DNA from: Escherichia coli
GTDB taxonomy: Bacteria > Pseudomonadota > Gammaproteobacteria > Enterobacterales > Enterobacteriaceae
DNA length: 64,000 nt
Assembly (NCBI RefSeq): GCF_044324875.1
Contig: NZ_CP172185.1
Reading direction: 5' to 3' (one strand)
Shown: positions 1 to 64,000 of the stretch, piece after piece
Layout of the letters: each line of letters opens with the position of its first letter
How positions within the stretch are numbered: position 1 is the first letter of the stretch
Translations under genes and position numbers: made by a program
The notes under the pieces: generated by a model
Databases searched by the model: none
What the model was told of the DNA's origin: nothing
The model's input: the letters and a program-made list of their open reading frames with translations, nothing else

Positions 1-2
1 TT

Positions 3-392
3 TCACATTCTACGCTGCAAATCTTGCTGGTGAATCACATCAACCATGCCAATGAGGTAGATGAAACATTCCGTCAGGCGATGGCTAAGTTGCGCCGGGT
101 AGGCGTTACTTTGCTCAACCAGAGCGTTCTGTTACGTGGCGTGAACGATAGCGCACAAACGCTGGCAAACCTGAGTAATGCGTTGTTCGATGCCGGCGTG
201 ATGCCGTATTACCTGCATGTGCTCGATAAGGTACAGGGCGCGGCGCATTTTATGGTGAGTGATGACGAAGCACGGCAGATTATGCGTGAGTTGCTGACAC
301 TGGTGTCGGGATATCTGGTGCCTAAACTGGCGCGAGAAATTGGCGGCGAACCCAGCAAAACGCCGCTGGATCTCCAGCTACGCCAGCAGTAA
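3..392 (+). CDS. epmB: EpmB (EF-P beta-lysylation, lysine 2,3-aminomutase-like), C-terminal part; 5' end outside window
   Basis: ORF 24..392 continues an upstream open frame; position upstream of yjeJ-yjeI-groESL matches E. coli gene order. Confidence 0.7.
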   Translation, partial: SHSTLQILLVNHINHANEVDETFRQAMAKLRRVGVTLLNQSVLLRGVNDSAQTLANLSNALFDAGVMPYYLHVLDKVQGAAHFMVSDDEARQIMRELLTLVSGYLVPKLAREIGGEPSKTPLDLQLRQQ

Positions 393-626
393 CTGATTAA
401 ACAGGGAAGTTTAATCTTTGCACGTTGCATAACCTTTAATTATTCATATACATTGCTGTTATTACTTTTTATATAACCAACACCAATAATTAACCTTTCT
501 TTTCTGTTTATATAGAGTGAGCACGGCTATTTATGTTATTTTAACAACTATTACTACCAAGCCCATTTATCTGGCTTATAAATTAAAATTAATGATTTAA
601 TTGAGAAATGGTTAGGGAGAACCTAC

Positions 627-1496
627 ATGGCCATAAGCATCAAGGGTGTTAATACCGGTGTTATTCGCAAGAGTAATAATTTCATTGCACTGGCGCTGAA
701 AATTAAAGAGCCTCGCAATAAAGAATCGTTGTTCTTTCTGTCTGTCATGGAACTGCGCGACCTTCTGATTGCGCTGGAAAGCCGTCTGCATCAAAAGCAT
801 AAACTGGATGCTGCTGCACGCCTTCAGTATGAGCAAGCTCGCGATAAAGTCATTAAGAAAATGGCAGAAAATATCCCAGAAATTCTGGTTGATGAGCTTA
901 AAAATGCCGATATTAATCGTCGGGTTAACACGCTGGAACTTACCGATAATCAGGGTGAAAATCTTACCTTCGTATTAACGCTACATGACGGTAGCAAATG
1001 TGAGTTAGTCATCAATGAATTGCAGATTGAAATGCTGGCGCGAGCAATCATTCATGCAATTAATAATGCGGAAATGCGTGAACTGGCATTACGTATTACC
1101 TCACTGTTAGATTTCCTGCCGTTATACGACGTTGACTGCCAGGACAATGGCAATCTGGAATATGACACCTATTCCCAACCGGAATGGAAACATAACTTGT
1201 TCAACCATTATCTGGCGGTGCTTTACCGCTTTAAAGATGAAAGTGGCAAAGAACAATTTAGCGGCGCAGTGGTGAAAACGCGTGAAGCAACGCCGGGTAA
1301 AGAAGTGGAGGCGATCACCCGCCGAATGCTTGATTTCAGCCCCCGACTGAAAAAACTCGCGGGTGTGCCATGTCAGGTCTATGTTCGCACCGTAGCGGCA
1401 AATAACGCCCAACCGCTAACCCAGGATCAATGCTTACGCGCGCTGCATCACTTACGTGTTCAATCCACCAGCAAAACTGCACCACAGGCGAAATAA
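627..1496 (+). CDS. yjeJ: Conserved protein YjeJ, function unknown
   Basis: 289-aa ORF; position between epmB and yjeI/groEL as in E. coli. Confidence 0.6.
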   Translation: MAISIKGVNTGVIRKSNNFIALALKIKEPRNKESLFFLSVMELRDLLIALESRLHQKHKLDAAARLQYEQARDKVIKKMAENIPEILVDELKNADINRRVNTLELTDNQGENLTFVLTLHDGSKCELVINELQIEMLARAIIHAINNAEMRELALRITSLLDFLPLYDVDCQDNGNLEYDTYSQPEWKHNLFNHYLAVLYRFKDESGKEQFSGAVVKTREATPGKEVEAITRRMLDFSPRLKKLAGVPCQVYVRTVAANNAQPLTQDQCLRALHHLRVQSTSKTAPQAK

Positions 1497-1545
1497 TCCC
1501 ATCTGTTTTACTACGAGGCTGGAAGTATCCAGCCTCTGGATCCCA

Positions 1546-1899
1546 TCAGTTCGGGCACTTATATACCTGGCCGATAATCTGGCTATCCGTCGGGACAAAA
1601 CTGGACAACATCCCCTGCGACGGGCTGCTGATGCCATAAATCACGTTACCGCCCATTGCAGCCGCCTGGTTGCGCAGATCGTTTGCTGCGCCGCGCATAG
1701 AACCGCCCTCTTCACCGTGTTGCCCGGAAAGCCAGTTGCTTTGCTTACCTGTCGCAGTACCAATCAGCTGGCACTCTGCGCCTGGCTGCTCGTCCACAAT
1801 GCGTACACTCTGACCGGCAGCACTCAATTCGTTGCTGGAGCTACAACCCGCCATCAGTAGCGCGGCACCGACAATCCCTGCTAAGTATTTTACGTGCAT
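1546..1899 (-). CDS. yjeI: Small lipoprotein YjeI (DUF4156-like)
   Basis: ORF 1546..1932; likely start at internal Met giving MHVKYLAGIVGAALLMAGCSS with lipobox LMAGC. Confidence 0.6.
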   Translation of the reverse strand: MHVKYLAGIVGAALLMAGCSSSNELSAAGQSVRIVDEQPGAECQLIGTATGKQSNWLSGQHGEEGGSMRGAANDLRNQAAAMGGNVIYGISSPSQGMLSSFVPTDSQIIGQVYKCPN

Positions 1900-1973
1900 G
1901 TTATTCCCCATAATCAATGAGCTGGACGCCACTCGCGTCGTCCGTGTCTGAATCTTATACTAGAAAGATGACC

Positions 1974-2010
1974 AAAAGAAAAACCCCCAGACATTTCTGC
2001 CCGGGGGTTT
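1974..2010 (-). terminator. GC-rich dyad plus T-run downstream of groEL stop (candidate intrinsic terminator)
   Basis: CCCCCAG...CCGGGGG dyad followed on minus strand by T-rich run, just after groEL stop. Confidence 0.4.
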
Positions 2011-2036
2011 GTTTATTTCTGCGAGGTGCAGGGCAA

Positions 2037-3695
<1,659 letters not shown>

Positions 3696-3726
3696 TTAAA
3701 TTCGTATGTTCAGTGTCGTGCGCGGA

Positions 3727-4071
<345 letters not shown>

Positions 4072-4097
4072 TTACGTGGTTTCCCGGCTGGTGACCA

Positions 4098-4131
4098 GAG
4101 AAATGGGGATGAGGCTTCGCCCCTTCAAGGG
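4098..4131 (-). promoter_or_regulatory. Heat-shock sigma32-type promoter of groES-groEL
   Basis: On minus strand CTTGAA (-35-like), ~14-nt spacer, CCCCATTTC (-10-like), matching sigma32 consensus TTGAAA/CCCCATNT; located upstream of groES start. Confidence 0.6.
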
Positions 4132-4295
4132 GGAAAAAGAAAAAAAATCCTGATCAGCACAAAATCGGGTGAAAACCCTGATTCACCTCACATTTCATCG
4201 CAATTTCTTCATCACCGGCATAAGCGAATCTGATTGTGCTACCATCGAAAATCTACGCAGTTGCCCATAATTTGGGCGCAATCGGACATCAACCC

Positions 4296-5552
4296 ATGAG
4301 TGGACTCAAACAAGAACTGGGGCTGGCACAGGGCATTGGCCTGCTATCGACGTCATTATTAGGCACCGGCGTGTTTGCCGTTCCTGCGTTAGCTGCACTG
4401 GTAGCAGGCAATAACAGCCTGTGGGCGTGGCCCGTTTTGATTATCTTAGTGTTCCCGATTGCGATTGTGTTTGCGATTCTGGGTCGCCACTATCCCAGCG
4501 CAGGCGGCGTCGCGCACTTCGTCGGTATGGCGTTTGGTTCGCGGCTTGAGCGAGTCACCGGCTGGCTGTTTTTATCAGTCATTCCCGTGGGTTTGCCTGC
4601 CGCACTACAAATTGCAGCCGGATTCGGCCAGGCAATGTTTGGCTGGCATAGCTGGCAACTGTTGTTGGCAGAACTCGGTACGCTGGCGCTGGTGTGGTAT
4701 ATCGGTACTCGCGGTGCTAGTTCCAGTGCTAATCTACAAACAGTTATTGCCGGACTTATCGTCGCGCTGATTGTCGCTATCTGGTGGGCGGGCGATATCA
4801 AACCTGCGAATATCCCCTTCCCTGCACCTGGTAATATCGAACTTACCGGGTTATTTGCTGCGTTATCAGTGATGTTCTGGTGCTTTGTCGGTCTGGAGGC
4901 ATTTGCCCATCTTGCCTCGGAATTTAAAAATCCAGAGCGTGATTTTCCTCGTGCTTTGATGATTGGTCTGCTGCTGGCAGGATTAGTCTACTGGGGCTGT
5001 ACGGTAGTCGTCTTACACTTCGACGCCTATGGTGAACAAATGGCGGCAGCAGCATCGCTTCCAAAAATTGTAGTGCAACTGTTCGGTGTAGGAGCGTTAT
5101 GGATTGCCTGCGTGATTGGCTATCTGGCCTGCTTTGCCAGTCTCAACATTTATATACAGAGCTTCGCCCGCCTGGTCTGGTCGCAGGCGCAACATAATCC
5201 TGACCACTACCTGGCACGCCTCTCTTCTCGTCATATCCCGAATAATGCCCTCAATGCGGTGCTCGGCTGCTGCGTGGTGAGCACGTTGGTGATTCATGCT
5301 TTAGGGATCAATCTGGACGCACTTATCATCTATGCCAATGGCATCTTTATTATGATTTATCTGTTATGCATGCTGGCAGGCTGTAAATTATTGCAAGGTC
5401 GTTATCGACTACTGGCGGTGGTTGGCGGGCTGTTATGCGTTCTGTTACTGGCAATGGTCGGCTGGAAAAGTCTCTATGCGCTGATCATGCTGGCGGGGTT
5501 ATGGCTGTTTCTGCCAAAACGAAAAACGCCGGAAAATGGCATAACCACATAA
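4296..5552 (+). CDS. yjeH: APC-family amino-acid exporter YjeH
   Basis: ORF 4236..5552; start taken at MSGLKQELGLAQGIGLLSTSLLGTGVFAV giving ~418 aa polytopic membrane protein; synteny. Confidence 0.8.
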   Translation: MSGLKQELGLAQGIGLLSTSLLGTGVFAVPALAALVAGNNSLWAWPVLIILVFPIAIVFAILGRHYPSAGGVAHFVGMAFGSRLERVTGWLFLSVIPVGLPAALQIAAGFGQAMFGWHSWQLLLAELGTLALVWYIGTRGASSSANLQTVIAGLIVALIVAIWWAGDIKPANIPFPAPGNIELTGLFAALSVMFWCFVGLEAFAHLASEFKNPERDFPRALMIGLLLAGLVYWGCTVVVLHFDAYGEQMAAAASLPKIVVQLFGVGALWIACVIGYLACFASLNIYIQSFARLVWSQAQHNPDHYLARLSSRHIPNNALNAVLGCCVVSTLVIHALGINLDALIIYANGIFIMIYLLCMLAGCKLLQGRYRLLAVVGGLLCVLLLAMVGWKSLYALIMLAGLWLFLPKRKTPENGITT

Positions 5553-5567
5553 TCCGGCGTTTTGGCA

Positions 5568-6044
5568 TTAATCCTGGCGATCGTCTTTATGATCAAGGCG
5601 GTCGCGGTCATCATCCTTTCGCTGGTACTCACCATCAAAAGTATTACCGCCACCGGTCCCGGCGCTAAAACCGCCGCCTGGCATGCGAGAAAAGCGCAAA
5701 TGCGGCATCAACTTCACTGTCAGATGCTTTTGCACCGGCGGTAATAAAAGCAGAAGACCGAGGAAGTCGGTGAAAAAGCCCGGTAATAAAAGCAGCAAAC
5801 CGGCAATGATCAGCGAAACACTTTTAATCATCTCCGCCGCTGGGTTTTCACCTGCCGCCATTTTTTGCTGCATCAGCACGAAATTCTTAAAGCCCTGGTT
5901 GCGTACCAGTGACATACCGATAACTGACGTGAATATAACCAGCACGAGGGTCAGCAATACCCCCAATACATGGGCAACCTGAATAAAGATTGAAATCTCA
6001 ATATAGACATAAAGGAAAATGGCAATAAAAGGTAACCAGCGCAA
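5568..6044 (-). CDS. fxsA: Inner membrane protein FxsA
   Basis: 158 aa, N-terminal TM helices and acidic C-terminal tail; position between yjeH and aspA. Confidence 0.75.
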   Translation of the reverse strand: MRWLPFIAIFLYVYIEISIFIQVAHVLGVLLTLVLVIFTSVIGMSLVRNQGFKNFVLMQQKMAAGENPAAEMIKSVSLIIAGLLLLLPGFFTDFLGLLLLLPPVQKHLTVKLMPHLRFSRMPGGGFSAGTGGGNTFDGEYQRKDDDRDRLDHKDDRQD

Positions 6045-6177
6045 AGGTTTCTCCTGTAATAGCAGCCGGTTAACCCCGGCTACCTGAATGGGTTGCGAAT
6101 CGCGTTCAGCTTATATTGTGGTCATTAGCAAAATTTCAAGATGTTTGCGCAACTATTTTTGGTAGTAATCCCAAAGC

Positions 6178-6193
6178 GGTGATCTATTTCACA
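6178..6193. promoter_or_regulatory. Candidate CRP-type binding site upstream of aspA
   Basis: GGTGAtctattTCACA matches TGTGA-N6-TCACA with one mismatch, ~190 bp upstream of aspA start. Confidence 0.3.
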
Positions 6194-6380
6194 AATTAAT
6201 AATTAAGGGGTAAAAACCGGCACTTAAAGTGATCCAGATTACGGTAGAAATCCTCAAGCAGCATATGATCTCGGGTATTCGGTCGATGCAGGGGATAATC
6301 GTCGGTCGAAAAACATTCGAAACCACATATATTCTGTGTGTTTAAAGCAAATCATTGGCAGCTTGAAAAAGAAGGTTCAC

Positions 6381-7817
6381 ATGTCAAACAACATTCGTAT
6401 CGAAGAAGATCTGTTGGGTACCAGGGAAGTTCCAGCTGATGCCTACTATGGTGTTCACACTCTGAGAGCGATTGAAAACTTCTATATCAGCAACAACAAA
6501 ATCAGTGATATTCCTGAATTTGTTCGCGGTATGGTAATGGTTAAAAAAGCCGCAGCTATGGCAAACAAAGAGCTGCAAACCATTCCTAAAAGTGTAGCGA
6601 ATGCCATCATTGCCGCATGTGATGAAGTCCTGAACAACGGAAAATGCATGGATCAGTTCCCGGTAGACGTCTACCAGGGCGGCGCAGGTACTTCCGTAAA
6701 CATGAACACCAACGAAGTGCTGGCCAATATCGGTCTGGAACTGATGGGTCACCAGAAAGGTGAATATCAGTACCTGAACCCGAACGACCATGTTAACAAA
6801 TGTCAGTCCACTAACGACGCCTACCCGACCGGTTTCCGTATCGCAGTTTACTCTTCCCTGATTAAGCTGGTAGATGCGATTAACCAACTGCGTGAAGGCT
6901 TTGAACGTAAAGCTGTCGAATTCCAGGACATCCTGAAAATGGGTCGTACCCAGCTGCAGGACGCAGTACCGATGACCCTCGGTCAGGAATTCCGCGCTTT
7001 CAGCATCCTGCTGAAAGAAGAAGTGAAAAACATCCAACGTACCGCTGAACTGCTGCTGGAAGTTAACCTTGGCGCAACAGCAATCGGTACTGGTCTGAAC
7101 ACGCCGAAAGAGTACTCTCCGCTGGCAGTGAAAAAACTGGCTGAAGTCACTGGCTTCCCATGCGTACCGGCTGAAGACCTGATCGAAGCGACCTCTGACT
7201 GCGGCGCTTATGTAATGGTTCACGGCGCGCTGAAACGCCTGGCTGTGAAGATGTCCAAAATCTGTAACGACCTGCGCTTGCTCTCTTCTGGCCCACGTGC
7301 CGGCCTGAACGAGATCAACCTGCCGGAACTGCAGGCGGGCTCTTCCATCATGCCAGCTAAAGTAAACCCGGTTGTTCCGGAAGTGGTTAACCAGGTATGC
7401 TTCAAAGTCATCGGTAACGACACCACTGTTACCATGGCAGCAGAAGCAGGTCAGCTGCAGTTGAACGTTATGGAGCCGGTCATTGGCCAGGCCATGTTTG
7501 AATCCGTTCACATTCTGACCAACGCTTGCTACAACCTGCTGGAAAAATGCATTAACGGCATCACTGCTAACAAAGAAGTGTGCGAAGGTTACGTTTACAA
7601 CTCTATCGGTATCGTTACTTACTTGAACCCGTTCATCGGTCACCACAACGGTGACATCGTGGGTAAAATCTGTGCCGAAACCGGTAAGAGTGTACGTGAA
7701 GTCGTTCTGGAACGCGGTCTGTTGACTGAAGCGGAACTTGACGATATTTTCTCCGTACAGAATCTGATGCACCCGGCTTACAAAGCAAAACGCTATACTG
7801 ATGAAAGCGAACAGTAA
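6381..7817 (+). CDS. aspA: Aspartate ammonia-lyase
   Basis: ORF 6336..7817; start at [30 protein letters not shown]; fumarase/aspartase family signature [11 protein letters not shown]. Confidence 0.95.
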
Positions 7818-7842
7818 TCGTACAGGGTAGTACAAATAGAGA

Positions 7843-7870
7843 AGGCACGTCAGATGACGTGCCTTTTTTC
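7843..7870 (+). terminator. Intrinsic terminator after aspA
   Basis: AGGCACGTC-agat-GACGTGCCT stem-loop followed by TTTTTT. Confidence 0.6.
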
Positions 7871-7934
7871 TTGTGAGCAGTAACTTAAAAATAACAATCT
7901 AATATCAACTTGTTAAAAAACAAGGAAGGCTAAT

Positions 7935-9236
7935 ATGCTAGTTGTAGAACTCATCATAGTTTTGCTGGCGATCTTCTTGGGCGCCAGATTGGGGGGAATA
8001 GGTATTGGTTTTGCAGGCGGATTGGGGGTGCTGGTTCTTGCCGCTATTGGCGTTAAACCCGGTAACATCCCGTTCGATGTCATTTCCATTATCATGGCGG
8101 TTATCGCCGCTATTTCTGCCATGCAGGTTGCTGGCGGTCTGGACTATCTGGTTCATCAGACAGAAAAGCTGCTGCGCCGTAACCCGAAATACATCACGAT
8201 CCTCGCACCGATCGTGACCTATTTCCTGACAATCTTTGCTGGTACTGGCAACATCTCTCTGGCGACACTGCCAGTTATCGCTGAAGTTGCGAAGGAACAA
8301 GGCGTTAAACCTTGCCGTCCGCTGTCTACTGCAGTGGTATCCGCGCAGATTGCGATCACCGCATCGCCAATCTCAGCAGCAGTGGTTTACATGTCTTCCG
8401 TGATGGAAGGTCATGGCATCAGCTACCTCCATCTGCTCTCCGTGGTCATCCCGTCCACCCTGCTGGCGGTTCTGGTGATGTCCTTCCTGGTCACTATGCT
8501 GTTCAACTCCAAACTCTCTGACGATCCGATTTATCGCAAGCGTCTGGAAGAAGGCCTGGTTGAACTGCGCGGTGAAAAGCAGATTGAAATCAAATCCGGT
8601 GCAAAAACGTCCGTCTGGCTATTCCTGCTGGGCGTAGTTGGCGTGGTTATCTATGCAATCATCAACAGCCCAAGCATGGGTCTGGTTGAAAAACCGCTGA
8701 TGAACACCACCAACGCAATCCTGATCATCATGCTCAGCGTTGCAACTCTGACCACCGTTATCTGTAAAGTCGATACCGACAACATCCTCAACTCCAGCAC
8801 CTTCAAAGCAGGTATGAGCGCCTGTATTTGTATCCTGGGTGTTGCGTGGCTGGGCGATACTTTCGTTTCCAACAACATCGACTGGATCAAAGATACCGCT
8901 GGTGAAGTGATTCAGGGTCATCCGTGGCTGCTGGCCGTCATCTTCTTCTTTGCTTCTGCTCTGCTGTACTCTCAGGCTGCAACCGCAAAAGCACTGATGC
9001 CGATGGCTCTGGCACTGAACGTTTCTCCGCTGACCGCTGTTGCTTCTTTCGCTGCGGTGTCTGGTCTGTTCATTCTGCCGACCTACCCGACGCTGGTTGC
9101 TGCGGTACAGATGGATGACACGGGTACTACCCGTATCGGTAAATTCGTCTTCAACCATCCGTTCTTCATCCCGGGTACTCTGGGTGTTGCCCTGGCCGTT
9201 TGCTTCGGCTTCGTGCTGGGTAGCTTCATGCTGTAA
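7935..9236 (+). CDS. dcuA: Anaerobic C4-dicarboxylate transporter DcuA
   Basis: 433 aa polytopic membrane protein; directly downstream of aspA as in E. coli. Confidence 0.9.
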   Translation: MLVVELIIVLLAIFLGARLGGIGIGFAGGLGVLVLAAIGVKPGNIPFDVISIIMAVIAAISAMQVAGGLDYLVHQTEKLLRRNPKYITILAPIVTYFLTIFAGTGNISLATLPVIAEVAKEQGVKPCRPLSTAVVSAQIAITASPISAAVVYMSSVMEGHGISYLHLLSVVIPSTLLAVLVMSFLVTMLFNSKLSDDPIYRKRLEEGLVELRGEKQIEIKSGAKTSVWLFLLGVVGVVIYAIINSPSMGLVEKPLMNTTNAILIIMLSVATLTTVICKVDTDNILNSSTFKAGMSACICILGVAWLGDTFVSNNIDWIKDTAGEVIQGHPWLLAVIFFFASALLYSQAATAKALMPMALALNVSPLTAVASFAAVSGLFILPTYPTLVAAVQMDDTGTTRIGKFVFNHPFFIPGTLGVALAVCFGFVLGSFML

Positions 9237-9244
9237 TGACCAAT

Positions 9245-9271
9245 CGCGGGGCGTTCACGCCCCGCTTTCTT
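9245..9271 (+). terminator. Intrinsic terminator after dcuA
   Basis: GCGGGGCG-ttca-CGCCCCGC hairpin followed by TTTCTTT. Confidence 0.55.
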
Positions 9272-9351
9272 TCCCGCCGACTAACATCCTTCCCCCGTCC
9301 GTTGTATAGTGACCTCTCTCTTGCGGTTCCATCTGTTCTTGCGAGGTGTTT

Positions 9352-9690
9352 ATGCTTGATGAAAAAAGTTCGAATACCGCGTCTGTCGTGGTGCTATGTA
9401 CGGCACCGGATGAAGCGACAGCCCAGGATTTAGCCGCCAAAGTGCTGGCGGAAAAACTGGCGGCCTGCGCGACCTTGATCCCCGGCGCTACCTCTCTCTA
9501 TTACTGGGAAGGTAAGCTGGAGCAAGAATACGAAGTGCAGATGATTTTAAAAACTACCGTATCTCTCCAGCAGGCACTGCTGGAATGCCTGAAGTCTCAT
9601 CATCCATATCAAACCCCGGAACTTCTGGTTTTACCTGTTACACACGGAGACACAGATTACCTCTCATGGCTCAACGCATCTTTACGCTGA
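9352..9690 (+). CDS. cutA: Divalent-cation tolerance protein CutA
   Basis: ORF 9346..9690; [55 protein letters not shown]; overlaps dsbD start. Confidence 0.85.
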
Positions 9691-11363
9691 TCCTGCTACT
9701 TTGCAGCACTTCCGTTTTTGCCGGATTATTCGACGCGCCGGGACGTTCACAATTTGTCCCCGCGGATCAAGCCTTTGCTTTTGATTTTCAGCAAAACCAA
9801 CATGACCTGAATCTGACCTGGCAGATCAAAGACGGTTACTACCTCTACCGTAAACAGATCCGCATTACGCCGGAACACGCGAAAATTGCCGACGTGCAGC
9901 TGCCGCAAGGCGTCTGGCATGAAGATGAGTTTTACGGCAAAAGCGAGATTTACCGCGATCGGCTGACGCTTCCCGTAGCCATCAACCAGGCGAGTGCGGG
10001 AGCGACGTTAACTGTCACCTACCAGGGCTGTGCTGATGCCGGTTTCTGTTATCCGCCAGAAACCAAAACCGTTCCGTTAAGCGAAGTGGTCGCCAACAAC
10101 GAAGCGTCACAGCCTGTGTCTGTTCCACAGCAAGAGCAGTCCACCGCGCAATTGCCCTTTTCCGCGCTCTGGGCGTTGTTGATCGGTATTGGTATCGCCT
10201 TTACGCCATGCGTGCTGCCAATGTACCCACTGATTTCTGGCATCGTGCTGGGTGGTAAACAGCGGCTCTCCACTGCCAGAGCATTGTTGCTGACCTTTAT
10301 TTATGTGCAGGGGATGGCGCTGACTTACACGGCACTGGGTCTGGTGGTTGCCGCCGCAGGGTTACAGTTCCAGGCGGCGCTACAGCACCCATACGTACTC
10401 ATTGGCCTCGCTATCGTCTTTACCTTGCTGGCGATGTCAATGTTTGGCTTGTTTACTCTGCAACTCCCCTCTTCGCTGCAAACACGTCTCACGCTGATGA
10501 GCAATCGCCAACAGGGCGGCTCACCTGGCGGTGTGTTTGTTATGGGGGCGATTGCCGGACTGATCTGTTCACCATGCACCACCGCACCGCTTAGCGCGAT
10601 TCTGCTGTATATCGCCCAAAGCGGGAACATGTTGCTGGGGGGCGGCACGCTTTATCTCTATGCGTTGGGCATGGGCCTGCCGCTGATGCTAATAACCGTC
10701 TTTGGTAACCGCCTGCTGCCGAAAAGCGGCCCGTGGATGGAACAAGTCAAAACCGCGTTTGGTTTTGTGATCCTCGCACTGCCGGTCTTCCTGCTGGAGC
10801 GAGTGATTGGTGATATATGGGGATTACGCTTGTGGTCGGCGCTTGGTGTCGCATTCTTTGGCTGGGCCTTTATCACCAGCCTACAGGCCAAACGCGGCTG
10901 GATGCGCGTGGTGCAAATAATCCTGCTGGCAGCAGCATTGGTTAGCGTGCGCCCACTTCAGGATTGGGCATTTGGTGCGACGCATACCGCGCAAACTCAG
11001 ACGCATCTCAACTTTACACAAATCAAAACGGTAGATGAGTTAAATCAGGCGCTCGTTGAAGCCAAAGGCAAACCGGTGATGTTAGATCTCTATGCCGACT
11101 GGTGCGTCGCCTGTAAAGAGTTTGAGAAATACACCTTCAGCGACCCGCAGGTGCAAAAAGCGTTAGCAGACACGGTATTACTTCAGGCCAACGTCACTGC
11201 CAACGACGCACAAGATGTGGCGCTGTTAAAGCATCTTAATGTCCTTGGCCTACCGACAATTCTCTTTTTTGACGGACAAGGCCAGGAGCATCCACAAGCA
11301 CGCGTCACGGGCTTTATGGATGCTGAAACCTTCAGCGCACATTTGCGCGATCGCCAACCGTGA
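9666..11363 (+). CDS. dsbD: Thiol:disulfide interchange protein DsbD
   Basis: ORF 9585..11363, start at [19 protein letters not shown] (signal peptide); central TM domain with Cys pairs; C-terminal thioredoxin-like CVAC motif. Confidence 0.9.
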
Positions 11364-11375
11364 ACGACACTTGCA

Positions 11376-11975
11376 GTGGGAAAGACGGAGGAAAATAGCG
11401 TGCAACGTGAAGATGTACTGGGAGAAGCCCTGAAATTATTAGAATTACAAGGGATTGCCAACACCACGCTGGAGATGGTTGCTGAACGTGTGGATTATCC
11501 ACTGGACGAGCTGCGCCGCTTCTGGCCAGACAAAGAGGCAATCCTCTACGATGCGCTGCGTTATCTTAGCCAACAGATAGATGTCTGGCGTCGTCAGCTG
11601 ATGCTGGACGAAACGCAAACCGCCGAACAAAAGCTGCTGGCACGTTATCAGGCGTTATCGGAGTGCGTTAAAAACAACCGCTATCCGGGCTGTCTGTTTA
11701 TCGCTGCCTGTACGTTTTATCCCGATCCTGGCCACCCTATTCATCAACTGGCCGATCAGCAAAAAAGCGCGGCCTACGATTTCACCCACGAACTGTTAAC
11801 CACGCTGGAAGTTGACGATCCGGCGATGGTAGCAAAGCAGATGGAACTGGTGCTGGAAGGCTGTTTAAGCCGAATGCTGGTGAATCGCAGCCAGGCGGAT
11901 GTCGACACCGCACATCGGCTGGCAGAAGATATCCTGCGCTTCGCTCGCTGCCGCCAGGGTGGCGCACTGACCTGA
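11376..11975 (+). CDS. yjdC: TetR-family transcriptional regulator YjdC
   Basis: N-terminal HTH-like segment ([36 protein letters not shown]); last core gene before tRNA-Phe; true start may be the internal GTG at ~11400. Confidence 0.7.
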
Positions 11976-12081
11976 CAGAAACACAGAAAAGAAGCGATTT
12001 GCCGCAATCTTAAGCAGTTGAATCGCTTTTACTGAAATTAGGTTGACGAGATGTGCAGATTACGGTTTAATGCGCCCCGTT

Positions 12082-12157
12082 GCCCGGATAGCTCAGTCGG
12101 TAGAGCAGGGGATTGAAAATCCCCGTGTCCTTGGTTCGATTCCGAGTCCGGGCACCA
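12082..12157 (+). tRNA. pheU: tRNA-Phe (anticodon GAA)
   Basis: GCCCGGATAGCTCAGTCGGTAGAGCAGGGGATTGAAAATCCCCGTGTCCTTGGTTCGATTCCGAGTCCGGGCACCA; cloverleaf with GAA anticodon loop; pheU assigned from yjdC neighbourhood (sequence identical to pheV). Confidence 0.95.
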
Positions 12158-12168
12158 AATTCATATAA

Positions 12169-12195
12169 ACGGACCTCCACGGAGGTCCGTTTTTC
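12169..12195 (+). terminator. Hairpin plus T-run after tRNA-Phe
   Basis: GGACCTCCAC/GGAGGTCC inverted repeat followed by TTTTT. Confidence 0.5.
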
Positions 12196-12354
12196 GTTTC
12201 AGGACGCCACGATTTAAGCGTCCTGCCGCCAAATCAATTCTACCGAACTCAACCAGACTCCCCCCACATCAACCCCATTGTGTGGGTATAATTGCGGGTA
12301 TACCCCAGTTCGACAGAATTTGTACCCTCTTTAACGCATTCAGAAGGCTGAACT

Positions 12355-13617
12355 ATGGCACTGACTGACGCAAAAATCCGGGCTGCAAAGCACACTGACA
12401 AGGCTTATAAACTCACTGACGGGGCTGGCATGTTCCTGCTGGTACATCCTAATGGTTCCCGTTACTGGCGTCTCCGTTATCGCATTCTGGGTAAGGAGAA
12501 AACTCTGGCACTTGGTGTATACCCGGAGGTTTCTCTCTCCGAAGCTCGTACAAAACGGGATGAGGCCCGAAAACTGATTTCGGAGGGGATTGACCCTTGC
12601 GAACAGAAAAGAGCTAAAAAAGTAGTCCCTGATTTACAACTCTCTTTTGAACATATTGCACGACGCTGGCATGCCAGTAATAAACAATGGGCACAATCAC
12701 ACAGCGATAAGGTACTCAAAAGCCTCGAAACACACGTTTTCCCCTTTATCGGCAACCGGAACATCACAACACTCAATACCCCGGACCTGCTTATCCCTGT
12801 TCGTGCTGCAGAAGCTAAACAAATTTATGAAATCGCCAGTCGTCTGCAGCAAAGAATATCTGCTGTAATGCGTTATGCCGTACAGTCTGGCATCATCAGA
12901 TATAATCCTGCTCTGGATATGGCTGGCGCATTGACCTCTGTAAAACGACAGCATCGCCCCGCTCTTGATCTTTCACGTCTGCCTGAACTTCTGTCGCGTA
13001 TTAACAGTTATAAAGGTCAGCCTGTCACCCGGCTTGCTGTTATGCTGAATTTACTGGTTTTTATTCGCTCCAGTGAACTCAGATATGCCCGCTGGGCTGA
13101 AATTGATATTGACAATTCAATGTGGACTATTCCAGCCGAACGCAAACCTCTGCCAGGGGTAAAATTCTCACACCGGGGCTCCAAGATGCGAACACCACAT
13201 CTTGTGCCACTCAGCAAACAGGCTGTAGCCATACTGACAGAACTTCAGACATGGGCTGGTGAAAATGGTCTGATCTTTACGGGAGCACATGACCCGCGTA
13301 AACCAATCAGTGAAAATACCGTAAATAAGGCCCTCAGAGTGATGGGGTATGACACAACCAAGGAAGTCTGTGGCCATGGATTCCGGGCGATGGCGTGCAG
13401 TGCATTGATTGAATCAGGTTTGTGGTCCCGCGATGCTGTGGAACGTCAGATGAGCCATCAGGAGCGTAATGGTGTACGTGCTGCGTATATCCATAAAGCA
13501 GAACATCTGGAAGAACGTCGACTGATGCTACAGTGGTGGGCAGATTTTCTGGATGCGAACAGAGATAAGGGTATCAGCCCGTTTGAATATGCAAAGATTA
13601 ACAATCCATTAAAATAG
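12355..13617 (+). CDS. int: P4-type tyrosine integrase (island integrase adjacent to tRNA-Phe)
   Basis: 420 aa; MALTDAKIRAAKHTDKAYKLTDGAGMFLLVHPNGSRYWRLRYRILGKEKTLALGVYPEVSLSEARTKRDEARKL typical of P4-like integrase N-terminus; C-terminal catalytic region with HGFRA; located ~200 bp after tRNA. Confidence 0.9.
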   Translation: MALTDAKIRAAKHTDKAYKLTDGAGMFLLVHPNGSRYWRLRYRILGKEKTLALGVYPEVSLSEARTKRDEARKLISEGIDPCEQKRAKKVVPDLQLSFEHIARRWHASNKQWAQSHSDKVLKSLETHVFPFIGNRNITTLNTPDLLIPVRAAEAKQIYEIASRLQQRISAVMRYAVQSGIIRYNPALDMAGALTSVKRQHRPALDLSRLPELLSRINSYKGQPVTRLAVMLNLLVFIRSSELRYARWAEIDIDNSMWTIPAERKPLPGVKFSHRGSKMRTPHLVPLSKQAVAILTELQTWAGENGLIFTGAHDPRKPISENTVNKALRVMGYDTTKEVCGHGFRAMACSALIESGLWSRDAVERQMSHQERNGVRAAYIHKAEHLEERRLMLQWWADFLDANRDKGISPFEYAKINNPLK

Positions 13618-13620
13618 TAA

Positions 13621-13650
13621 GCAGTCCGGGCTGATTGCCCGGACTGCTTT
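13621..13650 (+). terminator. Hairpin after integrase gene
   Basis: GCAGTCCGGGC-tgatt-GCCCGGACTGC followed by TTT. Confidence 0.5.
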
Positions 13651-14068
13651 AACTGATTATTTTTCTTTGTAAATGATGACGAAGATTGATGTTCTGGCAA
13701 GTTACTCCGGCTTCCATTAAAGTCCCTTCGTCATGTTCTTCAGGCTATTTATGACTGTGATTAGCACCAGGAATATCTGGTTTCCATGAGAGCAGGTAAT
13801 AACCCCCGGTGTTTTCGGCTGTTCTGGTATCCTTGTCCAACGCAGGCAGTCATTATAAACGGTAAAAAATGTATTCACTGTTATGAAATCAATAGTCCTG
13901 ACGTACTGTTGAATGTGCTTGCGTTCTGAACCTTGTACAACCAGTACATTTGATACCGAATTATAAGCAAAACATTGCATCCAACTTTTTCAATATGGAC
14001 AATAGTTGTCCATATGGTGGTTTTATATTCGATAAATCAATGGATTTCATTGAGTCATAGGACTGGTA

Positions 14069-17000
14069 ATGGATGAAAATGCTTTAGGGTTTGCCTCATA
14101 CTGGCGCAACTCGCTTGCGGACGCTGAGTCAGGAAAGGGCAGTTTTGAACGGAAAGACGCCAAAAATTTCACTCACTGGCATGGGATAGCGGCGGGACGT
14201 CTTGACGAAGCGATTGTCAGTAAATTTTTTAAGGGAGAAAAAGACGATGTCGAAACGGTCGATGTCATCTTGCGCCCAAAAGTTTATTTCCGGTTACTGC
14301 AGCATGGTAAGGACCGTTCTGCAGGTGCGCCTGATATTGTTACCCCGATAGTGACGCCAGCCTTGCTAAGCCGTGAGGGTTTTTTATATCCGACGCCAGC
14401 GACCTCCATTCCCAGAGACCTGCTTGAACCTTTGCCAAAAGGAGCATTTTCGATTGGTGAGATTGGGCAGTATGACAAATACAAGACGACCCATACCACG
14501 TTCTCTATCAACTTTGATGACAGCGTTGATAAGACTGCCGAAACGGATGAAGAACGGGAAGAACGATATGCAGCCTTGCAGCAGGAGTGGCGTCAATATC
14601 TGGATGATTCAGAGAGGCTGCTGAAGAACGTTGCCGGCGACTGGATTAAAAATCCTGAGCAATATGAACTCGCTGAGCACGGTTATATTGTTAAAACGGC
14701 GCAATCTGGCGGTGCCAGTTTCCATATCCTTTCTCTTTATGATCACCTGCTTGTTTGCAATAAGGATGTGCCGCTCTTCAATCGATTCGCCTCGCGAGAG
14801 GTTCATGCTGCAGAGTCTTTGCTGGCCCCTGGAGCAAAATTCAGCGACAGGCTTGGACACTCCGGAGATAAGTTTCCGCTGGCAAAGGCTCAGCGCGATG
14901 CCTTAAGCCATTTTCTGGATGCTAAACATGGCGATATCCTTGCTGTTAATGGCCCTCCTGGAACCGGAAAAACCACGCTGGTGCTTTCTATCATCGCCAC
15001 GCAGTGGGCCAGAGCGGCTCTCGAAAAATCTGAGCCTCCGGTTATTATCGCGACTTCAACGAATAACCAGGCTGTAACGAACATTATTGAGGCATTCGGG
15101 AAAGACTTTTCGCAAGGTTCAGGTGCGATGGCCGGGCGATGGTTGCCAGAGCTGAAAAGCTTCGGCGCTTATTTTCCCTCAGGCAGCCGTAAAGCTGAAG
15201 CAGCCAAAAAATATCAAACTGAAGATTTCTTCAACCAGGTTGAGTCAAAAGAGTATGTAGAAGATGCACTGCTGTTTTATCTGGAAAAGGCTAAGGCAGC
15301 CTTTCCTGAAAAAGAGTGTTCATCCCCTGAAAAGGTCATTGAACTCCTGCATGGTCAGTTGGCAGCAAAATCCGAGCAACTGATAAGACTGAACGCAACA
15401 TGGCAAAAGTTAAGCCAGATTCGGGCTGCGCGTGAGCTTATTGCTAATGATATTGAGCAATATCTCAATAATTTAAATAAATTACTTTCCGGACAAGAAC
15501 AAAAAATCACTCTACTGAAGAGTGCTAAAACGGAATGGAAAAAATATCGCGCCGGTGAATCACTGATCTATTCATTATTTTCCTGGCTTCCGGCGGTTCG
15601 CAGTAAGCGACAGTACCAAATACAGCTGTTTCTCGAAGATAAATTAGGTGCGCTGATTGCAGGAAATCAATGGTCTGATCCTGAAACTATCGAACGTAAT
15701 ATTGATGGGCTGCTCAATTCCGCTGAGCGCGAGCAAACAACATACCGGCAGCAGATTGACTCCGCCCATGAAATCATTCTTAAAGAACAGCAGGCGGTTC
15801 AGGAGTGGCAGAGACTGGCTCTTGATTTAGGGTATGAGGGCGACGAGGAACTGAGCTTCTCACAGGCCGATGAACTGGCTGATACGCAGATTCGCTTCCC
15901 TGCATTTTTACTGACGACTCACTACTGGGAAGGTCGTTGGCTGATGGATATGGCCAGCATTGATGATCTGCAGGAAGAGAAGAAGAAAAAAGGCGCTAAA
16001 GGGGTAACCGCCCGTTGGCAACGTCGAATGAAACTCACTCCATGTGTGGTGATGACATGCTATATGCTGCCCGGCAATATGCAGATAAGTGAGCACAAAG
16101 GACAGCGTAAATTCGAGAAAAGTTATTTGTATGATTTTGCCGATTTACTCATTGTCGATGAAGCCGGGCAGGTGCTTCCTGAAGTGGCTGCTGCCTCGTT
16201 TGCATTAGCTAAGAAGGCATTAGTGATTGGCGATACGGAGCAGATCCCGCCAATATGGAGTATTGCTCCTGCGATTGATATCGGTAACATGCTGGCGGAA
16301 AAAATTCTGTCTGGCAGTACGCAAGAAGAGATTACCGAGAAATATACGGCAATCGCAGACCTTGGTAAAAGTGCCGCATCTGGCAGCGTTATGAAAATAG
16401 CGCAGTTTGCTTCGCGCTATCAATATGATCCCGAACTGGCTCGTGGTATGTACCTATATGAACACCGCCGGTGCTACGACAATATTATTGGATACTGTAA
16501 TACGCTCTGCTATCACGGTAAGTTGTTGCCTAAAAGAGGGCGTGAAGAGAGCAATTTAATGCCCGCAATGGGGTATCTCCATATTGATGGTAAAGGAGAG
16601 CTGGCAAGTAGTGGAAGTCGATATAATTTGCTTGAGGCTGAAACGATAGCGGTCTGGTTGGCAGAGAACCAGCAAAATATTGAAGCGCATTACGGTAAAT
16701 CGCTTCATGAAGTTGTCGGTATTGTGACGCCTTTTAGCGCTCAGGTATCCACTATCAAACAGGTGCTGGGCAAACAAGGTATCAGTACAGGCACGAATGA
16801 AAAGTCGCTCACAGTGGGCACCGTGCACTCTCTTCAGGGAGCGGAAAGAGCGATTGTGATATTCTCGCCAGTCTATTCAAAACATGAAGACGGCGGGTTT
16901 ATTGATAGCGATAACAGCATGCTGAATGTTGCAGTCTCCCGTGCGAAGGACAGTTTTCTGGTCTTCGGCGATATGGACCTGTTTGAGGTCCAGCCAGCCT

Positions 17001-17584
17001 CATCGCCACGGGGATTACTGGCAAAATACCTCTTTGAGTCAGAGAAGAATGCGCTCTCTTTTGATTATAAAGAGCGTAAGGATTTAAAAACCGCCGGGAC
17101 CAAAATCTACACACTTCATGGTGTGGAGCAACATGATAATTTCCTGAATCAGACATTTGAAAATACCAGTAAACACATCACGATAGTTTCTCCATGGCTG
17201 ACCTGGCAAAGGCTGGAGCAAACCGGTTTTCTTGATTCCATGATTGCGGCGTGTTCACGTGGAATTAACGTCACGATAGTCACTGACAGAAGCTACAACA
17301 CTGAACATAATGATTTTGAGAAGCGAAAAGAGAAGCAGCAGAACTTTAAAGCGGCGCTGGAGAAACTGAATGCGCTGGGTATTGCTACAAAGCTGGTAAA
17401 CCGTGTTCATAGCAAAATTGTTATTGGTGATGATGGTTTGCTGTGCGTGGGATCGTTCAACTGGTTTAGTGCGACACGGGAAGCGCGATATGAACGATAC
17501 GATACATCAATGGTTTATTGCGGTGATAACCTGAAGGGTGAGATTGAGGCTATTTATAATAGTCTTGAGAGGCGGCAGGTTTAG
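14069..17584 (+). CDS. Large fusion protein: unknown N-terminal domain + Upf1-like SF1 helicase core + C-terminal PLD-family (single HKD) nuclease domain; candidate defence protein
   Basis: 1171 aa; Walker A GPPGTGKT (~aa 295), Walker B/motif [11 protein letters not shown] (~aa 695), motif V-like [11 protein letters not shown], motif VI-like VAVSRAKD, then HSKIVIGDD (HxK(x)4D) near aa 1114; first cargo gene after island integrase. Confidence 0.9.
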
Positions 17585-17600
17585 AGCAGGAATGGTGAGT

Positions 17601-17637
17601 AGCCATCTTACCGATCGTTTTCGAGCGTAAGATGGCT
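17601..17637. other. 11-bp inverted repeat hairpin between convergent genes (possible bidirectional terminator)
   Basis: AGCCATCTTAC ...15 nt... GTAAGATGGCT between stop of helicase-PLD gene and stop of minus-strand sulfatase-family gene. Confidence 0.35.
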
Positions 17638-17692
17638 GAATGGAATGGCTATTATTGCACAGTCCTTAATTATAACATTCATACCGACATGA

Positions 17693-19192
17693 TTATCTTC
17701 TGCCCGGAAGAATCAGAGGCTGTGGTTTCAGACTGTCTGCCGGTACATTCCTGTCTCCGTTAAAAACAATAACGGGTTCATTATCTTCGTCTGTCAGCGG
17801 ATTGAATGGCGGTATATTTTCAGTACGAATGCCGGTCAGCCACTGAAAAATACCTGCGAAATGACGGGCACTGATTTTTCTGCTGACGGACTGATGAGAC
17901 GTGATGTCACTGGCGGTAATAATCAGGGGAACGCTGTAGCCTCCTTGTATATGGCCATCATGATGAACAGGATTAGCACTGTCGCTGACCGACAGACCAT
18001 GGTCAGAAAAGTAAAGCATGGCAAAATGACGGGAGTGCCGGCGAAGGATACCATCAAGCTGACCGAGAAAGTTATCCAGTTTACTGATGCTGGCGAGGTA
18101 ACAGGCAATCTTTCGGGGATACTGCTCCAGGTAATGATTCGGCCAGGAGTTAAGTCGGTCACACGGATTCGGATGAGAGCCAATCATGTGCAGGAATATC
18201 ACCTTCGGAGAGGATTTATCCGCCAGTGCACGTTCTGTTTCCTGTAACAACAACATGTCATCCGTTTTACGGGAAGCAAAGCTGCCTTTCTTGAGGAAAA
18301 CGGTATGCTCCGCATCAGAAGCAATAACAGAGATGCGTGTATCATGCTCCCCCAGTTTTCCCTGATTGGATATCCACCATGTGCTGTATCCTGCTTTTGC
18401 TGCCAGCGCCACCACGTTGTTGCCGGAGTCAGGGTTCTGCTCATAGTCATAAATCAGTGTCCGGCTCAGGGAAGGTACGGTACTGGCTGCTGCCGATGTA
18501 TAGCCGTCAATAAATAAACCGGGAGCCGTATTCAGCCATGGTGTGGTTGGCACGGGATAGCCATATACCGACATATAATCCCTGCGCACACTCTCACCAG
18601 TAACGATAACAATCGTGTCATACAACGGTGTTCCCGGCAGGATTTTCCAGTTGTCAGCCCCGTGCTGACTCAGTTGTTTATAACGCTGCATTTCACGCAA
18701 TGTGTCAGTTGTTCCCACAACAATTCCTTTAACCATCCGCAACGGCCAGCTGTTTACAGAGCATAATACGAACAGCAGCAGTGCCAGCCAGTTACGGTGA
18801 CCGCGGTGGTGTGTCCGCCAGAAAATCACCATGAATACCAGAATCGCGGCACTGACCAGAAAATGATAAACAGGAATCATCCCGGTAAACTCTGCAGCCT
18901 CATCAGCCGTGGTCTGCAGCAACGCGACAATAAAACTGTTGTTGATTTTACCGTACGTCATACCCGCAGGCGCATACAGTGCACAACAGAACAGAAATAA
19001 CAGCGTTGTAATGGATGTGAGGGTATTTCTGTGTGCAAGGAGCAGAAGGAGAAACAGAAGCAGCACATTTCCTGTGGCATTCTTCTCAGTGTATCCGCAT
19101 GCAATTGTGGTTATCACAGAAATAACAAAAAAGAATAAAAACAATAAAATCCGGGGTGTGTCGCCCGGACAAAACAGTTTTCTGATATTCAT
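17693..19192 (-). CDS. Sulfatase-family integral membrane enzyme (phosphoethanolamine-transferase-like)
   Basis: 499 aa; hydrophobic N-terminal TM region followed by soluble domain with HMIGSHPNPCDRL-type motif typical of alkaline-phosphatase/sulfatase superfamily transferases. Confidence 0.55.
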   Translation of the reverse strand: MNIRKLFCPGDTPRILLFLFFFVISVITTIACGYTEKNATGNVLLLFLLLLLAHRNTLTSITTLLFLFCCALYAPAGMTYGKINNSFIVALLQTTADEAAEFTGMIPVYHFLVSAAILVFMVIFWRTHHRGHRNWLALLLFVLCSVNSWPLRMVKGIVVGTTDTLREMQRYKQLSQHGADNWKILPGTPLYDTIVIVTGESVRRDYMSVYGYPVPTTPWLNTAPGLFIDGYTSAAASTVPSLSRTLIYDYEQNPDSGNNVVALAAKAGYSTWWISNQGKLGEHDTRISVIASDAEHTVFLKKGSFASRKTDDMLLLQETERALADKSSPKVIFLHMIGSHPNPCDRLNSWPNHYLEQYPRKIACYLASISKLDNFLGQLDGILRRHSRHFAMLYFSDHGLSVSDSANPVHHDGHIQGGYSVPLIITASDITSHQSVSRKISARHFAGIFQWLTGIRTENIPPFNPLTDEDNEPVIVFNGDRNVPADSLKPQPLILPGRR

Positions 19193-19373
19193 CGGAGTAT
19201 ATCGACAACATTATTATGAAGAGAACAGGATAATAAAAATCAGAAATTATCTGTAAAACAGATAACAGACAACCCTGCAGCAATAGACTGCAGGGTGTTT
19301 CTGTTTAATTGCAGAAGATATACAATTATATTAATTACAGAATATTCGTGATTATCTCTCGGGAACAGTGTTG

Positions 19374-20114
19374 TCAGAAGTTATAAGTCACACCAAGCAT
19401 GATGTCATGACTTTTAACATCAACTTCTGACTTATATTTATCGCCCCACTCGTCCTTGTAACTCACACTGCTGTCACCTGCATCAAGATAGCGATAGCTG
19501 AGGTCCAGAGCGATATCCGGGGTTACGTCATAGCGGACACCCGCGCCAAGGTTCCATGCGAAGTTGTCAGCAGAGCCTGAACGTGACAACGATTCGCGAC
19601 CACTGCTTCCGTACTCATAATCCCAGGTACTGATACCGGTTGTTTTCTGGTGAATTCTGGCGTAGCCAATCCCTGCAGATATCCAAGGTGTGAATGCGCT
19701 GTCATTCCGGAAGTCATAGTACGCATTCAGCATTAGTGTGTTGACTGACACCTCATTCTTCAGGTCATCACGCCAGTAACCACCTGACCAACTGTCTTTA
19801 TCTACGTTATACTTCGAATCAGCTTTTCCACGAGCGTAAAACTCCAGTTCTGTACGAACCGGAATACTGAACTGCGGATAAAAATCATAACCAGCCGCGA
19901 TACCACCACTGAATACCGTATCATGGTCATCGCCGCCTTTATACTTTGACGTTTCTTCCTCATCTCCTGACAGGAAACGCTGGTCTGAAAGTGACACCAC
20001 AGAGGTACCGGCTTTACCGGTCAGATAAAAACCGCTTTTACCTTCCTCAGCACCTGCATTTGCTGCAAATACACAGGCTGCGGCCACCACTGAAACAGCA
20101 AAAACCTTTTTCAT
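19374..20114 (-). CDS. Outer-membrane beta-barrel protein (OmpA-like transmembrane barrel family)
   Basis: 246 aa; signal peptide MKKVFAVSVVAAACVFAANA; alternating aromatic/hydrophobic strands; C-terminal ...GVTYNF terminal Phe. Confidence 0.6.
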   Translation of the reverse strand: MKKVFAVSVVAAACVFAANAGAEEGKSGFYLTGKAGTSVVSLSDQRFLSGDEEETSKYKGGDDHDTVFSGGIAAGYDFYPQFSIPVRTELEFYARGKADSKYNVDKDSWSGGYWRDDLKNEVSVNTLMLNAYYDFRNDSAFTPWISAGIGYARIHQKTTGISTWDYEYGSSGRESLSRSGSADNFAWNLGAGVRYDVTPDIALDLSYRYLDAGDSSVSYKDEWGDKYKSEVDVKSHDIMLGVTYNF

Positions 20115-20569
20115 TTCAATTATCTCCGTTATTGCTCCGTTGCTGCAAGCAGTACTCAGTGCATTTTAAAACCCGCCATGCTATAGCCTCAATCGAATAA
20201 AATCGATCGAATCGATCGATGATATCGATCGTCATTAACCAGAAATTTTTATCGTATTCAGTCAGCACAGACACAACAAATGCATGCCATGCAGGCAGCC
20301 ATGCCCCGTCGCGACAGATGGTAGCAGTGGGCTGGCGAAGAGCAGAATTAATAAAATTTGTTTATTCTGTCAGGAGATAAGGTGTCACCTGTTCATGAAC
20401 ACAATTAAGGAAGAGACATACATGAGCTGACTGGCAGTCCAGAGTGCATGCGGTTACAAGCCGGAAAGGTGAACCGGTATAACCAGTGAGCAGAGTTTGT
20501 GAAGGGGGGATATAAAAAAGCCCACTGCATGGCTGCGGGTAAAGAGTCAGTTATTTCCGGCGTTTTTCA

Positions 20570-20950
20570 AGGTAGTTGTCGCCTGATGTAATAAAATTAC
20601 GTTATGCCGCTTCTTTTTCTGGATTCAGATAAACTGCCTGAATGAGTTCCCAGTCACGCAACTGTTTGCTCCAGCGCTCAGGATGACGCTTGCGAGCTTC
20701 GCGATAAACTTTTTTTCTGGCTTCCAGTATTTGTGCATCAATTCCGCGATGGCGTTCATCCGGAGTAACATACTTAATACCGCTGTGCTTGTGTTCCAGG
20801 TTGTACCATTACGTGAACTTGCTTAACCAACTTCTGGCTTCATCTATGGTTCGAAAACCATTCTCCGGCCACCATGAACAATACTTAATCGTCCGGAAGA
20901 GCGATTCGGAATAAAGAAGTGTTACTGGCAGTTCTTTCATCGCATCAGTG
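20570..20950 (-). pseudogene. IS3-family transposase C-terminal remnant
   Basis: Minus-strand translation ...GIKYVTPDERHRGIDAQILEARKKVYREARKRHPERWS... and ...NGFRTIDEARSWLSKF... resembles transposase C-terminus; no intact ORF. Confidence 0.45.
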
Positions 20951-20969
20951 AAAACCAGCAGGGCACTGC

Positions 20970-21391
20970 TCACCAGAGCAACACAGGAAAGTGAACCCGA
21001 ACAAAAGTTCCTGTACCATTTTCTCCCAGCAGACGTGAGGCTTGTTCCAGTGACGCTGGTATACGTCCCAGCCGGACATCAAGTGCGCCGATGGCTATTG
21101 CCTGAAATCGCATCGTACAGCAAATCACCAACAGGACACCGACAGACATTAAAGGTAACCCCCTGTAATCCAGTAGTTCCGCCAGCCAGCGGTCATTTAG
21201 GGAGTCAGAAAACCAATCGCCAGAATCGTGCCCGGAAAGGCATAACCCAGCGACGCCCCTCTCATCACACCGCGCCTGAACAGTGGCATAGCGTTGAGGA
21301 ATTCCGGGCATTCCAGACTACGAGCAGACTGACAAAAATTACGACAAAGCGTTGAAGGAAGCCAGCGCGCGGACTGACAGGACTTTACCAT
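20970..21391 (-). pseudogene. Degraded ABC-transporter permease fragment
   Basis: Fragments with EAA-loop-like sequence (IPASLEQASRLLGENGTGTFVRVHFPVLL) in two frames; no intact gene. Confidence 0.4.
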
Positions 21392-21440
21392 AAAAACACA
21401 GGCTAACCGCGCCTGCGTTTTTAATGACGGATAAACAGAA

Positions 21441-23420
21441 TCAGGTGCCGATTATGCCGCCGTCGGCTTTTACGATAACGACAGTTGAGGAGCGCGGACG
21501 ACCAGCCTTATCGCCGTCAGGCCAGCTTGATACTGCCGTCGGATGCTGCGGATCGCTAAGCCCTTCGCTTGGCTCGCCAGGGTGCTGGATGTTAATAAAC
21601 AGCGTCCGGTTATCCGGAGTGAACGCGATGCCGGTGATTTCGCAGCCGCGCGGGCCGGTCAGGAAGCGGCGGAACTCATTGGTACCGGGGATCGTCGCCA
21701 CCATCTGGTTGTTGCCCATGCCTTTGTAATCTTTACTATTGATGGTTGATGACGACACGTCGGTCTGGATCCATAGCACGCCGCGGTGATCGAAGCTCAG
21801 GCCATCGGCGCTGCCGAATTCCGCCCCCTTCATGCTGCCTTTGGTTTCCGGTTTGTCCGTATCGGTGCGACCGCCCATCACAAGAATATCCCAGGCAAAC
21901 TGCAGCGCGGTCGGGTCACCGTTATGCTCCAACCAGTGAATGATGTGGCCGTAAACGTTTTTGGCGCGCGGGTTGGCCGCATCCACTGGCGCTTTTCCTT
22001 CCTTACCGCGATCGCTGTTGTTGGTGAGCGTGCAGTAAACGCTGCCGGCGTGATATGGATCGACCGCAATCCACTCCGGGCGGTCCATTTTAGTGGCCCC
22101 CACGGCGTCTGCCGCCAGACGGGTTTTAATCAACAGGTCGCCCTGGTTTTCAAACCCTTTACTGGCGTCGAGCCCATTTTGTCCGAACACCAGCGGTAGC
22201 CACTCGCCTTTGCCGTCGTCGTTAAATTTCGCCACGTACAGAGTGCCTTTTTCCAGCAGGTGCATGTTGGCTTTGCGATCCTGCGGGTTGAATTTTCCTT
22301 CCGAGACAAATTTATATATGTATTCGAATTTCTGGTCATCGCCCATATAGACCACAACGCGGTTATCCGGGGCAATTGTCACCGCTGCGCCTTCGTGTTT
22401 GATGCGACCAAGCGCGGTGTGCTTGCGCGGCACTGAATGCGGATCGTATGGATCGATTTCCACCACCCAGCCGAAGCGGTTCGGCTCGTTCGGCGTGGCG
22501 TCGACGCTGAACCTTTTATCCACTTCGTTCCAGCGGTAAGAGTCGTCGCTCCCGCTGATACCGTAACGTTTTTCCAGCGGGTTCATCTCTGCTTTTTTTA
22601 CGAAAATATCGGACCAGTTCTCTTCACACGTCAGATAGGTGCCCCACGGCGTAAATCCGTTGGCACAGTTCTGCATGGTGCCGAGAATGATTTCGCCTTT
22701 CGGATCGTCAACTGTTTGCATCAGTGGGTTATGCAGCGCCGGACCGGTGATTTTCATCGGCGTGTTAACGGTGATGCGGCGTGCGAAAGATGACGGGCGC
22801 ACCACTTCCCAGCCCAGGGGCACTTTTTTTACTTCAATGACCGACACGCCCATCGCGTTCTGGCCTTTAAGAGCTTTATCGGCGCTCCAGTTGGCATCGC
22901 CATCTTTAAACAGTAGACCGTTATCGATGTATTCATGGTTTATGGCAAGCAGGCCGTGATCGGAGCTGTTCCCGCCCTGCGGCAGGCTAAACCACGCCAT
23001 GCCGTCGTGGTGCATCCCGGCCTGCGCCGCCTGTTCTTCCGTGGTGTTGCTACCGTCGGTTTTAAAAACCGGCAGATTTCCGGCAATCCCGGTGGCGTCG
23101 CCCCATTTGTAGAAGGGCTTCGCGATGTATCCTTCCGGCACGATAACGGTATCTTCCGTGGAAACCGGCAGGCTGGTGAAACCGAGCGTCGTCGCTTTGC
23201 CGAGGTTACCGCTTGCTTTGGAGACCACTTTCGCCAGCGCGTTTTCCTGTTTCAGCAGAAATGGGAACGCTGCCGCGGCACCGGCGACCGTGCCGGCCTG
23301 TAACAGACGGCGGCGTGACAAATAAACTTCCGCCACCTGCGAAAACGCGCGGTTATCGCTCGGGTTACTGATTTCTTCACTATGCTCACGTTTGAATAAA
23401 GTTTTTAACGGTCTGCCCAT
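21441..23420 (-). CDS. Tat-secreted PhoX-like (DUF839-type) phosphatase
   Basis: 659 aa; twin-arginine signal SRRRLLQAGTVAGAAAAFPF; size and composition consistent with PhoX family; family call not verified. Confidence 0.5.
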   Translation of the reverse strand: MGRPLKTLFKREHSEEISNPSDNRAFSQVAEVYLSRRRLLQAGTVAGAAAAFPFLLKQENALAKVVSKASGNLGKATTLGFTSLPVSTEDTVIVPEGYIAKPFYKWGDATGIAGNLPVFKTDGSNTTEEQAAQAGMHHDGMAWFSLPQGGNSSDHGLLAINHEYIDNGLLFKDGDANWSADKALKGQNAMGVSVIEVKKVPLGWEVVRPSSFARRITVNTPMKITGPALHNPLMQTVDDPKGEIILGTMQNCANGFTPWGTYLTCEENWSDIFVKKAEMNPLEKRYGISGSDDSYRWNEVDKRFSVDATPNEPNRFGWVVEIDPYDPHSVPRKHTALGRIKHEGAAVTIAPDNRVVVYMGDDQKFEYIYKFVSEGKFNPQDRKANMHLLEKGTLYVAKFNDDGKGEWLPLVFGQNGLDASKGFENQGDLLIKTRLAADAVGATKMDRPEWIAVDPYHAGSVYCTLTNNSDRGKEGKAPVDAANPRAKNVYGHIIHWLEHNGDPTALQFAWDILVMGGRTDTDKPETKGSMKGAEFGSADGLSFDHRGVLWIQTDVSSSTINSKDYKGMGNNQMVATIPGTNEFRRFLTGPRGCEITGIAFTPDNRTLFINIQHPGEPSEGLSDPQHPTAVSSWPDGDKAGRPRSSTVVIVKADGGIIGT

Positions 23421-23842
23421 TGCGGTTTCCTTTCAAAAAATCGATTTCAAGGGGAATCATTTTTATGCACGTGAGTCTACGGAAAGATTGTTACGGAAAT
23501 ATAACAATTGTCATAAAAAACCGGCGATAAAATCATCTATGGTCGGGACGCGGTTTCAGGTATGATGTGAGGCTAGAATTCTGAACGCTCTCTTTTGTTG
23601 AGCATATATGGACGTCCCGGGTGAGGCAAGTACTGGTTCGATGCGGTTTGCGACCATATATCCGGCGTCGTTAGTAGGTTCAATGACCTGCGCCATGATG
23701 TTATCCGGGCCCTGTTTCCTAATCACTACACCGGTATTTGATTACCCAGGTCAACTTCAGACTGTTACAGGGGCGGTAGCCGTTATCTCATCAGTGAATG
23801 TAAACTCAGTTAAAAATATTTTCTATAACTTACTGTTTTTCT

Positions 23843-24052
23843 TTAATTCATCACAACGGCCTTCTGCATATTAAAATCAATACTATCGCTCAAAACACGC
23901 CAGATGATTCTTGTCAGCTTATTCGCCAGCGCACCAGTGGTTTTCAGGAACCCTCGACGGGCTTCCATCCTTTGCAGACAAATACTCAGACTGTCAGTGA
24001 GCTTTTTCACACAGCGCATTACAGACTGAAATGGCACACTGAATTTGGTCAC
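23843..24052 (-). mobile_element. IS110-family transposase C-terminal fragment
   Basis: ...LKTTGALANKLTRIIWRVL... resembles IS110-family C-terminus; truncated. Confidence 0.4.
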
Positions 24053-24104
24053 CTGAACAGAGGTGATATGCTCACCTCAGAACAAGACTGGTGCCCTAAT
24101 GAAA

Positions 24105-25310
24105 AAAAGAAATTTTAGCGCAGAGTTTAAACGCTAATCCGCCCAACTGGTTGTTGACCAGAACTATACGGTGGCAGATGCCGCCAAAGCTATGGATATC
24201 GGCCTTTCCACAATGACAAGATGGGTCAAACAACTGCGTGATGAGCGTCAGGGCAAAACACTAAAAGCCTCTCCGATGACACCAGAACAAATCGAAATAC
24301 GTGAGCTGAGGAAAAAGCTACAACGCATTGAAATGGAGAATGAAATATTAAAAAGGCTACTGCACTCTTGATGTCAGCCTCCCTGAACAGTTCTCTATAA
24401 TAGGGAAACTCAGGACACGTTATCCTTTGGTCACTCTCTGTGTAGTGGATCGGTAATTCAGGACACCTCATTTTCACTGTTAATGTTAAAAAGTGAAAAT
24501 GAGGTGATGCATGATCAAAACTCGTCGGACTAAACGTACCTTTTCCCCGGAGTTCAAGCTTGAAGCTATCGAACAGGTGGTTAAATACCAGCGTGATGTC
24601 AGAGAAGTCGCGCTGGCACTCGAGCTCAACCCTGACCATTTGCGTAAATAGATACGGTTGTATAAGCAGGAACTTCAGGGTATTGAGCCCGCTGGTAATG
24701 CTATTACTCCTGAACAACGCTAAATTAAGCAGCTTAAAGCGCAGATAAAGCGCCCTGAGATGGAAAAAGAAATACTAAAGCAGGCTGCCGTGCTGATGAG
24801 CGAAATCCCCGGGGAAACTGTCGCGCTAATCACACAGCTGAAAGCAAAGTGGCCAGTGCGGGTTCTTTGTCATTTATTCGGTATTCACCGTAGCATTTAT
24901 TACGCGCAGGTGAAGCGTCCTGTTAATGTGCAAAGAATTGAATTACGAAGTCGGGTGAGGGCTGTCCATGCTCTCAGTCGTGGCGCAGTCGGTAGCCGGG
25001 CAATCAGTCAGATGTTGCGCCATAGTGGCGTTGATGCAGGTCGGTGGCTGGCACGACGACTGATGCGGGAATGCGGGCTGACAAGTCGACAGCCAGTTAA
25101 ACATCACTACCGGGTAAACGAAGACAAAAGTCCGCCATTGCCAAATTTACTGAACCGGCAATTTCACCCCGCCGCACCAAACCGCGTCTGGTGCGGCAAC
25201 ATCAGTTTTATTCGCCTGCAGGACAAATGGTGTTATCTCGCACTCGTTGTTGATTTATATTCACGGCGGATTATCGGTTCAGCCCTCTCATTAACCGCTG
25301 ATGCTGAGTT
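24105..25310 (+). mobile_element. Nested IS3-family remnants: IS911-like orfA fragment followed by a second IS3-family orfA/orfB with in-frame stops, truncated by IS66 insertion
   Basis: [52 protein letters not shown] (orfA-like with stop); MIKTRRTKRTFSPEFKLEAIEQVV...; orfB part ends ...WCGNISFIRLQDKWCYLALVVDLYSRRIIGSAL at the IS66 boundary. Confidence 0.6.
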
Positions 25311-25347
25311 GTAAGCGTACAGCGAGGGCCGTATTGACGGGGATGTG

Positions 25348-26886
25348 TTATTCAGCTGGCAGTGCTATGCGCCACGGAAGCAGTTCGCTGACCCGGTTGA
25401 CCGGCCAGTCTGCTATGACGCCAAGCACATGGCGAAGGTAGCTTTCTGGATCCACGTCATTCAGTTTGCACGTCCCTATCAGGCTGTACAGTAGCGCTCC
25501 CCGCTCACCACCATGGCCAGAGCCGAAGAACAGGAAGTTTTTACGACCCAGACTTACCGCCCGCAGGGCATTTTCAGCGATGTTGTTGTCGATTTCCACC
25601 CAGCCATCGTTCGCATAGTACGTCAGTGCCGGCCACTGGTTAAGTGCGTACGCGAACGCCTTCGCCAACTCTGAGTGTCGCGACAGGGTCTTCATCTTTT
25701 CACGCAACCAGCTTTCCAGGGATTTCAACAGCGGTTTCGTTTTTCGCTGACGTTCAGCAAGCCGCTGCTCTGCCGGCATTCCCCTTATATCCGCCTCTAT
25801 GGCGTACAACTGACCGATCTGCTCCAGGGCTTCTTCCGTCAGTGCTGACGGGATGCGGACGTGCACATCGTGGATCTTTCGGCGGGCATGAGCCCAGCAG
25901 GCAGCTTCCGTTATCCCACCATTGCGATACAGCTCGTTGAACCCGGCGTACGCATCCGCTTGCAGCACACCGCTGAAGCAAGCAAGATGAGTCTGCGGAT
26001 GGATGCCTTTTCTGTCCGGGCTGTAAGCGAACCACACTGCAGGTGCCAACGCTGACCCGGCATTGCGGTCATCACGAACATACGCCCACAACCGCCCGGT
26101 CTTCGTCTTCTTATTACCCGGCATCAGTACCTGGACCGGGGTATCATCGGCATGGAGTTTGCCGTCAGTCATGACATAGCCATGAAGCGCCTCTTCCAGC
26201 GGAGACAGCAGCCGGCAGCATGCATCCACCCAGCCCGACAGCAGTGAACGGCTCAGCTCCACACCTTGCCGGCCGTATATTTCTGACTGGCGATACAGCG
26301 GGGTGTGCTCTGCATACTTCGAGGTCAGCACGCGGGCCAGCAGCCCCGGTCCGGCGATACCCCGCTCGATGGGCCGCGAAGGTGCAGGTGCCTGCACGAT
26401 GGCATCGCACTGAGTACAGGCATGTTTTTCCCGTACCGTCCGGATAACCCGGAAGGCGCTACGCATCAACTCCAGCTGTTCGGCGGTATCCTCGCCCAGA
26501 TAGCTCAGTGAACCGCCGCAGTTCGGGCAGCACGGCGCCGCAGGCAACAGTCGCTTTTCGTCACGGGGTAGTGATTCAGGGAACGGCTTACGGATGCGGG
26601 TCTGACGCAACGGACGCTGTACTGCCGGGTCATACACCCTACCAGTCAGCGTATCGCTCTCTTTCTGAAGCCGGTTCAGATCGGCTTCCATTTGTGCGAT
26701 ACGGCGGGAGACTTTTTCGGAACGACTGCCGAAGTTCATCCGGCGGAGTTTATCCAGCTGCGCCTGCAGATGGTCTATTTCGCGCTCCCGGTTGCTCAGC
26801 TTTTCCTGCAGGGCGTGGATCAGCGCTTCCTGTTCGGCCAGGCGCTGTTTCAGCAGGAAGATGTCGTCAGAAGAGATGTCGTTCAT
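25348..26886 (-). CDS. tnpC: IS66-family transposase TnpC
   Basis: 512 aa; leucine-zipper-like N-terminus, CxxC zinc-finger-like motifs, DDE core. Confidence 0.85.
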
Positions 26887-26935
26887 AAGCCCGTATTTTA
26901 CCGGGCTTATTCTGTGACAACCAGGATAAAGAGAT

Positions 26936-27283
26936 TTACAGCATGGTCAGGGAGGTCAGCAGCCGCTTAGGCTGTCGCCAGTCGATACCTTCCAGCAGCA
27001 TCGCCAGCTGCGCCTGTGTAAGGAACACTTTGCCATCACGGGCTGACGGCCAGGCGAAGCGCCCACGCTCCAGCCGTTTGGTCAGGAGGCACAGTCCGTC
27101 ACCGGTGGACCACAGCAGTTTAACCTGACTGCCGCTGCGGCCCCGGAAAATGAAAACATGGCCGGACATGGGATCGTCTTTCAGCGCCGTCTGTACTTTC
27201 GCAGCCAGGCCGTTGAAGCCATTTCTCATATCGGTGATACCGGCAACCAGCCAAATTTTGGTCCCGGAAGGTAAAGGGATCAT
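26936..27283 (-). CDS. tnpB: IS66 Orf2 (TnpB)
   Basis: 115 aa; [31 protein letters not shown] typical IS66 Orf2. Confidence 0.85.
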
Positions 27284-27681
27284 CGCTTCAGTTCCTGTAT
27301 CAGCAGAGTCAGGAGCTTTTCGCTGACATTGCCATTGAAGCGGAGCGTCCCGTGCCGGAACGTTACCTCACAGCTGATACTGAGGGTTTCCGGGTCCTCT
27401 GCGAGCGATTCTGGCTGTTCGGCAGCTGCATCGAGAGTCACAGGAAGTAGCTGGGGGCTCTCTGAAGAAGGTAATAGCAGCTTTCCCTCGCGCCATTGTT
27501 GTCGCCATTTGAACAACAGATTGGCGTTAATGCCATTTTCAAGAGCAAGTTTTGAGATGGATATCCCGGGTTCACAGGAGGCAGCAACGAGCTGCTGTTT
27601 AAATTCGGGAGGATAATTAGGGCAGCCTTTTCGCCTGCCGGGAGTCACATTTTTCTGCATATCTGACACTTTGGTTCCCAC
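27280..27681 (-). CDS. tnpA: IS66 Orf1 (TnpA)
   Basis: 133 aa; overlaps tnpB start by 4 bp. Confidence 0.8.
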   Translation of the reverse strand: MGTKVSDMQKNVTPGRRKGCPNYPPEFKQQLVAASCEPGISISKLALENGINANLLFKWRQQWREGKLLLPSSESPQLLPVTLDAAAEQPESLAEDPETLSISCEVTFRHGTLRFNGNVSEKLLTLLIQELKR

Positions 27682-27748
27682 TACTTATTTGGTGGACACC
27701 ACTTTGTCTAATTCGTCAGATTCTGACCAGACGGTTCAGGCTGTACGC

Positions 27749-29833
27749 TTACGCCTGACCGGTGTCTCTGGTGACATATTCCGGAGCTCCGGAGAGAGTA
27801 AAGGTAACGCGATCATCGGCAGAAGCATCTCCATACTGCAGATGCCCGTCGTTGGGGATCATGGCCAGTTTGCCGTAATAGCGATACACATTGTATTCAT
27901 CCTGTGTATAGCCAAAGAAGGACTGATTATTCAGTTGTGAACCCGACAGGCTGACAAACTCGCTGGCAAGAAGATGACTTCCCGTATTATCCAGTTTGTT
28001 CGCGTCAATCAGCAGATTATTACCGGCCGAAATTCTGGCATCCCCCCCTGTTGCACCAACATCGACGCGTGTTGTGCCAGTCAGAAATTTCCGGGTGGCT
28101 CCCTTTTCAGTCGGAACGGCCCATGCCTCAAAACCACCACCGGCAGTACCGCTCCAGGACTTCACATAATATCCCCATCCATTTTCACCTAAATCGCCCA
28201 CTCTGACTGAAACAGAATTTACACCATCAGGTACTGCGACATTCTCAACCGGAATGTATGATTTTGTCTCATTTATACCCTCCCGCTGATTCAGTAAATG
28301 TCCGGTTCTGATGGTGATATCACCGCGGGTGGTTTCGATATTCCCGGAGGTATTAATCACTTCAGCATTCGCGGCACCACTGACATCTTTCTGCATCACC
28401 AGGCTGTAACCCGCCAGCATATCGCCGTGATGGTTCCGGATGGTGCTGGCAAACAGCGAGAGGTTATTGCCCGCATACAACAGTGCGGTGTTAATGACTG
28501 CCCCGGCGACCGTTAACACCAGACTACCCGTCGTGCCGGTAAAACCGTCGAGAGTGATATCTCCCCTGCTGGTCAGGCTGACGTCCCCGCCTGCCTGCAG
28601 GCTGCCGCTGGCATTCATCGCAATCCCGCTGCCGCTCAGTGCCGTGGTGCCGTTGCCGGCGGTCAACTGGCCATTGTTGGTCAGCCTGCCTGCAGCATTC
28701 AGCGTGATACCGTTGCCCTGCAATGTGGCGCCATTGGTAATATCACCCTGGCTGCTGACGGAGAGTTGTTTATTCGCGGCGATAACGCCCTGTGCGGTCA
28801 AACCACGTGTGAGCTTCAGCGTCAGGTTACCGAGTGCAACCAGCTGGCCCGCGCCGCTGAGCGAGACCATTTCAGCAAGCATATCACCGCCGCTGAACAC
28901 CTTCCCGCCGGCGTTGTTCAGGCTGTTCCCTTTTATTGTCAGGCCCTGATTACCCAGCAGCGTGCCGCTGTTGGTGATGGTCTGCGTGTTGACGTTCAGT
29001 TGTGCAGCCTGGAACAGGCCACGGTTGGTCAGACTGTTACCTGTGAGCGTTGCCTGATTCGCCGCCATCACAGTGCCATTACCGGCAAGCTTCGCCACGT
29101 TCAGCAGCAGGTCAGTGGCCTGTAGCCAGCCACTGCCACTGTAGTCCGGCGTGGTGAACGTCAGCTCACCGCCGGAAAGAATCTTGCCACTGTTGTGGGC
29201 CTGCGTTGCCGCGCTGAGCGTGGTTTTACCGTTGCCCTGAATGGTGCCGTCATTAGTCAGCACAGGTGCAGAAAGCGCTGATACGTTCTGACTGAGAAGC
29301 ACACCGCTGGTCTGGTTGGTCAGGGCATTCAGCAATGTAAGAGTCAGCCCGCTGTCGCCCTGCACACGACCTGAGTTGGTCAGCGAACTGGCGGTGATTC
29401 GGTTATCCGCCCCCTGAAGCTGCCCACTATTGCTGATGTCTCTGGCGTTGACGTTTAATGTACCGCCTGTCAGCATTTTACCGTGCTGTTGCAGATTACC
29501 ACTGAGTGTCACATTCAGGCTGTTAACACCACTGATTTCGCCACCGTTGCTGAGCGAATCACCATTCACTTCCAGCGTCTTCGCGCTGATTAATCCCTTG
29601 TTACCCAGCACTTTCCCGGTAAGGCGGGCATCGCCCAGGGCGGTAATTTTGCTGCCGGTGGCAGCAATAACATCGCCACTCAGGGTCAGAGCCAACTCCA
29701 GCGCACTCTGAACAGCACCGCTGCTGGTCAGGCTGCTGGCATCCAGAGTAATGTTCTGCCCCTGAATCCGGCCGCTGTTGGTCACATCTCCTGCGCTCAG
29801 CGTCAGCGAGTTCTGGCTCGATCCGCGCACCAC
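27749..29833 (-). pseudogene. Fragment of a large filamentous-haemagglutinin/CdiA-like repeat protein (two-partner-secretion exoprotein), truncated at both ends
   Basis: 694 aa of degenerate ~20-aa repeats rich in TLSG/LTNSG/IQGNG/NAL motifs; no signal peptide or TPS domain; 3' end abuts IS66 copy 1; 5' end abuts the GC-rich block. Confidence 0.6.
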
Positions 29834-29872
29834 TTATCCCGAACTGCGTCAGCAGTTGATCGGAGGTACACC

Positions 29873-30424
29873 ATGAAACGCATTCTGACCCGTGGCCTGG
29901 CGCTGCTGATGCTGATGCTCGCCGGCTGCAGCATCGAGGTCACCGAGTACCGGCAGCAGCAGCCCGCCCTCGACATCTTCCACTATTTTCAGGGTCGAAC
30001 CGAGGCGTGGGGGATGGTGCAGGATCGCCGCGGTAAACAGCTGCGCCGCTTCCATGTAGCGATCGATGGCGACGTCGTCGGCGACACCCTGACGCTCCAT
30101 GAGCGCTTTGTCTATGACGATGGCGAGAAACAGCAGCGGGTGTGGCGCATTCGCCGCACCGGCGATAACCATTATCAGGGCACCGCCGGGGATATCGAAG
30201 GCGTGGCCAGCGGCCAGGCGGCAGGCAATGCCTTTCACTGGCGCTACAGCATGAACGTCGAGGCCAGCGGCAGCCGGTGGCTGCTGCACTTTGACGACTG
30301 GATGTTCCTGCAGGACGGCAGCCATTTGTTTAACAAAACCGAGATGAAGAAATTCGGCATTACGGTGGCCACCGTGACCCTTTTCTTTACCCGAACCACA
30401 GCAGAAGAGAGGACAGCGCCATGA
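29873..30424 (+). CDS. Lipoprotein (DUF3833-like)
   Basis: 183 aa; lipobox MKRILTRGLALLMLMLAGCS; overlaps next gene start by 4 bp. Confidence 0.55.
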   Translation: MKRILTRGLALLMLMLAGCSIEVTEYRQQQPALDIFHYFQGRTEAWGMVQDRRGKQLRRFHVAIDGDVVGDTLTLHERFVYDDGEKQQRVWRIRRTGDNHYQGTAGDIEGVASGQAAGNAFHWRYSMNVEASGSRWLLHFDDWMFLQDGSHLFNKTEMKKFGITVATVTLFFTRTTAEERTAP

Positions 30425-31380
30425 ACACGCAACCTGTCATTGGGATCAGCGGATGTTTAACCGGCTCAGCCGTGCGATTCGACGGCGGGCATAAGCGTAT
30501 GGGCTTTGTGATGGATGAGCTCGCGCAGTGGGTGGCGTTTAAGCCCGTCTGCCCGGAGATGGCGATCGGCCTGCCCGTTCCCCGCCCGGCGCTCCGGCTG
30601 GTGCAGACCCCGGTCGGGGAGATCCGCATGCGCTTCAGCCACGCCCCGCACGAGGATGTGACGGAGAAGATGGCCGATTTCGCCAACGCCCATCTGGCAA
30701 CCCTGGGCGAGCTGTCGGGCTTTATCGTCTGCGCCAAATCGCCGATCTGCGGGATGGAGCGCGTGCGGCTGTATGATGAAAAAGGCAATCGCGGGCGTAA
30801 GGAAGGCGTGGGGCTGTTTACCGGCGCCCTGATGGCGCGCTACCCGTGGCTTCCGGTGGAAGAGGATGGCCGGCTGCACGATCCGCTGCTGCGGGAGAAT
30901 TTTGTCGAGCGCGTCTTCGCCCTGCATGAACTCAACGCCCTGCGCGCCCGCGGCCTGACCCGCCACGGCCTGCTGGCCTTTCACAGCCGCTACAAGCTGC
31001 AGCTGCTGGCTCACCACCAGGCGGGCTACCGCGAGATCGGCCCCTTCGTCGCCTCGCTGCATGAATGGGAGGATCTGGAGGCTTTCTTCGAGGTCTATCG
31101 CGAAAAGCTGATGGCGATCCTCAAGCGGCCCGCCTCTCGGAAAAACCACACCAACGTGCTGATGCATATTCAGGGTTATTTCCGCGACCAGCTGAACAGC
31201 CGCCAGCGCGGCGAGCTGCGGGAGGTGATCCTCAACTATCGCGCCGGGCTGCTGCCGATCCTCGCGCCGCTGACGCTGCTTAAGCACTATCTGGCCGAGT
31301 ATCCGGATCGCTACCTGCAGGCGCAGAACTATTTTGACCCCTACCCGCAGGATCTTGCCCTGCGCCTGACGGTGAACTGA
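30421..31380 (+). CDS. YbgA-like protein (DUF523/DUF1722 architecture)
   Basis: 319 aa; N-terminus VIGISGCLTGSAVRFDGGHK typical of DUF523. Confidence 0.55.
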   Translation: MNTQPVIGISGCLTGSAVRFDGGHKRMGFVMDELAQWVAFKPVCPEMAIGLPVPRPALRLVQTPVGEIRMRFSHAPHEDVTEKMADFANAHLATLGELSGFIVCAKSPICGMERVRLYDEKGNRGRKEGVGLFTGALMARYPWLPVEEDGRLHDPLLRENFVERVFALHELNALRARGLTRHGLLAFHSRYKLQLLAHHQAGYREIGPFVASLHEWEDLEAFFEVYREKLMAILKRPASRKNHTNVLMHIQGYFRDQLNSRQRGELREVILNYRAGLLPILAPLTLLKHYLAEYPDRYLQAQNYFDPYPQDLALRLTVN

Positions 31381-31385
31381 GGGAA

Positions 31386-31620
31386 CCTGGGCCAGCTGCC
31401 CGGCGGCGCTGCGCTTGCGCGGGCCTGGGAGGGGATCCCGCAGGCCTCCTCAGGAACGTAGGCCGGATAAGGCATTTATGCCGCCATCCGGCACAACCAC
31501 AGGTATGGAGCTTGAAGTGTCCTGCCCGGCGGCGCTGCGCCTGCCGGGCCTGGGGGGTATCCCGCAGGCCTCCTCAGAAACGTAGGCCGGATAAGGCATG
31601 TATGCCGCCATCCGGCATAA
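31386..31620. repeat. Tandem duplication (~120-bp unit) each carrying a REP-type palindromic element
   Basis: Two copies of CCTGCCCGGCGGCGCTGCGC...GGGATCCCGCAGGCCTCCTCAG(G/A)AACGTAGGCCGGATAAGGCAT(T/G)TATGCCGCCATCCGGCA. Confidence 0.7.
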
Positions 31621-31692
31621 ATGGAGCGCACCAGTCGTAGCCCGGCTAAGCGTAGCGCCAGCCGGGAACGCTCCTTCGACAACGCTATCGCA

Positions 31693-33075
31693 TCAGAACC
31701 ACGCCTCAAACATCCCGCCGACGTTCAGCGAATCCAGCTGCTGGTCTTTGGTGCCGTTGACCTTAGCGGTATGCTCGTTGTCCACCTGACCGCCGGTCAC
31801 GTAGAAGCGCAGCATCGGACGGAACTCCGGCCCCATGCCGATGGCGATGTTCTGCGACAGCGTCAGCTTCCAGCCGTGGTTATCCCCGCCCTGGTCGTAG
31901 TCCACGCGCTGGTAGCCCGCTTCCAGCCAGGTGGAGTGCACGTCGTTCCAGAAGTACATCGGCCGCACGATGGCACCGTAGTTTTTGCGGTTGTCGGTAT
32001 TATCTTTGCCGTTGTCGTAGTCGTGGAAGGCCAGCAGATATTCCACCTGCGCCTGCTGGGTGAACTTATGGCTGCCCTCGAAGCTAGCGTAGACCGTGGT
32101 CAGGTCGTCGGTTTTGTTGTAGACGCTGTTATCCGAGTTATCGGAGTAGCGCAGGATCACCTTGTTCACCCCTCTGTCGTTGGTGTGGCTCAGCACCAGG
32201 CCGCCCTGCCAGGCTTCGAGACGCGCGTCGCTGTCCACCGCCTTCGAGTCAAAGCCGTAGTTGGCGTACACCTCGACGTCGATCGGCCCGGCCTTGATGT
32301 TGTGGGTTTTGGTGGTCAGCGCGTAGTGGCCGTTGTCCCCGGTGTCGGAGCTGCCGGTACAGGTGATACGCGACGGGTTGGTCTCGTCGGCCATCACTTC
32401 CGGGCTACAGGATTTCACCTGCGACACCGCCGCCACGTCGAACTGCACGCCGCCGATATCAAAGTTCTTCACCCCGGCGCCCTGGCCGTCGTGGTTCATC
32501 CAGAAGTAGTCGTTGATCCCCTGTTGCGGACGCTGGTGGAAGTCGCGGCCGGCCCAGATATAGGCGTTGGGATTGGATTCCAGCACGTTGGTGACGCCGA
32601 CGTAGGCCTTCTTCAGGTTAACCTCGTCGCTCCAGTGGTCGAACATGACGTTGAGATCCCAGATAGCCCCCTGCGCGCTTTTGAAGGCTTTGCTGATCTG
32701 GAATTCGCCGCCGTTGCTTTCGTTGCCCAGACGGCCGATCGCCGAGGCGCCGTTATAGGAGCCGTCGACGCCGACATATTTCTGGTCGCCGGTCTGGAAA
32801 TGGGCGCCATAGCGGGCATAGCCGCTGAACTTGAGGCCGAACGGAATGGCCATATCCGGCGAGGCGGCGGTGGTCTGTGGGTTGGTAATGACGTCGACCT
32901 TTTTGTCGGCCGCGGCGTCAATTTTCGCCTGGCGGTCGGCCAGCGCTTTATCAACGGCTTTGGCGACGATGGCGTCGATCTGTTCCTGAGTAAATTCTTG
33001 CGCCATTACAGAGGTAAGCGGAAAAAACGCGGCGATAACCGCCATGGTTAATGGAAGTTTTTTTATCATTGTCAT
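31693..33075 (-). CDS. LamB-family sugar porin with N-terminal coiled-coil extension (ScrY-like)
   Basis: 460 aa; signal peptide then AQEFTQEQIDAIVAKAVDKALADRQAKIDAAADKK extension; C-terminal ...GGMFEAWF. Confidence 0.65.
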   Translation of the reverse strand: MTMIKKLPLTMAVIAAFFPLTSVMAQEFTQEQIDAIVAKAVDKALADRQAKIDAAADKKVDVITNPQTTAASPDMAIPFGLKFSGYARYGAHFQTGDQKYVGVDGSYNGASAIGRLGNESNGGEFQISKAFKSAQGAIWDLNVMFDHWSDEVNLKKAYVGVTNVLESNPNAYIWAGRDFHQRPQQGINDYFWMNHDGQGAGVKNFDIGGVQFDVAAVSQVKSCSPEVMADETNPSRITCTGSSDTGDNGHYALTTKTHNIKAGPIDVEVYANYGFDSKAVDSDARLEAWQGGLVLSHTNDRGVNKVILRYSDNSDNSVYNKTDDLTTVYASFEGSHKFTQQAQVEYLLAFHDYDNGKDNTDNRKNYGAIVRPMYFWNDVHSTWLEAGYQRVDYDQGGDNHGWKLTLSQNIAIGMGPEFRPMLRFYVTGGQVDNEHTAKVNGTKDQQLDSLNVGGMFEAWF

Positions 33076-33405
33076 GAGTTTCTCAATATAGGTTAATTTT
33101 ATTCAGACAATAACCAGCCTATTCTGAGCTGACAGAATATGTCGCTATCATCAGAACAAGTTATTTTTTATTTTGTACGGTCACAGAGGCATTACACAAT
33201 TATCGCTACTCGCCCTCCCTCACTGATATTAAAAAGGTGGCACAATGGCAGAACCATCCGCGCGGCGGATTGTTCCTCTATAGACAGTCAAACAGATAGC
33301 CTTTCGGCACAGACAGCATAAATACAACACGAACAAATAAACGCTATTTCCCGGCAGCGGGCACACGGCGGAATACATGCCCCCGCAGGGGCATGTCAGC
33401 CAAAT

Positions 33406-34725
<1,320 letters not shown>

Positions 34726-35136
34726 GATGAACTCCGAAATTGAGGAAGCCGAAAATTAACAACTGTGACACATCGTGTATTCTCATCGTCGGTTGCTCAA
34801 TTACGTTATTTCACTCAGCGATTGAGAAAATGCTCAAATGTGAGCCATCTCGCAAATAAAACTATTTTAAATATCTCGCTTCGCGCGCGTATAGAGTACA
34901 CTTCCTGGGGAATTCAGGTGGGCATAGCGAATTAAAATGCCGGTTTTGTCACATTGCCTGTCTGCCAAAAAATTAGCGGCGGATGGCGGCTCAACGCAAG
35001 TGATACAGGCCTTTGCTTCGAGGATCACAGAAGTAAAAAAACATAATTACTTAATTTAAAAACGTAATAGATTCTTCCATGTCAACTGTGTCAGAAAGTG
35101 TTTCACCTACACAAAACAAACCGGAGTCTGCTTAGA

Positions 35137-36591
35137 ATGAGTAAAAACATAATGCACAGTCGGCATGATGAATATCATAAATTAACCCGTGGAGAACGAA
35201 TTGGTTATGGCATGGGCGACTTTGCGCAAAACCTGGTTTTCGGCACAATTGGGGGTTTTCTGGCTTTGCATATGCTGACGGTAAATACCATCAGCACGGC
35301 AACGGCAGGCTTTATTTTTCTTTTTGTCCGCATAATTAACGTGTTTTGGGATCCGATGGTCGGCACCTACGTGGATAAACGAACCTCGAAGGCAGGGAAA
35401 TATCGTCCGTGGCTGTTACGAGCCGGCGTGCCGCTGGTGATCCTCTCGGCATTACTGTTCGCGCCCATCCCCGGAGTGAAAGGTTCGGTGGCTTTCGCCT
35501 TTATTATTTATCTGGCGCTGGACCTGGTTTATTCCTTAGTCAATATTCCCTATGGCTCGCTGAATGCGTCGCTGACCCGCGACCCGGAATCGATCGATAA
35601 ACTGACCAGTACCCGCATGATGCTGGCCAACAGCGCCAACCTGCTGGTCTATACCCTGTTCCCGATGTTTGTGCAGATGGCGGCGCCGAAAGATCGCAGC
35701 CTGAAAGACACCGGCTTTTTTGGCCTTGAGCTGAATATGGGGAATTATGCCGATCCGTCGGCAAATTACGCCTGGTTTGGCGTGTACGCCATCTATATGA
35801 TCATCGGCGCGGTGGCTCTGTTTATCTGTTATAAATTCACCAAAGAACGCGTTGTCGCGACCGCCGAGCAGACCGCCAACGTCAAAACCACCGACCTTTT
35901 CCACGAGCTCCGACATAACCGCCCGCTGGTTATTCTGGGCATGTTCTTTATGCTGGCCTTTACCTTCATGTTCTTCATGAACACTGTTAACGGCTTCTTC
36001 AACCAGTACGTCGTCGGCCACTCCGAATGGATGGGCGCGGTGGGTCTCGTCGCGTCTATTCCCGGCATCGCCTTCCCGATTTTCTGGCCGAAACTGAAAA
36101 AAATCTTTGGTAAAAAAGGCTTCTTCCATCTGTTCCTCGCCATGTTTATCGTCGGCGAACTGCTGACCTACGTCTGGTCCCGCGAAGGGATGCACGACGC
36201 CCTGTGGCTGGCCTACATCGCCACCTTTATTAAACAGTGGGGCTTAACCTCCGCCACCGGCTTTATGTGGGCGCTGGTACCGGAAGTCATCGCGTACGGC
36301 GAATTAAAATCTGGCAAACGCAATGCCGCCATTATCAATGCCATTATGGGACTCTTCTTCAAGATCGGCTTCACCATCGGCGGCGCGATCCCGCTGTGGC
36401 TGCTGGCGGTGTATGGCTTTAATGAAAGCGGCGCCGTGCAGAGCGCCAGCGCCATCGACGGGATCATTATGACCGCGGTGTGGATCCCGATCGCGCTGGC
36501 CGCTATTTCGATGGTGATTATCCAGGTTTATCCGATCTCCGATAAACATGTTACCGACATCAACCGTCAGCTGGATGAGATCCGCGTGTAG
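35137..36591 (+). CDS. GPH-family glycoside/xyloside:cation symporter (XynT/YagG-like)
   Basis: ORF 35098..36591; start taken at MSKNIMHSR...; 12-TM-type protein with GPH N-terminal motif GYGMGDFAQNLVF. Confidence 0.7.
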   Translation: MSKNIMHSRHDEYHKLTRGERIGYGMGDFAQNLVFGTIGGFLALHMLTVNTISTATAGFIFLFVRIINVFWDPMVGTYVDKRTSKAGKYRPWLLRAGVPLVILSALLFAPIPGVKGSVAFAFIIYLALDLVYSLVNIPYGSLNASLTRDPESIDKLTSTRMMLANSANLLVYTLFPMFVQMAAPKDRSLKDTGFFGLELNMGNYADPSANYAWFGVYAIYMIIGAVALFICYKFTKERVVATAEQTANVKTTDLFHELRHNRPLVILGMFFMLAFTFMFFMNTVNGFFNQYVVGHSEWMGAVGLVASIPGIAFPIFWPKLKKIFGKKGFFHLFLAMFIVGELLTYVWSREGMHDALWLAYIATFIKQWGLTSATGFMWALVPEVIAYGELKSGKRNAAIINAIMGLFFKIGFTIGGAIPLWLLAVYGFNESGAVQSASAIDGIIMTAVWIPIALAAISMVIIQVYPISDKHVTDINRQLDEIRV

Positions 36592-36649
36592 TTAAAAAAA
36601 TTATAAATCAGACCGATTCGTCACTTTCCATTTTAAAAGGTGTAATGAA

Positions 36650-38329
36650 ATGTCACTTATTCAAAACCCGATATTACGCGGCTTTAATGCCGACCCCAGT
36701 ATTATTCGCGTCGAGGATACGTACTATATTGCCAACTCGACGTTTGAGTGGTTTCCGGGCGTGCGTTTACATGAGTCGAAAGACCTGAAAAACTGGAACC
36801 TGCTGCCTTCGCCGCTCTCCACCACCACCCTGCTGGACATGAAGGGCAACCCCTCCTCCGGCGGCATTTGGGCGCCGGCGCTCTCCTGGGCCGACGGGCA
36901 ATTCTGGTTGGTGTATACCGATGTGAAGGTCACCGAAGGCGCCTTCAAAGACATGACCAACTACCTGACCACCGCGAAGGATATTCGGGGCCCGTGGAGC
37001 GACCCGATCAAGCTGAACGGAGTCGGGTTTGACGCCTCGCTGTTCCATGACGACGATGGCCGGAAATATATCGTCCAGCAAACCTGGGATCACCGGGAGT
37101 ACCATCACCCCTTCGATGGCATTACCTTAACGGAGCTGGATACCAACACGCTGAAGTTAATGCCGGAAACCGCGCGCACCATCTACCGCGGCACCGCCGT
37201 AGCGCTGGTCGAGGGGCCGCACCTCTATAAACTGAACGGCTACTACTACCTGTTTGCCGCCCAGGGCGGCACCGTGTTTACCCACCAGGAGGTGGTGGCG
37301 CGGTCGAAAACCCTCGAGGCCGACAGCTTTGAAACCGAGCCGGGCGACGTGTTCTTAACCAACGTCGACACCCCGGACAGCTACATCCAGAAACAGGGCC
37401 ATGGCGCGCTGGTCTCCACCCCGGAAGGCGAATGGTATTACGCCTCGCTCTGCGCCCGGCCGTGGAATCGCCCGGGGGAATCCATCTACGACCCGCGCGG
37501 CTGGTCAACCCTCGGCCGGGAAACCGCGATCCAGAAAGTGTACTGGGATGACGAGGGCTGGCCGCGTATTGAAGGCGGTCACGGCGGGAAAACCTTCGTC
37601 GAAGGACCGAAAGACGCCATCTTCACCGAAAGCGCCAGCGATAATAGCCAGCAGGATGACTTTACGTCGCCAGCCCTCGACCCGAACTGGAATACCCTGC
37701 GGGTGCCGTTTACGGCCAAAATGGGCACCACCGGTAACGGCAAATTAACCTTAATCGGCCAGGGCTCGTTAGCCAATACGCATGATCTGTCGCTGATTGC
37801 CCGCCGCTGGCAGGCCTTCTATTTTGACGCCGCGGTGAAGGTGAAATTCGAGCCCTTCAGCTACCAGCAGATGGCCGGGTTAACGAATTACTATAACGAC
37901 CGCCACTGGAGCTTCGTCTTCCTGACCTGGAATGAAATTAACGGCAAGGTCATCGAAGTCGGCGAAAATAACCGCGGGAAATACACGTCGTACCTGAAAG
38001 ATAACGCCATCAAGGTGCCGGACGGCGTGGAATACGTCTGGTTCCGGACCAAAGTCCGCAAGCAGACCTACAGCTATGAATACAGCTTCGATGGCGTGAC
38101 GTTCACCGAGATCCCGGTCCAGCTGGATGCCGCGGTGCTGTCCGATGACTATGTGTTGCAGAGCTACGGCGGGTTCTTTACCGGGGCGTTCGTCGGCCTG
38201 GCGGCGGTAGACTACGCCGGGTACGGCACCCAGGCTGAGTTTTATCAGTTCGAGTATCAGGAGCTGGGCGATAGCTTAGCGGCCGATGGCAGCTACAGCT
38301 GGGAGGCTGGCGAGACGCGGGATAAGTAA
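36650..38329 (+). CDS. Glycoside hydrolase family 43 beta-xylosidase (XynB/YagH-like)
   Basis: 559 aa; MSLIQNPILRGFNADPSIIRVEDTYYIANSTFEWFPGV typical GH43 N-terminus. Confidence 0.8.
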   Translation: MSLIQNPILRGFNADPSIIRVEDTYYIANSTFEWFPGVRLHESKDLKNWNLLPSPLSTTTLLDMKGNPSSGGIWAPALSWADGQFWLVYTDVKVTEGAFKDMTNYLTTAKDIRGPWSDPIKLNGVGFDASLFHDDDGRKYIVQQTWDHREYHHPFDGITLTELDTNTLKLMPETARTIYRGTAVALVEGPHLYKLNGYYYLFAAQGGTVFTHQEVVARSKTLEADSFETEPGDVFLTNVDTPDSYIQKQGHGALVSTPEGEWYYASLCARPWNRPGESIYDPRGWSTLGRETAIQKVYWDDEGWPRIEGGHGGKTFVEGPKDAIFTESASDNSQQDDFTSPALDPNWNTLRVPFTAKMGTTGNGKLTLIGQGSLANTHDLSLIARRWQAFYFDAAVKVKFEPFSYQQMAGLTNYYNDRHWSFVFLTWNEINGKVIEVGENNRGKYTSYLKDNAIKVPDGVEYVWFRTKVRKQTYSYEYSFDGVTFTEIPVQLDAAVLSDDYVLQSYGGFFTGAFVGLAAVDYAGYGTQAEFYQFEYQELGDSLAADGSYSWEAGETRDK

Positions 38330-38411
38330 AAGAGAGTGGGCCCACGCTACCGGTAAGGTAGCGTGGGGTTTGTGGTGTGTTTGATGTAATTAAAGCGAGC
38401 GCTGTCGGATG

Positions 38412-39050
38412 TCAGTCTGTGGGGCGCAGCCGGGCCTTCAGCTCTTCGGGGGTAAACGGCGGATCTCGCCGGTGCAGCATCGCATGGCAGTTGGGACATA
38501 CCGGGATCAGATCGGTTTCAGGGTTCAGGCGGTAGTCCTGCTTTATCCCGGCCAGCGGGATGAGATGGTGGATATGGATAAAGCCCTGGCCGATATCGCC
38601 ATAGCGGCTGGCCATATCCAGACCGCATACCTGACACTGGCAGCCATGCAGGCGAAGCGCCGCCTGACGAGCCTGACGGTCGCGCTCATAGCGATTGACC
38701 ACCACCTGCAACGCCGCCCCTTCCACGTACTCCATGGTCGTCTGCCCCTCATCGGGGAAAAGCGCAACCTCGTCATCGCCAGCGCCCTGCGACGCGATCG
38801 TAAATCCTTGCTCCAGTAACAGACGCACGCATTTTGATTTAATCCCCCCGCTGAAATCCGCCGGGGTAAATTCCGTTCCCGTCGCAAGCGTGGCCGCTAA
38901 CCCGACGATGGCTTTTGAAGGATACCGACGCCCCTCAAACTCGATCTCATACAGACGCGCGCTTTTAAACTGATGCGCAACGCCTGCATCGTAAGCGCGA
39001 ATGGCGGCGATGATGCATTCCCTGGATAAATGGTCCGGTAGTTTTTTCAT
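38412..39050 (-). CDS. HNH-family endonuclease with unassigned ~110-aa N-terminal domain
   Basis: 212 aa; C-terminal CQVCG...HIHHLIPLA...NPETDLIPVCPNCHAMLHRR HNH/zinc-finger core. Confidence 0.7.
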   Translation of the reverse strand: MKKLPDHLSRECIIAAIRAYDAGVAHQFKSARLYEIEFEGRRYPSKAIVGLAATLATGTEFTPADFSGGIKSKCVRLLLEQGFTIASQGAGDDEVALFPDEGQTTMEYVEGAALQVVVNRYERDRQARQAALRLHGCQCQVCGLDMASRYGDIGQGFIHIHHLIPLAGIKQDYRLNPETDLIPVCPNCHAMLHRRDPPFTPEELKARLRPTD

Positions 39051-39229
39051 AAGACATAGCTATCTGATGGCGCGAAGCTTGAGTATAAATAGAAAGCTAT
39101 GGTCTTTTCGAACAAATAACTGGCAGTGATAATTAAATCGCGATCCACGTAGAATCGCCGCATCTGGTAGGTTGATCGGCAAGGATTTTGCGAGCATCAT
39201 CGCATTTATTTAGCTGCCAATGTAACGCT

Positions 39230-40099
39230 ATGCCCTCCAGCACGACCCTGCAACACGCGATCGAGAACATCACCATCTGGCGCAAAGGCGAACAGCGTGC
39301 GCCGCATAAACCACTATTGCTGCTGTACGTCCTCTCGCAATACCAGCGCGGCCATGCGCGGATGTTCGACTACGCCTCGGAGATACGTGATGAGCTGCAT
39401 AGCCTGCTGGAACGCTTTGGCCCGCAGCGCCGCCAGTACCGGCCGGACATGCCCTTCTGGCGCCTGAAAGGCGACGGCTTCTGGGAGCTACACAACAGCG
39501 AACAGTGCTCAACCCAGGGCAGCCGACAGCCGCCCGGCAAAGAGCTGGAGCTCTGCCACGTCGCCGGCGGCTTTGATGAGCAGCATTTTGCGTTACTTAA
39601 CAGAAATAAGAAGCTGATCAATACCCTCGCCCATCAGATCCTCGAGGCGCACTTTCCGGAGAGTATTCAGGAAGAACTGGCTGAAGAGATGGGGTTTGAT
39701 CTGCTGCAGATCCGCAAAGAGCGCGACCCGCATTTTCGCCAGCAGGTGCTGCGCGCCTATAACTATGAGTGCGCTATCTGCGGCTTCAATATGCGCCATG
39801 ATAATACCTCCGTCGCCCTGGAAGCGGCCCATATCAAGTGGAAGCAGCACGGCGGCCCCTGCGAAATCCCTAACGGCCTGGCGCTCTGCGCGATTCACCA
39901 TAAGGCTTTTGATAAAGGATCCATTGGTCTGGATGAGGATATGCGCATCCAGGTTTCGCCGGCGGTGAACGGCGGAGGCATCGTTGGCAGGTTGTTCTGG
40001 GATTTTGATGGTAAGCCGATTACCTTGCCGATGGGGAAAGAATGCTATCCCCAGGAGGGGTTTGTGGCGTGGCACCGGCGGGAGGTGTTCAGGGGATGA
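39230..40099 (+). CDS. HNH-family endonuclease with unassigned ~190-aa N-terminal domain (candidate modification-dependent restriction enzyme)
   Basis: ORF 39188..40099; YNYECAICGF...AAHIKWKQHGGP...NGLALCAIHHKAFDKG HNH core; divergent from the neighbouring HNH gene. Confidence 0.7.
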   Translation: MPSSTTLQHAIENITIWRKGEQRAPHKPLLLLYVLSQYQRGHARMFDYASEIRDELHSLLERFGPQRRQYRPDMPFWRLKGDGFWELHNSEQCSTQGSRQPPGKELELCHVAGGFDEQHFALLNRNKKLINTLAHQILEAHFPESIQEELAEEMGFDLLQIRKERDPHFRQQVLRAYNYECAICGFNMRHDNTSVALEAAHIKWKQHGGPCEIPNGLALCAIHHKAFDKGSIGLDEDMRIQVSPAVNGGGIVGRLFWDFDGKPITLPMGKECYPQEGFVAWHRREVFRG

Positions 40100-41301
40100 G
40101 GGGGATGGTGATAAGCGGGTTTCGATGTTGAGCGTAGGGTTTAGGGATTGGGACTGTGTTTCGGAGAGGATTTCGTGGTTGATCAATGATTGGTCGTGGC
40201 TAGGTTAAAGGACTTATTTATTGATTGTTTTGATATTGATGCGAAGGCCTGACTCAAACATGCGATTTAACCTCATGATTTAAAATTGTTAATAATAAAC
40301 AACACCATCCTATACCAACACAGATACCAACACGAAAAATCACTGGTTTTCGGCATCGAACCAGGACAATCAGGTCCTGATTGAGATACCGAGCTCTGTT
40401 ACTCGTCATCTGCCTCGACAGGCTCCATTGCATCAAGTGGTACTCGCACCATCGCGATAGATCCAATCCGGATAAAAGCATCTTCCCCATCTATATCGGT
40501 TAACTGATATCGCTCACTTGATGCCGGATAATTGTGTCGATTGGCAACAGTGTACTCTTTCGTACAGCCAGAATGTGGCAGACTGAGGTGGAATAGATAA
40601 CGTCCGTATGCCCGCTGACCACCTCCGGGCGGGAGAGTGTGGTATCTGACATCATCATTTTTCCTTTTGGTTTATAAACGAAAACGCCAGCCGTATTCAG
40701 GCTGGCGTCAGGGTAATGAAGCGTGGTGAGTGATATTCACCGGTTCTGGTGCAGAAGCTGCAGATGACGCAGGGTACGGACATCCTCTCTGGCCTGTTCG
40801 ATACAGGGCAACAGTGCTGCCGATGTCAGTAGGCTATTTCCGGTTGATATACCCTGCCCGTAAATTACAGGGCAGGAATAGTATTATTAATTTCGGGAGA
40901 AGCTTAAGGTTGCCACATCGACAGTTTCATCACACAGGTTTTTGTCCTGAAATACTTTCTTATTTTTGACTTTAGCTAGCCATTGCCCGACATGAAGGGA
41001 GGGTACAGTGATGATACCGTCCTCATTACTTACAAAGGTAAGTTCTGCTTTATGAGCCGAATGTTTATGCTCTGCCGCATGAGTATGGCGGGATGATTTC
41101 AGATAACTGACAGAGTCAAGCTCCAGAGTGGCTCCGGCAAGCGGGGAAGTTTTATACAGAACTTTCAGCTTCACATCTTCACCGAAACGACTGATATCGG
41201 ATAACGGAATTAGACTGGCCCCCTGAATCTCCAGACAACCAGTATCACTTAAATAAGTGATAGTCTTAATACTAGTTTTTAGACTAGTCATTGGAGAACA
41301 G

Positions 41302-41667
41302 ATGATTGATGTCTTAGGGCCGGAGAAACGCAGACGGCGTACCACACAGGAAAAGATCGCAATTGTTCAGCAGAGCTTTGAACCGGGGATGACGGTCTCC
41401 CTCGTTGCCCGGCAACATGGTGTAGCAGCCAGCCAGTTATTTCTCTGGCGTAAGCAATACCAGGAAGGAAGTCTTACTGCTGTCGCCGCCGGAGAACAGG
41501 TTGTTCCTGCCTCTGAACTTGCTGCCGCCATGAAGCAGATTAAAGAACTCCAGCGCCTGCTCGGCAAGAAAACGATGGAAAATGAACTCCTCAAAGAAGC
41601 CGTTGAATATGGACGGGCAAAAAAGTGGATAGCGCACGCGCCCTTATTGCCCGGGGATGGGGAGTAA
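41302..41667 (+). CDS. insC: IS2 OrfA (InsC)
   Basis: [56 protein letters not shown]. Confidence 0.9.
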
Positions 41668-42530
41668 GCTTAGTCAGCCGTTGTCTCCGGGTGTCGCGTG
41701 CGCAGTTGCACGTCATTCTCAGACGAACCGATGACTGGATGGATGGCCGCCGCAGTCGTCACACTGATGATACGGATGTGCTTCTCCGTATACACCATGT
41801 TATCGGAGAGCTGCCAACGTATGGTTATCGTCGGGTATGGGCGCTGCTTCGCAGACAGGCAGAACTTGATGGTATGCCTGCGATCAATGCCAAACGTGTT
41901 TACCGGATCATGCGCCAGAATGCGCTGTTGCTTGAGCGAAAACCTGCTGTACCGCCATCGAAACGGGCACATACAGGCAGAGTGGCTGTGAAAGAAAGTA
42001 ATCAGCGATGGTGCTCTGACGGGTTCGAGTTCCGCTGTGATAACGGAGAAAAACTGCGAGTCACGTTCGCGCTGGACTGCTGTGACCGTGAGGCACTGCA
42101 CTGGGCGGTCACTACGGGCGGCTTCAACAGTGAAACAGTACAGGACGTCATGCTGGGAGCGGTGGAACGCCGCTTCGGCAACGAGCTTCCGGCGTCTCCA
42201 GTAGAGTGGCTGACGGATAATGGTTCATGCTACCGGGCTAATGAAACACGGCAGTTTGCCCGGATGTTGGGGCTTGAACCGAAGAGCACGGCGGTGCGGA
42301 GTCCGGAGAGTAACGGCATAGCAGAGAGCTTCGTGAAAACGATAAAGCGTGACTACATCAGTGTCATGCCCAAACCAGACGGGTTAACGGCAGCAAAGAA
42401 CCTTGCAGAGGCGTTCGAGCATTATAACGAATGGCATCCGCATAGTGCACTGGGTTATCGCTCGCCACGGGAATATCTACGGCAGCAAGCCAGTAATGGG
42501 TTAAGTGATAACAGGTGTCTGGAAATATAG
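41625..42530 (+). CDS. insD: IS2 OrfB (InsD) transposase, expressed by frameshift fusion with OrfA
   Basis: 301 aa, DDE integrase core; overlaps orfA in -1 frame. Confidence 0.9.
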
Positions 42531-43032
42531 GGGCAAATCCAGGAATGATTTCAAGCTCATCCCCTATTGGATACTGATAGAGTTGTGCTGGCATCTGCTG
42601 TTCACCAGGAATAAAAGATTTTGCATATTTAGTCACAAACTCACAGTATGCCACATCATTTCTGCCCTCCCGGCTGACAGGCTTCCATCCTGACGAGGTT
42701 CTCGACCAGTATCCCGGTTTCATTTTCGTTGACAGAACGTAGCTATTACCGTTGCCTGCAGTCTCAATTTTATAGACATAATCCGTGGATGTTGGCTTCA
42801 GCGTTATTGTCTCTTTCCCGTTATAAAGCCGGGGAGTTTCAAAGAAATCCCTTCTGTCAGGAATCGTGCCCTTTGAGGGGAAATTATGACCATAACCAAT
42901 CTCTGCGATAACGTTGTTCTCTGCCTGTTTGCCGGTAATCCAGACATCATGGGCCAGGACATGCCCCGATGCTGTCAGACAAAGAGCTAAGATATAGCCT
43001 GTATTTTTCATCATGATTTATTTCCTGAGAGG

Positions 43033-45003
43033 TTACCACTGATAACGGGTATAAAGACTGACAGTTCGGCCTGAAAGCGGCACACCTTTGCCATTCATGG
43101 CAAGCTTGTTGAAGGCATTATCCAGAGTTACTGACGCCTCAAAGCCTTTAACACTTACAGGCTTATAAGACAGTGAAAAGGAATGTATGGCATAGCCAGC
43201 CTGATAGGAGTCGCCTTTTTTCACATGCGTGGCTGATGCTGAAAGTTCAGCACGCCATCCGGCATAAACGCCTCTATGACCAACAGGTATGCTGATGTCA
43301 CTGATAAGTGTGTCAGGATTGCCGGAGCCCAGCCATTCCCTGCTGCTGGCATCCATACTTTCCGTCCGGTTATAAGAAAGCACCCAGTCAACATAATCAG
43401 ACTGGTAATTTCCCTGCATATCCCATCCCCAGATACGGGCCCGGGATACATTATAAGAATAAGAACGCATCCGTTTCATATCCACGCGTGTGGCAATATA
43501 GTTTCTGGCATCCGTTCCGAAATATCCGCCTTTTAACTGCAGCCGGTCATTGTCTGTAAGCAGGCCATCCAGTTGAATACCTGCGCCAATCTCACGGGTG
43601 ATGTTATTTTCTGGTTTCAGATTAAGGTTAGGAACCCAGTAATTGGGTTTACCCTTGCGGTAAAAATGTACATCATCCCTGTACATTTCTGCCATTGTGG
43701 GCGCTCGGAATGCAGAGGATATGGAGCCGTACATCATCAGCCAGTCTGTCGGTGAGACTGAAATCGCCGCCCTTGGGGACAGGCGTTCGGCTTTCAGTTC
43801 TCCGGCACGGGGATTGAAGCTCTTGTACCGGTCATAGCGGGAACCGACGATAATGTTAACAGGGTAGCTTTTCATTGTCATTTCATCCTGGAAATACAAC
43901 GATGTAAAGTCAATATTTCCTTCCGGATATAGTGTGGCAGAGCCTTCTGGCTTCTGCTGCTGACGGTAATATTCAGCGCCATAACTTAACTGATGGGCTC
44001 CCGGAAAAATCAGAGTATGACTCCTGTTGACAACATTAACACCGGAGGTTCTGTTGTTTCTCCATTCTGCCGTTTTGTTGTGACCGTTTGTCTTGATAGT
44101 GATATCACTGAGATATAACGTTGACTGTACATTGATGAGGCTGTTATCCACAGGAGCGTACTGGTACCAGAACTGTACGTCATTTTGTACTGTTTTTCTG
44201 TCACGCAGGCCGCTGTCACCATGTGTCTGAGTGGGATTGCCCGGTTCAGTGGTGTTATTCCGGTAGAGACGCAAGCTGGCACCTGCTTTGTTACTGTCTG
44301 TTATACCGACAGAGCCTTTCGCAAACAGGGCTGCAGGTTTTTCCTTGTTAGGTGCGCGCTCACCATCACTTTGATAGATATTACCTCTTTTACGCATAAT
44401 GACAGAAAGGAGCGCATCTGTTTTTCCGGTTTTACCGAACCAGGTGAGCCCCGAGCCTGTGCTGTGGTCACCACTGGCAATATTTCCCCACAGACTTAAA
44501 CCGTTTGTCTCTCCGGGGGGAAGGAAATCTGCTGCATCGGCAGTTCTGAAGTCCACTACACCTCCCAGCCCGCCACTGCCGTACAGACTGGAGTTTGGCC
44601 CGCGGACAACTTCGATACGTTTGACAAGAGCCGGATCCAGATAAGTGCCACTGCTTTTTGCCATGTCACTAAGTTGGCGGACGCCGTCAACAAGAACAAG
44701 TACCCCGCTTTTGTCATAGCCGCGTAGATTAAAGGTCTGCCCATTGGTCCGTCCTGCACCAGTCTGGCTGAGACCGGCAACACCTTTCAGCATGCCGGCC
44801 GATGTAACCGCATTCTGACTCCACGGTGTGTCATTCGTGACGACACTGACCATCGACGGCGTTTCAAATACCGTGTTCTGATTTCCTGTCGCGACAATGG
44901 TGATTGTATCTTTAGCCATAGAAGAATGACTGGTCGCTGCCTGTAGTCCCACCGGGACTATAATTAATGTACAAATGACAGTTCTGATTACATTCATATA
45001 CAT
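43033..45003 (-). CDS. TonB-dependent outer-membrane receptor
   Basis: 656 aa; signal peptide; plug-domain TonB-box-like region DTITIVATGNQ; C-terminal ...TRYQW terminal aromatic. Confidence 0.8.
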   Translation of the reverse strand: MYMNVIRTVICTLIIVPVGLQAATSHSSMAKDTITIVATGNQNTVFETPSMVSVVTNDTPWSQNAVTSAGMLKGVAGLSQTGAGRTNGQTFNLRGYDKSGVLVLVDGVRQLSDMAKSSGTYLDPALVKRIEVVRGPNSSLYGSGGLGGVVDFRTADAADFLPPGETNGLSLWGNIASGDHSTGSGLTWFGKTGKTDALLSVIMRKRGNIYQSDGERAPNKEKPAALFAKGSVGITDSNKAGASLRLYRNNTTEPGNPTQTHGDSGLRDRKTVQNDVQFWYQYAPVDNSLINVQSTLYLSDITIKTNGHNKTAEWRNNRTSGVNVVNRSHTLIFPGAHQLSYGAEYYRQQQKPEGSATLYPEGNIDFTSLYFQDEMTMKSYPVNIIVGSRYDRYKSFNPRAGELKAERLSPRAAISVSPTDWLMMYGSISSAFRAPTMAEMYRDDVHFYRKGKPNYWVPNLNLKPENNITREIGAGIQLDGLLTDNDRLQLKGGYFGTDARNYIATRVDMKRMRSYSYNVSRARIWGWDMQGNYQSDYVDWVLSYNRTESMDASSREWLGSGNPDTLISDISIPVGHRGVYAGWRAELSASATHVKKGDSYQAGYAIHSFSLSYKPVSVKGFEASVTLDNAFNKLAMNGKGVPLSGRTVSLYTRYQW

Positions 45004-45129
45004 TCATATACATCCGAAAACATATGTCGGTATTAAAATGTTATAACATAACATTTTATTTATGCAACTCTGATTATGTAGCGTTCAGTGATGAACTGTT
45101 AATAATATTCTGTCGATCCGCTAAGTGTC

Positions 45130-45778
45130 AGTGTATGCGGTAAGCCTGCCCTTGAGTCACTGTTTGGCAACTGCTACATCTAAGGTGACGTTATCCGCTG
45201 ACATCGATATTCCCGTGGTGAGAGATAACCTAACGCACTATGCGGGTGGTTCTCATTGTAATTCTCGAACGCCTATGCAAGGTTATGCAATGCCGTTATT
45301 ACATTCGGTTTCTGTATGAACGCAATGTAGTCTTCCTTCATCGTTTTCACTAACCTTTCTGCCATTCCATTACTCTGAGAGCTGCTGATTGCCGTTGTGC
45401 AGGGCTCCAGATCCAACTCTCTGGCGAACTGCCGTGTTTCATGCGCTCTATACGCTGAACCGTTATCTGTCAACCACCGGATGGACTGTTCCGGTACTTT
45501 ATCGCCAAAGAGTTTTTCTATCGCTCCTAACATCACATCCTGCACTGTCGCTTTATTGTAACCTCCCGTATTGGATGCCCAGTCGATAGCTTCACGATCG
45601 CAACAGTCCAGAGCGAACGTAACCCGGACTTTTTCGCCATCATCGCAACCGAACTCAAAGCCATCAGAACATCAACGCTGGTCGCTTTCCTTACCGATAT
45701 TCGGCCTTTATGTTCCCGCTGCGGTCGTGATGGTTTGTCATGTAACAACAGGATATTTTCGCTCATTATCCGGTAAAC
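45130..45778 (-). mobile_element. IS2-like (IS3-family) orfB remnant, separated from its orfA part by IS66 copy 2
   Basis: ...[76 protein letters not shown]... parallels IS2 InsD; frame breaks present. Confidence 0.6.
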
Positions 45779-45809
45779 GGTAAGCGTCAACGGAGCACCG
45801 TATTGACGC

Positions 45810-47423
45810 TTATTTATTGGTGAGTACTACGTTCCATGGCAGGAGTTCATCAACTCGGTTGGAAGGCCATTCCGGCAGTACGCTCAGGATATGGCGCAGA
45901 TACGCTTCCGGATCGATACCGTTCAGACGGCAGGTGCCGATCAGCCCGTACAACAGTGCTCCACGCTCGCCGCCGTGATCGCTGCCAAAGAACATAAAGT
46001 TTTTCTTTCCGAGACAGACTGCACGAAGCGCTCTTTCCGCAGCATTATTATCCGCCTCCGCCAGACCGTCATCACTGTAATAACAGAGGGCATCCCACTG
46101 ATTCAGTACATAGCTGAACGCTTCGCCCAGTCTGGATTTTTTCGACAGCGTACCATTCTTCTCCACCATCCATTCATGCAGCGACGTCAGTAACACTTTG
46201 CTTCGCTGCTGCCTGACGGCAAGACGCTCTGACTCCGCTAATCCCCGTATTTCATCCTCGATGGCGTACAGTTCACTGATTCGCTTCAGGGCTTCTTCTG
46301 CCGTCGCACTTTTGCTGCTGATGTATACATCGTGGATTTTTCGCCGGGCATGGGCCCAGCACGCAACTTCTGTCAGTGCACCACCTTCACGTTCTGCACT
46401 GAACAACCTGTCGTAACCTGTGAACGCATCCGCCTGCAGGATACCCCGGAAGGGGCGGAGGTGTTGCTCCGGGTGTTTCCCCTGCCGGTTCGGCGAGTAC
46501 GCGAACCAGACCGCTGGAGGAGATGACGAACCCACATTGCGATCATCCCGGACATACGTCCAGATACGCCCTGTTTTCGCCTTTTTCTGACCCGGTGCCA
46601 GTACCTTTACCGGTGTGTCATCAGTGTGAACCTTGCGGGTGTTCATTACATAACGGTACAGGGCATCATTCACCGGTGTCATTAACTGGCAGCACGCGTC
46701 AACCCAGTTGGAGAGTAAGGCCCGGCTCAGTTCGACACCCTGGCGGGCAAAGATTTCACTCTGACGATACAGTGGCAGATGTTCGCAGTATTTTCCCGTT
46801 AACACGCGGGCAAGTAATCCGGGGCCCGCGATACCACGCTCTATCGGGCGGGACGACGCCGGTGCTTCAACAATACAGTCACATTTTGTACAGGCTTTTT
46901 TTACCCGTTCTGTGCGGATCACTTTCAGGGCACTGCTCACCAGTTCCAGCTGTTCAGCGCTGACTTCCCCCAGATAATCCAGCTCACCGCCACACTCCGG
47001 GCAACAGCTTTCTTCTGGCTCCAGGCGGTGTATTTCACGGGGAAGGTGTGCCGGTAACGGACGACGATGGCGCGACTGTCGCAACTGGCGGGGAACCTGA
47101 GGATCGTCTTCCCGCCCACTGTAACGATCGCTGTCCTGTTCACGTTGTTTCAGCAGAGCCTCAGCCAGTTCAACTTCACGACGCAGTTTTTCAGAACGGG
47201 GACCGAACAGCATCCGGAGCAGTTTTTCTATCTGAGCCCGCAGATGTTCTATTTCCCGTTCATCTTCTTCGATCTTTTCTTCGGCACGTGTCAGTGCAGA
47301 GCGCAGGAAGGCTTCCCTCTCTTCAACCAGACTCAGTTGCTGGTCTTTCTGACGGAGGGCTTCAGCCTGCTCAGAGAGCAATCTTTCCAGCTCTGCGATG
47401 CGAATGAGGTATTTCTGACTCAT
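45810..47423 (-). CDS. tnpC: IS66-family transposase TnpC (copy 2)
   Basis: 537 aa; colinear with copy 1 TnpC but diverged. Confidence 0.85.
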   Translation of the reverse strand: MSQKYLIRIAELERLLSEQAEALRQKDQQLSLVEEREAFLRSALTRAEEKIEEDEREIEHLRAQIEKLLRMLFGPRSEKLRREVELAEALLKQREQDSDRYSGREDDPQVPRQLRQSRHRRPLPAHLPREIHRLEPEESCCPECGGELDYLGEVSAEQLELVSSALKVIRTERVKKACTKCDCIVEAPASSRPIERGIAGPGLLARVLTGKYCEHLPLYRQSEIFARQGVELSRALLSNWVDACCQLMTPVNDALYRYVMNTRKVHTDDTPVKVLAPGQKKAKTGRIWTYVRDDRNVGSSSPPAVWFAYSPNRQGKHPEQHLRPFRGILQADAFTGYDRLFSAEREGGALTEVACWAHARRKIHDVYISSKSATAEEALKRISELYAIEDEIRGLAESERLAVRQQRSKVLLTSLHEWMVEKNGTLSKKSRLGEAFSYVLNQWDALCYYSDDGLAEADNNAAERALRAVCLGKKNFMFFGSDHGGERGALLYGLIGTCRLNGIDPEAYLRHILSVLPEWPSNRVDELLPWNVVLTNK

Positions 47424-47453
47424 GACCGTTTTTATAATGCGGTCAGGAGTTTT

Positions 47454-47804
47454 TTACAACATTGTCAGTGAGTTACGGCTGGATGTTTTTGGCTGACGCC
47501 AGTCCAGCTTATCGAGGAGCATTGCCAGTTGCGAGCGGGTAATGGATACCTTGCCGTCACGTACCGCAGGCCAGATAAACTGGCCTTCCTCCAGGCGTTT
47601 GGTGAACAGGCACAGACCATCAGCATCAGCCCAAAGAATTTTGACGGTGTCACCCCGTCGGCCACGGAAGATAAACAGGTGACCGGAGAAGGGATTATCA
47701 TTCAGCACATGTTGTACCTGTTCTCCCAGTCCGTTGAAGGATTTACGCATATCGGTAACGCCGGCAACGAGCCAGATACGGGTACCTGATGGGAGTGAGA
47801 TCAT
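47454..47804 (-). CDS. tnpB: IS66 Orf2 (TnpB, copy 2)
   Basis: 116 aa; MISLPSGTRIWLVAGVTDMRKSFNGLGEQVQ. Confidence 0.85.
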   Translation of the reverse strand: MISLPSGTRIWLVAGVTDMRKSFNGLGEQVQHVLNDNPFSGHLFIFRGRRGDTVKILWADADGLCLFTKRLEEGQFIWPAVRDGKVSITRSQLAMLLDKLDWRQPKTSSRNSLTML

Positions 47805-48226
47805 CTTCCCCTCCCGGTCAGTTCACGGATCAACACCGTGAGCAGCTCTGGCGATGGATTTTCCAGCGTCATGTTACCGTGACGGAATTCCACCTTGCAG
47901 GAACTGGCACTGACTCTGGTCTGAGTGGAAGTGGATAAAGACGGCGCAATGGCCGCCACAGGTTCTTTCTGCTCATCCGGCGTTATTTCTACAGGTAATA
48001 ATTCAACGCCAGTGTCAGAAGAGGTCGTTACCGGAAGACGCCGCGAAACACGCCCTTCGTTCTGCCAGAGCCTGAGCCATTTGAAAATAACATTATCATT
48101 GACGCCATTTTCACGTGCAATCTGTGCAACACAAGCTCCAGGTTGTGATGCCAGTTCCACCATACGAAGTTTGAATTCATTCGAATAGTTTTTACGAGGT
48201 TCTTTTCGCCAGTCCTGTAATTCCAT
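47801..48226 (-). CDS. tnpA: IS66 Orf1 (TnpA, copy 2)
   Basis: 141 aa; overlaps tnpB start. Confidence 0.8.
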   Translation of the reverse strand: MELQDWRKEPRKNYSNEFKLRMVELASQPGACVAQIARENGVNDNVIFKWLRLWQNEGRVSRRLPVTTSSDTGVELLPVEITPDEQKEPVAAIAPSLSTSTQTRVSASSCKVEFRHGNMTLENPSPELLTVLIRELTGRGR

Positions 48227-48419
48227 ACTTAGATGTCCGTCTATATCAGATGGGCGTCTAAGTTACCAATTCTCGTCTGATGGCTACATACGGCGGTCAG
48301 TTTACGCTTACGGTAAACGCGCTTTGCATTCACTAACGGTAGTCCTTCATTTAGGGACTGCCGCCTGAGTATCGCCCAGAACACGGCTTACCGGGGCTAT
48401 TCCTTGTCCGAAGGTAACA

Positions 48420-48700
48420 AGGGCACATGCGCTATCCATTTTCGCGATTGCGCATACTCCACCACTTCTTTGAGGATCTAAACTTCCATGGTTTTTTACC
48501 CAGCAAGAGCTGTAACTCTTTTATTTGTTTTATAGCGGCAGGCAGTTCTGAGGCAGGAACGACACCCTCTCCTGAAGCAACAGCAGTGAGACTTCCTTCC
48601 AGAGATTGTTTTTCCACTTAAACAACAGGCAGGGCTGAATACAACGCAAACGCGCCACATGTGACACCGCCATGCCAGGCTCCATTGTCTGCTGAATAAT
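48420..48700 (-). mobile_element. IS2-like orfA remnant (upstream half of the element split by IS66 copy 2)
   Basis: ...[36 protein letters not shown]... parallels IS2 InsC. Confidence 0.55.
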
Positions 48701-49896
48701 GCCAATTTTTTCCTGAGGAGTTTTACGTTTACGAAGCTACAGCCCCGGCAAAGTTCCAGTCATCTCAAAATTAGAACCAGTGTCAGACATATATCCAAGC
48801 CTGTCTCTTATTTTAAGATACATCCACTATCTGGCGTTTCAAGGGGCTGGTCCAGCTACAAATATTATTGAAAGAAATTTTTATGAAAACGAAGCTTTTT
48901 ACGATTTCTATCGGCATTGATGTAATATAGAAGAGTTATATAAATTATTCAAATCAAATTTTCTATTGAATATTTTCATTCACAGAGTGAGAAAGATGTA
49001 AAATAAAAATACAGGCTCATATATTATTACTTAACCTTACATGGATATCCTGAAATGACATTAATTATTAAGATAATAACGTTTTCATCGGTAGTAGTAG
49101 AAATAAACAAAATTTTAATTTCAAAAACTGCTTGTTTCTCGTAGTGAGGTACTTGTCTTTACTGATTCGGGTAACAGGAAAACATTTAAAATCATTCTGT
49201 TGCGCTCTTTCTGAGAGGCTGATTGCAAAATGGCATCTGAATCGATCGCAGTTGTATGACTCAGCGAGTAAGGCCAGGGAGGTGTTACCCACGAAAATAT
49301 GTACGGCCCAGAACGCGCTGGAACTCTTTTGATGCTCCAGCAAGAACTTAACCGAATGCCATTGGTACGCTGCCCCACAGAAAATTCCGTCACTAATGGC
49401 GGTAGCCGACAGATTCACATGGCGTTACCGCAGTAAACCAAGATGGATCTTGATTGCGTCCTCAACAGACAACATATCTGCTTTGGACAACGAGCCAATA
49501 TGTGTTTTGAGACAGGACTTATCCGCCGCCATAATCTGCTCTACAATCGCTTTGCTGCTCTGACACCTACGGTCACAACAGCCTCACTTGGATACACTCG
49601 CTCTGTGTTACTGGTCAGAGGAACGACGACTACTCGAGCGAGGTTCCTGTTTGCTGCGTCATTGCTCACGATCACTGCCGGACATGTCTTGCGGATTTCA
49701 CTGTCAACAGCAGGATCAAATTCAATCCACCACGTCTCACCTGTGCCGTCACTGCTCTGTCATCTTTCTAACACTTTACTGTCTAACACATGTAATAAAA
49801 AAGTTATTTTTCTGCAATTCGGGCATGATATTTAATCCCACGAGCATGAAACGTGTGAATTCGCTCATCAGGTACAACAAGCAAGAGAGATAAACG

Positions 49897-51213
49897 ATGA
49901 AACCGTTACATTATACAGCTTCAGCACTGGTGCTCGGACTGACGTTAATGGGGAATGCACAGGCAGTGACGACCATTCCGTTCTGGCACTCTATGGAAGG
50001 GGAACTGGGTAAAGAGGTGAATTCTCTGGTCCAACGTTTTAACGCCGAAAACCCGGATTACAAAATTATACCGACTTATAAAGGCAACTACGAAGAGAGT
50101 TTAAGTGCGGGGATCGCAGCATTTCGTACCGGTAACGCTCCGGCTATTTTGCAGGTTTATGAAGTTGGCACCGCCACCATGATGGCGTCGAAAGCCATTA
50201 AACCGGTGTATGACGTGTTTAAAGAGGCGGGGATTAACTTTGATGAGTCGCAGTTTGTGCCGACGGTTTCAGGCTACTACTCCGACAGCAAAACGGGACA
50301 CTTACTCTCCCAGCCGTTCAACAGCTCGACTCCTGTTCTCTATTACAACAAAGATGCTTTCAAGAAAGCAGGATTAGACCCGGAACAGCCGCCGAAAACC
50401 TGGCAGGATCTGGCGGACTATGCCGCGAAACTGAAAGCCTCCGGTATGAAGTGCGGCTACGCCAGCGGCTGGCAGGGCTGGATCCAACTGGAAAACTTTA
50501 GCGCCTGGAACGGTCTGCCGTTTGCCAGCAAAAACAACGGCTTTGACGGCACAGATGCGGTGCTGGAGTTCAACAAGCCGGAGCAGGTGAAACACATCGC
50601 CATGCTCGAAGAGATGAACAAGAAAGGCGATTTCAGCTACGTCGGGCGTAAGGATGAATCCACCGAGAAGTTCTATAACGGTGATTGCGCAATGACGACT
50701 GCCTCTTCTGGTTCTCTTGCCAGCATTCGCGAGTACGCCAAATTCAACTACGGCGTAGGCATGATGCCTTACGACGCTGACGCGAAAGATGCACCACAAA
50801 ACGCCATTATCGGCGGAGCCAGCCTGTGGGTGATGCAGGGCAAAGATAAAGAAACGTATACCGGCGTGGCGAAGTTCCTCGACTTCCTCGCGAAGCCAGA
50901 AAATGCTGCCGAGTGGCATCAGAAAACCGGTTATCTGCCAATCACCAAAGCGGCGTATGACCTGACCCGTGAGCAGGGCTTTTATGAGAAAAACCCAGGG
51001 GCGGATATCGCGACACGTCAGATGCTGAACAAACCGTCGTTACCGTTCACCAAAGGACTACGTCTGGGCAACATGCCGCAGATCAGAGCGATTGTGGATG
51101 AAGAGCTTGAGAGCGTGTGGACCGGTAAGAAGACGCCACAGCAGGCGCTGGATACCGCCGTTGAGCGTGGGAATCAGTTACTACGCCGCTTTGAGAAATC
51201 GACGAAGTCTTAA
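49897..51213 (+). CDS. sn-glycerol-3-phosphate-type ABC transporter periplasmic binding protein (UgpB-like), orphan
   Basis: 438 aa; signal peptide [23 protein letters not shown]; close UgpB-like sequence; no adjacent permease or ATPase genes. Confidence 0.75.
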
Positions 51214-51289
51214 CCAGTGTAATGTCGGATACGTTTCGCCTATCTGAGCTAACATCGCGTGTAGGCCGATGTGATTGACATCTTCCTCC

Positions 51290-52330
51290 TTACGGCATCA
51301 ACGTTCCAGACTGAGATGTACCCAGTTCCCTGGTGGAGAAGTCAGTCATGAATATTAATCGTATTGGTTTCGATCTTGCCGAAAAATGTTTTTCAAATCC
51401 ACGGCGTTGATCACAATGAATAGTGGTACGGAGAAAAACGCTGAGCCCTCCCCACATGATGACGTTTTTCTCCGGGCTTTCTCCCTGCCTCATCAGCATC
51501 GAAGTCTGTGGCTCTTCCCATTCTGGGCACGGGAACTCATTCCGTATGGGGCCTACCGTGCGCATTATTCCGTAGAAACTTGTCAAATCTTATCTCAAAG
51601 GTAACAAAAACGACGCTAATAATGCAGCTGCCATCTGTGAGGCCGTCAGCAGGCCCGGCATGCGATTTGTTGTTTTCATATCGGAATCCCAGCAGACGTT
51701 ACAGGAAGAATACCGGGTCCGGGCCAGAATCATCCGCGAGCGAACGGCGTTGCGTAATGAAATCCGGGGGCTGTTGAGTGAATTTGGTCTGCTGCTGCCT
51801 GTGGGGATAAGGCACGTGCGTAAAATCCAGCAGGGAATACTGCCCAGGGGCAGTGGAATGACCCTTCATCCGTTTGTTGTGCGAACTGTCAGAGTAAAAT
51901 GAACTCATATCGTCTCATGACCACCGTCTTCATGAGGCTGCAAGGGATGATATCCGTATTAAACAGCTGATGGAGCTAAAAGGAGTTGGTCCCACAACAG
52001 CCTGTGCGCTGGTTGCCTGTATCGGTAATGCACATGATTTTAAAAAGGGACGGCAACTGGCAGCCTGGCTGGGCTGACGCTATCACAATACCGCAGCGGC
52101 TGAATGTCGAAGCTGGGCAGGATAACAAAAGCCGGTGATTCGTATCTGCGAATGCTTCTGGTTCAGGGGGCTCGTTCAGTACTGATTGGTGCTGAGAAAA
52201 GGACTGACTCATTCAGTCGTTGGGTCTGTTCACTGGTTGAACGCAGAGAATACTGACGCGCTGTTGTGGCCATCGCCGCCAGAAAGGTAAGGCTGTGCTG
52301 GGCATCATGTCATTACGGTGATGATTTCAG
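51290..52330 (+). pseudogene. IS110-family transposase remnants (frameshifted)
   Basis: ...MELKGVGPTTACALVACIGNAHDFKKGRQLAAWLG...SYLRMLLVQGARSVL... in several frames. Confidence 0.5.
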
Positions 52331-52707
52331 GCTGTATTCAGCCAGCTAAAGCACGCAGCAACCGTATGACTATCTGATCTGCAACTCGTTGATGATAAAG
52401 TGTTAGACCCCGTGAGGTATATCTGATTATTGTACAGGATATACGTATCCGCTTAACGAACAAGAGCCTCACTCGCGTCTTTCATCTGGGCCGAATAGAT
52501 GAGATTCATCATGGTTGTTTATAGTACCGTCGTCTCTCCCCTTTATTTTTACAGAAAAGCAAACAGAAACCATAAATACCGGCGTTGACATGGCGGGGAA
52601 GCCGGCAACGGCTATCCCTACCGTAATCATAATATTTCTGTCATTTCTGCTCCCTACAATGACGTTAGTTTTACTTCTGGGCGATAACAACGAAAGGAGA
52701 GTATGAC

Positions 52708-54051
52708 ATGCACAACTCCAAAATCCGGCTGGCTATACTGGTTGGCTGCATGGCTCTGAGCGCCAACCTGTGGGCCAAAGCGCAGCCGGTGCAGGCAACG
52801 CTGGCCGGGCATGCAATTCTGCCGGCAAAATCCGCTGTTTCAACACCGAAGGATGCGCCGGGCGATTTGCAACAGAGCGGCAAATACACCAGCGGCAAAC
52901 GCGTCACCGAGCTGGGCAGCGTGGCGGGCAAATCCGCAGAACGCCTGACAGGACTCAGCCTGCCGATCAATGGTCAGCCGTTGCAGGGCCACTCAGGTAT
53001 CAAACACATGCCCGACGGTACCTATTGGGTGCTGACTGACAATGGCTTCGGCAGCAAAGCCAACTCCCCGGACGCCATGCTGTACCTCAACCAATACAAG
53101 ATAGATTTCAAAGACGGCTCGGTAGTACCGATGAAGACGCTGTTCCTGCATGATCCGGATAAAAAGGTGCCGTTCCACATCATCAACGAGAGCACCGAAC
53201 TACGCTATCTGACCGGCAGCGATTTTGATCCGGAAAGCTTCCAGTTTTCCGACGATGCCTTATGGATCGGTGATGAGTTCGGTCCTTACCTGATCAAGAC
53301 CGACCTGAACGGCAAGGTGCTGGCGGTGTTCGACACAGAAGTGGACGGTAAGGTGGTTAAATCGCCGGACAACCCGACGCTGACTCTACCTAGCGCTCCG
53401 GACGGTAAGCTGAACTTCCAGGTGGCGCGTTCCAAAGGCTTTGAAGGCATGGCCATCTCGCCGGACGGCAGTAAGCTGTATCCGCTGCTGGAAGGGGCAT
53501 TGTGGGACGGTGAGCAGTTCGAGAACGTTGACGGAAAACGCTACCTGCGTGTGCTGGAGTTCGATGCCAAACAGCAGGCCTGGACTGGTCGCAGCTGGCA
53601 GTACGTGCTGGAAGACAACCAGAACGCCATCGGCGACTTCAATATGATAGATGATACCCACGGACTGGTGATCGAGCGTGATAACGGCGAAGGCACGGCG
53701 GATAAAGCCTGCGTCGCCGGCGCGCCGACCAACAACTGCTTCAGTCAAGTAGCCAGGTTCAAACGGGTGTATAAAATTGCTTTCTCGGACACTAACGTCG
53801 GAAAACCTGTCGAAAAACTGGGCTATATTGACCTGATGAAGATTCAGGATCCGAACAAGCTGGCACGCAAGCCGCTGAACGACGGTGTGCTGACCTTCCC
53901 GTTCTTCACCATCGAGAACGTGGATGTGGTTGACACTAACCACATCATCGTAGGCAACGATAATAACTTCCCGTTTTCCTCCAGCCGCTGGCCTAATATG
54001 GCGGATGACAACGAGTTTATTCTACTGGATGTGAAGGATTTTCTGAAGTAG
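52708..54051 (+). CDS. Secreted phytase-like / esterase-like-activity-of-phytase family protein
   Basis: 447 aa; signal peptide; motifs WVLTDNGFG and SKGFEGMAISPDGSKLY typical of this beta-propeller family; family call unverified. Confidence 0.45.
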   Translation: MHNSKIRLAILVGCMALSANLWAKAQPVQATLAGHAILPAKSAVSTPKDAPGDLQQSGKYTSGKRVTELGSVAGKSAERLTGLSLPINGQPLQGHSGIKHMPDGTYWVLTDNGFGSKANSPDAMLYLNQYKIDFKDGSVVPMKTLFLHDPDKKVPFHIINESTELRYLTGSDFDPESFQFSDDALWIGDEFGPYLIKTDLNGKVLAVFDTEVDGKVVKSPDNPTLTLPSAPDGKLNFQVARSKGFEGMAISPDGSKLYPLLEGALWDGEQFENVDGKRYLRVLEFDAKQQAWTGRSWQYVLEDNQNAIGDFNMIDDTHGLVIERDNGEGTADKACVAGAPTNNCFSQVARFKRVYKIAFSDTNVGKPVEKLGYIDLMKIQDPNKLARKPLNDGVLTFPFFTIENVDVVDTNHIIVGNDNNFPFSSSRWPNMADDNEFILLDVKDFLK

Positions 54052-54207
54052 GGGGAAGAGCATCTTACGATACTCCTCGCTAATTTAAAAACGAACGGTG
54101 CTGAGCACCGTTTTTAATCACCTCGCCAGAACCTACCAGAATATGATGTTGGTTTATTATCACTGATTCATGGGGAGCACCCAGCGCTTCGGCGGTTTTT
54201 TATGTCT

Positions 54208-55032
54208 TTAAAGCAGTAGCGGTAGGGTCGCGCTGGCTGTTTTCTGGCTCACCTCGCTGTACTGGTCATCCAGCGCAATCAGCGATGTGGTGAGTAGCTC
54301 TACCAACAGCATCACTCCCACTTTGGCAGTCAGCGCGCCGGCACTCAAGGGTCCTTCCGGTTTGGCCGCGACCAGTTGAATATCACTCAGCGAAGCTAAC
54401 GGACTGCGCGGTGTATTACTCAGCGCCAGTACACGCACACCTTGCTTACGCGCTAGTTTTACGACATGCAGCAGATCGCGCGTGGATCCAGAACTGGAAA
54501 TCGCCACCACGAACGTGTTTTTACTAAGTGTTGTGGCGTTCATGGCAGCACGATGCATATCGCTGAACAATTGTGCGGGTTTCCCCAGACGCAGGAGTTT
54601 ATAATGTAAATACTCCCCCAGAATGGCACTGGCTGCTACGCCATAAATCTGCACTGACTGAGCCTGATGCAGTGCAAGCGCGGCTGCTTCCAGCAAGGCT
54701 CTGTCGAGTAATTTTGCTGTGTCCTGTATTGCTTGCACGGATTCATTGACCACATTGTCAATCTCATCACCGCCGTGCTCTACAAACTGTACTTGTCGGA
54801 GATCGAGTGCCAGCGCCATTTTGAATTCGTTATAGCCCTTACACCCAAGCGTTCGGCACAGACGTGTGACGCTAGCCTCGCTGGTGCCGCTTTCACGCGC
54901 AAGTTCGGTAATCGTCAGGTAGACAACTTTTGCCGGATCGCTAAGTACAAACTCTCCCAGCTTCTGTTGTGTTCGGCTATATCCATCAACGCTCTGGCGC
55001 AATCTCAGCAGCAGGTTTTCATTTTCTGACAT
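54208..55032 (-). CDS. RpiR/MurR-family transcriptional regulator (HTH + SIS domain)
   Basis: 274 aa; N-terminal HTH (LTITELARESGTSEASVTRLCRTLGCKGYNEFK), C-terminal SIS-like region. Confidence 0.75.
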   Translation of the reverse strand: MSENENLLLRLRQSVDGYSRTQQKLGEFVLSDPAKVVYLTITELARESGTSEASVTRLCRTLGCKGYNEFKMALALDLRQVQFVEHGGDEIDNVVNESVQAIQDTAKLLDRALLEAAALALHQAQSVQIYGVAASAILGEYLHYKLLRLGKPAQLFSDMHRAAMNATTLSKNTFVVAISSSGSTRDLLHVVKLARKQGVRVLALSNTPRSPLASLSDIQLVAAKPEGPLSAGALTAKVGVMLLVELLTTSLIALDDQYSEVSQKTASATLPLLL

Positions 55033-55197
55033 GTAAAATCCTTAATGCGTTTATCTGTTGATAGTGTGACGGAAAGGAGGGGATTGATGCCAGACATTTT
55101 AAAAAAGTATGATCGACTTCTTAGATTTTGATGGTGATTTTTATTTATAAGAATAATTATGGTAAAAATTTTCATCAAAAATCGAGGAGATGATAAA

Positions 55198-56754
55198 ATG
55201 ATGCAAATGTTTAGCGGCGCTTCATCGGGGGGATGGTTTGAAAAAGCGCAGCGGTTCGGAAAATCCTTCATGCTGCCGATTGCGGTATTGCCCGCAGCAG
55301 GGCTGTTATTAGGGATTGGTGGCGCGTTGTCAAATCCAAACACGTTGACGGCTTATCCGTTTTTAGATGCCGACTGGTTGCAGGCAATATTCACAATCAT
55401 GACCAGCGCAGGTTCTATTGTGTTTGCCAACCTGTCGGTACTCTTTGCAGTCGGCGTCGCCGTGGGGCTGGCGAAATCGGATAAAGGCACTGCCGGGCTT
55501 GCGTCATTGCTGGCGTTTCTGGTGATGAATGCCACCATCAACGCCTTATTAACGCTCAACGGAACGCTGGCGCACAAGAACCCCGCTTCAGTTGGCCAGG
55601 GGATGACGCTTGGTATTCAGACACTGGAAACTGGTGTGTTTGGTGGGGTGGTGATTGGTCTCGTCACCTGCACTTTACATAGCCGTTTCAATAAAGTCTC
55701 ACTACCTCAGTTTCTCGGTTTTTTTAGTGGTTCTCGTTTTGTACCCATTATCAGCTCCCTTGCCGCGATAGTAGTGGGTGCGGTTATGACGGTGGTGTGG
55801 CCGCATTTCCAGAAACTCATTTTTGGACTGGGCGACCTGGTGGATGCGACGGGCTATCTGGGGACGCTGTTGTACGGCTTCATCCTGCGTATGCTCGGTC
55901 CACTGGGTTTACACCATATCTTTTATTTGCCGTTCTGGACGACGGCGCTGGGCGGCAGTGAAATCGTCAACGGCCAGTTGGTTGAAGGTACGCAGCGGAT
56001 TTTCTTTGCCCAACTTGCCGATCCGAATACGCAGCAGTTCTACGCGGGTACCGCTCGCTTTATGTCCGGGCGCTTTATCACCATGATGTTTGGCCTGCTT
56101 GGCGCATGTCTGGCAATGTACCATACTGCAAAGCCGGAGAATAGAAAGGTTGTCGCCGGACTACTTTTGTCGGCAGCCCTGACCTCTTTCCTGACGGGAA
56201 TCACTGAGCCTGTTGAGTTCTCCTTCCTGTTTGTCGCGCCCGTATTATACGTAATTCACGCCTTCTTCGATGGTCTGGCGTTTATGGTCGCCCATATTTT
56301 ACATATCACTATTGGGCAAACCTTTTCGGGCGGGCTTATCGATTTCCTTCTCTTCGGCGTGTTGCAGGGGGAAGCTAAAACAAACTGGATGTATGTCCCC
56401 ATAGTGGGAATACCGTGGTTCTTCCTTTACTACTTTACTTTCCGCTATTTGATTAACCGCTTTGGCTGGCTGACGCCGGGGCGTGAGAACGTAACCCAGG
56501 TTGAATCCGGCCAGCCTCAGAGTGAACGCGCAGCGGCAGTCATTGCCGGGCTGGGAGGCAAAGAGAATCTGGAAGAGGTGGACTGTTGCGCCACGCGCCT
56601 GCGCGTGACGGTTAAAGAGAGCAGTAAGGTAGATGAAGCTGCGCTGAAAGTGGCCGGAGCGCGTGGCGTGATTATTCGCGGCAACGGCGTTCAGGTGATT
56701 TATGGCCCTCATGTCACCATCATTAAAAACGAAGTCGAAGAGATTTTATCGTAA
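55198..56754 (+). CDS. PTS glucose-family EIICB component
   Basis: ORF 55159..56754; polytopic EIIC followed by EIIB with conserved Cys ([15 protein letters not shown]). Confidence 0.8.
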
Positions 56755-57443
56755 TGAAAACTGTACTGGATTCCCTGAAAGGTAAATTAATCGTCTCCTG
56801 TCAGGCTCTGGAAAATGAGCCTCTACATAGTCCGTTTATTATGTCACGTATGGCGCTGGCGGCAGCACAAGGTGGTGCTGCAGGTATCCGTGCCAACAGC
56901 GTGGCGGATATTAGTGCTATCAAAGAGATTGTCTCCCTTCCGATGATAGGGATTATCAAACGCGATTACCCTGGCAGTGAGGTGTTTATCACGGCCACTC
57001 TCCGGGAAGTGGATGAGCTGATGACCGTTGAGCCGGAAATTATTGCCCTGGATGCTACTGCGCGCCCGCGCCCTGGTGGTCAGACGCTGGAAGAACTGGT
57101 CACGCAGATCCGCGCTCGCTACCCGTCCATACTTCTGATGGCAGATATAGCAACAGTAGAAGAGGCAGTGACAGCTGAACGTCTGGGTTTTGACTGTGTG
57201 GGCACTACGCTCTACGGCTATACCGCAGAAACTGCCAGGCATGTGCTGGCGGAAAATGACTGTGGATTCTTACGTGAGGTCCTGAAAGCGGTCAGCGTTC
57301 CGGTCGTGGCGGAAGGGAATGTCGACACCCCGGAGTGCGCCGCACGTTGCCTGACATTAGGCGCTCATACCGTGGTGGTTGGGGGGGCAATCACTCGTCC
57401 GCAGCAGATAACGACACGCTTTATTGCAGCGATCGCCTCGTAA
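56754..57443 (+). CDS. nanE: N-acylmannosamine-6-phosphate 2-epimerase (NanE-like)
   Basis: 229 aa; [48 protein letters not shown] typical NanE N-terminus; start overlaps PTS stop. Confidence 0.8.

Positions 57444-64000: not shown

Follow-up and report, generated by a model that had tools for sequence, protein, structure and literature searches.

The first gene downstream of the integrase of a genomic island in Escherichia coli encodes a protein of 1171 aa, which joins a helicase to a C-terminal nuclease domain and is labelled merely 'AAA domain-containing protein' in RefSeq. Its position raises the question of whether it represents a known anti-phage defence system, a new architecture or a helicase of some other family, and on which nucleic acid its product would act. 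The stretch of DNA analysed here, referred to as the window, comprises 64,000 nt of contig NZ_CP172185.1. The gene is very probably mkoC, whose single protein constitutes the Mokosh type II anti-phage system and which is located first after the integrase of the pheU island. It is an ordinary copy of a known system, described earlier in E. coli, and is not new.

Identity and island setting of the gene

The gene, whose product carries the RefSeq accession WP_021572001.1, was identified as an intact ORF starting with ATG, for which position 14069 represents the first possible start, with an in-frame stop at position 14051. Comparison with the PADLOC MkoC profile yielded a single, uninterrupted match covering residues 1-1169 of the protein and positions 1-1135 of the 1136 in the profile (E=0, 1694.1 bits), and the assignment to Mokosh type II, which the sequence-only reading had proposed tentatively, is borne out by this full-length match. 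The PADLOC profiles of MkoA and MkoB, conversely, cover only the helicase and PLD parts that they share with the deduced protein. An SF1 helicase and a C-terminal HKD-type PLD domain are encoded within one polypeptide by a single gene, i.e. one fused ORF as opposed to the two genes of Mokosh type I. The same reading had kept a new architecture in reserve in case homology failed, a fallback that does not hold, as the system has already been named, counted in E. coli and biochemically characterised.

Several other identities were considered and rejected. Scores against RecD (24.9 bits versus a cut-off of 310) and RecD2 (26.5 bits versus a cut-off of 500) were far too low for either family; domain searches returned no relaxase family and scores for a relaxase/TraA identity were far below the family cut-offs, so that the placement among RecD, TraA or relaxase proteins that would have spoken against a defence role did not materialise. 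Scores for housekeeping RNA-decay helicases were likewise far below the family cut-offs, and the MkoC profile accounts for the whole protein. An origin from a phage or plasmid was also dismissed, as the E. coli copies are all chromosomal and apparent 'phage' matches correspond to tiny unannotated contigs or to distant helicases.

The tRNA-Phe gene at the start of the island was identified as pheU because it is preceded by the gene order dcuA-cutA-dsbD-dicD/yjdC; it was the sole match in an Rfam search. The integrase follows, for which identical loci carry the RefSeq label 'tyrosine-type recombinase/integrase', and mkoC is the next gene. On its 3' side, a phosphoethanolamine transferase gene in convergent orientation and an outer membrane protein gene are located, with PhoX also among the neighbours. 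A PADLOC search of these neighbours (integrase, phosphoethanolamine transferase, outer membrane protein and PhoX) returned no matches, in agreement with the earlier description of a lone gene directly after the integrase. Its single-gene status is further supported by the lack of a separate MkoA or MkoB gene or a partner defence gene at the locus, and by the presence of other neighbours elsewhere. A second copy of the tRNA 3' end (attR) was not found within the window, indicating that the far end of the island lies outside it. The coordinates of all features are listed in Table 1.

Table 1. Features of the mkoC locus, in window coordinates
Feature	Position (nt)	Strand	Residues	Basis or remark
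tRNA-Phe (pheU)	12082..12157	+		ARAGORN; Rfam tRNA 68.3 bits; island attachment site, outside the defence system
Island tyrosine recombinase/integrase, 420 aa	12355..13617	+		NCBIfam PRK09692 integrase domain, E=4e-74; context
DNA travelling with mkoC, likely promoter/regulatory	13925..14068	+		Alignment of four contexts
Perfect 10-3-10 palindrome, ATATGGACAATAGTTGTCCATAT	13993-14015			Within upstream region of mkoC
mkoC, single gene of Mokosh type II, 1171 aa, 131.5 kDa	14069..17584	+		PADLOC MkoC PDLC03924
N-terminal domain specific to the MkoC family	14069..14854	+	1-262	
Helicase RecA1, first part	14876..15118	+	~270-350	Pfam AAA_11 (272-492), AAA_30
Walker A, GPPGTGKT	14951-14974	+	295-302	
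Motif Ia, TSTNNQA	15053-15073	+		
Large all-helical insertion between motifs Ia and II	15221..16033	+	~385-655 (approximate bounds)	DSSP on AF2 model
Helicase RecA1, second part	16034..16273	+	~656-735	Pfam AAA_11 (679-729)
Walker B/motif II, DEAGQ	16157-16171	+	697-701	
Motif III, GDTEQ	16229-16243	+		
Helicase RecA2	16397..16993	+	~777-975	Pfam AAA_12 (777-969), E=2e-21
RecA2 helicase motif, 11 residues	16817-16849	+	917-927	
Helicase motif VAVSRAKD	16928-16951	+	954-961	
C-terminal PLD-family nuclease domain	17096..17581	+	~1010-1171	Pfam PLDc_2 (1028-1138, E=1e-9), PLDc
Complete HxK(x)4D(x)6GSxN motif	17408-17461	+	H1114-N1131	

Domain architecture and relation to known proteins

The protein consists of four parts, i.e. 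an N-terminal domain confined to the family, a helicase core of the Upf1-like SF1B type in which the ATPase and nucleic-acid motifs are all intact, a large helical insertion within this core and a C-terminal PLD domain. The five motifs quoted by the sequence-only reading for this ORF were all found where it had placed them, and its two domain assignments, an Upf1-like SF1 helicase and a single C-terminal HKD motif of the Nuc/Zucchini type, were corroborated by Pfam (AAA_11/AAA_12 and PLDc_2, respectively) as well as by the structural and profile comparisons below.

The AlphaFold2 model of the protein is confident (pLDDT 92.9, pTM 0.88), and its top Foldseek matches in the PDB were SETX, Upf1, IGHMBP2, Aquarius, Sen1 and DNA2, each of them an SF1B helicase of the Upf1-like group with bound ssRNA or ssDNA. 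These matches were strong (E=1e-15 to 1e-10, probability 1.00), while sequence identity was only 11-14%; in a phmmer search against the PDB, matches to SETX, Upf1 and DNA2 fell in the RecA2 region. Two RecA domains with motifs I, Ia, II, III, V and VI are present in an Upf1-type fold. The insertion that interrupts the first of these domains was shown to contain long helices at residues 394-411, 420-458, 462-495, 508-530, 538-586 and 597-630 (DSSP). For the N-terminal domain (residues 1-262), the PDB contains no fold relative.

In the PLD domain, HSKIVIGD(D) at residues 1114-1122 represents the only HxK(x)4D sequence of the protein. PADLOC matches of this domain were to MkoB (7.6e-17) and DrmC (1.6e-6), and a profile of the C-terminal family searched against the PDB matched Nuc (1byr, 3e-6), NucT (6ehi, 4e-4) and PLD6/Zucchini (4ggj, 1e-3). 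The family profile was used in place of a single-sequence phmmer search, the top matches of which were designed 'Bagel' propeller repeats, a spurious result caused by a short, multiply repeated motif.

Across 67 homologues with 30-51% identity, Walker A, motif II, Q923, R958 and the PLD residues H1114, K1116, D1121, G1128, S1129 and N1131 are invariant or nearly so. This includes each position of Walker A (G295, P296, P297, G298, T299, G300, K301 and T302), and conserved positions in the second part of RecA1 are D697, E698, A699, G700, Q701, G721, D722 and Q725. In an alignment of the N-terminal domain, D18, F54, G104, R116, L119, P121, W174 and Y224 were invariant, although D18 and F54 vary in the full-length set of 67 sequences.

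Mokosh type II and its protein MkoC were reportedly first described by Millman et al. in 2022. The protein encoded in the window shares with MkoC of EcMokosh II the domain order (N-terminal domain, SF1 helicase and PLD), the species and the single-gene organisation, and no difference was detectable when the two were compared by profile, length and mass (1171 aa and 131.5 kDa against 132 kDa expected). The equal length and mass, together with 95-100% identity among nearly all E. coli copies, suggest that the allele in the window corresponds closely to the E. coli MkoC that was studied experimentally. Mokosh type I consists of two genes, and homology is confined to the RecA domains of MkoA (E=3.5e-36 over residues 692-974 of the window protein, with partial matching up to residue 994) and the PLD domain of MkoB (E=7.6e-17, residues 1011-1138). 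MkoA (1112-1607 profile positions) and MkoB (610) possess extra regions, whereas the N-terminal domain and the helical insertion of MkoC have no match in either protein. A literature search on MkoA and MkoB found no paper dedicated to their mechanism. The two types are also directed against different phages, T-even-like ones in the case of type I and an ssDNA phage in that of type II (type II: bioRxiv 10.1101/2025.07.10.664194).

Beyond Mokosh, the helicase fold and motif set are shared with Upf1, senataxin/Sen1, IGHMBP2, MOV10L1 and DNA2, yet these Upf1-like SF1B helicases lack both the PLD fusion and the MkoC N-terminal domain and function in eukaryotic RNA/DNA metabolism rather than in defence. 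Similarly, each chain of Nuc (1byr), NucT (6ehi) and Zucchini/PLD6 (4ggj) contains a single HxK(x)4D(x)6GSxN motif, as does MkoC, but these enzymes are small, stand-alone, obligate homodimers, whereas in MkoC the domain forms the end of a 131-kDa helicase reported to be a monomer. A further relative is the K-12 pseudogene yjhR (b4308), located in the KpLE2 element near leuX, of which 338 aa align to MkoC residues 834-1171 with 67% identity, including HSKIVI.D and GSFNWFSA. It belongs to another MkoC lineage, which has diverged, and survives as a truncated remnant, as opposed to the full-length copy in the window, and was taken as a 'fused Mokosh' by Cury et al. (bioRxiv 10.1101/2022.12.12.520048).

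Distribution, conservation and upstream DNA

The mkoC gene is carried by 888 of 5426 complete E. coli genomes, and a protein identical to that encoded in the window occurs on at least 998 contigs; a published survey counted 975 occurrences of Mokosh II in E. coli (bioRxiv 10.1101/2022.08.21.504612). Alleles differ by up to ~5% in DNA, with dN/dS values of 0.14-0.19 between E. coli alleles, indicative of purifying selection. In a library of 1.84 billion proteins, 12979 homologues were detected at E<=0.001 and 1141 at E<=1e-30, many being full length among the best 150 listed. Given these homologue numbers and dN/dS values, the ORF is far beyond what chance would produce.

The usual setting of mkoC is a module composed of integrase, MkoC, phosphoethanolamine transferase and outer membrane protein genes at pheU, pheV or leuX. 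In strain DG343-1, the gene is located away from any integrase, among genes for HNH endonucleases, a restriction endonuclease, a TIR protein and a type I R-M system. Alignment of the upstream DNA from four contexts (pheU twice, leuX and the defence island of strain DG343-1) revealed that similarity to the unrelated context sets in ~140 bp upstream of the start codon and is almost perfect from ~13968 onwards. Because this region accompanies mkoC into unrelated genomic contexts, it likely represents the promoter/regulatory region of the gene.

Activity, proposed mechanism and alternative readings

Purified EcMokosh II (MkoC) was reported to be a monomer, with ~138 kDa measured by mass photometry against 132 kDa expected, and to cleave only ssDNA in vitro, while plasmid was nicked and all dsDNA targets remained uncut (bioRxiv 10.1101/2025.07.10.664194). 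In the same study, Walker A/B mutants retained cleavage in vitro, and defence in cells was observed only against the ssDNA phage SECphi17. As the published protein is monomeric in solution, a Nuc-like dimer would be at most transient and induced by substrate.

In the mechanism that we propose, MkoC would idle as a monomer with half a PLD active site, until exposed phage nucleic acid in long single-stranded form, for instance an ssDNA genome that is entering the cell or undergoing rolling-circle replication, recruits its helicase module. By analogy with its Upf1-like relatives, the helicase may translocate in the 5' to 3' direction, and HKD motifs could then be united, either because several molecules load or because the conformation changes; substrate-induced dimerisation would be a possible route and conflicts with none of the observations. 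The PLD domain would subsequently cut the strand, thereby stopping phage replication; for the N-terminal domain, the probable role is to confer specificity or to hold the enzyme back from host nucleic acid. If the ATPase motifs are dispensable for cleavage, as they are in vitro, the role of the helicase is left unaccounted for, which speaks against this explanation.

Since the published substrate panel (bioRxiv 10.1101/2025.07.10.664194) contains no RNA, the physiological target could be RNA. It would then be phage RNA, i.e. transcripts or RNA-DNA hybrids, that is attacked in the cell, with ssDNA cutting in vitro as a side activity and with an Upf1/MOV10L1-like helicase supplying a Zucchini-like nuclease with RNA, in the manner of the animal piRNA pathway. 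Among solved helicases, the closest are those acting on RNA (SETX-ssRNA, Upf1-RNA and IGHMBP2-RNA), the PLD profile matches Zucchini/PLD6, an ssRNA nuclease, and Mokosh has been linked to MOV10L1 and PLD6 (Cury et al., bioRxiv 10.1101/2022.12.12.520048). However, the fold matches also include the DNA enzyme DNA2, the DNA/RNA nucleases Nuc and NucT outscore PLD6 in the PLD profile search, purified MkoC does cut ssDNA and the sole phage restricted has an ssDNA genome; an RNA target is considered unlikely. Many helicase-nuclease defence systems act by abortive infection, and a triggered MkoC could accordingly degrade single-stranded nucleic acid of both host and phage and kill or arrest the cell, as its PLD nuclease cut the published substrates without sequence specificity and nicked plasmid DNA. 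Nevertheless, dsDNA, host DNA included, is left uncut by MkoC, and the literature covered yielded no data on toxicity, growth arrest or survival for Mokosh II, rendering this outcome decidedly improbable.

A role that is not primarily anti-phage would have mkoC serve the island itself, through DNA processing during excision or transfer, or exclude competing elements that transfer ssDNA, such as conjugative plasmids. Such a role would explain the fixed place of the gene beside the integrase at pheU, pheV and leuX, in a module conserved at all three tRNA sites; an ssDNA-specific nuclease could in principle encounter conjugative ssDNA, and MkoC homologues are present on large plasmids of Vibrio, Agrobacterium, Pseudomonas and Arsenophonus. 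It is regarded as very improbable, however, given that relaxase, RecD and TraA signatures are absent (see the RecD2 score above), that mkoC also occurs without an integrase inside a classical defence island and that phage protection has been published for the MkoC family.

The preferred reading, an ssDNA-directed defence nuclease, may be extended to a general sensor-effector for long ssDNA that enters or arises in the cell, which, in addition to Microviridae, would restrict filamentous phages and incoming conjugative or rolling-circle plasmids. At least two monomers on one strand would complete a composite HKD site, the N-terminal domain would act as a gate that spares ssDNA of host replication and repair, and PLD-less relatives located beside other putative effectors (e.g. 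an ART-PolyVal gene) would represent effector-swapped sensors. This extension is speculative and, on balance, rather doubtful.

The locus in the window matters little alone; hundreds of near-identical copies of this named defence system exist. Its practical value lies in correct annotation: in many pathogenicity islands at pheU, pheV and leuX in extraintestinal and avian E. coli, the gene that immediately follows the integrase serves in phage defence.

Identification of the gene as mkoC

Compared with the PADLOC MkoC profile PDLC03924, the protein was matched in one stretch (E = 0, 1694 bits) spanning residues 1–1169 and profile positions 1–1135 of 1136; the gene is mkoC of Mokosh type II. Conversely, the Mokosh type I proteins resemble MkoC solely in the shared helicase part (MkoA, residues 692–994) and in the PLD part (MkoB, residues 1011–1138). 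Pfam AAA_11 (residues 272–492 and 679–729), AAA_12 (residues 777–969, E = 2e-21) and PLDc_2 (residues 1028–1138, E = 1e-9) were all found; the sequence-only reading had named these families for its check. None of the NCBIfam models claimed the protein, and RecD and RecD2 reached 25–27 bits against cut-offs of 310–500, which eliminates the relaxase/RecD identity named there as an alternative.

The 1171-aa frame and every motif quoted for it were confirmed in full from the ORF list, the translation and a script search. Owing to an in-frame stop at 14051, the ATG at 14069 is the earliest possible start. The protein has a calculated mass of 131.5 kDa. The HxK(x)4D pattern occurs once in the whole protein, in agreement with the single C-terminal HKD motif described. 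Both the description and the tentative Mokosh type II identification were right.

Features of the window and of the MkoC protein
Feature	Position	Strand	Remark
tRNA-Phe	12082–12157	+	only tRNA in window
Tyrosine recombinase	12355–13617	+	after tRNA-Phe; mkoC is next gene
87-aa ORF	13717–13980	-	ATG start; between integrase and mkoC
ATATGGACAATAGTTGTCCATAT	13993–14015		perfect 10-3-10 palindrome, 54 bp upstream of mkoC start
mkoC	14069–17584	+	long frame in ORF list, ATG start, 1171 aa
GPPGTGKT	MkoC residues 295–302		located by script in translation
DEAGQ	MkoC residues 697–701		located by script
11-residue motif quoted in the sequence-only reading	MkoC residues 917–927		located by script
VAVSRAKD	MkoC residues 954–961		located by script
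HSKIVIGD	MkoC residues 1114–1121		located by script; sole HxK(x)4D
TonB-dependent haem receptor	43033–45003	-
YadA-like autotransporter	59160–60473	-
Split transketolase	61646–63422	-

Predicted structure, conservation and relatives

An AlphaFold2 model, built on an alignment of 67 MkoC relatives (30–51% identity), was confident (mean pLDDT 92.9, pTM 0.88). Its top Foldseek matches in the PDB were exclusively Upf1-like SF1B helicases (E = 2e-15 to 1e-10), i.e. senataxin with ssRNA, Upf1, IGHMBP2, Aquarius, Sen1, DNA2, ZNFX1 and nidovirus nsp13, indicative of a shared helicase fold and, together with AAA_11 and AAA_12, in line with the earlier Upf1-like call. In the model, motifs Ia and II are separated by a helical insertion of ~270 residues. 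A profile built for the C-terminal 172 residues matched Nuc (1byr, 3e-6), a bacterial phospholipase (7e0m), NucT (6ehi, 4e-4) and mouse PLD6/Zucchini (4ggj, 1e-3), a profile-level similarity that bears out the proposed Nuc/Zucchini type. A PDB sequence search returned no MkoC structure. Residues 1–262 matched no Pfam family and no PDB sequence; modelled separately, they gave a confident structure (pLDDT 87.9) with AFDB50 matches limited to other MkoC-like proteins, and constitute a family-specific domain.

Across the 67-relative alignment, Walker A, motif II, Q923 and R958, the PLD signature (H1114, K1116, D1121, G1128, S1129 and N1131) and N-terminal Y11, W12, R13, D18, G104, R116, P121, W174 and Y224 were (nearly) invariant. 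Among 1.84 billion representative proteins, 12979 relatives were detected at E≤0.001, with 1141 reaching E≤1e-30. Within the top 150 of the 12979, many have ~1150–1190 aa and the same end-to-end architecture. Large Arsenophonus, Pseudomonas syringae, Vibrio and Agrobacterium plasmids encode homologues (40–57% identity). Matches in the phage collection (including OR851096.1, OR850961.1 and MT837470.1) were small unannotated contigs or distant helicases. MkoC fragments with 94–95% identity lie on two 2.9–4.1 kb contigs labelled ‘Salmonella phage S.Kent 1-2-1’, which resemble host DNA present in a phage preparation; a relative of nearly full length (32% identity) is encoded on a 6.8-kb ‘Bacteriophage sp.’ contig.

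About ten 50%-identity clusters of relatives end at query residue ~996, comprising the N-terminal domain and helicase without PLD (relatives P0149, P0156, P0158, P0159, P0162, P0166, P0168, P0222 and P0229; comparison loci L007 and L008). In L007, an 899-aa gene without assigned function and a PF18760 ART-PolyVal gene precede the relative and an ISL3 insertion follows it; in L008, the gene after the relative encodes a protein of 683 aa that matches no Pfam family. Such relatives could have arisen through exchange of the effector or, in the case of L007, because the IS element truncated the gene. In contrast to the full-length MkoC of the window, the K-12 pseudogene yjhR (b4308; 7016–8032 of comparison locus L006) is a 338-aa C-terminal remnant, 67% identical to MkoC residues 834–1171, with intact HKD and GSFNW motifs; judged by sequence, it represents the C-terminal end of a second MkoC lineage. 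Cury et al. (bioRxiv 10.1101/2022.12.12.520048) took K-12 YjhR as a fused Mokosh example.

Genomic context and distribution

The tRNA-Phe gene is preceded by dcuA, cutA, dsbD and dicD/yjdC, which identifies it as pheU, and mkoC directly follows the island integrase, as previously noted. The other window ORFs tested had no PADLOC match; mkoC thus stands alone, as type II requires and as the reported lack of partner genes implied. The 87-aa ORF had no NCBIfam match and is unannotated in RefSeq copies; its DNA is kept across tRNA-island contexts and missing from that of strain DG343-1, and it is probably not a gene. In DG343-1, mkoC lies amid HNH endonucleases, a restriction endonuclease, a TIR protein and a type I R-M system, accompanied by only ~140 bp of upstream DNA, which include the palindrome. 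In other alleles, single changes occur in the half-sites of this palindrome, which may act as an operator or belong to the promoter.

A module of integrase, MkoC, phosphoethanolamine transferase and outer membrane protein is repeated at several tRNA sites: pheU (window, strain 135 and strain AR_0013, locus L004), pheV (strain PK8261, L001) and leuX (UTI89, L003). In the window this four-gene head spans 12355–20114, with a Tia/Hek-like outer membrane protein; it opens islands at three tRNA genes, with variable cargo behind (pap fimbriae, S6 autotransporter, IS elements). The remainder of the island (24000–64000) is a mosaic with IS3/IS2 and IS66 elements, a GPH-family symporter, a UgpB-like binding protein and a glucose-type PTS IIBC with ManNAc-6-P epimerase. 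Its segment 26000–34000 has an unusually high G+C for E. coli (0.53–0.63), is annotated in RefSeq with a beta-strand repeat protein, carbohydrate porin, YbgA family protein and xylA, and occurs at ≥80% coverage in only five complete E. coli genomes out of 5426; base composition probably accounts for the long ORFs on both of its strands. The tRNA 3′ end is not repeated anywhere in the window, so the island ends beyond it.

In total, 888 of the 5426 genomes carry mkoC, chromosomally in every case, with ≥95% DNA identity for 883 of the 888 copies. Allele differences are mainly synonymous (dN/dS 0.14–0.19), and the exact protein (RefSeq WP_021572001.1, ‘AAA domain-containing protein’) is encoded by 998 or more contigs in the public collection. 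Wu et al. (bioRxiv 10.1101/2022.08.21.504612) counted 975 Mokosh II systems in E. coli, 882 of them alongside type IV restriction.

Proposed mechanism

With the identity, domain structure and catalytic motifs of MkoC established here, its mode of action can be outlined by analogy. Nuc and Zucchini use a dimer for activity; to become active, the lone HKD motif of MkoC would require either another HKD copy or a shift in conformation, and the N-terminal domain would gate this activation. Like its Upf1-like relatives, the helicase module would recognise, then track along, long exposed single strands.

A PLD-like domain is entered for Mokosh types I and II in a domain survey, sourced to Millman et al. 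2022. In a 2025 preprint (bioRxiv 10.1101/2025.07.10.664194), purified EcMokosh II (EcMkoC) was a monomer (mass photometry gave ~138 kDa against an expected 132 kDa) that cut ssDNA substrates only and nicked plasmid, cleavage was unchanged by Walker A/B mutations, and protection was limited to the ssDNA phage SECphi17. RNA is a possible real target; Mokosh has been related to the piRNA-pathway proteins MOV10L1 and PLD6 (Cury et al., bioRxiv 10.1101/2022.12.12.520048). Alternatively, MkoC may work by abortive infection. It is unlikely to serve the biology of the island. In an expression study, Mokosh type II levels were similar between E. coli strains and, in one strain, correlated with growth markers. 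Mokosh still figures among incompletely characterised systems in a 2026 review. As a system, Mokosh type II is already known and common, and this particular locus is of low interest in itself.

Follow-up and report, generated by a model that had tools for sequence, protein, structure and literature searches.

An OpgE-like phosphoethanolamine transferase gene and a Hek/Hra-type adhesin gene as the probable integrase-proximal backbone of an Escherichia coli pheU island carrying Mokosh type II

The two genes that occupy positions 17,693 to 20,114 of the Escherichia coli window, by which the whole analysed stretch of 64,000 nucleotides is meant, are an already known pathogenicity-island pair of this species, comprising a Hek/Hra adhesin and an OpgE-like phosphoethanolamine (PEtN) transferase. 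Most probably, these two ordinary surface genes are not accessories of a defence gene but make up a conserved backbone, next to the integrase, of pathogenicity and defence islands associated with tRNA genes. The result matters mainly as a correction: the neighbouring helicase-PLD gene, which the original prediction treated as a 'defence candidate', encodes Mokosh type II, a system already known and made up of one gene, and the pair, as a fixed backbone of E. coli tRNA islands, would have to be discounted, both genes included, in neighbourhood-based defence discovery.

This region of the window is an E. coli pheU tRNA island. The tRNA-Phe gene (pheU), the attachment site of the island, was located by ARAGORN at 12082..12157 (+) and is preceded by dsbD and dicD, flanks that agree with the pheU layout of annotated genomes. 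It is followed by the P4-type tyrosine integrase of the island at 12355..13617 (+), which displays the Pfam domains Arm-DNA-bind_3, Phage_int_M and Phage_integrase. The stretch from integrase to transferase (13674..17688) is a variable cargo slot, delimited by alignment with 'empty' loci and filled here by the MkoC cassette: the alignment to the loci of ATCC 8739, KOL-1 and LR14 ends at about 13664-13673 and restarts at 17689, and the slot measures ~266-275 bp in these strains as opposed to 4.0 kb in the window. Other strains have this slot empty or filled by an IS or a TPR gene. The window was searched for a direct repeat of the 3' end of the integrase beyond the outer-membrane protein (OMP) gene, and none is present; such a repeat follows the OMP gene at four other loci (L005, L007, L015 and L017). 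A stretch at 20605-20808 (-) resembles the tail of an IS3-family transposase without any Pfam match, and no claim is attached to it. Screening of positions 17000-21500 against Rfam yielded only a chance match to rli40, far below threshold (26.7 bits versus 100) and situated on the terminator hairpin described below.

The OMP gene (19374..20114, minus strand) is an open reading frame that starts from ATG and encodes 246 amino acids, and the corresponding CDS of near-identical genomes is named 'outer membrane protein' in RefSeq. The outer-membrane barrel that had been predicted for it is borne out by a Pfam OMP_b-brl match (5.9e-22) and by the AF2 model (pLDDT 87.4), which comprises an N-terminal signal-peptide helix and 8 strands and for which Foldseek retrieves NspA, OmpA, Ail, OmpX and OmpW. 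Judged by its sequence, the gene represents a hek/hra allele, encoding an adhesin-invasin, and would be expected to confer the adhesin phenotype of this family. Its product shares 95.9% amino acid identity with the Hek-locus protein that heads the leuX pathogenicity island of UTI89, from which it differs by ~10 residues, although the UTI89 gene resides at leuX and that of the window at pheU; moreover, the exact sequence is named 'Adhesin' in UniRef. Hek has been listed for the leuX islands of UTI89, RS218 and 536 as well as for the pheU island of CE10 (PMC7545054).

The protein family in question encompasses Hek/Hra1 of ExPEC and EAEC, Hes of the STEC LAA island, Hra2, Tia of ETEC and PagN of Salmonella, members of the Hra family being outer-membrane proteins of about 25 kDa that are ~65-90% identical to one another. 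Size, signal peptide, 8-stranded barrel and loop-focused variation are shared between the OMP and its Hek/Hra1 relatives, and hek/hra1 also takes the same place, directly after the integrase and transferase genes that head tRNA-linked pathogenicity islands. Proteins annotated as Tia are 63.9-64.6% identical to the OMP. Because identity to a Hes-like protein, P0010, which fits the published hes primers, is only 86.2%, the OMP is assigned to the Hek/Hra1 type; the alternative that it is Hes itself was rejected on this ground and on the primers, of which hes_det1 has no site even when 3 mismatches are allowed, while hes_det2 fits with a single mismatch. Variability among homologues peaks in the signal peptide and at the hairpin tips (residues 39-64, 95-124 and 154-185, more weakly at 215-224), while the core of the barrel is conserved. 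Through their long hypervariable extracellular hairpins, published members of the Hra family bring about haemagglutination, autoaggregation, adherence and invasion (PMC5539235).

A sigma-70-like promoter candidate for the OMP gene (TTGAGG-18-TAAAAT, 9/12 consensus matches) was found by consensus scan at 20163..20192 (-), and its TAAAAT element is kept in all aligned alleles. Just upstream of it, a block of three GATC sites with spacings of 13 and 9 bp (20205..20230), lying at -116, -103 and -94 relative to the OMP gene, constitutes a candidate Dam/OxyR-type operator. The block is kept upstream of the tia, KOL-1 and Salmonella alleles, where the surrounding DNA is not alignable, and is lacking from the UTI89 hek allele in contrast to that of the window. 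It matches the OxyR consensus at 14/20 positions, equal to the genuine agn43 operator and reached by ~1% of shuffles; its core is identical to the agn43 GATC pair at 19/22 positions, and the local alignment between the two beats 1000/1000 shuffles. Like the hek block, the agn43 (flu) operator contains three clustered GATC sites with one pair 13 bp apart. On the other hand, its second spacing is 19 bp instead of 9 bp, and its sites lie downstream of the start site, whereas the hek candidate block is located upstream of the -35 element in ambiguous orientation. Dam/OxyR phase-variation operators with a relation to phages are those of gtr and opvAB (PMC2909390). A scan of species-representative genomes for the block motif returned 8 matches, 7 of which were judged irrelevant, six from their record titles and one, L029, from its ORFs, and the Yokenella match lies upstream of another small secreted protein. 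No published report of Dam/OxyR-type epigenetic control of hek, hra or tia alleles was found; these alleles may be subject to it.

The transferase gene (17693..19192, minus strand) encodes an intact YjgX-family, OpgE-like PEtN transferase of 499 amino acids, read from an ATG and named 'phosphoethanolamine transferase' in the RefSeq annotation of near-identical genomes, which hold both CDSs of the pair just as they had been predicted. A PEtN-transferase-like membrane enzyme, as originally proposed, with a periplasmic catalytic domain of the sulfatase fold, is indeed indicated by Pfam, which matches the Sulfatase family at 1.3e-36 (126.9 bits) and EptA_B_N at 23.6 bits versus a cut-off of 22.3. 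Five hydrophobic segments within residues 8-154 are helical in the AF2 model (pLDDT 89.6) and represent five transmembrane helices. When this model was submitted to Foldseek, E. coli EptC emerged as the best solved-structure match (4.3e-20, TM-score 0.72 relative to the target), and ~550 columns were aligned with full-length MCR-1 and EptA. Residues E200, T238, H340, D397 and H398 align with E246, T285, H395, D465 and H466 of MCR-1; these positions, i.e. the Thr nucleophile and the residues of the Zn site, are unchanged across 49 homologues. Thus fold, Thr nucleophile and Zn ligands are shared with EptC/CptA, EptA and MCR-1, LPS PEtN transferases of the alkaline-phosphatase superfamily whose structures are solved, though at an identity of 16-22%. 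A sigma-70-like promoter candidate of the gene (TTTACA-16-TATTAT, 10/12 consensus matches) lies at 19230..19257 (-), where the sequence is conserved at other E. coli loci.

Of OpgE and YhbX, the K-12 paralogues compared directly, OpgE (YbiP), the PEtN transferase of osmoregulated periplasmic glucans (OPGs), is the best full-length match and shares the architecture of the window protein, being 31% identical to it over 493 aligned residues that take in the membrane domain (E = 3e-76, 237 bits). By comparison, YhbX reaches 105 bits in the catalytic domain only, and CptA, EptA and EptB reach <=107 bits. Orthology to OpgE was nevertheless rejected: given 31% identity and an island-borne position at pheU, as opposed to the core location of opgE at ~851 kb in K-12 beside ompX, the gene is a paralogue. 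The same family includes YjgX of K-12, encoded in KpLE2 at leuX likewise after a P4-type integrase and with 91.7% DNA identity; however, K-12 yjgX is a frameshifted pseudogene, truncated at the 5' end and without an OMP gene beside it, while the window copy is intact. Deletion of yjgX in K-12 gave no phenotype (PMC4808223), a result that is uninformative because the K-12 copy is a pseudogene.

Regarding the distribution of the pair, a transferase gene match was detected in 2913 genomes, of which 1450 hold the gene in full length, and the junction of transferase and OMP gene occurs in 1450 of 5426 complete E. coli genomes, so that a PEtN transferase of this kind is present in about one quarter to one half of E. 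coli genomes, depending on whether truncated copies are counted. Since about half of the E. coli copies are truncated or disrupted, selection on the transferase gene is conditional. The pair resides at pheU, at leuX and, with tia as the OMP gene, at selC, and pheV has been reported in the literature as a further site. It is also found in Salmonella; on Salmonella and metagenome contigs, it is kept at 54-58% (transferase) and 51% (OMP) identity. Both genes are subject to purifying selection (dN/dS 0.09-0.25 for the transferase and 0.09-0.31 over the pair), which together with their length and strong domain matches argues against chance open reading frames.

The persistence of the tandem raises the question of whether transferase and barrel form a coupled two-gene module, in which the enzyme would decorate the adhesin, or the glycan or LPS surrounding it, for assembly, display or activity. 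No genome has the 5' end of the transferase gene without the OMP gene beside it (1450 full-length copies, 1450 junctions), the tandem order and a gap of ~180-210 bp are retained even on the divergent Salmonella and metagenome contigs, purifying selection acts on both genes, and core-genome opgE likewise adjoins a small barrel gene, ompX. Protein targets of such enzymes have precedents in PptA, which acts on Neisseria pilin, and EptC, which acts on FlgG of Campylobacter. On the contrary, the two genes appear to be separately transcribed, as the OMP gene is followed by a hairpin resembling an intrinsic terminator (CCCTGCAG..CTGCAGGG with a T-rich tail behind it; 19272..19296, minus strand), which comprises 10 pairs, 6 of them G-C, is conserved across E. 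coli loci and precedes the separate promoter candidate of the transferase gene. Moreover, the transferase stays 93-97% identical whichever OMP allele (64-96% identity) accompanies it, and hence the two proteins do not co-vary. Many strains carry an intact OMP gene beside a broken transferase gene, transferase homologues of <=50% identity and a Providencia OMP homologue are unpaired, and Hes or Hra1 on its own was enough to give HB101 the respective phenotypes (PMC5539235). Adjacency down to ~51-58% identity could reflect functional coupling rather than mere co-inheritance, yet a coupled module is on balance unlikely. A more specific form, namely a single surface-remodelling module in which an agn43-like Dam/OxyR switch would control the adhesin while the enzyme modifies the adhesin or the envelope, is held to be slightly less likely still; if true, the islands in which defence systems gather would be headed by a module whose phase-variable changes of the cell surface bear on host adherence and possibly on the adsorption of phages.

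We infer that the transferase, an inner-membrane enzyme of the YjgX clade, acts on the periplasmic side, where it passes PEtN to a glycan of the envelope: Thr238, set in the Zn site formed by E200, H340, D397 and H398, would take the phosphoethanolamine from phosphatidylethanolamine and hand it on to the acceptor. With OpgE as the best characterised relative, the initial description of such enzymes as modifying 'LPS or periplasmic glucans' was a fair one, but an identity of only 31% does not allow the acceptor to be transferred from OpgE by homology. Osmoregulated periplasmic glucans or a similar glycan are tentatively put forward as the acceptor, something else, including a protein, is conceivable to a comparable though smaller extent, and the LPS core or lipid A is a rather doubtful candidate.

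Assignment to a named LPS-modifying enzyme would carry a further implication, since an EptA-, EptB-, EptC- or MCR-like LPS PEtN transferase would lower the envelope charge and provide resistance to polymyxin and cationic peptides, making the gene a horizontally carried resistance or virulence trait. Besides the common fold and catalytic residues and the top structural match to EptC, some database homologues bear the label 'lipid A phosphoethanolamine transferase'. However, the curated NCBIfam cut-offs are missed by far for CptA (106.9 versus 404), EptA (56.7 versus 561), EptB (49.6 versus 493) and the MCR families (<=34.5 versus cut-offs >=1075), and the named equivalogs EptA, EptB, CptA/EptC and MCR were rejected on these scores. 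In addition, EptA, EptB, EptC and MCR resemble the window protein in the catalytic domain only, while the alignment with OpgE extends through the whole protein and takes in the membrane domain, which helps to select the substrate. Over half of the E. coli genomes carry the gene, truncated copies counted, and it is not known to be linked to polymyxin resistance. A resistance-type LPS transferase is accordingly considered quite improbable.

The helicase-PLD gene next to the pair (14069..17584, plus strand) encodes a full-length MkoC, the anti-phage protein of Mokosh type II: the PADLOC MkoC model scores 1694 bits and aligns residues 1-1169 with model positions 1-1135 of 1136, and Pfam recognizes AAA_11, AAA_12 and PLDc_2. 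A single gene constitutes the Mokosh type II system (bioRxiv 10.1101/2022.05.11.491447), and both genes of the pair are outside its gene set. The co-location noted in the original prediction is correct; the MkoC gene ends 108 nt before the transferase stop codon on the opposite strand, and the two genes are therefore convergent. The homology between loci breaks exactly at this stop codon. MkoC adjoins the pair because the ~4-kb stretch from integrase to transferase is a replaceable cargo slot. The pair is distributed independently of MkoC, with MkoC occurring at leuX without the pair and the pair occurring elsewhere without MkoC. Neither protein matches any of 5027 PADLOC models (E <= 0.01), and a comparison of both with PHROGs returned no defence model but only function-unknown phrogs and a weak Lom match. 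For these reasons, i.e. the single-gene nature of the system, the lack of a PADLOC match and the independent occurrence, the pair was rejected as a component of Mokosh type II.

This leaves the functional tie to the defence gene that had been suggested, according to which the pair would add surface-level anti-phage protection by masking or altering receptors and thereby complement the helicase-PLD protein within one defence locus. Phage receptors can be changed by envelope-modifying enzymes, and guilt by association is not zero, because pair-headed islands often carry defence cargo, which besides MkoC includes type I R-M, Dpt, SIR2 and TerB-N/helicase genes. Despite the junction with MkoC in 665 genomes, the hypervariable OMP loops and a possible phase-variation operator reminiscent of the phage-related gtr and opvAB (PMC2909390), the proposal is highly improbable and finds no support, because MkoC is self-sufficient, defined and validated as one gene, the pair is autonomous and separable, being convergent with MkoC, furnished with its own promoter-like sites and terminator and present at 1450 junctions of its own versus 665 with MkoC, the OMP belongs to a characterised family of host-cell adhesins, PADLOC matches are lacking, and the substrates of OpgE, the closest enzyme with a known function, are periplasmic glucans, which are not exposed to phages (PMC3818809).

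A statistical link, which runs through the island, ties the transferase to entry by the urinary tract in bacteraemia. A GWAS of bloodstream infection had earlier flagged this 'putative opgE' beside integrases and pap (PMC8946752). Finally, a tblastn search of plasmids, prompted by the possibility that the transferase is the Shigella O-antigen PEtN transferase (Opt), disclosed only a 51-53% identical paralogue on pO104_H21-type plasmids, along with weak matches to CptA and MCR.

The window DNA is E. coli chromosome, with identity of up to 100% to many complete genomes, and both genes of the pair named in the original prediction were borne out, at the coordinates given there, by open reading frames with matching Pfam domains. 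A minus-strand ORF of 499 aa (17693-19192) carries a Sulfatase domain (1.3e-36) with an EptA_B_N membrane domain N-terminal to it, and a second minus-strand ORF of 246 aa (19374-20114) encodes an OMP_b-brl barrel, i.e. an outer-membrane protein (OMP). The gene order dsbD, dicD, tRNA-Phe (12082-12157), P4-type integrase (12355-13617), helicase-PLD gene (14069-17584, plus strand), transferase and OMP therefore places the pair in a pheU genomic island, at the end next to the integrase. The helicase-PLD and transferase genes are convergent, with 108 nt between the end of the former and the stop codon of the latter. Taken as a whole, the finding is real but ordinary: the way the island is built brings a known adhesin gene and an annotated OpgE-like phosphoethanolamine (PEtN) transferase gene next to a defence system that is known and consists of one gene. 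What remains of interest is which acceptor this very common accessory enzyme uses, and a possible epigenetic switch on Hra-family adhesins.

The neighbouring helicase-PLD protein is MkoC, recovered at full length by PADLOC (1694 bits). Mokosh type II was described as a one-gene system that requires both the helicase and the PLD site (bioRxiv 10.1101/2022.05.11.491447), and neither protein of the pair matched any PADLOC model. Of 5426 E. coli genomes, 888 contain MkoC, and in 665 it forms the junction with the transferase; in the remaining matches to this junction, homology ends at the transferase stop codon. Moreover, 'empty' loci contain about 270 bp in place of the 4.0-kb cassette at 13674-17688, the corresponding position is taken by a TPR gene at selC and by IS2 in K-12, and strain ESC818 harbors MkoC at leuX amid HNH, restriction, TIR and type I R-M genes, devoid of the pair. 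The MkoC cassette occupies a slot of about 4 kb, with exchangeable content, between integrase and transferase. Given the independence of MkoC and the pair and the variability of the slot, their co-location represents a cargo slot next to a backbone that stays constant rather than genes that work as one unit. Hence, the gene calls and the proximity originally noted stand, while the speculative surface-level contribution to defence is not supported, in view of the single-gene nature of MkoC, the replaceability of its slot and the lack of PADLOC matches for the pair.

Cargo following the OMP gene in these islands is often defensive, comprising type I R-M, Dpt (DptFGH), SIR2 and TerB-N/helicase genes, so that an association with defence does exist for the island as a whole; it carries nothing specific on transferase or OMP. 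In four sampled loci from other strains, about 180 bp of the integrase 3' end are repeated between the OMP gene and the defence cargo (L005, 7970-8152; L007, 8609-8794; L015, 10620-10805; L017, 11963-12128), an arrangement which suggests that islands accreted in tandem or that cassettes were exchanged. The window has no counterpart of this repeat after the OMP gene and shows unannotated DNA, an iron-ABC pseudogene and PhoX in its place. Past about 27.7 kb it departs from both close genomes to which it was aligned (strains 26561 and EC21Z-147) and is made up of IS elements and metabolic genes in mosaic arrangement. The point of divergence coincides with the start of a 694-aa ORF (27749-29833), a CdiA-like fragment that contains haemagglutinin repeats.

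The transferase possesses five hydrophobic helices at its N-terminus, and its structural model (pLDDT 89.6) matches the periplasmic domain of E. coli EptC (4e-20), full-length MCR-1 and EptA. The PEtN-transferase catalytic set is complete (E200, T238, H340, D397, H398), with no change at these residues in 49 homologues, and the protein scores far under each curated NCBIfam cut-off for CptA, EptA, EptB and MCR. Of the K-12 paralogues compared, OpgE aligns over the full length (31% identity, 237 bits) and YhbX over the catalytic domain only (105 bits), and the K-12 counterpart is the truncated and frameshifted pseudogene yjgX behind the leuX integrase. Intact alleles are under purifying selection (dN/dS 0.09-0.25), with a full-length copy in only 1450 of the 2913 genomes that contain a match. 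OpgE transfers PEtN from phosphatidylethanolamine to osmoregulated periplasmic glucans (OPGs; PMC3818809), and a bacteraemia GWAS had already picked up the island gene, as a 'putative opgE' beside integrases and the pap operon (PMC8946752). The putative acceptor of the island enzyme is a glycan at the periplasmic face, with OPG-like glycans being given the largest share. A paralogue of 51-53% identity is encoded on large STEC virulence plasmids (pO104_H21, 34132-35667, locus L009; and locus L020), where it adjoins DUF2569 and thermonuclease genes without an OMP partner.

The junction of the transferase 5' end with the OMP 3' end occurs in 1450 of 5426 genomes, a count identical to that of full-length transferases, and the pair was found again at pheU, leuX and selC. 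Between islands (the window versus loci L005, L006, L008 and L015 for the pair), the transferase is conserved at 93-97% and the OMP at 64-96% on the amino acid level, compared with about 68-94% for the integrase DNA; this contrast would imply that OMP alleles were exchanged or that the transferase segment has recently spread from island to island. The tandem order is kept in Salmonella and on metagenome contigs (transferase 54-58%, OMP 51% identity) and is no longer seen for transferase homologues at or below 50% identity, nor for the OMP homologue of Providencia. Separate transcription of both genes is inferred from what lies between them, namely a terminator hairpin that is conserved (19296-19272) and a site resembling a promoter (19257-19230). 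In the K-12 core genome (locus L019, 850450-852597), ompX, the gene of a small barrel with 8 strands, and opgE converge at a distance of 48 bp, which parallels the island combination of Hra barrel and OpgE-like enzyme, possibly by coincidence.

The OMP gene represents one allele of hek/hra, a known adhesin-invasin gene. Its product shares 95.9% identity with the OMP in the equivalent position of the UTI89 leuX island, 86.2% with the Hes-like protein P0010, whose N-terminus and loop match published hes primers, and about 64% with proteins annotated as Tia. These values match those among family members, as Hes was reported to be 86% identical to Hek and 65% to Tia (PMC5539235). In a review of E. 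coli islands, Hek is listed as cargo of the leuX islands of UTI89, RS218 and 536 and also of pheU and pheV islands in other ExPEC strains (PMC7545054). In the LAA island, hes lies about 3.3 kb from the integrase next to pheV (PMC5539235), which leaves space for exactly one transferase gene. The exact OMP sequence occurs on at least 1000 contigs under the UniRef name 'Adhesin'. Its AlphaFold model (pLDDT 87.4) comprises a signal-peptide helix and eight long strands and matches NspA, OmpA, Ail and OmpX in structure searches, and variation among 25 E. coli family members is focused at the signal peptide and the hairpin tips 39-64, 95-124 and 154-185.

Just upstream of the hek promoter, a conserved block (about 20202-20254) features three GATC sites (20205-20230) with spacings of 13 and 9 bp, situated about 100 nt ahead of the OMP start (at -116, -103 and -94). 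The block is kept upstream of the tia, KOL-1 and Salmonella alleles amid flanking DNA that is not alignable, is absent from the UTI89-type upstream region, and occurs in its window-type variant in 109 genomes. GATC pairs in the OxyR half-sites of gtr are likewise spaced 13 bp apart (PMC2909390). The block core is identical to the agn43 GATC pair at 19 of 22 positions, with a local alignment better than 1000 of 1000 shuffles, and its OxyR consensus score of 14/20 equals that of the genuine agn43 operator, a value that about 1% of shuffles also reach. Judged from sequence, the block is a candidate phase-variation operator of the Dam/OxyR type; the searchable literature yielded no report that hek, hra or tia is under Dam/OxyR control. 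When species-representative genomes were scanned, one further block came up in a relevant context, on an island of Yokenella upstream of a small secreted protein gene, and the element may constitute a portable regulatory unit of such islands. In Yokenella regensburgei (locus L034, 4181-4804), the triple-GATC block precedes the 154-aa secreted protein by about 140-160 nt, and the island appears CP4-like from its ORF translations (DUF932, antirestriction-like and RadC-like genes). Elsewhere in the window, three GATC sites fall within 30 nt at one place only (36462-36489), inside an MFS_2 transporter ORF.

Follow-up and report, generated by a model that had tools for sequence, protein, structure and literature searches.

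PhoA, the core alkaline phosphatase of E. coli, uses Zn/Mg and is exported by the Sec pathway. PhoX enzymes are unrelated to PhoA in both fold and family. The PhoX of P. fluorescens Pf0-1, a PF05787 protein with an Fe3+/Ca2+ cofactor, is synthesized as a Tat-type precursor from a core chromosomal gene, and its purple colour is reportedly due to a thiolate-to-Fe3+ charge-transfer band. The PhoX of C. jejuni is periplasmic, exported by the Tat system and controlled by a phosphate-sensing two-component system, PhosS/PhosR (PMC3197622). Substrate range differs among PhoX enzymes: that of P. fluorescens is specific for monoesters, that of S. meliloti accepts a broad range and that of Ramlibacter is intermediate (PMC5768637). 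Weak phosphite oxidation has been described for the P. fluorescens enzyme (PMC12704751). With respect to E. coli, the gene already carries the RefSeq name 'PhoX family protein' or 'PhoX family phosphatase', and no experimental study of E. coli PhoX was found in our literature search.

Here, we have analyzed a phoX gene located on an island within a 64,000-nucleotide stretch of an E. coli genome (GCF_044324875.1, NZ_CP172185.1; hereafter, the window). The explanation that we consider most probable as a whole (probability of about 0.82) is that the gene encodes a PhoX alkaline phosphatase that would be induced by PhoB, exported by the Tat system and acquired horizontally. Given the RefSeq name and the evidence from C. 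jejuni PhoX, the finding is therefore correct but ordinary, and novelty is the only point on which the earlier note is corrected. The PhoX family, its fold, its export route and the logic of its regulation are textbook knowledge and carry little weight as a discovery; what is added here is the anatomy of the promoter and terminator, the edges of the transferred unit, a promoter polymorphism and the distribution of the gene. The features of the locus are listed in Table 1.

Table 1. Features of the phoX locus, in window coordinates
Feature	Position	Strand	Basis
IS3-family transposase remnant, terminator side	about 20547-20915		95-96% to annotated IS3-family transposases of other E. coli
Iron ABC permease pseudogene fragment	20887..21345	-	RefSeq, same arrangement: frameshifted, both ends missing
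Transferred unit (promoter, phoX and terminator)	21346..23520	-	Sole stretch homologous to the Cronobacter-type chromosomal locus
Intrinsic terminator hairpin	21391..21423	-	13-bp stem including A/U-tract pairing, 7-nt loop, then U-run
phoX coding sequence	21441..23420	-	ATG start, 659 aa (ORF list)
Predicted Tat signal peptide codons (aa 1-63)	23232..23420	-	TIGR01409, conserved RR, AxA motif
Shine-Dalgarno AAGGAA	23427..23432	-	6 nt 5' of the phoX ATG, read from the sequence
Candidate -10 hexamer TAGACT	23474..23479	-	TAnnCT invariant in 8 orthologous promoters
Predicted Pho box TTGTTATATTTCCGTAAC	23490..23507	-	Two 7-bp direct repeats, 11-bp spacing, replacing the -35 hexamer
IS3/IS911-like transposase remnant, promoter side	24025..24447	+	IS911/IS3 matches, about 4,000 genomes

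Family membership, conserved residues and export signal

The earlier note had described a PhoX-like phosphatase of 659 residues with a twin-arginine signal, standing alone between insertion sequence remnants, and each of these points agreed with our results. The ORF list contained a frame with the same coordinates, on the minus strand. The ATG start is credible because the Shine-Dalgarno sequence is suitably placed and because conservation among orthologs of at least 10 genera extends over residues 1-35 (MGRPLKTLFKREHSEEISNPSDNRAFSQV...); the GGA core of the Shine-Dalgarno sequence was invariant in eight orthologous upstream regions. A Pfam search assigned the protein to PF05787 (PhoX, formerly DUF839) and to no unrelated beta-propeller family, with 554 bits (cut-off 24 bits; E=6e-166) over residues 80-615 and model positions 2-515 of 515, a match that is far beyond chance. 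The only PDB matches were structures of P. fluorescens PhoX (3ZWU, 4A9V, 4A9X, 4ALF and 4AMF); 3ZWU_A aligned with E=9.3e-168 (query 70-658 on chain 2-585), and the two proteins were ∼48% identical in the multiple alignment. In addition, 1,047 relatives at E<=1e-30 could be identified among 1.84 billion representative proteins.

Conservation within the family was examined in an alignment of 108 near-full-length, diverse PhoX representatives (about 36-55% identity). The island protein has the consensus residue at 60 of the 61 columns that are conserved at 93% or more. This set includes R36/R37, N251/C252 (of the QNCANG motif), E266/E267, E321, D323, K333, R339, H342/E343, D361/D362, D446, E449, D539, D554 and Q612/H613. 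The single deviating column is a near-invariant Pro changed to Ala (P538A), and A538 is also found in Cronobacter and Buttiauxella. In the P. fluorescens crystal construct, C252 corresponds to position 179 and E343 to position 273, which we take to be an Fe-ligand cysteine and a catalytic-site glutamate, respectively; the test itself used family-invariant columns, and metal ligands among them are putative. Judged by its sequence, phoX is intact and codes for an alkaline phosphatase of the ordinary PhoX type. Its local G+C content is 56%, compared with 51% for the whole window. ORFs on the plus strand that overlap phoX were set aside as short antisense frames in a G+C-rich gene, taken as mechanical by-products.

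The N-terminus has the features of a Tat signal, that is, an S/T-R-R-x-F-L-K motif, a weakly hydrophobic h-region, a basic residue in the c-region and an AxA site. Residues 34-41 read L-S-R-R-R-L-L-Q (R36-R37 codons at 23315-23310), with L in place of the consensus F, which is present in most orthologs, and Q in place of K. A conserved 35-aa n-region precedes the RR pair, and the motif is followed by an A/G-rich h-region, AGTVAGAAAAFPFLL (mean hydropathy 1.04), and then by Lys58 and A61-L-A63. Cleavage between ALA and K, near Ala63, is predicted from the AxA motif only and would leave a mature protein of 596 aa (about 65 kDa). The NCBIfam model TIGR01409 (TAT signal) matched with 17.8 bits, above its cut-off of 16.7, and the Pfam TAT_signal model scored 16.7 bits, under its cut-off of 22.7. 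R36 and R37 are conserved in 98-99% of the 108 representatives.

Compared with the described systems, the island protein shares with P. fluorescens PhoX the family, the Tat-type precursor and a mature part that can be aligned over its whole length, with each of the four cysteines and with the acidic, His and Lys/Arg positions that are conserved; by homology, the Fe3+/Ca2+ cofactor may be assumed for it as well. It differs in the conserved 35-aa region before the RR pair and, unlike the core chromosomal gene of P. fluorescens, E. coli phoX lies on a mobile island. By analogy, it may also share the logic of the C. jejuni enzyme, namely a periplasmic, Tat-exported phosphatase induced through a phosphate two-component system; however, in place of PhosS/PhosR, the predicted regulator is PhoB, with a Pho box of the classical enterobacterial type as its site. 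Like PhoA, the predicted PhoX would be a periplasmic, Pho-box-driven phosphomonoesterase.

Promoter, terminator and edges of the transferred unit

We compared the 160 bp 5' of phoX in the window with those of seven orthologous loci (Cronobacter-type, Franconibacter, Enterobacter, Klebsiella, Kosakonia, Buttiauxella and Shimwellia). PhoX proteins of these genera have 73-96% amino-acid identity to the island protein and share with it the N-terminal signal and the core of Pho box and -10 element. The flanks of the eight upstream regions could not be aligned, and an invariant block was observed between them, composed of GTTAT-N6-GTAACA, 9 nt, a TAnnCT hexamer (T, A, C and T invariant, positions 3 and 4 variable) and then the GGA of the ribosome-binding site. 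The earlier note had named an upstream Pho box as a point to check, and the block contains one: an 18-bp site, conserved in orthologs and located 10 nt 5' of the -10 hexamer.

The PhoB consensus is CTGTCAT-A(AT)A(TA)-CTGT(CA)A(CT) (PMC3465305). A position weight matrix (PWM) was built from 39 ChIP-defined PhoB 18-mers of the same study (training sites 8.9-22.2 bits, median 14.9). The window site scored 11.25 bits and ranked 15th of 127,966 window positions, and the chance expectation in 150 nt of one strand is 0.018 for sites of the window type and 0.002 for those of the ancestral T allele described below. The orthologous boxes scored 10.1-16.5 bits; in six of the seven loci (10-14 kb each) the box was the best match on either strand, and in the seventh it was the second best. 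E. coli phoA has an identical layout, in which the box CTGTCATAAAGTTGTCAC is separated from TATAGT by the 10-nt spacer GGCCGAGACT; in phoX, the 10-nt spacer before TAGACT is AATCTTTCCG. The phoA promoter sequence used here was confirmed at 100% identity in E. coli genomes. In both sequence match and spacing, the predicted Pho box appears to fit the layout of a PhoB-activated promoter. A generic sigma-70 scan gave only weak 9/12 matches, no better than shuffled sequence, which would be explained by an activator-dependent promoter without a -35 element. No structured RNA or riboswitch was detected by Rfam (E<=0.1) in 20000-24500.

In the window allele, a T-to-C change has turned the second half-site into CCGTAAC; T is found at this place in all other genera, in plasmid alleles and in strain BEN2908. 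This change costs 2.5 bits (from 13.8 to 11.25), which places the site under the training median and near phnC (11.8), one of the natural PhoB-bound sites that have CGT in the second half-site (PMC3465305). The window promoter allele was found as an exact match over 60 bp in at least 65 E. coli genomes. An inverted repeat (ATGACAATTGTTAT in the window; a perfect 16-bp palindrome, TATAACAATTGTTATA, in BEN2908) overlaps the Pho box, and a reverse-strand PWM match lies at 23497-23514. A site for a second regulator at this palindrome was considered, including a rough comparison with the Fur box (about 12/18 by eye); the left arm is unconserved outside the E. coli alleles, and such a site was therefore given low weight.

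On the other side of the gene, the terminator hairpin begins 18 nt past the stop codon. Its predicted RNA fold has -18.5 kcal/mol (z = -4.9), none of 200 shuffled sequences folded as well, and in the Cronobacter-type locus the stem is conserved and the loop varies. Since this hairpin directly follows phoX, the gene is a monocistronic unit. A blastn comparison with the contig encoding the Cronobacter PhoX gave 92% identity over window 21346-23520 only, that is, phoX with 100 bp upstream and 95 bp downstream, and plasmid alleles match the window from 21341/21342 to 23504/23538. As the Cronobacter-like homology is limited to this stretch, phoX is a self-contained 2.2-kb unit. Its homology and anatomy indicate that it is a horizontal acquisition that came with its own predicted phosphate-starvation promoter, its putative export signal and its terminator.

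The surroundings of this unit belong to a tRNA-linked island. The E. coli core genes epmB to dsbD-dicD are followed by tRNA-Phe (pheU, 12082-12157), an integrase and the island, and BEN2908, an avian pathogenic strain, has the same module at tRNA-Leu (leuX). The order of the module is phosphoethanolamine transferase, outer-membrane protein, IS3 remnant, permease fragment, phoX and IS3/IS66. IS3 remnants thus lie on both sides of phoX, with the permease fragment in addition on the terminator side. On the promoter side, about 500 bp with no assigned feature (23521-24024) separate the phoX unit from the IS3/IS911-like remnant, where matches begin at about 24025 and RefSeq reports a 'transposase, frameshifted, incomplete'; further IS3 and IS66 (ISEc8-like) genes extend to about 27680 (Pfam rve/HTH_21 and IS66 domains). 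The impression that a 69-aa ORF (23843-24052) is the tail of an IS110 transposase found no support in Pfam. We also considered the iron ABC permease as a functional partner of PhoX, which needs iron. This reading was rejected: the gene is frameshifted and lacks both ends, its ORF had no Pfam match, the Cronobacter homology ends exactly at the edge of the fragment, and the native neighbours of phoX vary. The permease fragment abutting the phoX unit is junk rather than a partner gene.

In the mechanism that we propose, phosphorylated PhoB would bind the predicted Pho box, which would stand in for the -35 element, under low phosphate and would recruit RNA polymerase to the TAGACT hexamer, and the monocistronic phoX mRNA would begin about 7 nt past 23474 and end at the hairpin beyond the stop codon, in its U-run near 21391. 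The PhoX precursor would fold in the cytoplasm, take up its Fe3+/Ca2+ cofactor there and be exported by the host Tat system by means of the SRRRLLQ signal, with cleavage near Ala63. In the periplasm, PhoX would hydrolyse organic phosphate monoesters, with Pst taking up the phosphate that is released, and would act as a second, zinc-independent phosphatase beside the core PhoA. The 2.2-kb unit itself would have come from a Cronobacter-like enterobacterium and now reside in an island scrambled by insertion sequences. If so, phoX would be a clean example of a minimal promoter-to-terminator transfer that fits the PhoB/PhoR and Tat systems of the recipient.

Distribution, selection and alternative explanations

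The closest protein outside Escherichia is the PhoX of Cronobacter universalis (96% identity), followed by those of Franconibacter (80-81%) and Enterobacter/Klebsiella (76-78%). The neighbourhood of phoX differs in each of the seven genera compared, whereas in E. coli the gene is isolated between IS remnants. The neighbours of phoX are a MetNIQ-like ABC system in the Cronobacter-type locus and, in Buttiauxella, genes for T6SS or fimbriae. An operon for a ZnuA/ABC-3 metal transporter lies 3' of phoX in the Klebsiella, Kosakonia and Enterobacter loci, and in those of Klebsiella and Kosakonia no other gene lies between a P4-type integrase and phoX. The gene is mobile across the Enterobacteriaceae.

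Full-length phoX could be identified in 98 of the 5,426 complete E. coli genomes (1.8%), in contrast with the core gene phoA, which was present in 5,418 of them. Almost all copies (94 of 98) are at least 99% identical, and all of the 99%-identical copies examined are chromosomal. A few alleles are about 93.5% identical, and the one examined is plasmid-borne; alleles of this type also occur on nine PLSDB plasmids from E. coli and E. albertii, the two typed ones being IncF. Decayed 112-bp remnants of phoX, annotated as a pseudogene, were found in about 360 genomes. By analogy with the P. fluorescens enzyme, about 2% of E. coli would have, in addition to PhoA, an alkaline phosphatase dependent on Fe/Ca and not on Zn, and such an enzyme could matter where the host withholds zinc.

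This sparse distribution, together with the many genomes that retain just the 112-bp fragment, is also what might be expected if phoX were a silent or poorly expressed passenger that is heading for loss and makes no real contribution to phosphate supply. The ring of IS remnants and pseudogenes around the gene, the weakened Pho box of the majority chromosomal allele and the near-universal presence of phoA point in the same direction. However, all five phoX alleles examined were intact, with zero internal stops or frameshifts, and dN/dS was 0.06-0.13 overall (0.07 for a pair of chromosomal copies, 0.12-0.13 when chromosomal copies were compared with plasmid ones); phoX is under purifying selection. 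Moreover, the promoter, Shine-Dalgarno sequence and terminator are all preserved, and natural sites such as that of phnC are bound by PhoB in spite of a CGT in the second half-site. We therefore regard a passenger as unlikely.

A PhoX-fold enzyme whose main substrate is something other than monoesters, for example diesters, nucleotides, phospholipid head groups or, promiscuously, phosphite, seems quite improbable. The varied substrate range of the family (PMC5768637) and the phosphite oxidation seen in P. fluorescens (PMC12704751) leave room for it, and the neighbour of phoX on one IncF plasmid encodes a phytase-like esterase, an arrangement that hints at a pathway of two steps. On the other hand, the 60 of 61 family-invariant residues and the high identity to a monoesterase of solved structure argue for the canonical activity, the sequence carries no mark of a divergent subfamily, and every one of the closest relatives is a canonical PhoX protein of full length. 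Control of phoX mainly by a palindrome-binding regulator or by read-through from promoters of the IS elements upstream is very improbable indeed, since Cronobacter and the other genera lack the left arm of the inverted repeat that overlaps the first half-site, whereas the direct-repeat box is invariant and has the spacing to the -10 element seen in PhoB-activated promoters.

Other Pho-box genes of the island

The best PWM match of the whole window was not the phoX box but TCATAATATTTCTGTCAT at 52627-52644, which is followed by 10 nt and then TACAAT. This site precedes a gene (52708-54051) for a protein with a Sec signal, annotated with 'esterase-like activity of phytase'. In addition, 11-bp-phased CTGTCAT-like repeats at about 49758-49812 precede a gene for a ugpB-like binding protein, the promoter of which resembles that of K-12 ugpB. 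With three Pho-box genes on one island, lineages associated with poultry and humans may have a Pho regulon that is enlarged by accessory genes; the sequence pattern suggests an accessory extension of this regulon borne by islands and plasmids.

A more specific reading, which we hold tentatively and regard as possible rather than probable, is that, in E. coli associated with poultry and humans, pheU/leuX islands and certain IncF plasmids carry an acquired Pho extension composed of phoX, the phytase-like esterase gene and a ugpB xenolog. All three genes would serve the scavenging of organophosphates in the periplasm, each being transcribed separately and having a Pho box of its own. The phoX and esterase genes would come from a module in which they were neighbours, and this ancestral two-gene module would still be intact on an IncF plasmid. 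If this is true, the three-gene set could provide zinc-independent phosphate acquisition in the host, and it would be relevant because the Pst/Pho system is linked to ExPEC/APEC virulence.

The phytase-like esterase gene was found in 228 E. coli genomes. On the IncF plasmid NZ_CP141865.1, it lies tail to tail with phoX at a distance of 278 bp. Both plasmid genes share about 93% identity with their window counterparts, which are 29 kb apart, and for both of them the homology between plasmid and window begins at the Pho box or a short distance upstream of it.

Phytase-like esterase gene, its Pho box and its pairing with phoX

The coordinates of most features considered here are listed in the table below. 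In the IncF plasmid (locus L011), phoX and the phytase-like esterase gene adjoin one another in convergent orientation with a gap of only 278 bp, whereas 29 kb lie between the two copies in the window. This difference in arrangement suggests an ancestral organophosphate module composed of two genes, the esterase gene and phoX, which was split afterwards by IS activity. The esterase gene was identified in 228 of the 5,426 complete E. coli genomes. A PWM scan found the highest-scoring Pho box of the entire window 5' of this gene (TCATAATATTTCTGTCAT, 14.15 bits), with a spacing of 10 nt between this box and the TACAAT hexamer. The same box is kept in the plasmid allele of the esterase gene, which is 93% identical, and the homology between the plasmid allele and the esterase region starts just 5' of the Pho box.

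Upstream of the ugpB-like gene, several Pho-box repeats with 11-bp phasing were observed (window 49758-49812), and this arrangement is similar to that of the K-12 ugpB promoter. No ugpAEC genes were found downstream of the ugpB-like gene in the window; in the annotation of the avian pathogenic strain BEN2908, a degenerate IS110 element lies directly 3' of the same gene.

Features in the window and on the IncF plasmid
Feature	Location	Strand	Details
Helicase-PLD fusion	14069-17584	+	1,171 aa; adjoins island integrase
Divergent EptA/CptA-like phosphoethanolamine transferase gene	17693-19192	-	Sulfatase and EptA_B_N domains
Outer-membrane beta-barrel protein gene	19374-20114	-	8-stranded type
PhoX residues 1-35	23316-23420	-	n-region ahead of twin arginines
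Filamentous-haemagglutinin-repeat ORF	27749-29833	-	beyond IS66 element
ugpB-like solute-binding protein gene	49897-51213	+	SBP_bac_8/SBP_bac_1
Pho-box region of phytase-like esterase gene	52627-52660		Pho box and TACAAT
Phytase-like esterase gene	52708-54051	+	PF13449 'esterase-like activity of phytase', 207 bits; Sec signal
Esterase gene and phoX, plasmid	L011 (NZ_CP141865.1) 4479-8079	convergent	corresponds to window 21342-23504 and 52614-54065

Promoter alleles, relics and N-terminal region of phoX

Chromosomal phoX promoters of E. coli fall into two alleles that differ at window positions 23495 and 23512. The window-type allele, which has C at 23495 (within the Pho box) and G at 23512, was matched exactly in at least 65 genomes. 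The BEN2908-type allele has the ancestral T at 23495, giving a stronger predicted Pho box, and its A at 23512 creates a perfect 16-bp palindrome (TATAACAATTGTTATA) that overlaps the first half-site.

About 360 other E. coli genomes, BL21 among them, and many plasmids carry an internal 112-bp piece of phoX (window 22447-22558) that is 91-93% identical. In these genomes and plasmids the annotation gives it as a pseudogene fragment of 'alkaline phosphatase', and its neighbours are a gene for an Ag43-type autotransporter and debris of IS and toxin-antitoxin elements. This piece is a relic of earlier phoX carriage.

The n-region of PhoX is long, and from Enterobacteriaceae to Neisseriaceae it shows strong conservation of the pattern MxRPLK..FKxEHxxxISNxSxNxxFSxV. 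Such conservation is unusual in the n-region of a signal peptide; one possible role of this segment is docking, either of a chaperone or for insertion of the cofactor.

Integration sites and other island genes

The phoX-containing module is associated with different integrases and different tRNA genes (window 12082-13617; comparison locus L001, 15742-17278): it is located at pheU (tRNA-Phe) in the window and strain EC21Z-147, and at leuX (tRNA-Leu) in BEN2908. The helicase-PLD fusion had a full-length match (1,694 bits) to MkoC of PADLOC, the protein of Mokosh type II anti-phage defence; the BEN2908 island, similar in other respects, lacks this gene. Just outside the phoX unit, the island also carries the phosphoethanolamine transferase gene, whose product scored far under all MCR/Ept equivalog cut-offs, and the beta-barrel protein gene. 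The filamentous-haemagglutinin-repeat ORF probably encodes a fragment of an exoprotein of the CdiA/two-partner-secretion type.

Follow-up and report, generated by a model that had tools for sequence, protein, structure and literature searches.

The window, the whole 64-kb stretch of Escherichia coli DNA analysed here, contains a genomic island that begins at a tRNA-Phe gene (12082-12157). Behind the tRNA gene follow a P4-type integrase gene, genes for a helicase/PLD protein, an EptA-like sulfatase and an OMP, fragments of an ABC-permease and phoX. phoX is the last intact gene of this left module, and a stack of insertion sequence (IS) elements starts 185 bp upstream of its start codon. In matching genomes, the PGAP annotation gives a run of transposase pseudogenes between the PhoX-family gene and ISEc8. 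Numbering the layers of the stack from left to right, the features of the region are as follows.

21441-23420, minus strand: phoX, PhoX-family alkaline phosphatase gene (Pfam PF05787, E=6e-166; PGAP 'PhoX family protein' in islands L001 and L006)
23593-23604, minus strand: right flank of layer 1, TGCTCAACAAAA, with 11 of its 12 letters agreeing with nt 6-17 of the right inverted repeat of IS911, TGGTCAACAAAA
23605-24026, minus strand: layer 1, whole, a relic of an IS1111/IS110-family element with the last ~61 transposase codons and the entire 238-bp 3' non-coding region
23605-23842, minus strand: 238-bp 3' non-coding region and right end of layer 1 (93% and 88% nucleotide identity to L004 and L005)
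23724-23730, minus strand: putative bottom-strand guide segment TGTAGTG, which equals the left flank TGTAG plus TG
23749-23755, minus strand: GTTGACC, putative guide segment for the top strand and the complement of the target GGTCAAC
23843-24026, minus strand: final part of the gene for the IS1111/IS110-family DEDD transposase, truncated near codon 284 of 344 (tblastn, NF033542 and blastn to L004:2503-2686)
24027-24438, plus strand: layer 2, IS911-like element, nt 1-412 of ~1250 (93.2-93.5% to L007 and others, PGAP 'IS911 family'; Pfam HTH_Tnp_1)
24439-25310, plus strand: layer 3, an IS3-family element that carries no specific PGAP name and is called IS3-x here, nt 1-872 of 1255 (95% to L002:2996-3867)
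25311-27752, minus strand: layer 4, ISEc8 (IS66 family), 2442 bp (Pfam matches on all three proteins; PGAP 'ISEc8 family')
27753-29833, minus strand: haemagglutinin-repeat (two-partner-secretion/CdiA-like) gene fragment, the first sequence of the right-hand module (Pfam PF05594)

A preliminary description of this DNA had placed three different IS remnants, IS110-like, IS911-like and a second IS3-family element, at 23840-25310. Nucleotide and amino-acid matches, Pfam and NCBIfam show that the three remnants are real and that their families had been correctly named. The right edge also stands, and the left edge moves out to 23605, a 238-bp non-coding tail having been missed.

Layer 1 is the 3' end of an IS1111/IS110-family element. 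By tblastn, residues 9-69 of the minus-strand reading frame at 23843-24052 match the C-termini of IS110-family transposases, with 85% amino-acid identity to a copy on a Klebsiella aerogenes plasmid. The NCBIfam model NF033542 is matched at positions 302-340 of 343 (E=2.8e-4), a score that, the sequence being a fragment, predictably stays under the full-length cut-off. In nucleotide alignments, 429 bp (23598-24026) are 93% identical to an intact element of K. aerogenes (L004) and 88% identical to a Rahnella element (L005), and the 93% identity to the intact 1349-bp K. aerogenes element holds over 422 bp. Intact relatives are 1349 bp long. Their sub-terminal repeats are ATGGACGCCC, their 5' end is short and, downstream of the transposase gene, they have a long non-coding region; in the K. 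aerogenes and Rahnella elements the ends read TGATGTG-ATGGACGCCC ... GGGGCGTCCAT-ATA, with a 7-bp extension on the left and a 3-bp extension on the right. The homology that assigns layer 1 to IS110/IS1111 covers the C-terminal 61 amino acids only, and the ends diagnostic of the IS1111 subgroup are found in these two relatives. Of the two sub-terminal repeats, the window copy keeps only the right one, GGGACGTCCAT, with one mismatch and followed by the 3-bp extension ATA. When seven copies are compared, the actual right end, ...GTCCATATA, falls at window position 23605, and across the same number of copies the 3' non-coding region has a mean column identity of 92%. Because only the 3' 422 bp survive, the element in the window is dead. 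For annotators, the unannotated sequence at 23605-23842 is IS-derived DNA and not phoX regulatory DNA.

To put the stack in context we used a comparison set of 5,426 complete E. coli genomes from RefSeq. None of them contained a copy of the IS1111-like element at 80% coverage or more, and the best E. coli copy, on a plasmid, reached 69% coverage at 87% identity. Unannotated relics of a right end of the layer 1 type, 98-157 bp long and 83-88% identical, lie directly behind an IS3-family pseudogene in F-type plasmids; such right-end relics occur beside IS3 fragments in ~826 E. coli plasmids, for example pAPHA_2017_1 (L009:2318-2598) and pUTI89.

Layer 2 begins exactly at the intact left inverted repeat TGAAATGGCACAC (TGAAATGGCACACTGAATTTGG...) of an IS911-like element. 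Like IS911, a member of the IS3 group of the IS3 family, it has a left inverted repeat, leader, orfA and orfA/orfB overlap, all colinear at 93% nucleotide identity. orfA (24099-24371) scores 24.9 bits with Pfam HTH_Tnp_1 against a cut-off of 24.1, and the start of orfB is present. Unlike IS911, layer 2 consists of nt 1-412 only and has a nonsense codon in orfA, where codon 13 is changed from GAA to TAA, giving a premature stop at 24135-24137. Its assignment to the IS3 family and to IS911 is carried by the left inverted repeat and orfA, with the DDE part and the right inverted repeat missing through truncation. The customary ISfinder threshold for isoforms is ~95% nucleotide identity, and the identity of layer 2 to IS911 lies under it.

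IS3-x, the third layer, is defined by a nearly full 1255-bp copy adjoining papG in strain SCU-172 (L002), with the left inverted repeat TGTATAGTGGATCGGTAATTCAGGACACC and a matching right inverted repeat. The window copy starts exactly at an intact left inverted repeat, TGT(G/A)TAGTGGATCGG. Its IS3-family membership is shown by the inverted repeats of the SCU-172 copy, the helix-turn-helix of orfA, and HTH_21 and rve in orfB: the Pfam matches are HTH_Tnp_1 (E=6e-10), HTH_21 (E=7e-9) and the first 48 of 102 positions of rve. The NCBIfam model transpos_IS3 (NF033516) gives 151 bits against a cut-off of 160 for this truncated copy. orfA starts at 24511 and is interrupted by an in-frame TAG at 24649 and a TAA near 24720, and orfB reaches the middle of rve. 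The nearest named relative is ISKpn37, at 77% nucleotide identity. A reading of IS3-x as left-truncated, with an IS150-like end, was wrong, as the SCU-172 copy shows the left inverted repeat to be complete at 24439. A perfect 15-bp hairpin (CACCTCATTTTCACT / AGTGAAAATGAGGTG) at 24465-24507 spans the Shine-Dalgarno sequence before the orfA start; its left arm is mutated in the SCU-172 copy. The match of this hairpin to an Rfam plant miRNA model, the sole Rfam match obtained, has E=1 and is due to chance.

The copy of ISEc8 that closes the stack resembles the reference element in its length of 2442 bp, its tnpA-tnpB-tnpC order and its GTAAGCG ends; the three reading frames and both ends are intact. 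Its flanks differ, GCTGAGTT on the left (25303-25310) and GCCTGACC on the right (27753-27760), so that the 8-bp target duplication characteristic of IS66 elements is missing, the membership of the element itself not being in doubt. The missing duplication implies a later rearrangement, with the two flanks of ISEc8 coming from different places. Comparison with related islands reveals further losses next to the element. In the commoner island type (L001 and L011), ISEc8 is followed by the right end of IS3-x, with 112 bp missing at ISEc8, and in genomes of the ES1 type 37 bp (25274-25310) are missing to its left. Together with the absent duplication, the two deletions indicate that ISEc8 repeatedly eroded its surroundings. 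On its right, the haemagglutinin-repeat fragment is truncated at both ends and is annotated by PGAP as 'beta strand repeat-containing protein, missing N- and C-terminus'. Farther along the window, at 45810-47423, lies another IS66-family transposase gene (537 aa), adjoined by a TonB-dependent receptor gene (43033-45003); it belongs to a different family member, too divergent from ISEc8 to form a DNA repeat of 100 bp or more.

At every junction of the stack, an intact terminal repeat of the incoming element abuts an internal position of the older one: the IS911 left inverted repeat at 24027, the IS3-x left inverted repeat at 24439 and the ISEc8 end at 25311. The proposal of the preliminary description that each remnant was truncated by the next is borne out by this arrangement. 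Right halves or other pieces of layers 1-3 were not found anywhere in the 64-kb window, nor were repeats of 100 bp or more. With the right halves missing, target-site duplications of layers 1-3 cannot be checked, and nested insertion is not formally separable from adjacent deletion mediated by IS ends. In the latter scheme, each IS would have landed in ordinary DNA to the right and deleted leftwards into its neighbour's interior, so that the junctions would be products of one-ended deletion and not of successive insertion of elements into one another. It could account for the fact that all three IS3/IS66-type layers keep one intact end in the stack without the other, it finds a parallel in the 112-bp and 37-bp deletions that demonstrably neighbour ISEc8 in L001 and the ES1-type genomes, and no intermediate with both halves was found. 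However, it needs three independent deletions, each ending inside another IS within 1.7 kb, and insertion of one IS into another by the same elements can be seen directly elsewhere: IS3-x lies within an IS66 tnpA (L010), an IS3 element within an IS110-type transposase gene of Yersinia ruckeri (L014), and IS1111-like elements within the right inverted repeats of IS3 elements. We consider adjacent deletion unlikely as the origin of the junctions, and infer that they arose by insertion.

The fragments could also belong to a single known element, composite or compound, that is mobile as a whole, the condition that the preliminary description had named as its own refutation. The block is unchanged in tRNA-Phe islands (the window and TUM1886) and in selC islands (ES1, A65EC and GF43), as a mobile unit would be. 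Yet each of the three fragments has a separate full-length relative in unrelated contexts (L004, L007 and L002), all three are truncated and without a second end, and the 23605-25310 interval has no matching pair of ends. phoX and its neighbours accompany the block in every case, which marks the block as passive cargo of the island module. A composite element is accordingly a very improbable explanation, the fragments stemming from three different elements. More improbable still, to the point of being negligible, is that the assembly joined repeated IS sequences into a chimera: misassembly is a risk where IS elements abound, but identical junctions are present in 41 independently assembled complete genomes.

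The 3' non-coding region of layer 1 and the sites occupied by its intact relatives suggest how such a stack might begin. IS1111-family elements have sub-terminal repeats of ~11-13 bp, 7-bp left and 3-bp right extensions and a 3' region that encodes a seekRNA (Siddiquee et al., PMC11187229). The intact relatives of layer 1 share this terminal architecture with family members that carry a 3' seekRNA, such as ISEc11, ISKpn4 and ISPa11 (PMC11187229). Like the family, they have sub-terminal repeats of ~10-11 bp and are found in a single orientation at a single position within a repeated mobile-element sequence; the window copy differs from intact members in that its 3' 422 bp alone survive. This position always falls between nt 5 and 6 of the right inverted repeat in IS911-type elements. 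On the left, the relatives are flanked by ...TGTAG, beyond which the DNA is unrelated (L004, L005, L015 and L016), and the right flank is TGGTCAAC..., running on into the IS3 element (L004, L005, L014 and L015). The conserved non-coding region contains the putative guide segment GTTGACC and, 25 nt later, TGTAGTG, the same top-then-bottom strand order as reported for the seekRNAs of IS1111.

GTTGACC is paired with the flank GGTCAAC in five copies, including the window, L004:2687-2931, L005, L014 and L015. In E. coli D6 (L003:2871-3118) the segment is instead GTAAACC, and the flank at the same offset is GGTTTAC, its exact complement. The calculated probability of a chance 7-nt match at a fixed offset is ~6e-5 (4^-7). 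This co-variation suggests natural reprogramming of a seekRNA or bridge RNA that would normally target IS911-type right inverted repeats. The 7-mer matches of the non-coding region to the target were not significant as such, 379 of 1,000 shuffles doing as well, so that the argument for a guide rests on the co-variation in L003 and on the constant offset. The region has a minimum free energy z-score of +0.94, RNAalifold on four copies gave two compensatory pairs only, and an Rfam scan of 23300-25500 returned no match to a bridge RNA or seekRNA family. The PGAP label 'LysR' under the L003 match reflects an overlap of 12 nt only. The layer 1 element is, we think, probably an undescribed RNA-guided IS whose natural target is the tip of the IS911-type right inverted repeat (TGTAG^TGGTCAAC; TGTAGTGGTCAACAAAA), and the relic in the window appears, from its sequence, to retain a guide-RNA region programmed against that repeat.

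Targeting of mobile elements by the IS110/IS1111 group is already known: IS4321 and IS5075 target the inverted repeats of Tn21, and ISEc21 targets the DDE codons of IS3-family elements (PMC11187229). The layer 1 element would add a member and not a new kind, its target being nt 5/6 of the IS911-type right inverted repeat as against the Tn21 repeats of IS4321 and IS5075. In a literature search we did not find a description of an IS110/IS1111 member that targets the IS911 right inverted repeat. If the reading is correct, this would be an IS hunting another IS, which would offer one mechanistic reason for the formation of such IS nests. It would also supply a natural guide/target pair in which an IS1111-type recombinase is directed at IS3-family ends, a further example of the RNA-guided IS110/IS1111 systems. 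These systems are now under development as genome-editing tools.

The flank of layer 1 in the window (23593-23604), with its near match to the IS911 right inverted repeat, may be a look-alike of the target, or else the remains of an even older IS911-type right end. To the left of 23593 we did not detect significant IS3 similarity. The segment 23480-23590 was considered as a decayed IS3-family right end, which would make a fifth layer, and was not accepted: three of four comparisons were at chance level, and in the remaining one the best local alignment, 16/18 to L005, was equalled by 1 of 300 shuffles.

The upstream region of phoX has a different history on another replicon. A 93.5%-identical copy of phoX is present at 2292-5088 of L008, the 71-kb E. 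coli plasmid pJNE25-005_2, and its upstream region resembles that of the window only up to 23504, at the equivalent of which it is cut by a different truncated IS3-family element. The phoX upstream region was thus hit independently on that plasmid. On the other side of phoX, between the OMP gene and phoX itself (20114-21441), an iron ABC-transporter permease is reduced to fragments. Strain XDL (L012) retains more of this transporter than the window, which indicates that the phoX module decayed on its other side too. A promoter and terminator scan found no more sites than in shuffled sequences and made no case for an IS-borne promoter driving phoX.

Within the comparison set, the whole stack occurs in 41 of the 5,426 genomes, which carry the same 2 kb at 99.4-99.9% identity. 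A wider group of 94 genomes has phoX, the IS1111 relic and nt 1-176 of the IS911-like element, and the 41 are those that continue as in the window. At least 19 of the 94 depart from the window at 24202; what follows there is an IS3-family sequence that is colinear but only ~78% similar, with iha/ICE-remnant surroundings. In XDL (L012:7297-8037) and at least 18 other genomes, colinearity with IS911 is kept and identity drops from 93% to ~78% after nt 176; judged by its sequence, the element of this class looks like a chimeric IS3-family element produced by recombination between two relatives. The stack arose a single time and is passed on as a block. The preliminary description had proposed a long-lived insertion hotspot. 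The layered remnants that it relied on are present; evidence for repeated independent hits at this site was not seen in this genome.

The right end of ISEc8 (27752/3) is a second branching point. In ~37 genomes it leads to the right end of IS3-x and an S6-family peptidase gene, and in 4 genomes to the haemagglutinin fragment, DUF3833, ybgA, a porin gene and xylA, as in the window. The four genomes with this right arm are all selC islands, and all lack 25274-25310. The left arm of the window (12108-27753, from the tRNA-Phe integrase to ISEc8) is 99.85-99.95% identical to the TUM1886 island (L011), and the right arm (25311-39000) is 99.9% identical to the ES1-type selC islands (L006). Divergence between the window and the ES1 type is 0.48% to the left of ISEc8 and drops to 0.1% on its right side. 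The combination of arms seen in the window was found in none of the complete genomes. Given the identities of the two arms to two island types, ISEc8 with the stack on its left is the join of two island arms. Of the variable sites within ISEc8, the window shares six (26124-27395) with TUM1886 and one (27506) with ES1, which fits a crossover near the right end of the element; in this three-sequence comparison every site is private to one sequence, so the sites alone cannot locate the crossover. These comparisons support a window that combines the left arm of a tRNA-Phe island type with a right arm otherwise seen in selC islands.

A recombination junction between island modules had been suspected at this locus from the layered remnants, and comparison with the junctions of related islands supports it, through the 94 and 41 genomes that share the left part and the whole of the stack, the split between ~37 and 4 genomes at the right end of ISEc8 and the identities of the arms. 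As a phylogenetic marker the stack is of practical use: the common junctions (24026/27, 24438/39 and 25310/11) indicate that the phoX module in the 41 genomes derives from one ancestor, and the breakpoints at 24202 and 27752 map swaps of arms between tRNA-Phe and selC islands. In the TUM1886 island, a PGAP 'tRNA-Ser' (L011:7613-7690) corresponds to the 3' 47 nt of tRNA-Phe and is preceded by an SPI-7-type ICE; ARAGORN finds no tRNA at this site. The partial tRNA-Phe looks like an attachment-site repeat left by tandem islands at one tRNA-Phe gene.

From the junctions and the genome comparison, an order of events can be proposed. An IS1111-family element would first have landed 185 bp upstream of phoX, at a site resembling what appears to be its preferred target, the IS911-type right inverted repeat. 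An IS911-like element would then have inserted within the IS1111-like transposase gene, followed by IS3-x at nt 413 of the IS911-like element and by ISEc8 at nt 873 of IS3-x. The right halves of the three older elements would have been lost by deletion or recombination at element ends, while the surviving reading frames gained stop codons, and ISEc8 may then have provided the homology or the breakpoint for an exchange of island arms. In islands of the TUM1886 type, the right end of IS3-x is followed by DNA that is not IS911. This, together with the 112 bp missing at ISEc8, implies that extra rearrangements occurred. On balance we hold it likely that serial transposition left the stack region as an inherited scar, itself without function.

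IS relics nested in one another are common, and this stack is an ordinary case and no new system; dozens of public genomes already carry it, annotated as pseudogenes. It resembles the IS 'nests' or graveyards at the module boundaries of E. coli tRNA-associated islands (pheV/pheU and selC), from which it shows no substantive difference. In common with them it has truncated fragments of the IS3, IS66 and IS110 families between modules, near a P4-type integrase and a tRNA gene, and arms exchanged between islands at different tRNA sites.

Follow-up and report, generated by a model that had tools for sequence, protein, structure and literature searches.

The window, the 64,000-nt stretch of E. coli DNA from which all source-genome evidence is taken, carries a complete copy of the IS66-family element ISEc8 in a mosaic island that occupies the tRNA-Phe (pheU) site. 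The main features are listed in Table 1. This element has the tnpA-tnpB-tnpC gene order of the family, with a DDE-type TnpC, and its products match HTH_Tnp_1, TnpB_IS66 and DDE_Tnp_IS66 in Pfam, together with zf-IS66, LZ_Tnp_IS66 and the C-terminal element. The NCBIfam model transpos_IS66 scores 457 bits (cut-off 180), and homologues bear the RefSeq name 'IS66-like element ISEc8 family transposase'. Its length of 2,442 bp and terminal repeats starting with GTAAGCG are those of ISEc8.

To the left lies an IS3-family relic. Its degenerate orfA fragments were placed from the 99.9%-identical locus of B771 (L001 7837-8341, mapped to the window at +16310). The orfB remnant contains HTH_21 and the first 48 of 102 positions of rve (Pfam), and it covers positions 73-259 of the 369 in NCBIfam transpos_IS3, breaking off at 259; an uninterrupted relative in strain E20 runs beyond this truncation point. 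To the right lies a 2.07-kb internal piece of cdiA, with 98.3% identity to intact cdiA as found in strain N1 and roughly 100 further records. This piece holds a Fil_haemagg repeat and consists of the FHA-repeat segment only, lacking both the N-terminal secretion (TPS) domain and the C-terminal toxin, so it does not represent a CdiA exoprotein. No cdiB or cdiI was found near the fragment, and RefSeq flags a homologue as missing both termini. The preliminary description, which saw two unrelated truncated genes joined by the element, is thus confirmed. The cdiA fragment ends on its far side in an IS-independent joint with 8 bp of microhomology, located by three-way comparison of the window, strain LH50-c and intact cdiA.

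Table 1. Features at and around the ISEc8 locus (window coordinates)
Feature	Position	Strand	Details
Degenerate orfA fragments, IS3-family relic	24147-24651	+	annotation of B771 locus
IS3-family orfB, N-terminal fragment	24760-25310	+	cut by ISEc8 left end
Left flanking 8-mer	25303-25310		GCTGAGTT
Complete ISEc8 (IS66 family)	25311-27752	-	2,442 bp; Pfam, NCBIfam, RefSeq product names, B771 match
ISEc8 terminal inverted repeats	25311-25323 and 27740-27752		13 bp, perfect; GTAAGCGTACAGC at both termini
ISEc8 tnpC	25348-26886	-	
ISEc8 tnpB	26936-27283	-	
ISEc8 tnpA	27280-27660/27681	-	
Putative crossover interval	27396-27752		IS positions 2086-2442, 357 bp; identical in both haplotypes
Right flanking 8-mer	27753-27760		GCCTGACC
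ISEc8 junction strings			ATGCTGAGTTGTAAGCGTACAGC and GTACGCTTACGCCTGACCGGTG
Internal cdiA fragment, pseudogene	27753-29819	-	about residues 876-1564 of 3,236-aa CdiA
Microhomology TCTGGCTC	29812-29819		8 bp; joint of cdiA with 3' end of hypothetical gene upstream of DUF3833
Hypothetical-gene 3' remnant, then DUF3833 gene	29820-30424	+	DUF3833 gene 29873-30424
Second IS66-family element ('copy 2')	45780-48311	-	2,532 bp; inserted in IS2-like orfB relic
Duplication flanking 'copy 2'	45772-45779 and 48312-48319		GGTAAACG; perfect, 8 bp

The 8-bp target-site duplication expected of the IS66 family is absent from this ISEc8 copy, as had been claimed: the two flanking 8-mers differ. Three other ISEc8 copies of 2,442 bp with the same termini all carry perfect 8-bp duplications, in LH50-c (GGTTCAGC), strain 08_3449 (GCAAGACT) and a pO157 plasmid (ATCGGTAT), which indicates that the ends are correctly placed. 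Additionally, no direct k-mer of 5 or more is common to the 25 bp on either side, so shifting the ends by a few bases yields no repeat. Re-examination of the ends, proposed at the outset as a check that might reveal an intact repeat, therefore leaves them where they were. A simple insertion whose duplication is hidden by mis-set ends or by mutational decay would have the general prior on its side, most IS copies being simple insertions. It is hardly conceivable here, given the ends shared with three duplicated copies, the lack of a repeat nearby, the origin of the flanks in unrelated genes and the pairing of the same left junction with other right flanks elsewhere. Since the 8-bp rule is upheld in the other IS66-family copies examined, the missing duplication reflects the history of this copy, not its family.

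One such copy is the second IS66-family element of the window. Its perfect duplication had been correctly described, but the label 'copy 2' should not be taken to mean a second ISEc8: identity to ISEc8 is 64% at the DNA level and 63% for TnpC, which makes it a different element and rules it out as a recombination partner. Strain BEN2908 has its empty site. The idea that both elements struck one position in an IS3-family orfB also fails, the insertion points being at about profile position 250-259 for ISEc8 and about residue 92 of the IS2-like OrfB for the other.

Comparison with related genomes reveals what the cdiA remnant displaced. Both flanks of ISEc8 are collinear with the islands of LH50-c and GF4, and the order and orientation seen in LH50-c are retained, which rules out an inversion. 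Where the window has 2,059 bp of cdiA, LH50-c has 10,537 bp comprising the remainder of the IS3 relic, an S6 autotransporter protease, AbgT, YebF, a ROK regulator and GlpQ. The search for displaced DNA suggested in the preliminary description was thus productive, identifying about 10.5 kb in place of the remnant. The backbone common to LH50-c and GF43 resumes with the hypothetical-gene remnant and DUF3833, and the far right of the window matches B771-type islands such as GF4. In LH50-c the interval from ISEc8 to DUF3833 is free of cdiA, as is the downstream DNA of B771 and GF4, which rules out an origin by plain deletion from an island of either the B771 or the LH50-c type. In an adjacent deletion, the DNA abutting the element would formerly have lain farther along the same molecule, and this is not the case in those islands: the 10.5 kb were replaced, not just deleted. 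Of the earlier proposal of a deletion or inversion instead of a simple insertion, the rearrangement stands and the inversion does not. A scheme in which a single intramolecular event turned the LH50-c insertion into the B771 type was also considered, and the junctions are at odds with it.

Across the 5,426 complete E. coli genomes surveyed, the two junctions are distributed separately. The left junction, between the IS3 relic and ISEc8, occurs in 37 of them and is followed by four or more different right flanks, namely GGCGTTAT (B771 type, 11 genomes), TGACGAAC (BEN2908 type), CTTCATTA (AR_0085) and the GCCTGACC of the window. The right junction, between ISEc8 and cdiA, occurs in five (GF43, ES1, ST38, A65EC and I2). 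It is found with three different left flanks: that of the window, one with 37 bp less of IS3 (GF43, ES1, ST38, A65EC) and an IS256 fragment (I2). Both junctions together occur in none of the 5,426 genomes. Each of the two therefore exists separately elsewhere, and the parental forms themselves lack duplications, as do all genomes with either junction. With partners that vary in this way, the arrangement is poorly explained by one event of the window's ISEc8 copy, as had first been proposed. Three hypothetical ancestral junctions were sought in the same genomes, cdiA ending in GCCTGACC against the left end, the right end against GCTGAGTT and IS3, and IS3 ending in GGCGTTAT against the left end. 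None was found, the second having been searched again on its own after a concatenated query. An apparent GCCTGACC beside an IS66-family element in strain UTME-7 proved to be a BLAST extension artefact, the true flank being GATGACCA.

The IS termini are kept to the base in every junction variant. Junctions in the IS3 relic lie at 25273, 25283 and 25310, one of them belonging to an inverted copy of the same haplotype with a duplication. Small end-adjacent deletions measure 37 bp, and 113 bp in B771 relative to E20. Ending exactly at the IS termini, they suggest that transposase-made events may also have occurred at this locus. In strain I2, a hybrid IS lies between the IS256 fragment and the cdiA junction, which directly shows recombination between IS66-family elements at the right-junction site.

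Variation within ISEc8 marks a change of ancestry. The window copy has no mismatches to that of B771, and its left flank shows 8 differences from B771 in 9,000 bp. From the GF43 haplotype, which is matched at 100% at the cdiA junction only, it differs at seven sites, IS positions 814, 1035, 1184, 1382, 1926, 1965 and 2085; the ISEc8 copies of the EHEC chromosome and pO157 differ from the window copy by 15-16 substitutions. Differences from the GF43 type are concentrated in the element, with 7 in 2,442 bp of IS vs 4-7 in the right flank of about 13,000 bp (Fisher p 0.0004-0.003). Haplotype-informative sites end at IS position 2085 (window 27395), with B771-type IS leftward and GF43-type flank rightward, which places the switch within or at the edge of the IS.

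The arrangement probably arose when two island variants, each already without a duplication, were joined through a homologous crossover within the final 357 bp of ISEc8. One parent would have been a B771-type island, in which ISEc8 lies between the 5' and 3' parts of IS3 orfB, followed by the S6 peptidase and more genes. The other would have been a GF43-type island, in which ISEc8 is followed by the cdiA fragment, DUF3833 and more genes. RecA-type homologous recombination, with ISEc8 as the shared sequence, would have paired these junctions, each of a different age, and a second exchange farther right in the shared backbone would have completed a patch replacement. Because neither parent has a duplication, the recombinant has none either. 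The final 357 bp are identical in both haplotypes, so the crossover itself is invisible; that the switch was a homologous crossover, which way it ran, and whether the exchange took place between strains or inside a single genome are matters that we infer. Neither a reciprocal product nor a duplication-bearing parental junction was found in the 5,426 genomes. The preliminary description had favoured an IS66-mediated deletion or inversion. As the event that paired the junctions, homologous recombination is more likely than a transposase-made deletion, given the left-family IS haplotype, the ancestry switch near the right end and the IS-independent microhomology joint. Transposase-made adjacent deletion and recombination between IS copies remain candidates for the older origin of each parental junction.

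A different history, in which the window arrangement is ancestral, is rather unlikely but accounts for several of the same observations. A single event on a B771-type IS in its own lineage would have produced this arrangement, and GF43, by a further 37-bp deletion, and I2, by its hybrid IS, would be derived from it. Such an event might be the work of the transposase, by adjacent deletion or by intramolecular transposition from the right end of the IS, or an ISEc8-anchored, homology-facilitated illegitimate recombination closed at TCTGGCTC. In GF43 the left junction falls in this same IS3 relic with unchanged orientation, only 37 bp shorter, and a window-like junction is its simplest source. 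The exact termini in all variants and the nested deletions of 37 and 113 bp point the same way, and one anchored event would account for both the cdiA junction and the microhomology joint. However, on this history the GF43-lineage IS must have gained 6-7 private substitutions, against only 4-7 changes in the 13-kb flank. The excess of IS differences could be due to gene conversion that altered the GF43-lineage IS once it had descended from a window-like ancestor, but no other copy of that haplotype was found that might have served as donor. The absence of cdiA from the matching interval of LH50-c, B771 and GF4 defeats a plain deletion, and the accessible literature contains no report of adjacent deletion by IS66-family elements. 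It is also doubtful that the nested deletions ending exactly at the termini, of 37 bp, of 113 bp and on a kilobase scale, were made by ISEc8 rather than host recombination, with repeated targeting of about 40 bp in the IS3 relic. If so, they would count as natural evidence that IS66-family elements transpose intramolecularly and hop locally.

The novelty of the junction pair also invites a technical reading. A multi-copy repeat of 2.4 kb is a classic misjoin site, and assembly could have linked the ISEc8 of a B771-type island to a cdiA-adjacent ISEc8 elsewhere, which would explain a pair seen in 0 of 5,426 complete genomes though each junction occurs alone. Such an artefact is very unlikely: both sides are collinear with a single LH50-c backbone and the far right matches GF4, as a real replacement would give, and the IS shows a single clean haplotype.

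An ISEc8 copy with mismatched flanks is a familiar kind of rearrangement, and the phenomenon is already known. In Agrobacterium pAt15955, homologous recombination of two IS66 copies caused a deletion, and the one IS that remained has 8-bp flanks that do not match (Barton et al. 2019, PMC6778807). The parallel extends to the family, the 8-bp rule and a sole surviving IS with 8-mers from different parental copies. Unlike in the window, both parental copies of pAt15955 were available, each of them duplicated at its target site, and the survivor's flanks corresponded to theirs (PMC6778807). The window's parental junctions lack duplications, no reciprocal junction was found in the genomes surveyed, and the exchange looks like a patch replacement between island variants instead of a plain deletion between two direct repeats. 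Within E. coli, the ISEc8 copies of the EHEC chromosome and pO157 share length, termini and all three genes with the window copy; they are simple insertions with perfect duplications, which the window copy is not. IS-mediated adjacent deletion by intramolecular transposition is classic for IS1, IS903 and Tn3-type elements. The locus resembles these cases in that one junction is retained and the other replaced, with an exact IS terminus, no duplication and nested small deletions. It departs from them in that no related island was found to have cdiA downstream, and in that the IS haplotype favours recombination; IS66-family elements are not known to use this chemistry.

The island itself resembles the mosaic tRNA-associated islands of ExPEC and APEC (pheU, selC, leuX), with an integrase beside a tRNA gene, modules common to different tRNA sites, and many IS relics and pseudogenes. 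It is another combination of modules, without essential difference. The locus illustrates how one IS copy can act as portable homology that reshuffles such modules, here with the loss of an autotransporter protease module and the gain of a dead cdiA fragment. An absent target-site duplication may accordingly be inherited from older events and need not signal a recent one. Beyond annotation, in which the cdiA and IS3 pieces are pseudogenes and 'copy 2' is not a second ISEc8, the finding has little import.

The window contains an IS66-family element that is complete at 2,442 bp; RefSeq labels near-identical copies ISEc8. Its termini, GTAAGCGTACAGC at both ends, form a perfect 13-bp inverted repeat. 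Immediately outside it, the left 8 bp read GCTGAGTT and the right 8 bp GCCTGACC; the adjoining 25-bp flanks have no direct k-mer of at least 5 in common. Mis-set ends hiding a repeat are ruled out by ISEc8 copies on the chromosomes of strains LH50-c and 08_3449 and on a pO157 plasmid, which have exactly the same length and termini and carry perfect 8-bp duplications (GGTTCAGC, GCAAGACT and ATCGGTAT, respectively). Redefinition of the ends thus uncovers no direct repeat, and the observation that this element lacks a target-site duplication stands.

The assignment of the flanks to a truncated IS3-family orfB and an FHA/CdiA-like fragment was also confirmed by profile and cdiA matches. To the left of ISEc8 lies a degenerate IS3-family element. 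The right flank corresponds to approximately residues 876-1564 of the 3,236-residue CdiA protein of strain N1 and contains solely FHA-type repeats. This pseudogene has neither the secretion domain nor the toxin and is not accompanied by cdiB or cdiI. At its distal end it runs into the final 60-odd bases of a hypothetical gene located upstream of DUF3833, and close cdiA homologues (~98%) are found on both chromosomes and large plasmids.

Features of the window discussed in the text, with junction positions in the IS3 relic
Feature	Position	Strand	Detail
tRNA-Phe	12082-12157
AAA/helicase-like protein	14069-17584		1,171 aa
IS3-family relic, orfA fragments	24147-24651
IS3-family orfB, truncated	24760-25310		IS3 transposase profile broken off at position 259 of 369
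ISEc8 junction, GF43 type	25273
ISEc8 junction, LH50-c	25276-25283		inverted; perfect duplication GGTTCAGC; IS 1 base from that of the window
ISEc8 junction, window and B771	25310
ISEc8	25311-27752
tnpC	25348-26886	minus	Pfam DDE_Tnp_IS66; NCBIfam transpos_IS66
tnpB	26936-27283	minus	Pfam TnpB_IS66
tnpA	27280-27660/27681	minus	Pfam HTH_Tnp_1
Last 357 bp of ISEc8	27396-27752		candidate interval of ancestry switch
cdiA internal fragment	27753-29819		98.3% identical to part of cdiA
cdiA/hypothetical-gene joint	29812-29819		8-bp microhomology TCTGGCTC; no IS involved
HNH protein	38412-39050
Phosphorothioated-DNA-binding restriction endonuclease	39188-40099
IS2	~41211-42541
281-nt inverted repeat	42206-42486 and 45197-45477		71% complementary
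TonB-dependent haem-type receptor	43033-45003
IS2-like relic region	44900-49300
Copy 2, IS66-family	45780-48311		2,532 bp
Copy 2 duplication	45772-45779 and 48312-48319		GGTAAACG, perfect
Open reading frame	59160-60473	minus	437 aa

The other IS66-family element of the window, copy 2, illustrates the 8-bp duplication rule of the family, and its uninterrupted site is present in strain BEN2908. The preliminary description was right about its perfect duplication and wrong in treating it as a second copy of the same element: with 64% DNA identity to ISEc8, and 63% in TnpC, it is a different family member, which rules it out both as a second ISEc8 and as a recombination partner. Copy 2 sits at about residue 92 of an IS3-family (IS2-like, 68% at the amino-acid level) orfB relic; both IS66-family elements of the window lie inside IS3-family relics, at positions that are not homologous.

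Strain LH50-c has the fullest version of the island, with gene order and orientation as in the window. There, PhoX is followed by the IS3 relic, which carries an ISEc8 in inverted orientation as a simple insertion with a duplication, then by the intact IS3 remainder, an S6 autotransporter protease, AbgT, YebF, a ROK regulator, GlpQ and gene fragments, and finally by the hypothetical gene already mentioned, DUF3833, YbgA, a porin and xylA, on to ~59 kb. Relative to this arrangement, the window carries 2,059 bp of cdiA in place of 10,537 bp, and cdiA is absent from the corresponding interval in LH50-c, B771 and GF4. The collinearity rules out the inversion proposed earlier, and the replacement of 10,537 bp by cdiA rules out a plain deletion; what holds of that proposal is a rearrangement rather than simple insertion. 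A misjoin through the ISEc8 repeat is disfavoured by collinearity on both sides and is regarded as very improbable. Strain GF4, which has an island of the type named after B771, has in common with the window the left part, including the integrase and the AAA protein, and the far right part (ugpB, a phytase-like gene, MurR and PTS) but not the middle, a distribution that fits module replacement.

Junction searches across 5,426 complete E. coli genomes contradict a single event: the left junction (IS3 relic, GCTGAGTT, ISEc8 left end) occurs in 37 genomes and the right junction (ISEc8 right end, GCCTGACC-cdiA) in five (GF43, ES1, ST38, A65EC and I2), while none has both. The left junction is combined with at least four right flanks, namely GGCGTTAT with the remainder of IS3 orfB (B771 type), TGACGAAC adjoining another degenerate IS66-family element (BEN2908 type), CTTCATTA adjoining a GTPase gene (AR_0085), and cdiA in the window; none of these pairs constitutes a duplication. 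The B771-type right junction is present in 11 genomes and the BEN2908-type in 124, more than the 37 that carry the left junction; even in the B771 type, 113 bp of the IS3 element are missing compared with the uninterrupted relative in strain E20. The right junction has three left-flank forms: that of the window, an IS3 relic 37 bp shorter (GCGGATTA; GF43, ES1, ST38 and A65EC), and an IS256 fragment in I2. The I2 element (locus L006, 7618-10060) is a hybrid in which the left ~1,040 bp (~30% divergent from ISEc8) come from another IS66-family element and the rest is GF43-type ISEc8; this directly shows that different family members have recombined at the cdiA junction. The ISEc8 terminus is retained to the base in all variants.

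Comparison of haplotypes places different relatives on the two sides. ISEc8 of the window differs from the B771 copy at 0 of 2,442 sites, and the 9 kb to its left at 8 sites. Against GF43, A65EC and ES1, the element differs at seven sites (IS positions 814, 1035, 1184, 1382, 1926, 1965 and 2085), whereas the 13 kb to its right shows just 4-7 differences (Fisher p 0.0004-0.003 versus the IS). At six of the seven sites, every genome that carries the IS3 left junction shares the state of the window. Matches of 100% to the GF43 haplotype were confined to four genomes, where they lie at the cdiA junction; the diagnostic bases of this haplotype recur in the ISEc8-derived part of the I2 hybrid, and EHEC copies differ from that of the window at 15-16 sites. 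By this pattern the left flank and the IS, to at least position 2085, share ancestry with the B771 type and the right flank with the GF43 type; the switch falls within the final 357 bp of the element or at its edge.

The simplest account, which we consider probable, is homologous exchange via ISEc8 between two duplication-less island types. One exchange between two observed types would have used ISEc8 as the common sequence, and a second, in the common backbone further right, would probably have completed the replacement. Since each parent already lacked a duplication, the recombinant would lack one as well. The element's mediating role, as first suggested, would then be that of shared sequence, and transposase chemistry was probably not involved. 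The phenomenon is already well known. In Agrobacterium, recombination between two copies of IS66 has been documented experimentally (PMC6778807); it left a single IS whose two 8-bp flanks do not match, the same outcome as proposed here. It is less likely, though conceivable, that a window-like arrangement arose first and that the GF43 type was derived from it by a 37-bp end-adjacent deletion. The first step would have been either an event at the right end of the B771-type IS or homology-facilitated illegitimate recombination with its anchor in the IS and its closing point at TCTGGCTC. This order accounts well for the 37-bp relationship, but it requires that substitutions private to the GF43-lineage IS accumulated in an unexplained burst, and the genome collection contains no donor copy for them.

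The older junctions end exactly at IS termini, some of them 37 or 113 bp from an alternative position, which suggests adjacent deletions made by transposase; a nearby second insertion followed by recombination can also produce them. No reciprocal or duplication-bearing precursor junctions were found in the 5,426 genomes. Across genomes, ISEc8 meets one and the same IS3 relic at three different positions, all inside a 37-bp stretch, a clustering that might reflect a local hot spot or local hopping. In some B771-type genomes, such as GF4 (locus L015, 17175-19790), the IS66-family element ISCro1 lies within the tnpA region of this ISEc8, so that ISs are nested three deep.

The window from ~12 kb onward is a genomic island: aspA, dcuA, dsbD and yjdC/dicD are followed by tRNA-Phe and an integrase, and the gene order of E. 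coli K-12 identifies this as the pheU site. Its cargo includes a DUF4198 gene and a TonB-dependent haem-type receptor bracketed by a 281-nt inverted repeat, whose arms are the 3' part of IS2 orfB and the IS2-like relic, in a layout resembling a composite transposon. A phosphorothioated-DNA-binding restriction endonuclease adjoins an HNH protein, and the AAA/helicase-like protein has weak, below-cut-off matches to anti-phage helicase families. The 437-aa open reading frame weakly matches YadA-type trimeric autotransporter adhesins, far below cut-off.

Follow-up and report, generated by a model that had tools for sequence, protein, structure and literature searches.

The window (the whole 64-kb stretch of E. 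coli DNA analysed here) contains a 694-codon open reading frame (ORF) on the minus strand, which lies between an ISEc8 element and a GC-rich, Klebsiella-like segment (Table 1). The translation of this ORF is rich in the G/N/S/T/L β-helix pattern that is typical of TpsA proteins. By our own estimate, the chance of finding 694 sense codons in a row is approximately 3e-15, from (61/64)^694. This length, which is far beyond chance, and the in-frame homology to cdiA described below indicate that the ORF is real, with the homology being decisive. The filamentous haemagglutinin (FHA) repeats are visible only in the protein, and Tandem Repeats Finder detected no DNA-level tandem repeats within positions 27000-32000. 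A sequence search of the PDB with the ORF returned no match.

Table 1. Positions in the window of the cdiA-derived ORF, its parts, its two junctions and the adjoining elements.
Feature	Position	Strand	Details
ISEc8 (IS66 family), 2442 bp	25311..27752	minus	terminal repeats; Pfam families PF03050/PF13817/PF13007/PF13005, PF05717 and PF01527; PGAP name "ISEc8 family transposase"
ISEc8 tnpC	25348-26886	minus	ISEc8 gene
ISEc8 tnpB	26936-27283	minus	ISEc8 gene
ISEc8 tnpA	27280-27681	minus	ISEc8 gene
TAA stop of the ORF	27749..27751	minus	within the ISEc8 terminal inverted repeat (G-TAA-GCG)
694-codon ORF (plus stop)	27749..29833	minus	GTG start; cdiA remnant preceded by 15 nt of foreign antisense and closed by an IS-supplied stop
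Class III (Tsx-specific) receptor-binding region, N-terminal ~211 residues (~70%)	27752..28384	minus	PMC5371414 Fig S1 peptides
cdiA-derived DNA, 689 codons	27753..29819	minus	residues 877-1565 of the 3236-aa WP_001680718.1
FHA-1 β-helical repeats, ~478 residues (CdiA ~877-1354)	28385..29818	minus	PF05594, TIGR01731
5' junction, 8-bp microhomology TCTGGCTC common to cdiA and the foreign gene	29812..29819		three-way alignment
Klebsiella-like GC-rich block (GC ~0.6)	29812-40823		DUF3833 gene, YbgA-like gene, carbohydrate porin, xylA, MFS transporter, GH43 gene
Truncated foreign gene, last ~21 codons (..DPRTTYPELRQQLIGGTP*)	29814..29876	plus	normally precedes the DUF3833 gene, overlapping its start
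DUF3833 lipoprotein gene	29873..30424	plus	PF12915, E=1.6e-64; first intact gene of the Klebsiella-like segment

The identity of the ORF is apparent from comparison with the intact 3236-aa CdiA WP_001680718.1 of strain SCU-102, wherein the locus order is cdiB-cdiA-cdiI. Residues 6-694 of the ORF align in frame with CdiA residues 877-1565, with identities of 98.2% at the nucleotide level (blastn) and 97.8% at the amino acid level (blastp/tblastn). Across 5426 complete E. coli genomes, region 27753-29834 finds matches at 97-98% nucleotide identity in 111. Besides five genomes that carry the same truncated fragment, nearly all of the sampled matches, which are located on both chromosomes and plasmids, are annotated as "cdiA: contact-dependent inhibition toxin CdiA".

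The domain content of the ORF was probed using profile searches. PF05594 (Fil_haemagg) is the sole Pfam match, covering two stretches with E=1.6e-11, and the NCBIfam model TIGR01731, a 20-aa filamentous-haemagglutinin repeat, is also matched (E=1.8e-4, above its cutoff). In intact WP_001680718.1, Pfam places a TPS domain (residues 36-288), FHA-1, FHA-2 (e.g. residues 2377-2550), PT-VENN (residues 2893-2942) and an Endonuclea_NS_2 toxin domain (residues 3097-3221). The Pfam scan of the ORF contains none of the TPS (PF05860), FHA-2 (PF13332), PT-VENN (PF04829) or toxin domains. When full CdiA was compared with the 64-kb window by tblastn, FHA-2, PT-VENN and the toxin were missing throughout, and the part of CdiA before residue 877 gave only repeat cross-matches. 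Likewise, tblastn found no cdiB, cdiI or other cdiA sequence in the window, with the SCU-102 allele serving as the only query for cdiI, which is toxin-specific. The FHA-1 part of the ORF is ~30% self-similar to other FHA-1 stretches of full-length CdiA.

The remainder of the ORF belongs to the receptor-binding region, which in E. coli CdiA has been mapped between FHA-1 and FHA-2 (Ruhe et al. 2017; PMC5371414). In class I, the limits of this region are about Ser1347/Arg1358 and Tyr1636/Phe1646; in class II, they are Ala1345 and Trp1668. The classes are distinguished by receptor: BamA for class I, OmpC/OmpF for class II and Tsx for class III (PMC5371414). The boundary between FHA-1 and the receptor-binding region was set at the conserved QKD motif (ORF residues 481-483), which served as the chimera junction in Ruhe 2017 (PMC5371414). 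Two peptides in the C-terminal part of the ORF, INETKSY and YRYYGK, are found in a single row of PMC5371414 Fig S1, that of STECO31 (class III), and Table S3 of the same paper includes WP_001680718.1 among the class III CdiAs. The fragment ends with ...TRDTGQA at approximately residue 1565; the class-specific region reaches approximately residue 1655, so the last ~90 residues are gone.

These results bear on an earlier note on this DNA, which had described the ORF, with its strand unstated, as an internal fragment of a CdiA-like exoprotein made up of 694 codons of FHA-type repeats and lacking a TPS domain, a C-terminal toxin and an immunity region. The ORF itself is confirmed and assigned to the minus strand, and the match to CdiA residues 877-1565 establishes that it is an internal CdiA piece. 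The absence of the TPS domain, toxin and immunity gene is borne out by the Pfam scan of the ORF and the tblastn searches of the window. The description as FHA-type repeats holds for ~478 residues, or about two-thirds of the ORF, and fails for the last ~211, which are receptor-binding region.

The doubly truncated fragment has a narrow distribution. Positions 27000-31000 of the window were recovered whole by megablast, at 99.8-99.9% identity, in only 5 of the 5426 complete E. coli genomes (A65EC, ES1, ST38, GF43 and I2), and in PLSDB the fragment is absent, as only intact cdiA genes match and neither junction is spanned. In all five carriers, RefSeq/PGAP annotates a pseudogene missing its N- and C-termini under the name "beta strand repeat-containing protein". 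This vague label, and the fact that PF05594 repeats are common to all TpsA proteins, could accommodate an origin in a different family, such as an autotransporter, a ShlA/HpmA haemolysin or a HecA-type adhesin. Such an origin is already refuted by the 98% in-frame identity to annotated cdiA genes of more than 100 genomes, which includes class III-specific receptor-binding sequence. An artefact of assembly or composition is countered by the occurrence of the identical double junctions in five independently assembled complete genomes. Taken together, we consider a different family or an artefact to have a negligible probability.

The 3' end of the cdiA homology is formed by ISEc8, which cuts cdiA at codon 1565. 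This element carries the terminal repeats GTAAGCGTACAGC at both ends, with the inverted copy at 25311; IS66 terminal repeats begin GTAAGCG. Along the minus strand, the cdiA homology ends with ...GGTCAGGC and is followed by GTAAGCGTACAGCC... in the window versus TCTGAGAGCC in intact cdiA. The 8-bp target-site duplication is absent, as the 8-mers beside ISEc8, GCTGAGTT and GCCTGACC, are unlike each other. This difference indicates that ISEc8 sits at a rearrangement joint and does not represent a simple insertion. Beyond the other end of ISEc8 come an IS3-family remnant and then a PhoX gene. A 37-bp part of this remnant (25274-25310), which adjoins the ISEc8 end, is present in the window and deleted in the five complete carrier genomes. 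The indel is indicative of the adjacent deletion that is typical of IS activity, and it suggests that the window holds the older form of the joint between the IS3 remnant and ISEc8. The reciprocal junction, in which the right end of ISEc8 would be joined to GGTCAGGC and distal cdiA, would mark an ancestral simple insertion or an inversion partner; it was found in 0 of 20,395 records.

ZYB39 (NZ_CP098234.1) and UTME-7 were considered as genomes that might share the IS66-cdiA junction. These candidates, with 71% query cover, were rejected, as in their annotation IS66 flanks a longer cdiA pseudogene on its 5' side, which is a different and independent arrangement. The ZYB39 locus (738-16156 of record L003) is an independent decayed class III cdi locus, wherein an 8.2-kb frameshifted cdiA without its 5' end is abutted by IS66 tnpA/tnpB, and a separate VENN-pretoxin fragment and cdiI are located beyond ISCro1. 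Based on this locus, IS66-family insertions in cdiA seem to be recurrent.

The 5' end of the cdiA homology has a different origin. Alignment of the window, intact cdiA and relatives of the foreign segment (records L007/L010) demonstrates that the cdiA homology extends to 29819 while the foreign homology starts at 29812. The resulting 8-bp overlap of the two homologies is the signature of a microhomology-mediated (illegitimate-recombination) deletion. E. coli LH50-c and the metagenome-assembled genome (MAG) contig L007 have a complete copy (174 aa) of the foreign gene at this junction, and the remnant in the window is called by PGAP as a pseudogene without its N-terminus. Codons 1-5 of the ORF and its GTG start (29819-29833; VVRGS) are the antisense strand of this unrelated truncated gene and are not cdiA. 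Consequently, the GTG start codon is accidental, since the antisense strand of the foreign gene remnant supplies both it and the first five codons.

The DUF3833 gene that follows is divergent from the cdiA remnant, and the nearest relatives of its protein are found on the MAG contig (97% amino acid identity) and in the Klebsiella oxytoca complex (86-87%). For the segment as a whole, the nearest sequences are the same metagenome contig (95.7% nucleotide identity) and the Klebsiella oxytoca complex (~85%), and LH50-c has the same Klebsiella-like segment at 99.7% identity but is devoid of the cdiA fragment. The MAG contig is labelled "uncultured Clostridiales" and is probably a mis-binned enterobacterial contig. 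Variants of the Klebsiella-like block are also carried, beside IS5/ISKpn26, by E. coli plasmids of ~300 kb from wastewater. Within the block, two units of ~120 bp that bear REP-like palindromes (GCCGGATAAGGC...GCCGCCATCCGGC) lie in the intergenic region after the YbgA-like gene (31398-31617); these units match a four-unit array in the MAG contig and were unreported by Tandem Repeats Finder. Further along, a divergent pair of genes encodes an HNH endonuclease (38412-39050, minus strand) and a "phosphorothioated DNA-binding restriction endonuclease" (39230-40099, plus strand). Both genes match PADLOC HNH or type IV modification-dependent restriction-enzyme models, and the pair is a probable modification-dependent restriction module.

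The structure of both ends is relevant to whether the ORF might be expressed from the GTG at 29833 to give a truncated protein that has taken on a new role, such as a cytoplasmic or surface β-helix or a Tsx-binding polypeptide. The ORF is long and intact, the GTG start has a weak GGGA three nt upstream, and a promoter-like site is located upstream on the correct strand at 30198-30171. However, promoter-like sites occur in the region at chance frequency (2 found versus 1.6 expected), and the start codon, together with the first five codons, stems fortuitously from antisense DNA. By eye, the N-terminus, VVRGSSQNSLTLSAGDV, is unlike a signal peptide, a TPS domain and CdiB are lacking, the receptor-binding region is incomplete, and PGAP calls a pseudogene in five of five genomes. 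An expressed product with a new role is therefore regarded as extremely improbable.

The substitution pattern was examined by comparison with the intact SCU-102 cdiA, which yields a pN/pS of 0.27 based on 19 synonymous and 15 non-synonymous differences. Among the 15 amino acid variants private to the fragment are T6, E41, Y471 and N546 (numbered along the fragment). Taken alone, this value and the intact 689-codon frame could hint at constraint and count against the pseudogene reading. The ratio is mostly attributable to allelic divergence between functional genes that predates the truncation and does not reflect present constraint. The copy in the window is 1-3 nt apart, in 2200, from the copies in ES1, A65EC and GF43; differences of no more than 3 nt over 2.2 kb indicate that the truncation is recent, which accounts for the frame still being open.

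The surroundings of the fragment are those of a tRNA-associated island. A tRNA-Phe gene is located at 12082-12157, after groL...aspA...dsbD, and is followed by an integrase and a long mosaic island. The fragment is part of a ~23-kb module (17701-40823) that runs from an EptA-like transferase through PhoX, IS3 remnants, ISEc8, the cdiA fragment and the Klebsiella-like xyloside genes to the PT-DNA restriction enzyme. This module occupies the pheU (tRNA-Phe) island in the window and the selC (tRNA-Sec) island in A65EC and GF43, and ES1 and ST38 have the same integrase as these selC-island carriers. The presence of the same module in pheU and selC islands points to module exchange between related islands. 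In E. coli, cdi loci are known from the mosaic islands of leuX, pheV, selC and aspV, which transposition keeps reshaping (PMC4927057).

After the pheU-island integrase (12355-13617), a gene on the plus strand (14069-17584) encodes a 1171-aa AAA domain-containing protein that matches the PADLOC model MkoC end to end with 1694 bits, and it looks like a Mokosh-type anti-phage defence gene. At 17693-19192 and 19374-20114, both on the minus strand, an island-borne EptA-like phosphoethanolamine transferase gene lies beside an outer-membrane protein gene; the EptA-like gene might bear on the modification of lipid A or on polymyxin tolerance.

The carrier chromosomes, standing in for the genome from which the window derives, were also probed for a partner locus using chimeric queries, in which 1.56 kb of carrier-specific sequence was joined either to 1.19 kb of cdiB or to 1.3 kb of cdiA from just past the breakpoint, which includes the conserved YP region. 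The query containing cdiB matched 777 genomes, and among the matches listed, most were matched by the cdiB part alone. On each carrier chromosome this query was found at one place only, corresponding to the carrier-specific part, and the query containing distal cdiA again matched a single place per carrier. Consequently, the five carrier chromosomes are without cdiB and distal cdiA at the sensitivity of megablast.

These results are pertinent to the suggestion in the earlier note that such orphan fragments can act as recombination templates. Like the orphan cdiA-CT/cdiI or rhs-CT modules, the fragment might serve as a silent template that recombines with a full-length cdiA, either resident or incoming, and alters its FHA-1 or receptor-binding sequence. 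Orphan modules are displaced cdiA-CT/cdiI 3' ends that are located downstream of, and co-oriented with, cdiBAI (Poole et al. 2011, as summarised in PMC4927057), and their retention has been ascribed to immunity or to fusion with the upstream gene via shared homology (PMC4927057). Recombination of such cdiA-homologous modules with the upstream gene has been proposed, and it has been demonstrated for Rhs (PMC4927057). Furthermore, receptor-binding domains are modular and have apparently been exchanged between effectors (PMC5371414), and the ~1.4 kb of FHA-1 in the fragment could act as one homology arm. However, the fragment contains no CT or cdiI cargo, and it has no 3' homology arm for swaps into class I or II genes, since its end falls within the class-specific receptor-binding region. 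To a class III gene it could pass on no more than a few SNPs. The fragment is not downstream of any cdiBAI cluster, the window contains neither cdiB nor further cdiA sequence, and the five carrier chromosomes lack cdiB and distal cdiA. A role as silent template is thus very unlikely, and the suggestion is not supported for lack of toxin/immunity cargo, a 3' homology arm and a resident partner on the five carrier chromosomes. The term orphan, in its CDI sense, does not apply to a fragment without VENN, CT and cdiI. In analogy to toxin orphans, the fragment might be kept as a "receptor-domain orphan", a donor that, through recombination of the single-arm or gene-conversion type, could direct an incoming cdiA towards Tsx, although we consider this exceedingly improbable.

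Instead, the ORF is best regarded as a pseudogene without function, left over from a class III cdiA that targeted Tsx and that belonged to a former cdiBAI locus on a tRNA-associated island before two rearrangements cut it; the probability of this reading is roughly 0.94. As established for two-partner secretion and CDI (see also PMC5371414), export of CdiA requires a signal peptide, a TPS domain and the cognate CdiB, delivery requires the complete receptor-binding region, FHA-2, PT-VENN and toxin, and self-protection requires CdiI. The remnant cannot be exported, as it lacks a start codon of its own, a signal peptide, a TPS domain and a partner CdiB. An inert pseudogene is the best-supported reading because the parts for export, delivery and self-protection are all missing. 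Shorter CdiA truncations are known to be poorly exported and rapidly degraded (PMC5371414). The proposal of the earlier note that the ORF may be a relic of a contact-dependent inhibition (CDI) locus was correct, as it is an internal class III CdiA piece, without TPS, toxin or immunity, on a tRNA-associated island of the cdi-bearing type.

The two junctions suggest a history for this pseudogene. ISEc8 is proposed to have entered the receptor-binding-region coding sequence of cdiA after codon 1565. Later, an IS-mediated deletion or recombination between ISEc8 copies would have put the unrelated flank containing the IS3 remnant and PhoX in place of cdiI and of the distal 5 kb of cdiA; we infer that this loss followed the ISEc8 insertion because the target-site duplication is missing. 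A separate deletion fused codon 877 to the 3' end of the gene in the Klebsiella-like segment via the 8 bp of microhomology. This 5' deletion took cdiB along with the TPS and early FHA-1 part of cdiA, and the junction itself is directly observed. The remnant would then be a fossil of the loss of a CDI locus, with nothing left for it to do.

The fragment carries little biological weight, as it is an ordinary decayed gene in an IS-rich mosaic E. coli island. It illustrates that CDI loci can vanish entirely, immunity gene included; the title of one paper (PMC4927057) puts forward stable maintenance of CDI systems by cell-contact surveillance. The two junctions of the fragment constitute a precise lineage marker. 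Additionally, the RefSeq name "beta strand repeat-containing protein" could give way to the more precise "cdiA (class III) pseudogene fragment". Disruption of cdiA by IS elements is commonplace, and the fragment is a known kind of feature that is already a RefSeq pseudogene.

Among the closest known systems, the class III CdiA effectors of E. coli (CdiA-STECO31, WP_001385946.1; WP_001680718.1 of SCU-102, HVH 98 and others) bind the nucleoside channel Tsx. The fragment shares with them its FHA-1 and class III receptor-binding sequence as well as a location on a tRNA-associated genomic island; in contrast to these effectors, only 21% of the protein is left, and TPS, YP/FHA-2, PT-VENN, toxin, cdiB and cdiI are missing. 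Effector activity is therefore impossible for the fragment. The FhaB and HecA-type TpsA adhesins have the PF05594 β-helical repeat in common with the fragment, whereas the fragment is near-identical to cdiA itself. Similar to the orphan cdiA-CT/cdiI modules, it is a cdiA fragment beside transposase genes on a cdi-type island and a "fossil" of past rearrangements. Unlike those modules, which consist of a VENN-CT and an immunity gene, it is a mid-gene piece with no toxin, immunity gene or nearby cdiBAI. Finally, ZYB39 and UTME-7 also possess an IS66-family element abutting a truncated class III cdiA, but in these genomes only the 5' ~1.5 kb is lost, the distal gene and orphan VENN/cdiI modules are kept, and the breakpoints are independent.

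Follow-up and report, generated by a model that had tools for sequence, protein, structure and literature searches.

The spacer between two convergent genes in the stretch of Escherichia coli DNA analysed here (64 kb in length, hereafter the window, to whose positions all coordinates refer) holds a block of REP palindromes present twice in tandem. This raises the questions of what kind of element the block is, whether it was made in its present host, and whether the possession of two units rather than one means anything for the genes on either side. As judged from sequence comparison the spacer is very probably a Klebsiella-type BIME, a class of element defined by alternating REPs, recurrent linkers and tandem amplification (PMC2817692; PMC3333891). 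The account as a whole, in which a Klebsiella-type BIME was imported passively, varies in unit number in the ordinary way and supplies hairpins to the 3′ ends of the neighbouring genes, appears highly probable too, if a shade less so than this identification.

Anatomy of the spacer

The spacer measures 312 bp from stop codon to stop codon and its elements follow in the order A1-L-B1-s-A2-L-B2-s′-A3′, so that a unit of design A-L-B(-s), about 125 bp long, is present twice. To the left, on the + strand, lies a YbgA-family gene (30421..31380; DUF523/2-thiouracil desulfurase-like plus DUF1722), identified from the ORF list, Pfam matches to PF04463 and PF08349 and the RefSeq annotation of an identical locus; its TGA stop occupies 31378-31380 and the first REP stem begins 17 nt downstream. 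To the right, on the − strand, a LamB-family carbohydrate porin gene (31693..33075; ORF list, RefSeq annotation of an identical locus and domain search) has its stop codon at 31693-31695, 23 nt from the last REP. The convergent arrangement of a YbgA-like and a porin gene reported in a preliminary description of the locus is thus confirmed. A + strand ORF of 476 aa (31621-33051) runs antisense to the porin gene and several ORFs of 42-77 aa lie inside 31415-31640, while in another sequence one assembly calls a 35-aa gene within the REP array (L008:4058-4165); the antisense ORF and the small ORFs in the array look like GC-rich shadow or spurious ORFs.

The first palindrome, REP A1 (31397..31428), lies on the − strand, matches the Klebsiella REP-A type (KpA consensus) and reads TGCCCGGCGGCGCTGCGCTTGCGCGGGCCTGG as an iREP on the + strand. 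It is followed by a 29-nt tail-to-tail linker, L1 (31429..31457), and by REP B1 (31458..31493, + strand; GTAGGCCGGATAAGGCATTTATGCCGCCATCCGGCA), which carries a 5′ GTAG, matches the Klebsiella REP-B consensus and is close to the E. coli Y REP. A 29-nt head-to-head linker, s (31494..31522; CAACCACAGGTATGGAGCTTGAAGTGTCC), found with identical sequence in the metagenome contig L049, leads to REP A2 (31523..31553), again of the REP-A type, on the − strand with its iREP on the + strand, and a near-perfect palindrome. Linker L2 (31554..31581, 28 nt, tail-to-tail) joins it to REP B2 (31582..31617, + strand), a GTAG-headed B type by consensus match and fold, after which a short linker s′ of 19 nt (31618..31636), sharing ATGGAGC with s, precedes a fifth REP, A3′ (31637..31669, + strand; GTAGCCCGGCTAAGCGTAGCGCCAGCCGGGAAC). 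A3′ is A-type and GTAG-headed, is inverted relative to A1 and A2, and occurs in every allele of this spacer. Orientation and spacing can be written A<-35-B>-31-A<-34-B>, with A1 and B1 tail-to-tail and B1 and A2 head-to-head; B2 and A3′, which stand in direct rather than alternating orientation, are the exception to the pattern. A GTAG head is present in B1 (at 31458), B2 (31582) and A3′ (31637), while A1 and A2 have CCAG on the − strand, A1 having in addition one extra G relative to A2. The preliminary description had given each unit a single REP palindrome and had ended the cluster at 31620; a REP is indeed present in each unit, but there are two, of different type and opposite orientation, and the cluster comprises five REPs and runs on to 31669.

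The repeat itself was established by gapped local alignment. Copy 1 (31396..31496, + strand, 101 nt; REP A1, linker L1 and REP B1) and copy 2 (31522..31620, + strand, 99 nt; REP A2, linker L2 and REP B2) share 94 identities over 101 aligned positions, with five mismatches and two 1-nt indels, so that the copies are about 93% identical. The local alignment score of 163 compares with 16.4±2.3 (maximum 28) in 300 shuffles, and the tandem duplication proposed in the preliminary description is therefore real and far beyond chance, as is the significant similarity of the two units on which it depended. Within the limits proposed there, 31386-31620, the repeated part begins at 31396 and not at 31386. 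A repeat search recovers two direct-repeat families in the spacer, D1 and D2, with start-to-start spacings of 124 and 126 nt. Tandem Repeats Finder returned no rows for the array even at a minimum score of 30, probably because the 25 nt at 31497-31521 are without a full second copy and the array thus amounts to about 1.8 periods, less than two; the repeat was verified by alignment instead. Since 11 complete E. coli genomes and several assemblies made independently contain the identical 312-bp spacer, the repeat is not an assembly artefact.

Relation to the Klebsiella REP family

Klebsiella pneumoniae 342 possesses a dimorphic pair of REPs, GTAGGCCcggcAAGCGcAGCGCCgccgGGC (REP-A) and GTAGGCCggatAAgGCGaAGcCGCCatccGGC (REP-B) (Nunvar et al., 2010; PMC2817692, Table 1), which flank a cognate gene for a REP-associated tyrosine transposase (RAYT) (PMC2817692). 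The search for the same REP type in probable donor genomes, which the preliminary description had proposed, leads to these two consensus sequences: by blastn-short, A2 agrees with the published REP-A at 27 of 28 positions, and, with the variable loop set aside, B1 and B2 match the published REP-B. In one K. pneumoniae chromosome, copies of the REPs lie at 15 places by megablast and at 28 by blastn.

The way in which the palindromes are joined is also shared. The B-linker-A junction occurs at 53 loci, one in a genome and 52 in metagenome contigs, a few of which, with linkers of unrelated sequence, may have matched by chance. The single genome locus belongs to the K. pneumoniae type strain and contains two junctions, separated by 126 nt; genome contigs were scanned with a strict B-N-A pattern and metagenome contigs with a looser one, and only one genome locus was found because the strict scan required exact matching. 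The same unit design recurs at about 45 other Klebsiella-like loci in tandem arrays that repeat every 116-130 bp and number from two to six or more units, the units at any one locus being almost identical. At most of 81 junctions the head-to-head linker is 28-29 nt long and of related sequence, most linkers starting with CAA or TAA, and two main forms can be distinguished, CAAnGnCGGGTATGGnGyCnGnGGTGTCC and CAAyGACGGGAACGGAGTCTGGTACAGCT; linker s of the window is a member of this group. The tail-to-tail linker varies among loci, as it also does in the BIME-2 and atypical BIMEs of E. coli (PMC3333891).

Of 127 B-type copies across loci, 124 carry the GTAG head, and the B stems are kept through two-sided changes, with GGAT/ATCC becoming GGGT/ACCC, inner stems of GGC/GCC, GGCA/TGCC or GGCGC/GCGCC, and further outer-stem variants GCCCGAT/ATCGGGC and GCCCGG/CCGGG. 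In a crude test, 22 distinct inner segments proved self-complementary, with a mean terminal stem of 2.43 compared with 1.93±0.14 (maximum 2.35) in 500 shuffles. The CCAG-headed A variant is frequent at other loci, where it includes for example 14 identical copies, and the subtype of A1 with the extra G is seen there 21-22 times. On this comparison both departures, the CCAG head shared by A1 and A2 and the additional G in A1, are common subtypes and not private decay. In E. coli, GTAG is needed for binding by TnpA_REP (PMC3333891); if that rule holds here, A1 and A2 would be non-substrates of the enzyme.

Another Klebsiella BIME subfamily, with a unit of 126-128 bp amplified to at least five units, was seen in four contigs (L034:3960-4720, L011:150-520, L057 and L029), and in every unit of it the tail-to-tail linker contains TATCAAACGGTTA, a perfect IHF consensus. 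In E. coli an L linker that bears an IHF site is described as typical of the single-copy BIME-1.

An allelic series with zero to three units

The spacer between ybgA and the porin gene exists in alleles that differ in the number of units. The 0-unit form, on lac plasmids of Klebsiella, Raoultella and E. coli, consists of A1-L-A3′ only, in a spacer of 130 bp; a single unit, A1-L-B-s′-A3′ (182 bp), is present in K. pneumoniae strain 176, whose sequence is a chromosome filed among plasmids; two units are found in the window and in the metagenome contigs L024 and L049; and three units occur in K. pneumoniae 2020S07-151 (L064, NZ_CP129856.1). This last allele bears out the remark in the preliminary description that REP arrays can be IS targets, as an ISKpn1-family element of 1445 bp at 3460-4904 of NZ_CP129856.1 splits the loop of REP A1 and is flanked by a 3-bp duplication, TGC; excision of the element together with one TGC restores an intact REP A1. 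The reported targets of ISKpn1 are specifically the REPs, or palindromic units, of K. pneumoniae (Wilde et al., 2001, 2003, as cited in PMC1525189). The insertion shows these elements being recognised as Klebsiella REPs by independent, biological means.

The two units of the window are a mosaic relative to the Klebsiella alleles, A2-L2 resembling unit 1 of L049 and B2-s′ resembling the single unit of strain 176, so that the exact history of duplication cannot be reconstructed. Such a pattern would point to unequal exchange, or to conversion among units, more than to one clean duplication event. The junction of the 0-unit allele sits in a 3-nt CAG microhomology. An origin of the 0-unit allele by RAYT cleavage at two CTAC sites was considered and rejected, since cleavage there would leave ...CAGGAACGTAGCCCGG at the junction, where ...CAGTCGTAGCCCGG is observed.

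BIMEs of E. coli differ in copy number between strains while their units are conserved within a locus (PMC3333891), and the unit number at the present spacer very probably likewise reflects ordinary BIME expansion and contraction in Klebsiella. Units could be gained and lost by homologous or unequal recombination, by slippage between near-identical units or by strand exchange catalysed by RAYT/TnpA_REP.

The left edge of the array is also a break in synteny. Homology of the window to L024, L049 and a further sequence, H70, begins where A1 begins, to within about 10 nt, the start lying at 31396, the first base of the repeat unit, for L024 and at 31387 for L049. The same porin gene and two-unit array are seen at L024:880-1140 and L049:4052-4330, where an ABC-transporter permease gene (PF00528) takes the place of ybgA on the left. 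A break at A1 would fit REPs acting as recombination junctions, a theme already known (PMC1525189). A stronger version of this reading makes REP A1 a recombination hotspot that joins gene modules, with BIME-mediated and possibly RAYT-catalysed exchange rearranging 3′ gene neighbours and contributing to the assembly of the mobile xylose/porin block; we regard that version as improbable.

Hairpins and the ends of the converging transcripts

All of the five REPs but A1 give folds clearly superior to those of shuffled sequences, on both strands or, for A2, on the − strand only, with energies of −17 to −23 kcal/mol and z-scores of −2.6 to −4.0. For B1, B2 and A3′ the folds reach about −17 to −20 kcal/mol on both strands (z −2.6 to −4.0), the individual values being −18.4 (+) and −19.8 (−) kcal/mol for B1 (z −3.9 and −3.7) and −16.8 and −19.9 kcal/mol for A3′. 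REP A2 gives −22.2 kcal/mol on the + strand, where the signal is weak (z −1.5), and −22.8 kcal/mol on the − strand (z −3.3). The fold of REP A1, at −17.4 kcal/mol, is not better than that of its shuffles (z +0.09 and −0.49). A2 and A3′ can in addition pair with each other as a long hairpin (z −4.85). A single long hairpin of REPIN-like type across B-s-A was rejected, the segment folding as two independent hairpins.

On the established picture of REP and BIME action, either transcript would carry four to five stable GC-rich hairpins, one from each REP, so that both converging mRNAs would end in 3′ stem-loops, which may impede 3′-5′ exonucleases and damp read-through into the opposite gene. By analogy with characterized REPs, such a 3′ stem-loop role on both mRNAs is likely, and the balance inclines somewhat towards a measurable effect on 3′-end stability or read-through; that two units as against one should be of selective importance we hold to be quite unlikely. 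At the level of DNA, arrays of this kind might, again by analogy, bind gyrase or Pol I.

These hairpins lend themselves to two more specific readings. The array could be a bidirectional Rho-independent terminator, with termination as its primary selected function and the duplication as a reinforcement. Its position between the stop codons of convergent genes and its stable GC-rich hairpins on both strands would suit such a role, and a role of BIMEs in transcription termination has been suggested (PMC2817692). However, a terminator scan finds no intrinsic terminator inside 31381-31692, its sole match lying within the porin coding sequence, and a T/U run after the hairpin is absent for every REP in the spacer. 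Moreover, alleles with zero to three units coexist in Klebsiella, which argues against selection for a given dose. Termination as the selected function is accordingly very improbable.

In E. coli, naRNA4 derives from tandem REP arrays, and the second reading is that the spacer encodes a small structured RNA of the naRNA4 type (CssrE/REP325) serving nucleoid organisation with HU. The only Rfam matches in the region are indeed to naRNA4 (RF02564), on B1 and B2, with 30.9 and 29.1 bits and E-values of 0.007-0.02. Against this, both scores fall far below the gathering threshold of 59.5 bits, the matches take in no more of the model, which has 77 positions, than the REP hairpin of 37-43 nt, and no promoter-like site was found in or beside the spacer, while the resemblance is explained by the closeness of B to the E. 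coli Y REP. An RNA of this type is, if anything, slightly less probable than a terminator, and the Klebsiella-type BIME with hairpins at the 3′ ends of two genes remains our preferred reading.

Origin of the block and its neighbours

Over 29812-37818 the window is 96-97% identical to a K. pneumoniae chromosome and to Klebsiella lac plasmids. A Klebsiella-derived block at 29812-40823, situated in an E. coli genomic island, contains genes for a DUF3833 protein, ybgA, the LamB-type porin, xylA, an MFS transporter and a GH43 glycosidase. In E. coli strain H8 the same block adjoins a tRNA-Leu gene and an integrase. Abutting the block in the window is a 694-aa ORF on the − strand (27749-29833), whose product shows a faint signal of filamentous-haemagglutinin repeats and bears the annotation beta-strand repeat-containing protein elsewhere; at the equivalent position H8 carries instead a truncated DUF3833 gene and part of a gene for a restriction endonuclease that binds phosphorothioated DNA.

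The exact spacer is present in only 11 of 5426 complete E. coli genomes, a count that applies to the block as well; it is chromosomal there and always identical, and a shorter variant is found on two plasmids. Exact-protein look-ups with the porin and YbgA sequences return only the E. coli island itself, again with identical spacers. By blastn-short, no other REPs, of either E. coli or Klebsiella type, occur elsewhere in the 64-kb window, and a single REP cluster is as expected for imported DNA; no RAYT gene is evident in the window either. Given that the two-unit form occurs in DNA of the Klebsiella complex and that the E. coli copies are invariant, the duplication predates the transfer. On these comparisons the array was very probably made outside E. 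coli and arrived passively inside the Klebsiella-derived block, as a passenger on a xyloside/xylose block of about 10 kb within the genomic island.

The converse possibility, that the array is an active mobile REP doublet of REPIN-like type, inserted or amplified after arrival in E. coli, we find barely credible. BIMEs are substrates that RAYT/TnpA_REP can cut and recombine in vitro (PMC3333891), B is close to the Y REP of E. coli, and the pairing of A2 with A3′ offers a long hairpin; yet the two-unit form already exists in the Klebsiella-complex contigs L024 and L049, all E. coli carriers share the spacer base for base, B-s-A folds as two hairpins, and A1 and A2 are without a GTAG head. Island variants differing in unit number, or new copies of the unit at other places in the carrier genomes, would favour mobility, and that none has so far appeared weighs against it. 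Equally hard to credit is a one-off slippage duplication of an arbitrary piece of spacer of about 125 bp, unrelated to any repeat family, for which the incomplete second period, the silence of Tandem Repeats Finder and the lack of another copy in the window might speak, but which, as an event specific to this locus, is excluded by the dispersed copies, the A-L-B-s design with its conserved 29-nt linker recurring at dozens of unrelated loci, the elements matching a published Klebsiella REP consensus and alleles of 0, 1, 2 and 3 units existing.

Comparison with known REP systems

The array of the window agrees with the described REPs of K. pneumoniae (PMC2817692) in being extragenic and placed at the 3′ ends of genes, in consisting of imperfect palindromes and in the GTAG head of B1, B2 and A3′. 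It differs in that A1 and A2 have CCAG rather than GTAG, and in that the host is E. coli, in which the elements are foreign.

Among the elements of E. coli itself, BIME-2 and the atypical BIMEs, which PMC3333891 describes, after Bachellier et al., as tandem pairs of y and z2 REPs with S, s, l and r linkers, share with the window two alternating REP types, both kinds of linker and the tandem amplification of whole units. Near-identical units at each locus and a copy number that varies among strains are a further likeness (PMC3333891). In contrast to BIME-2, the second REP of the window is the GC-rich Klebsiella REP-A and not z2, the linkers are longer (28-29 nt each, for a period of about 125 bp), and their sequences are, as far as seen, unrelated to the E. 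coli motifs. BIME-1 (RIP/RIB; y-L-z1 with an IHF site) has in common with the array a tail-to-tail pair of REPs and a linker of about 30 nt, and the 0-unit allele A1-L-A3′ resembles it. However, the IHF consensus WATCAANNNNTTR is absent from 31381-31692, linkers included, and the unit is tandemly repeated; lacking an IHF site and not being single-copy, the array is not a BIME-1. The likeness to naRNA4/REP325 (RF02564) lies in the origin from a tandem REP array and in the resemblance of the B hairpin to the Y REP, whereas the spacer attains about half the gathering threshold and only the hairpin aligns.

Significance

REP and BIME arrays, their tandem amplification, their strain-variable copy number and their targeting by insertion sequences have long been described in enterobacteria including Klebsiella, and the present array is an ordinary case, already known in kind. 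Whether one unit or two are present probably matters little to selection. For annotation the array carries a warning, in that the small ORFs called within it are probably spurious. REPs of foreign type are a clean marker of the Klebsiella origin of this part of the E. coli island. The spacer also presents a compact natural series, with 0, 1, 2 and 3 units and with or without ISKpn1, that could be used to determine whether unit number affects the stability of mRNA 3′ ends or read-through between convergent genes.
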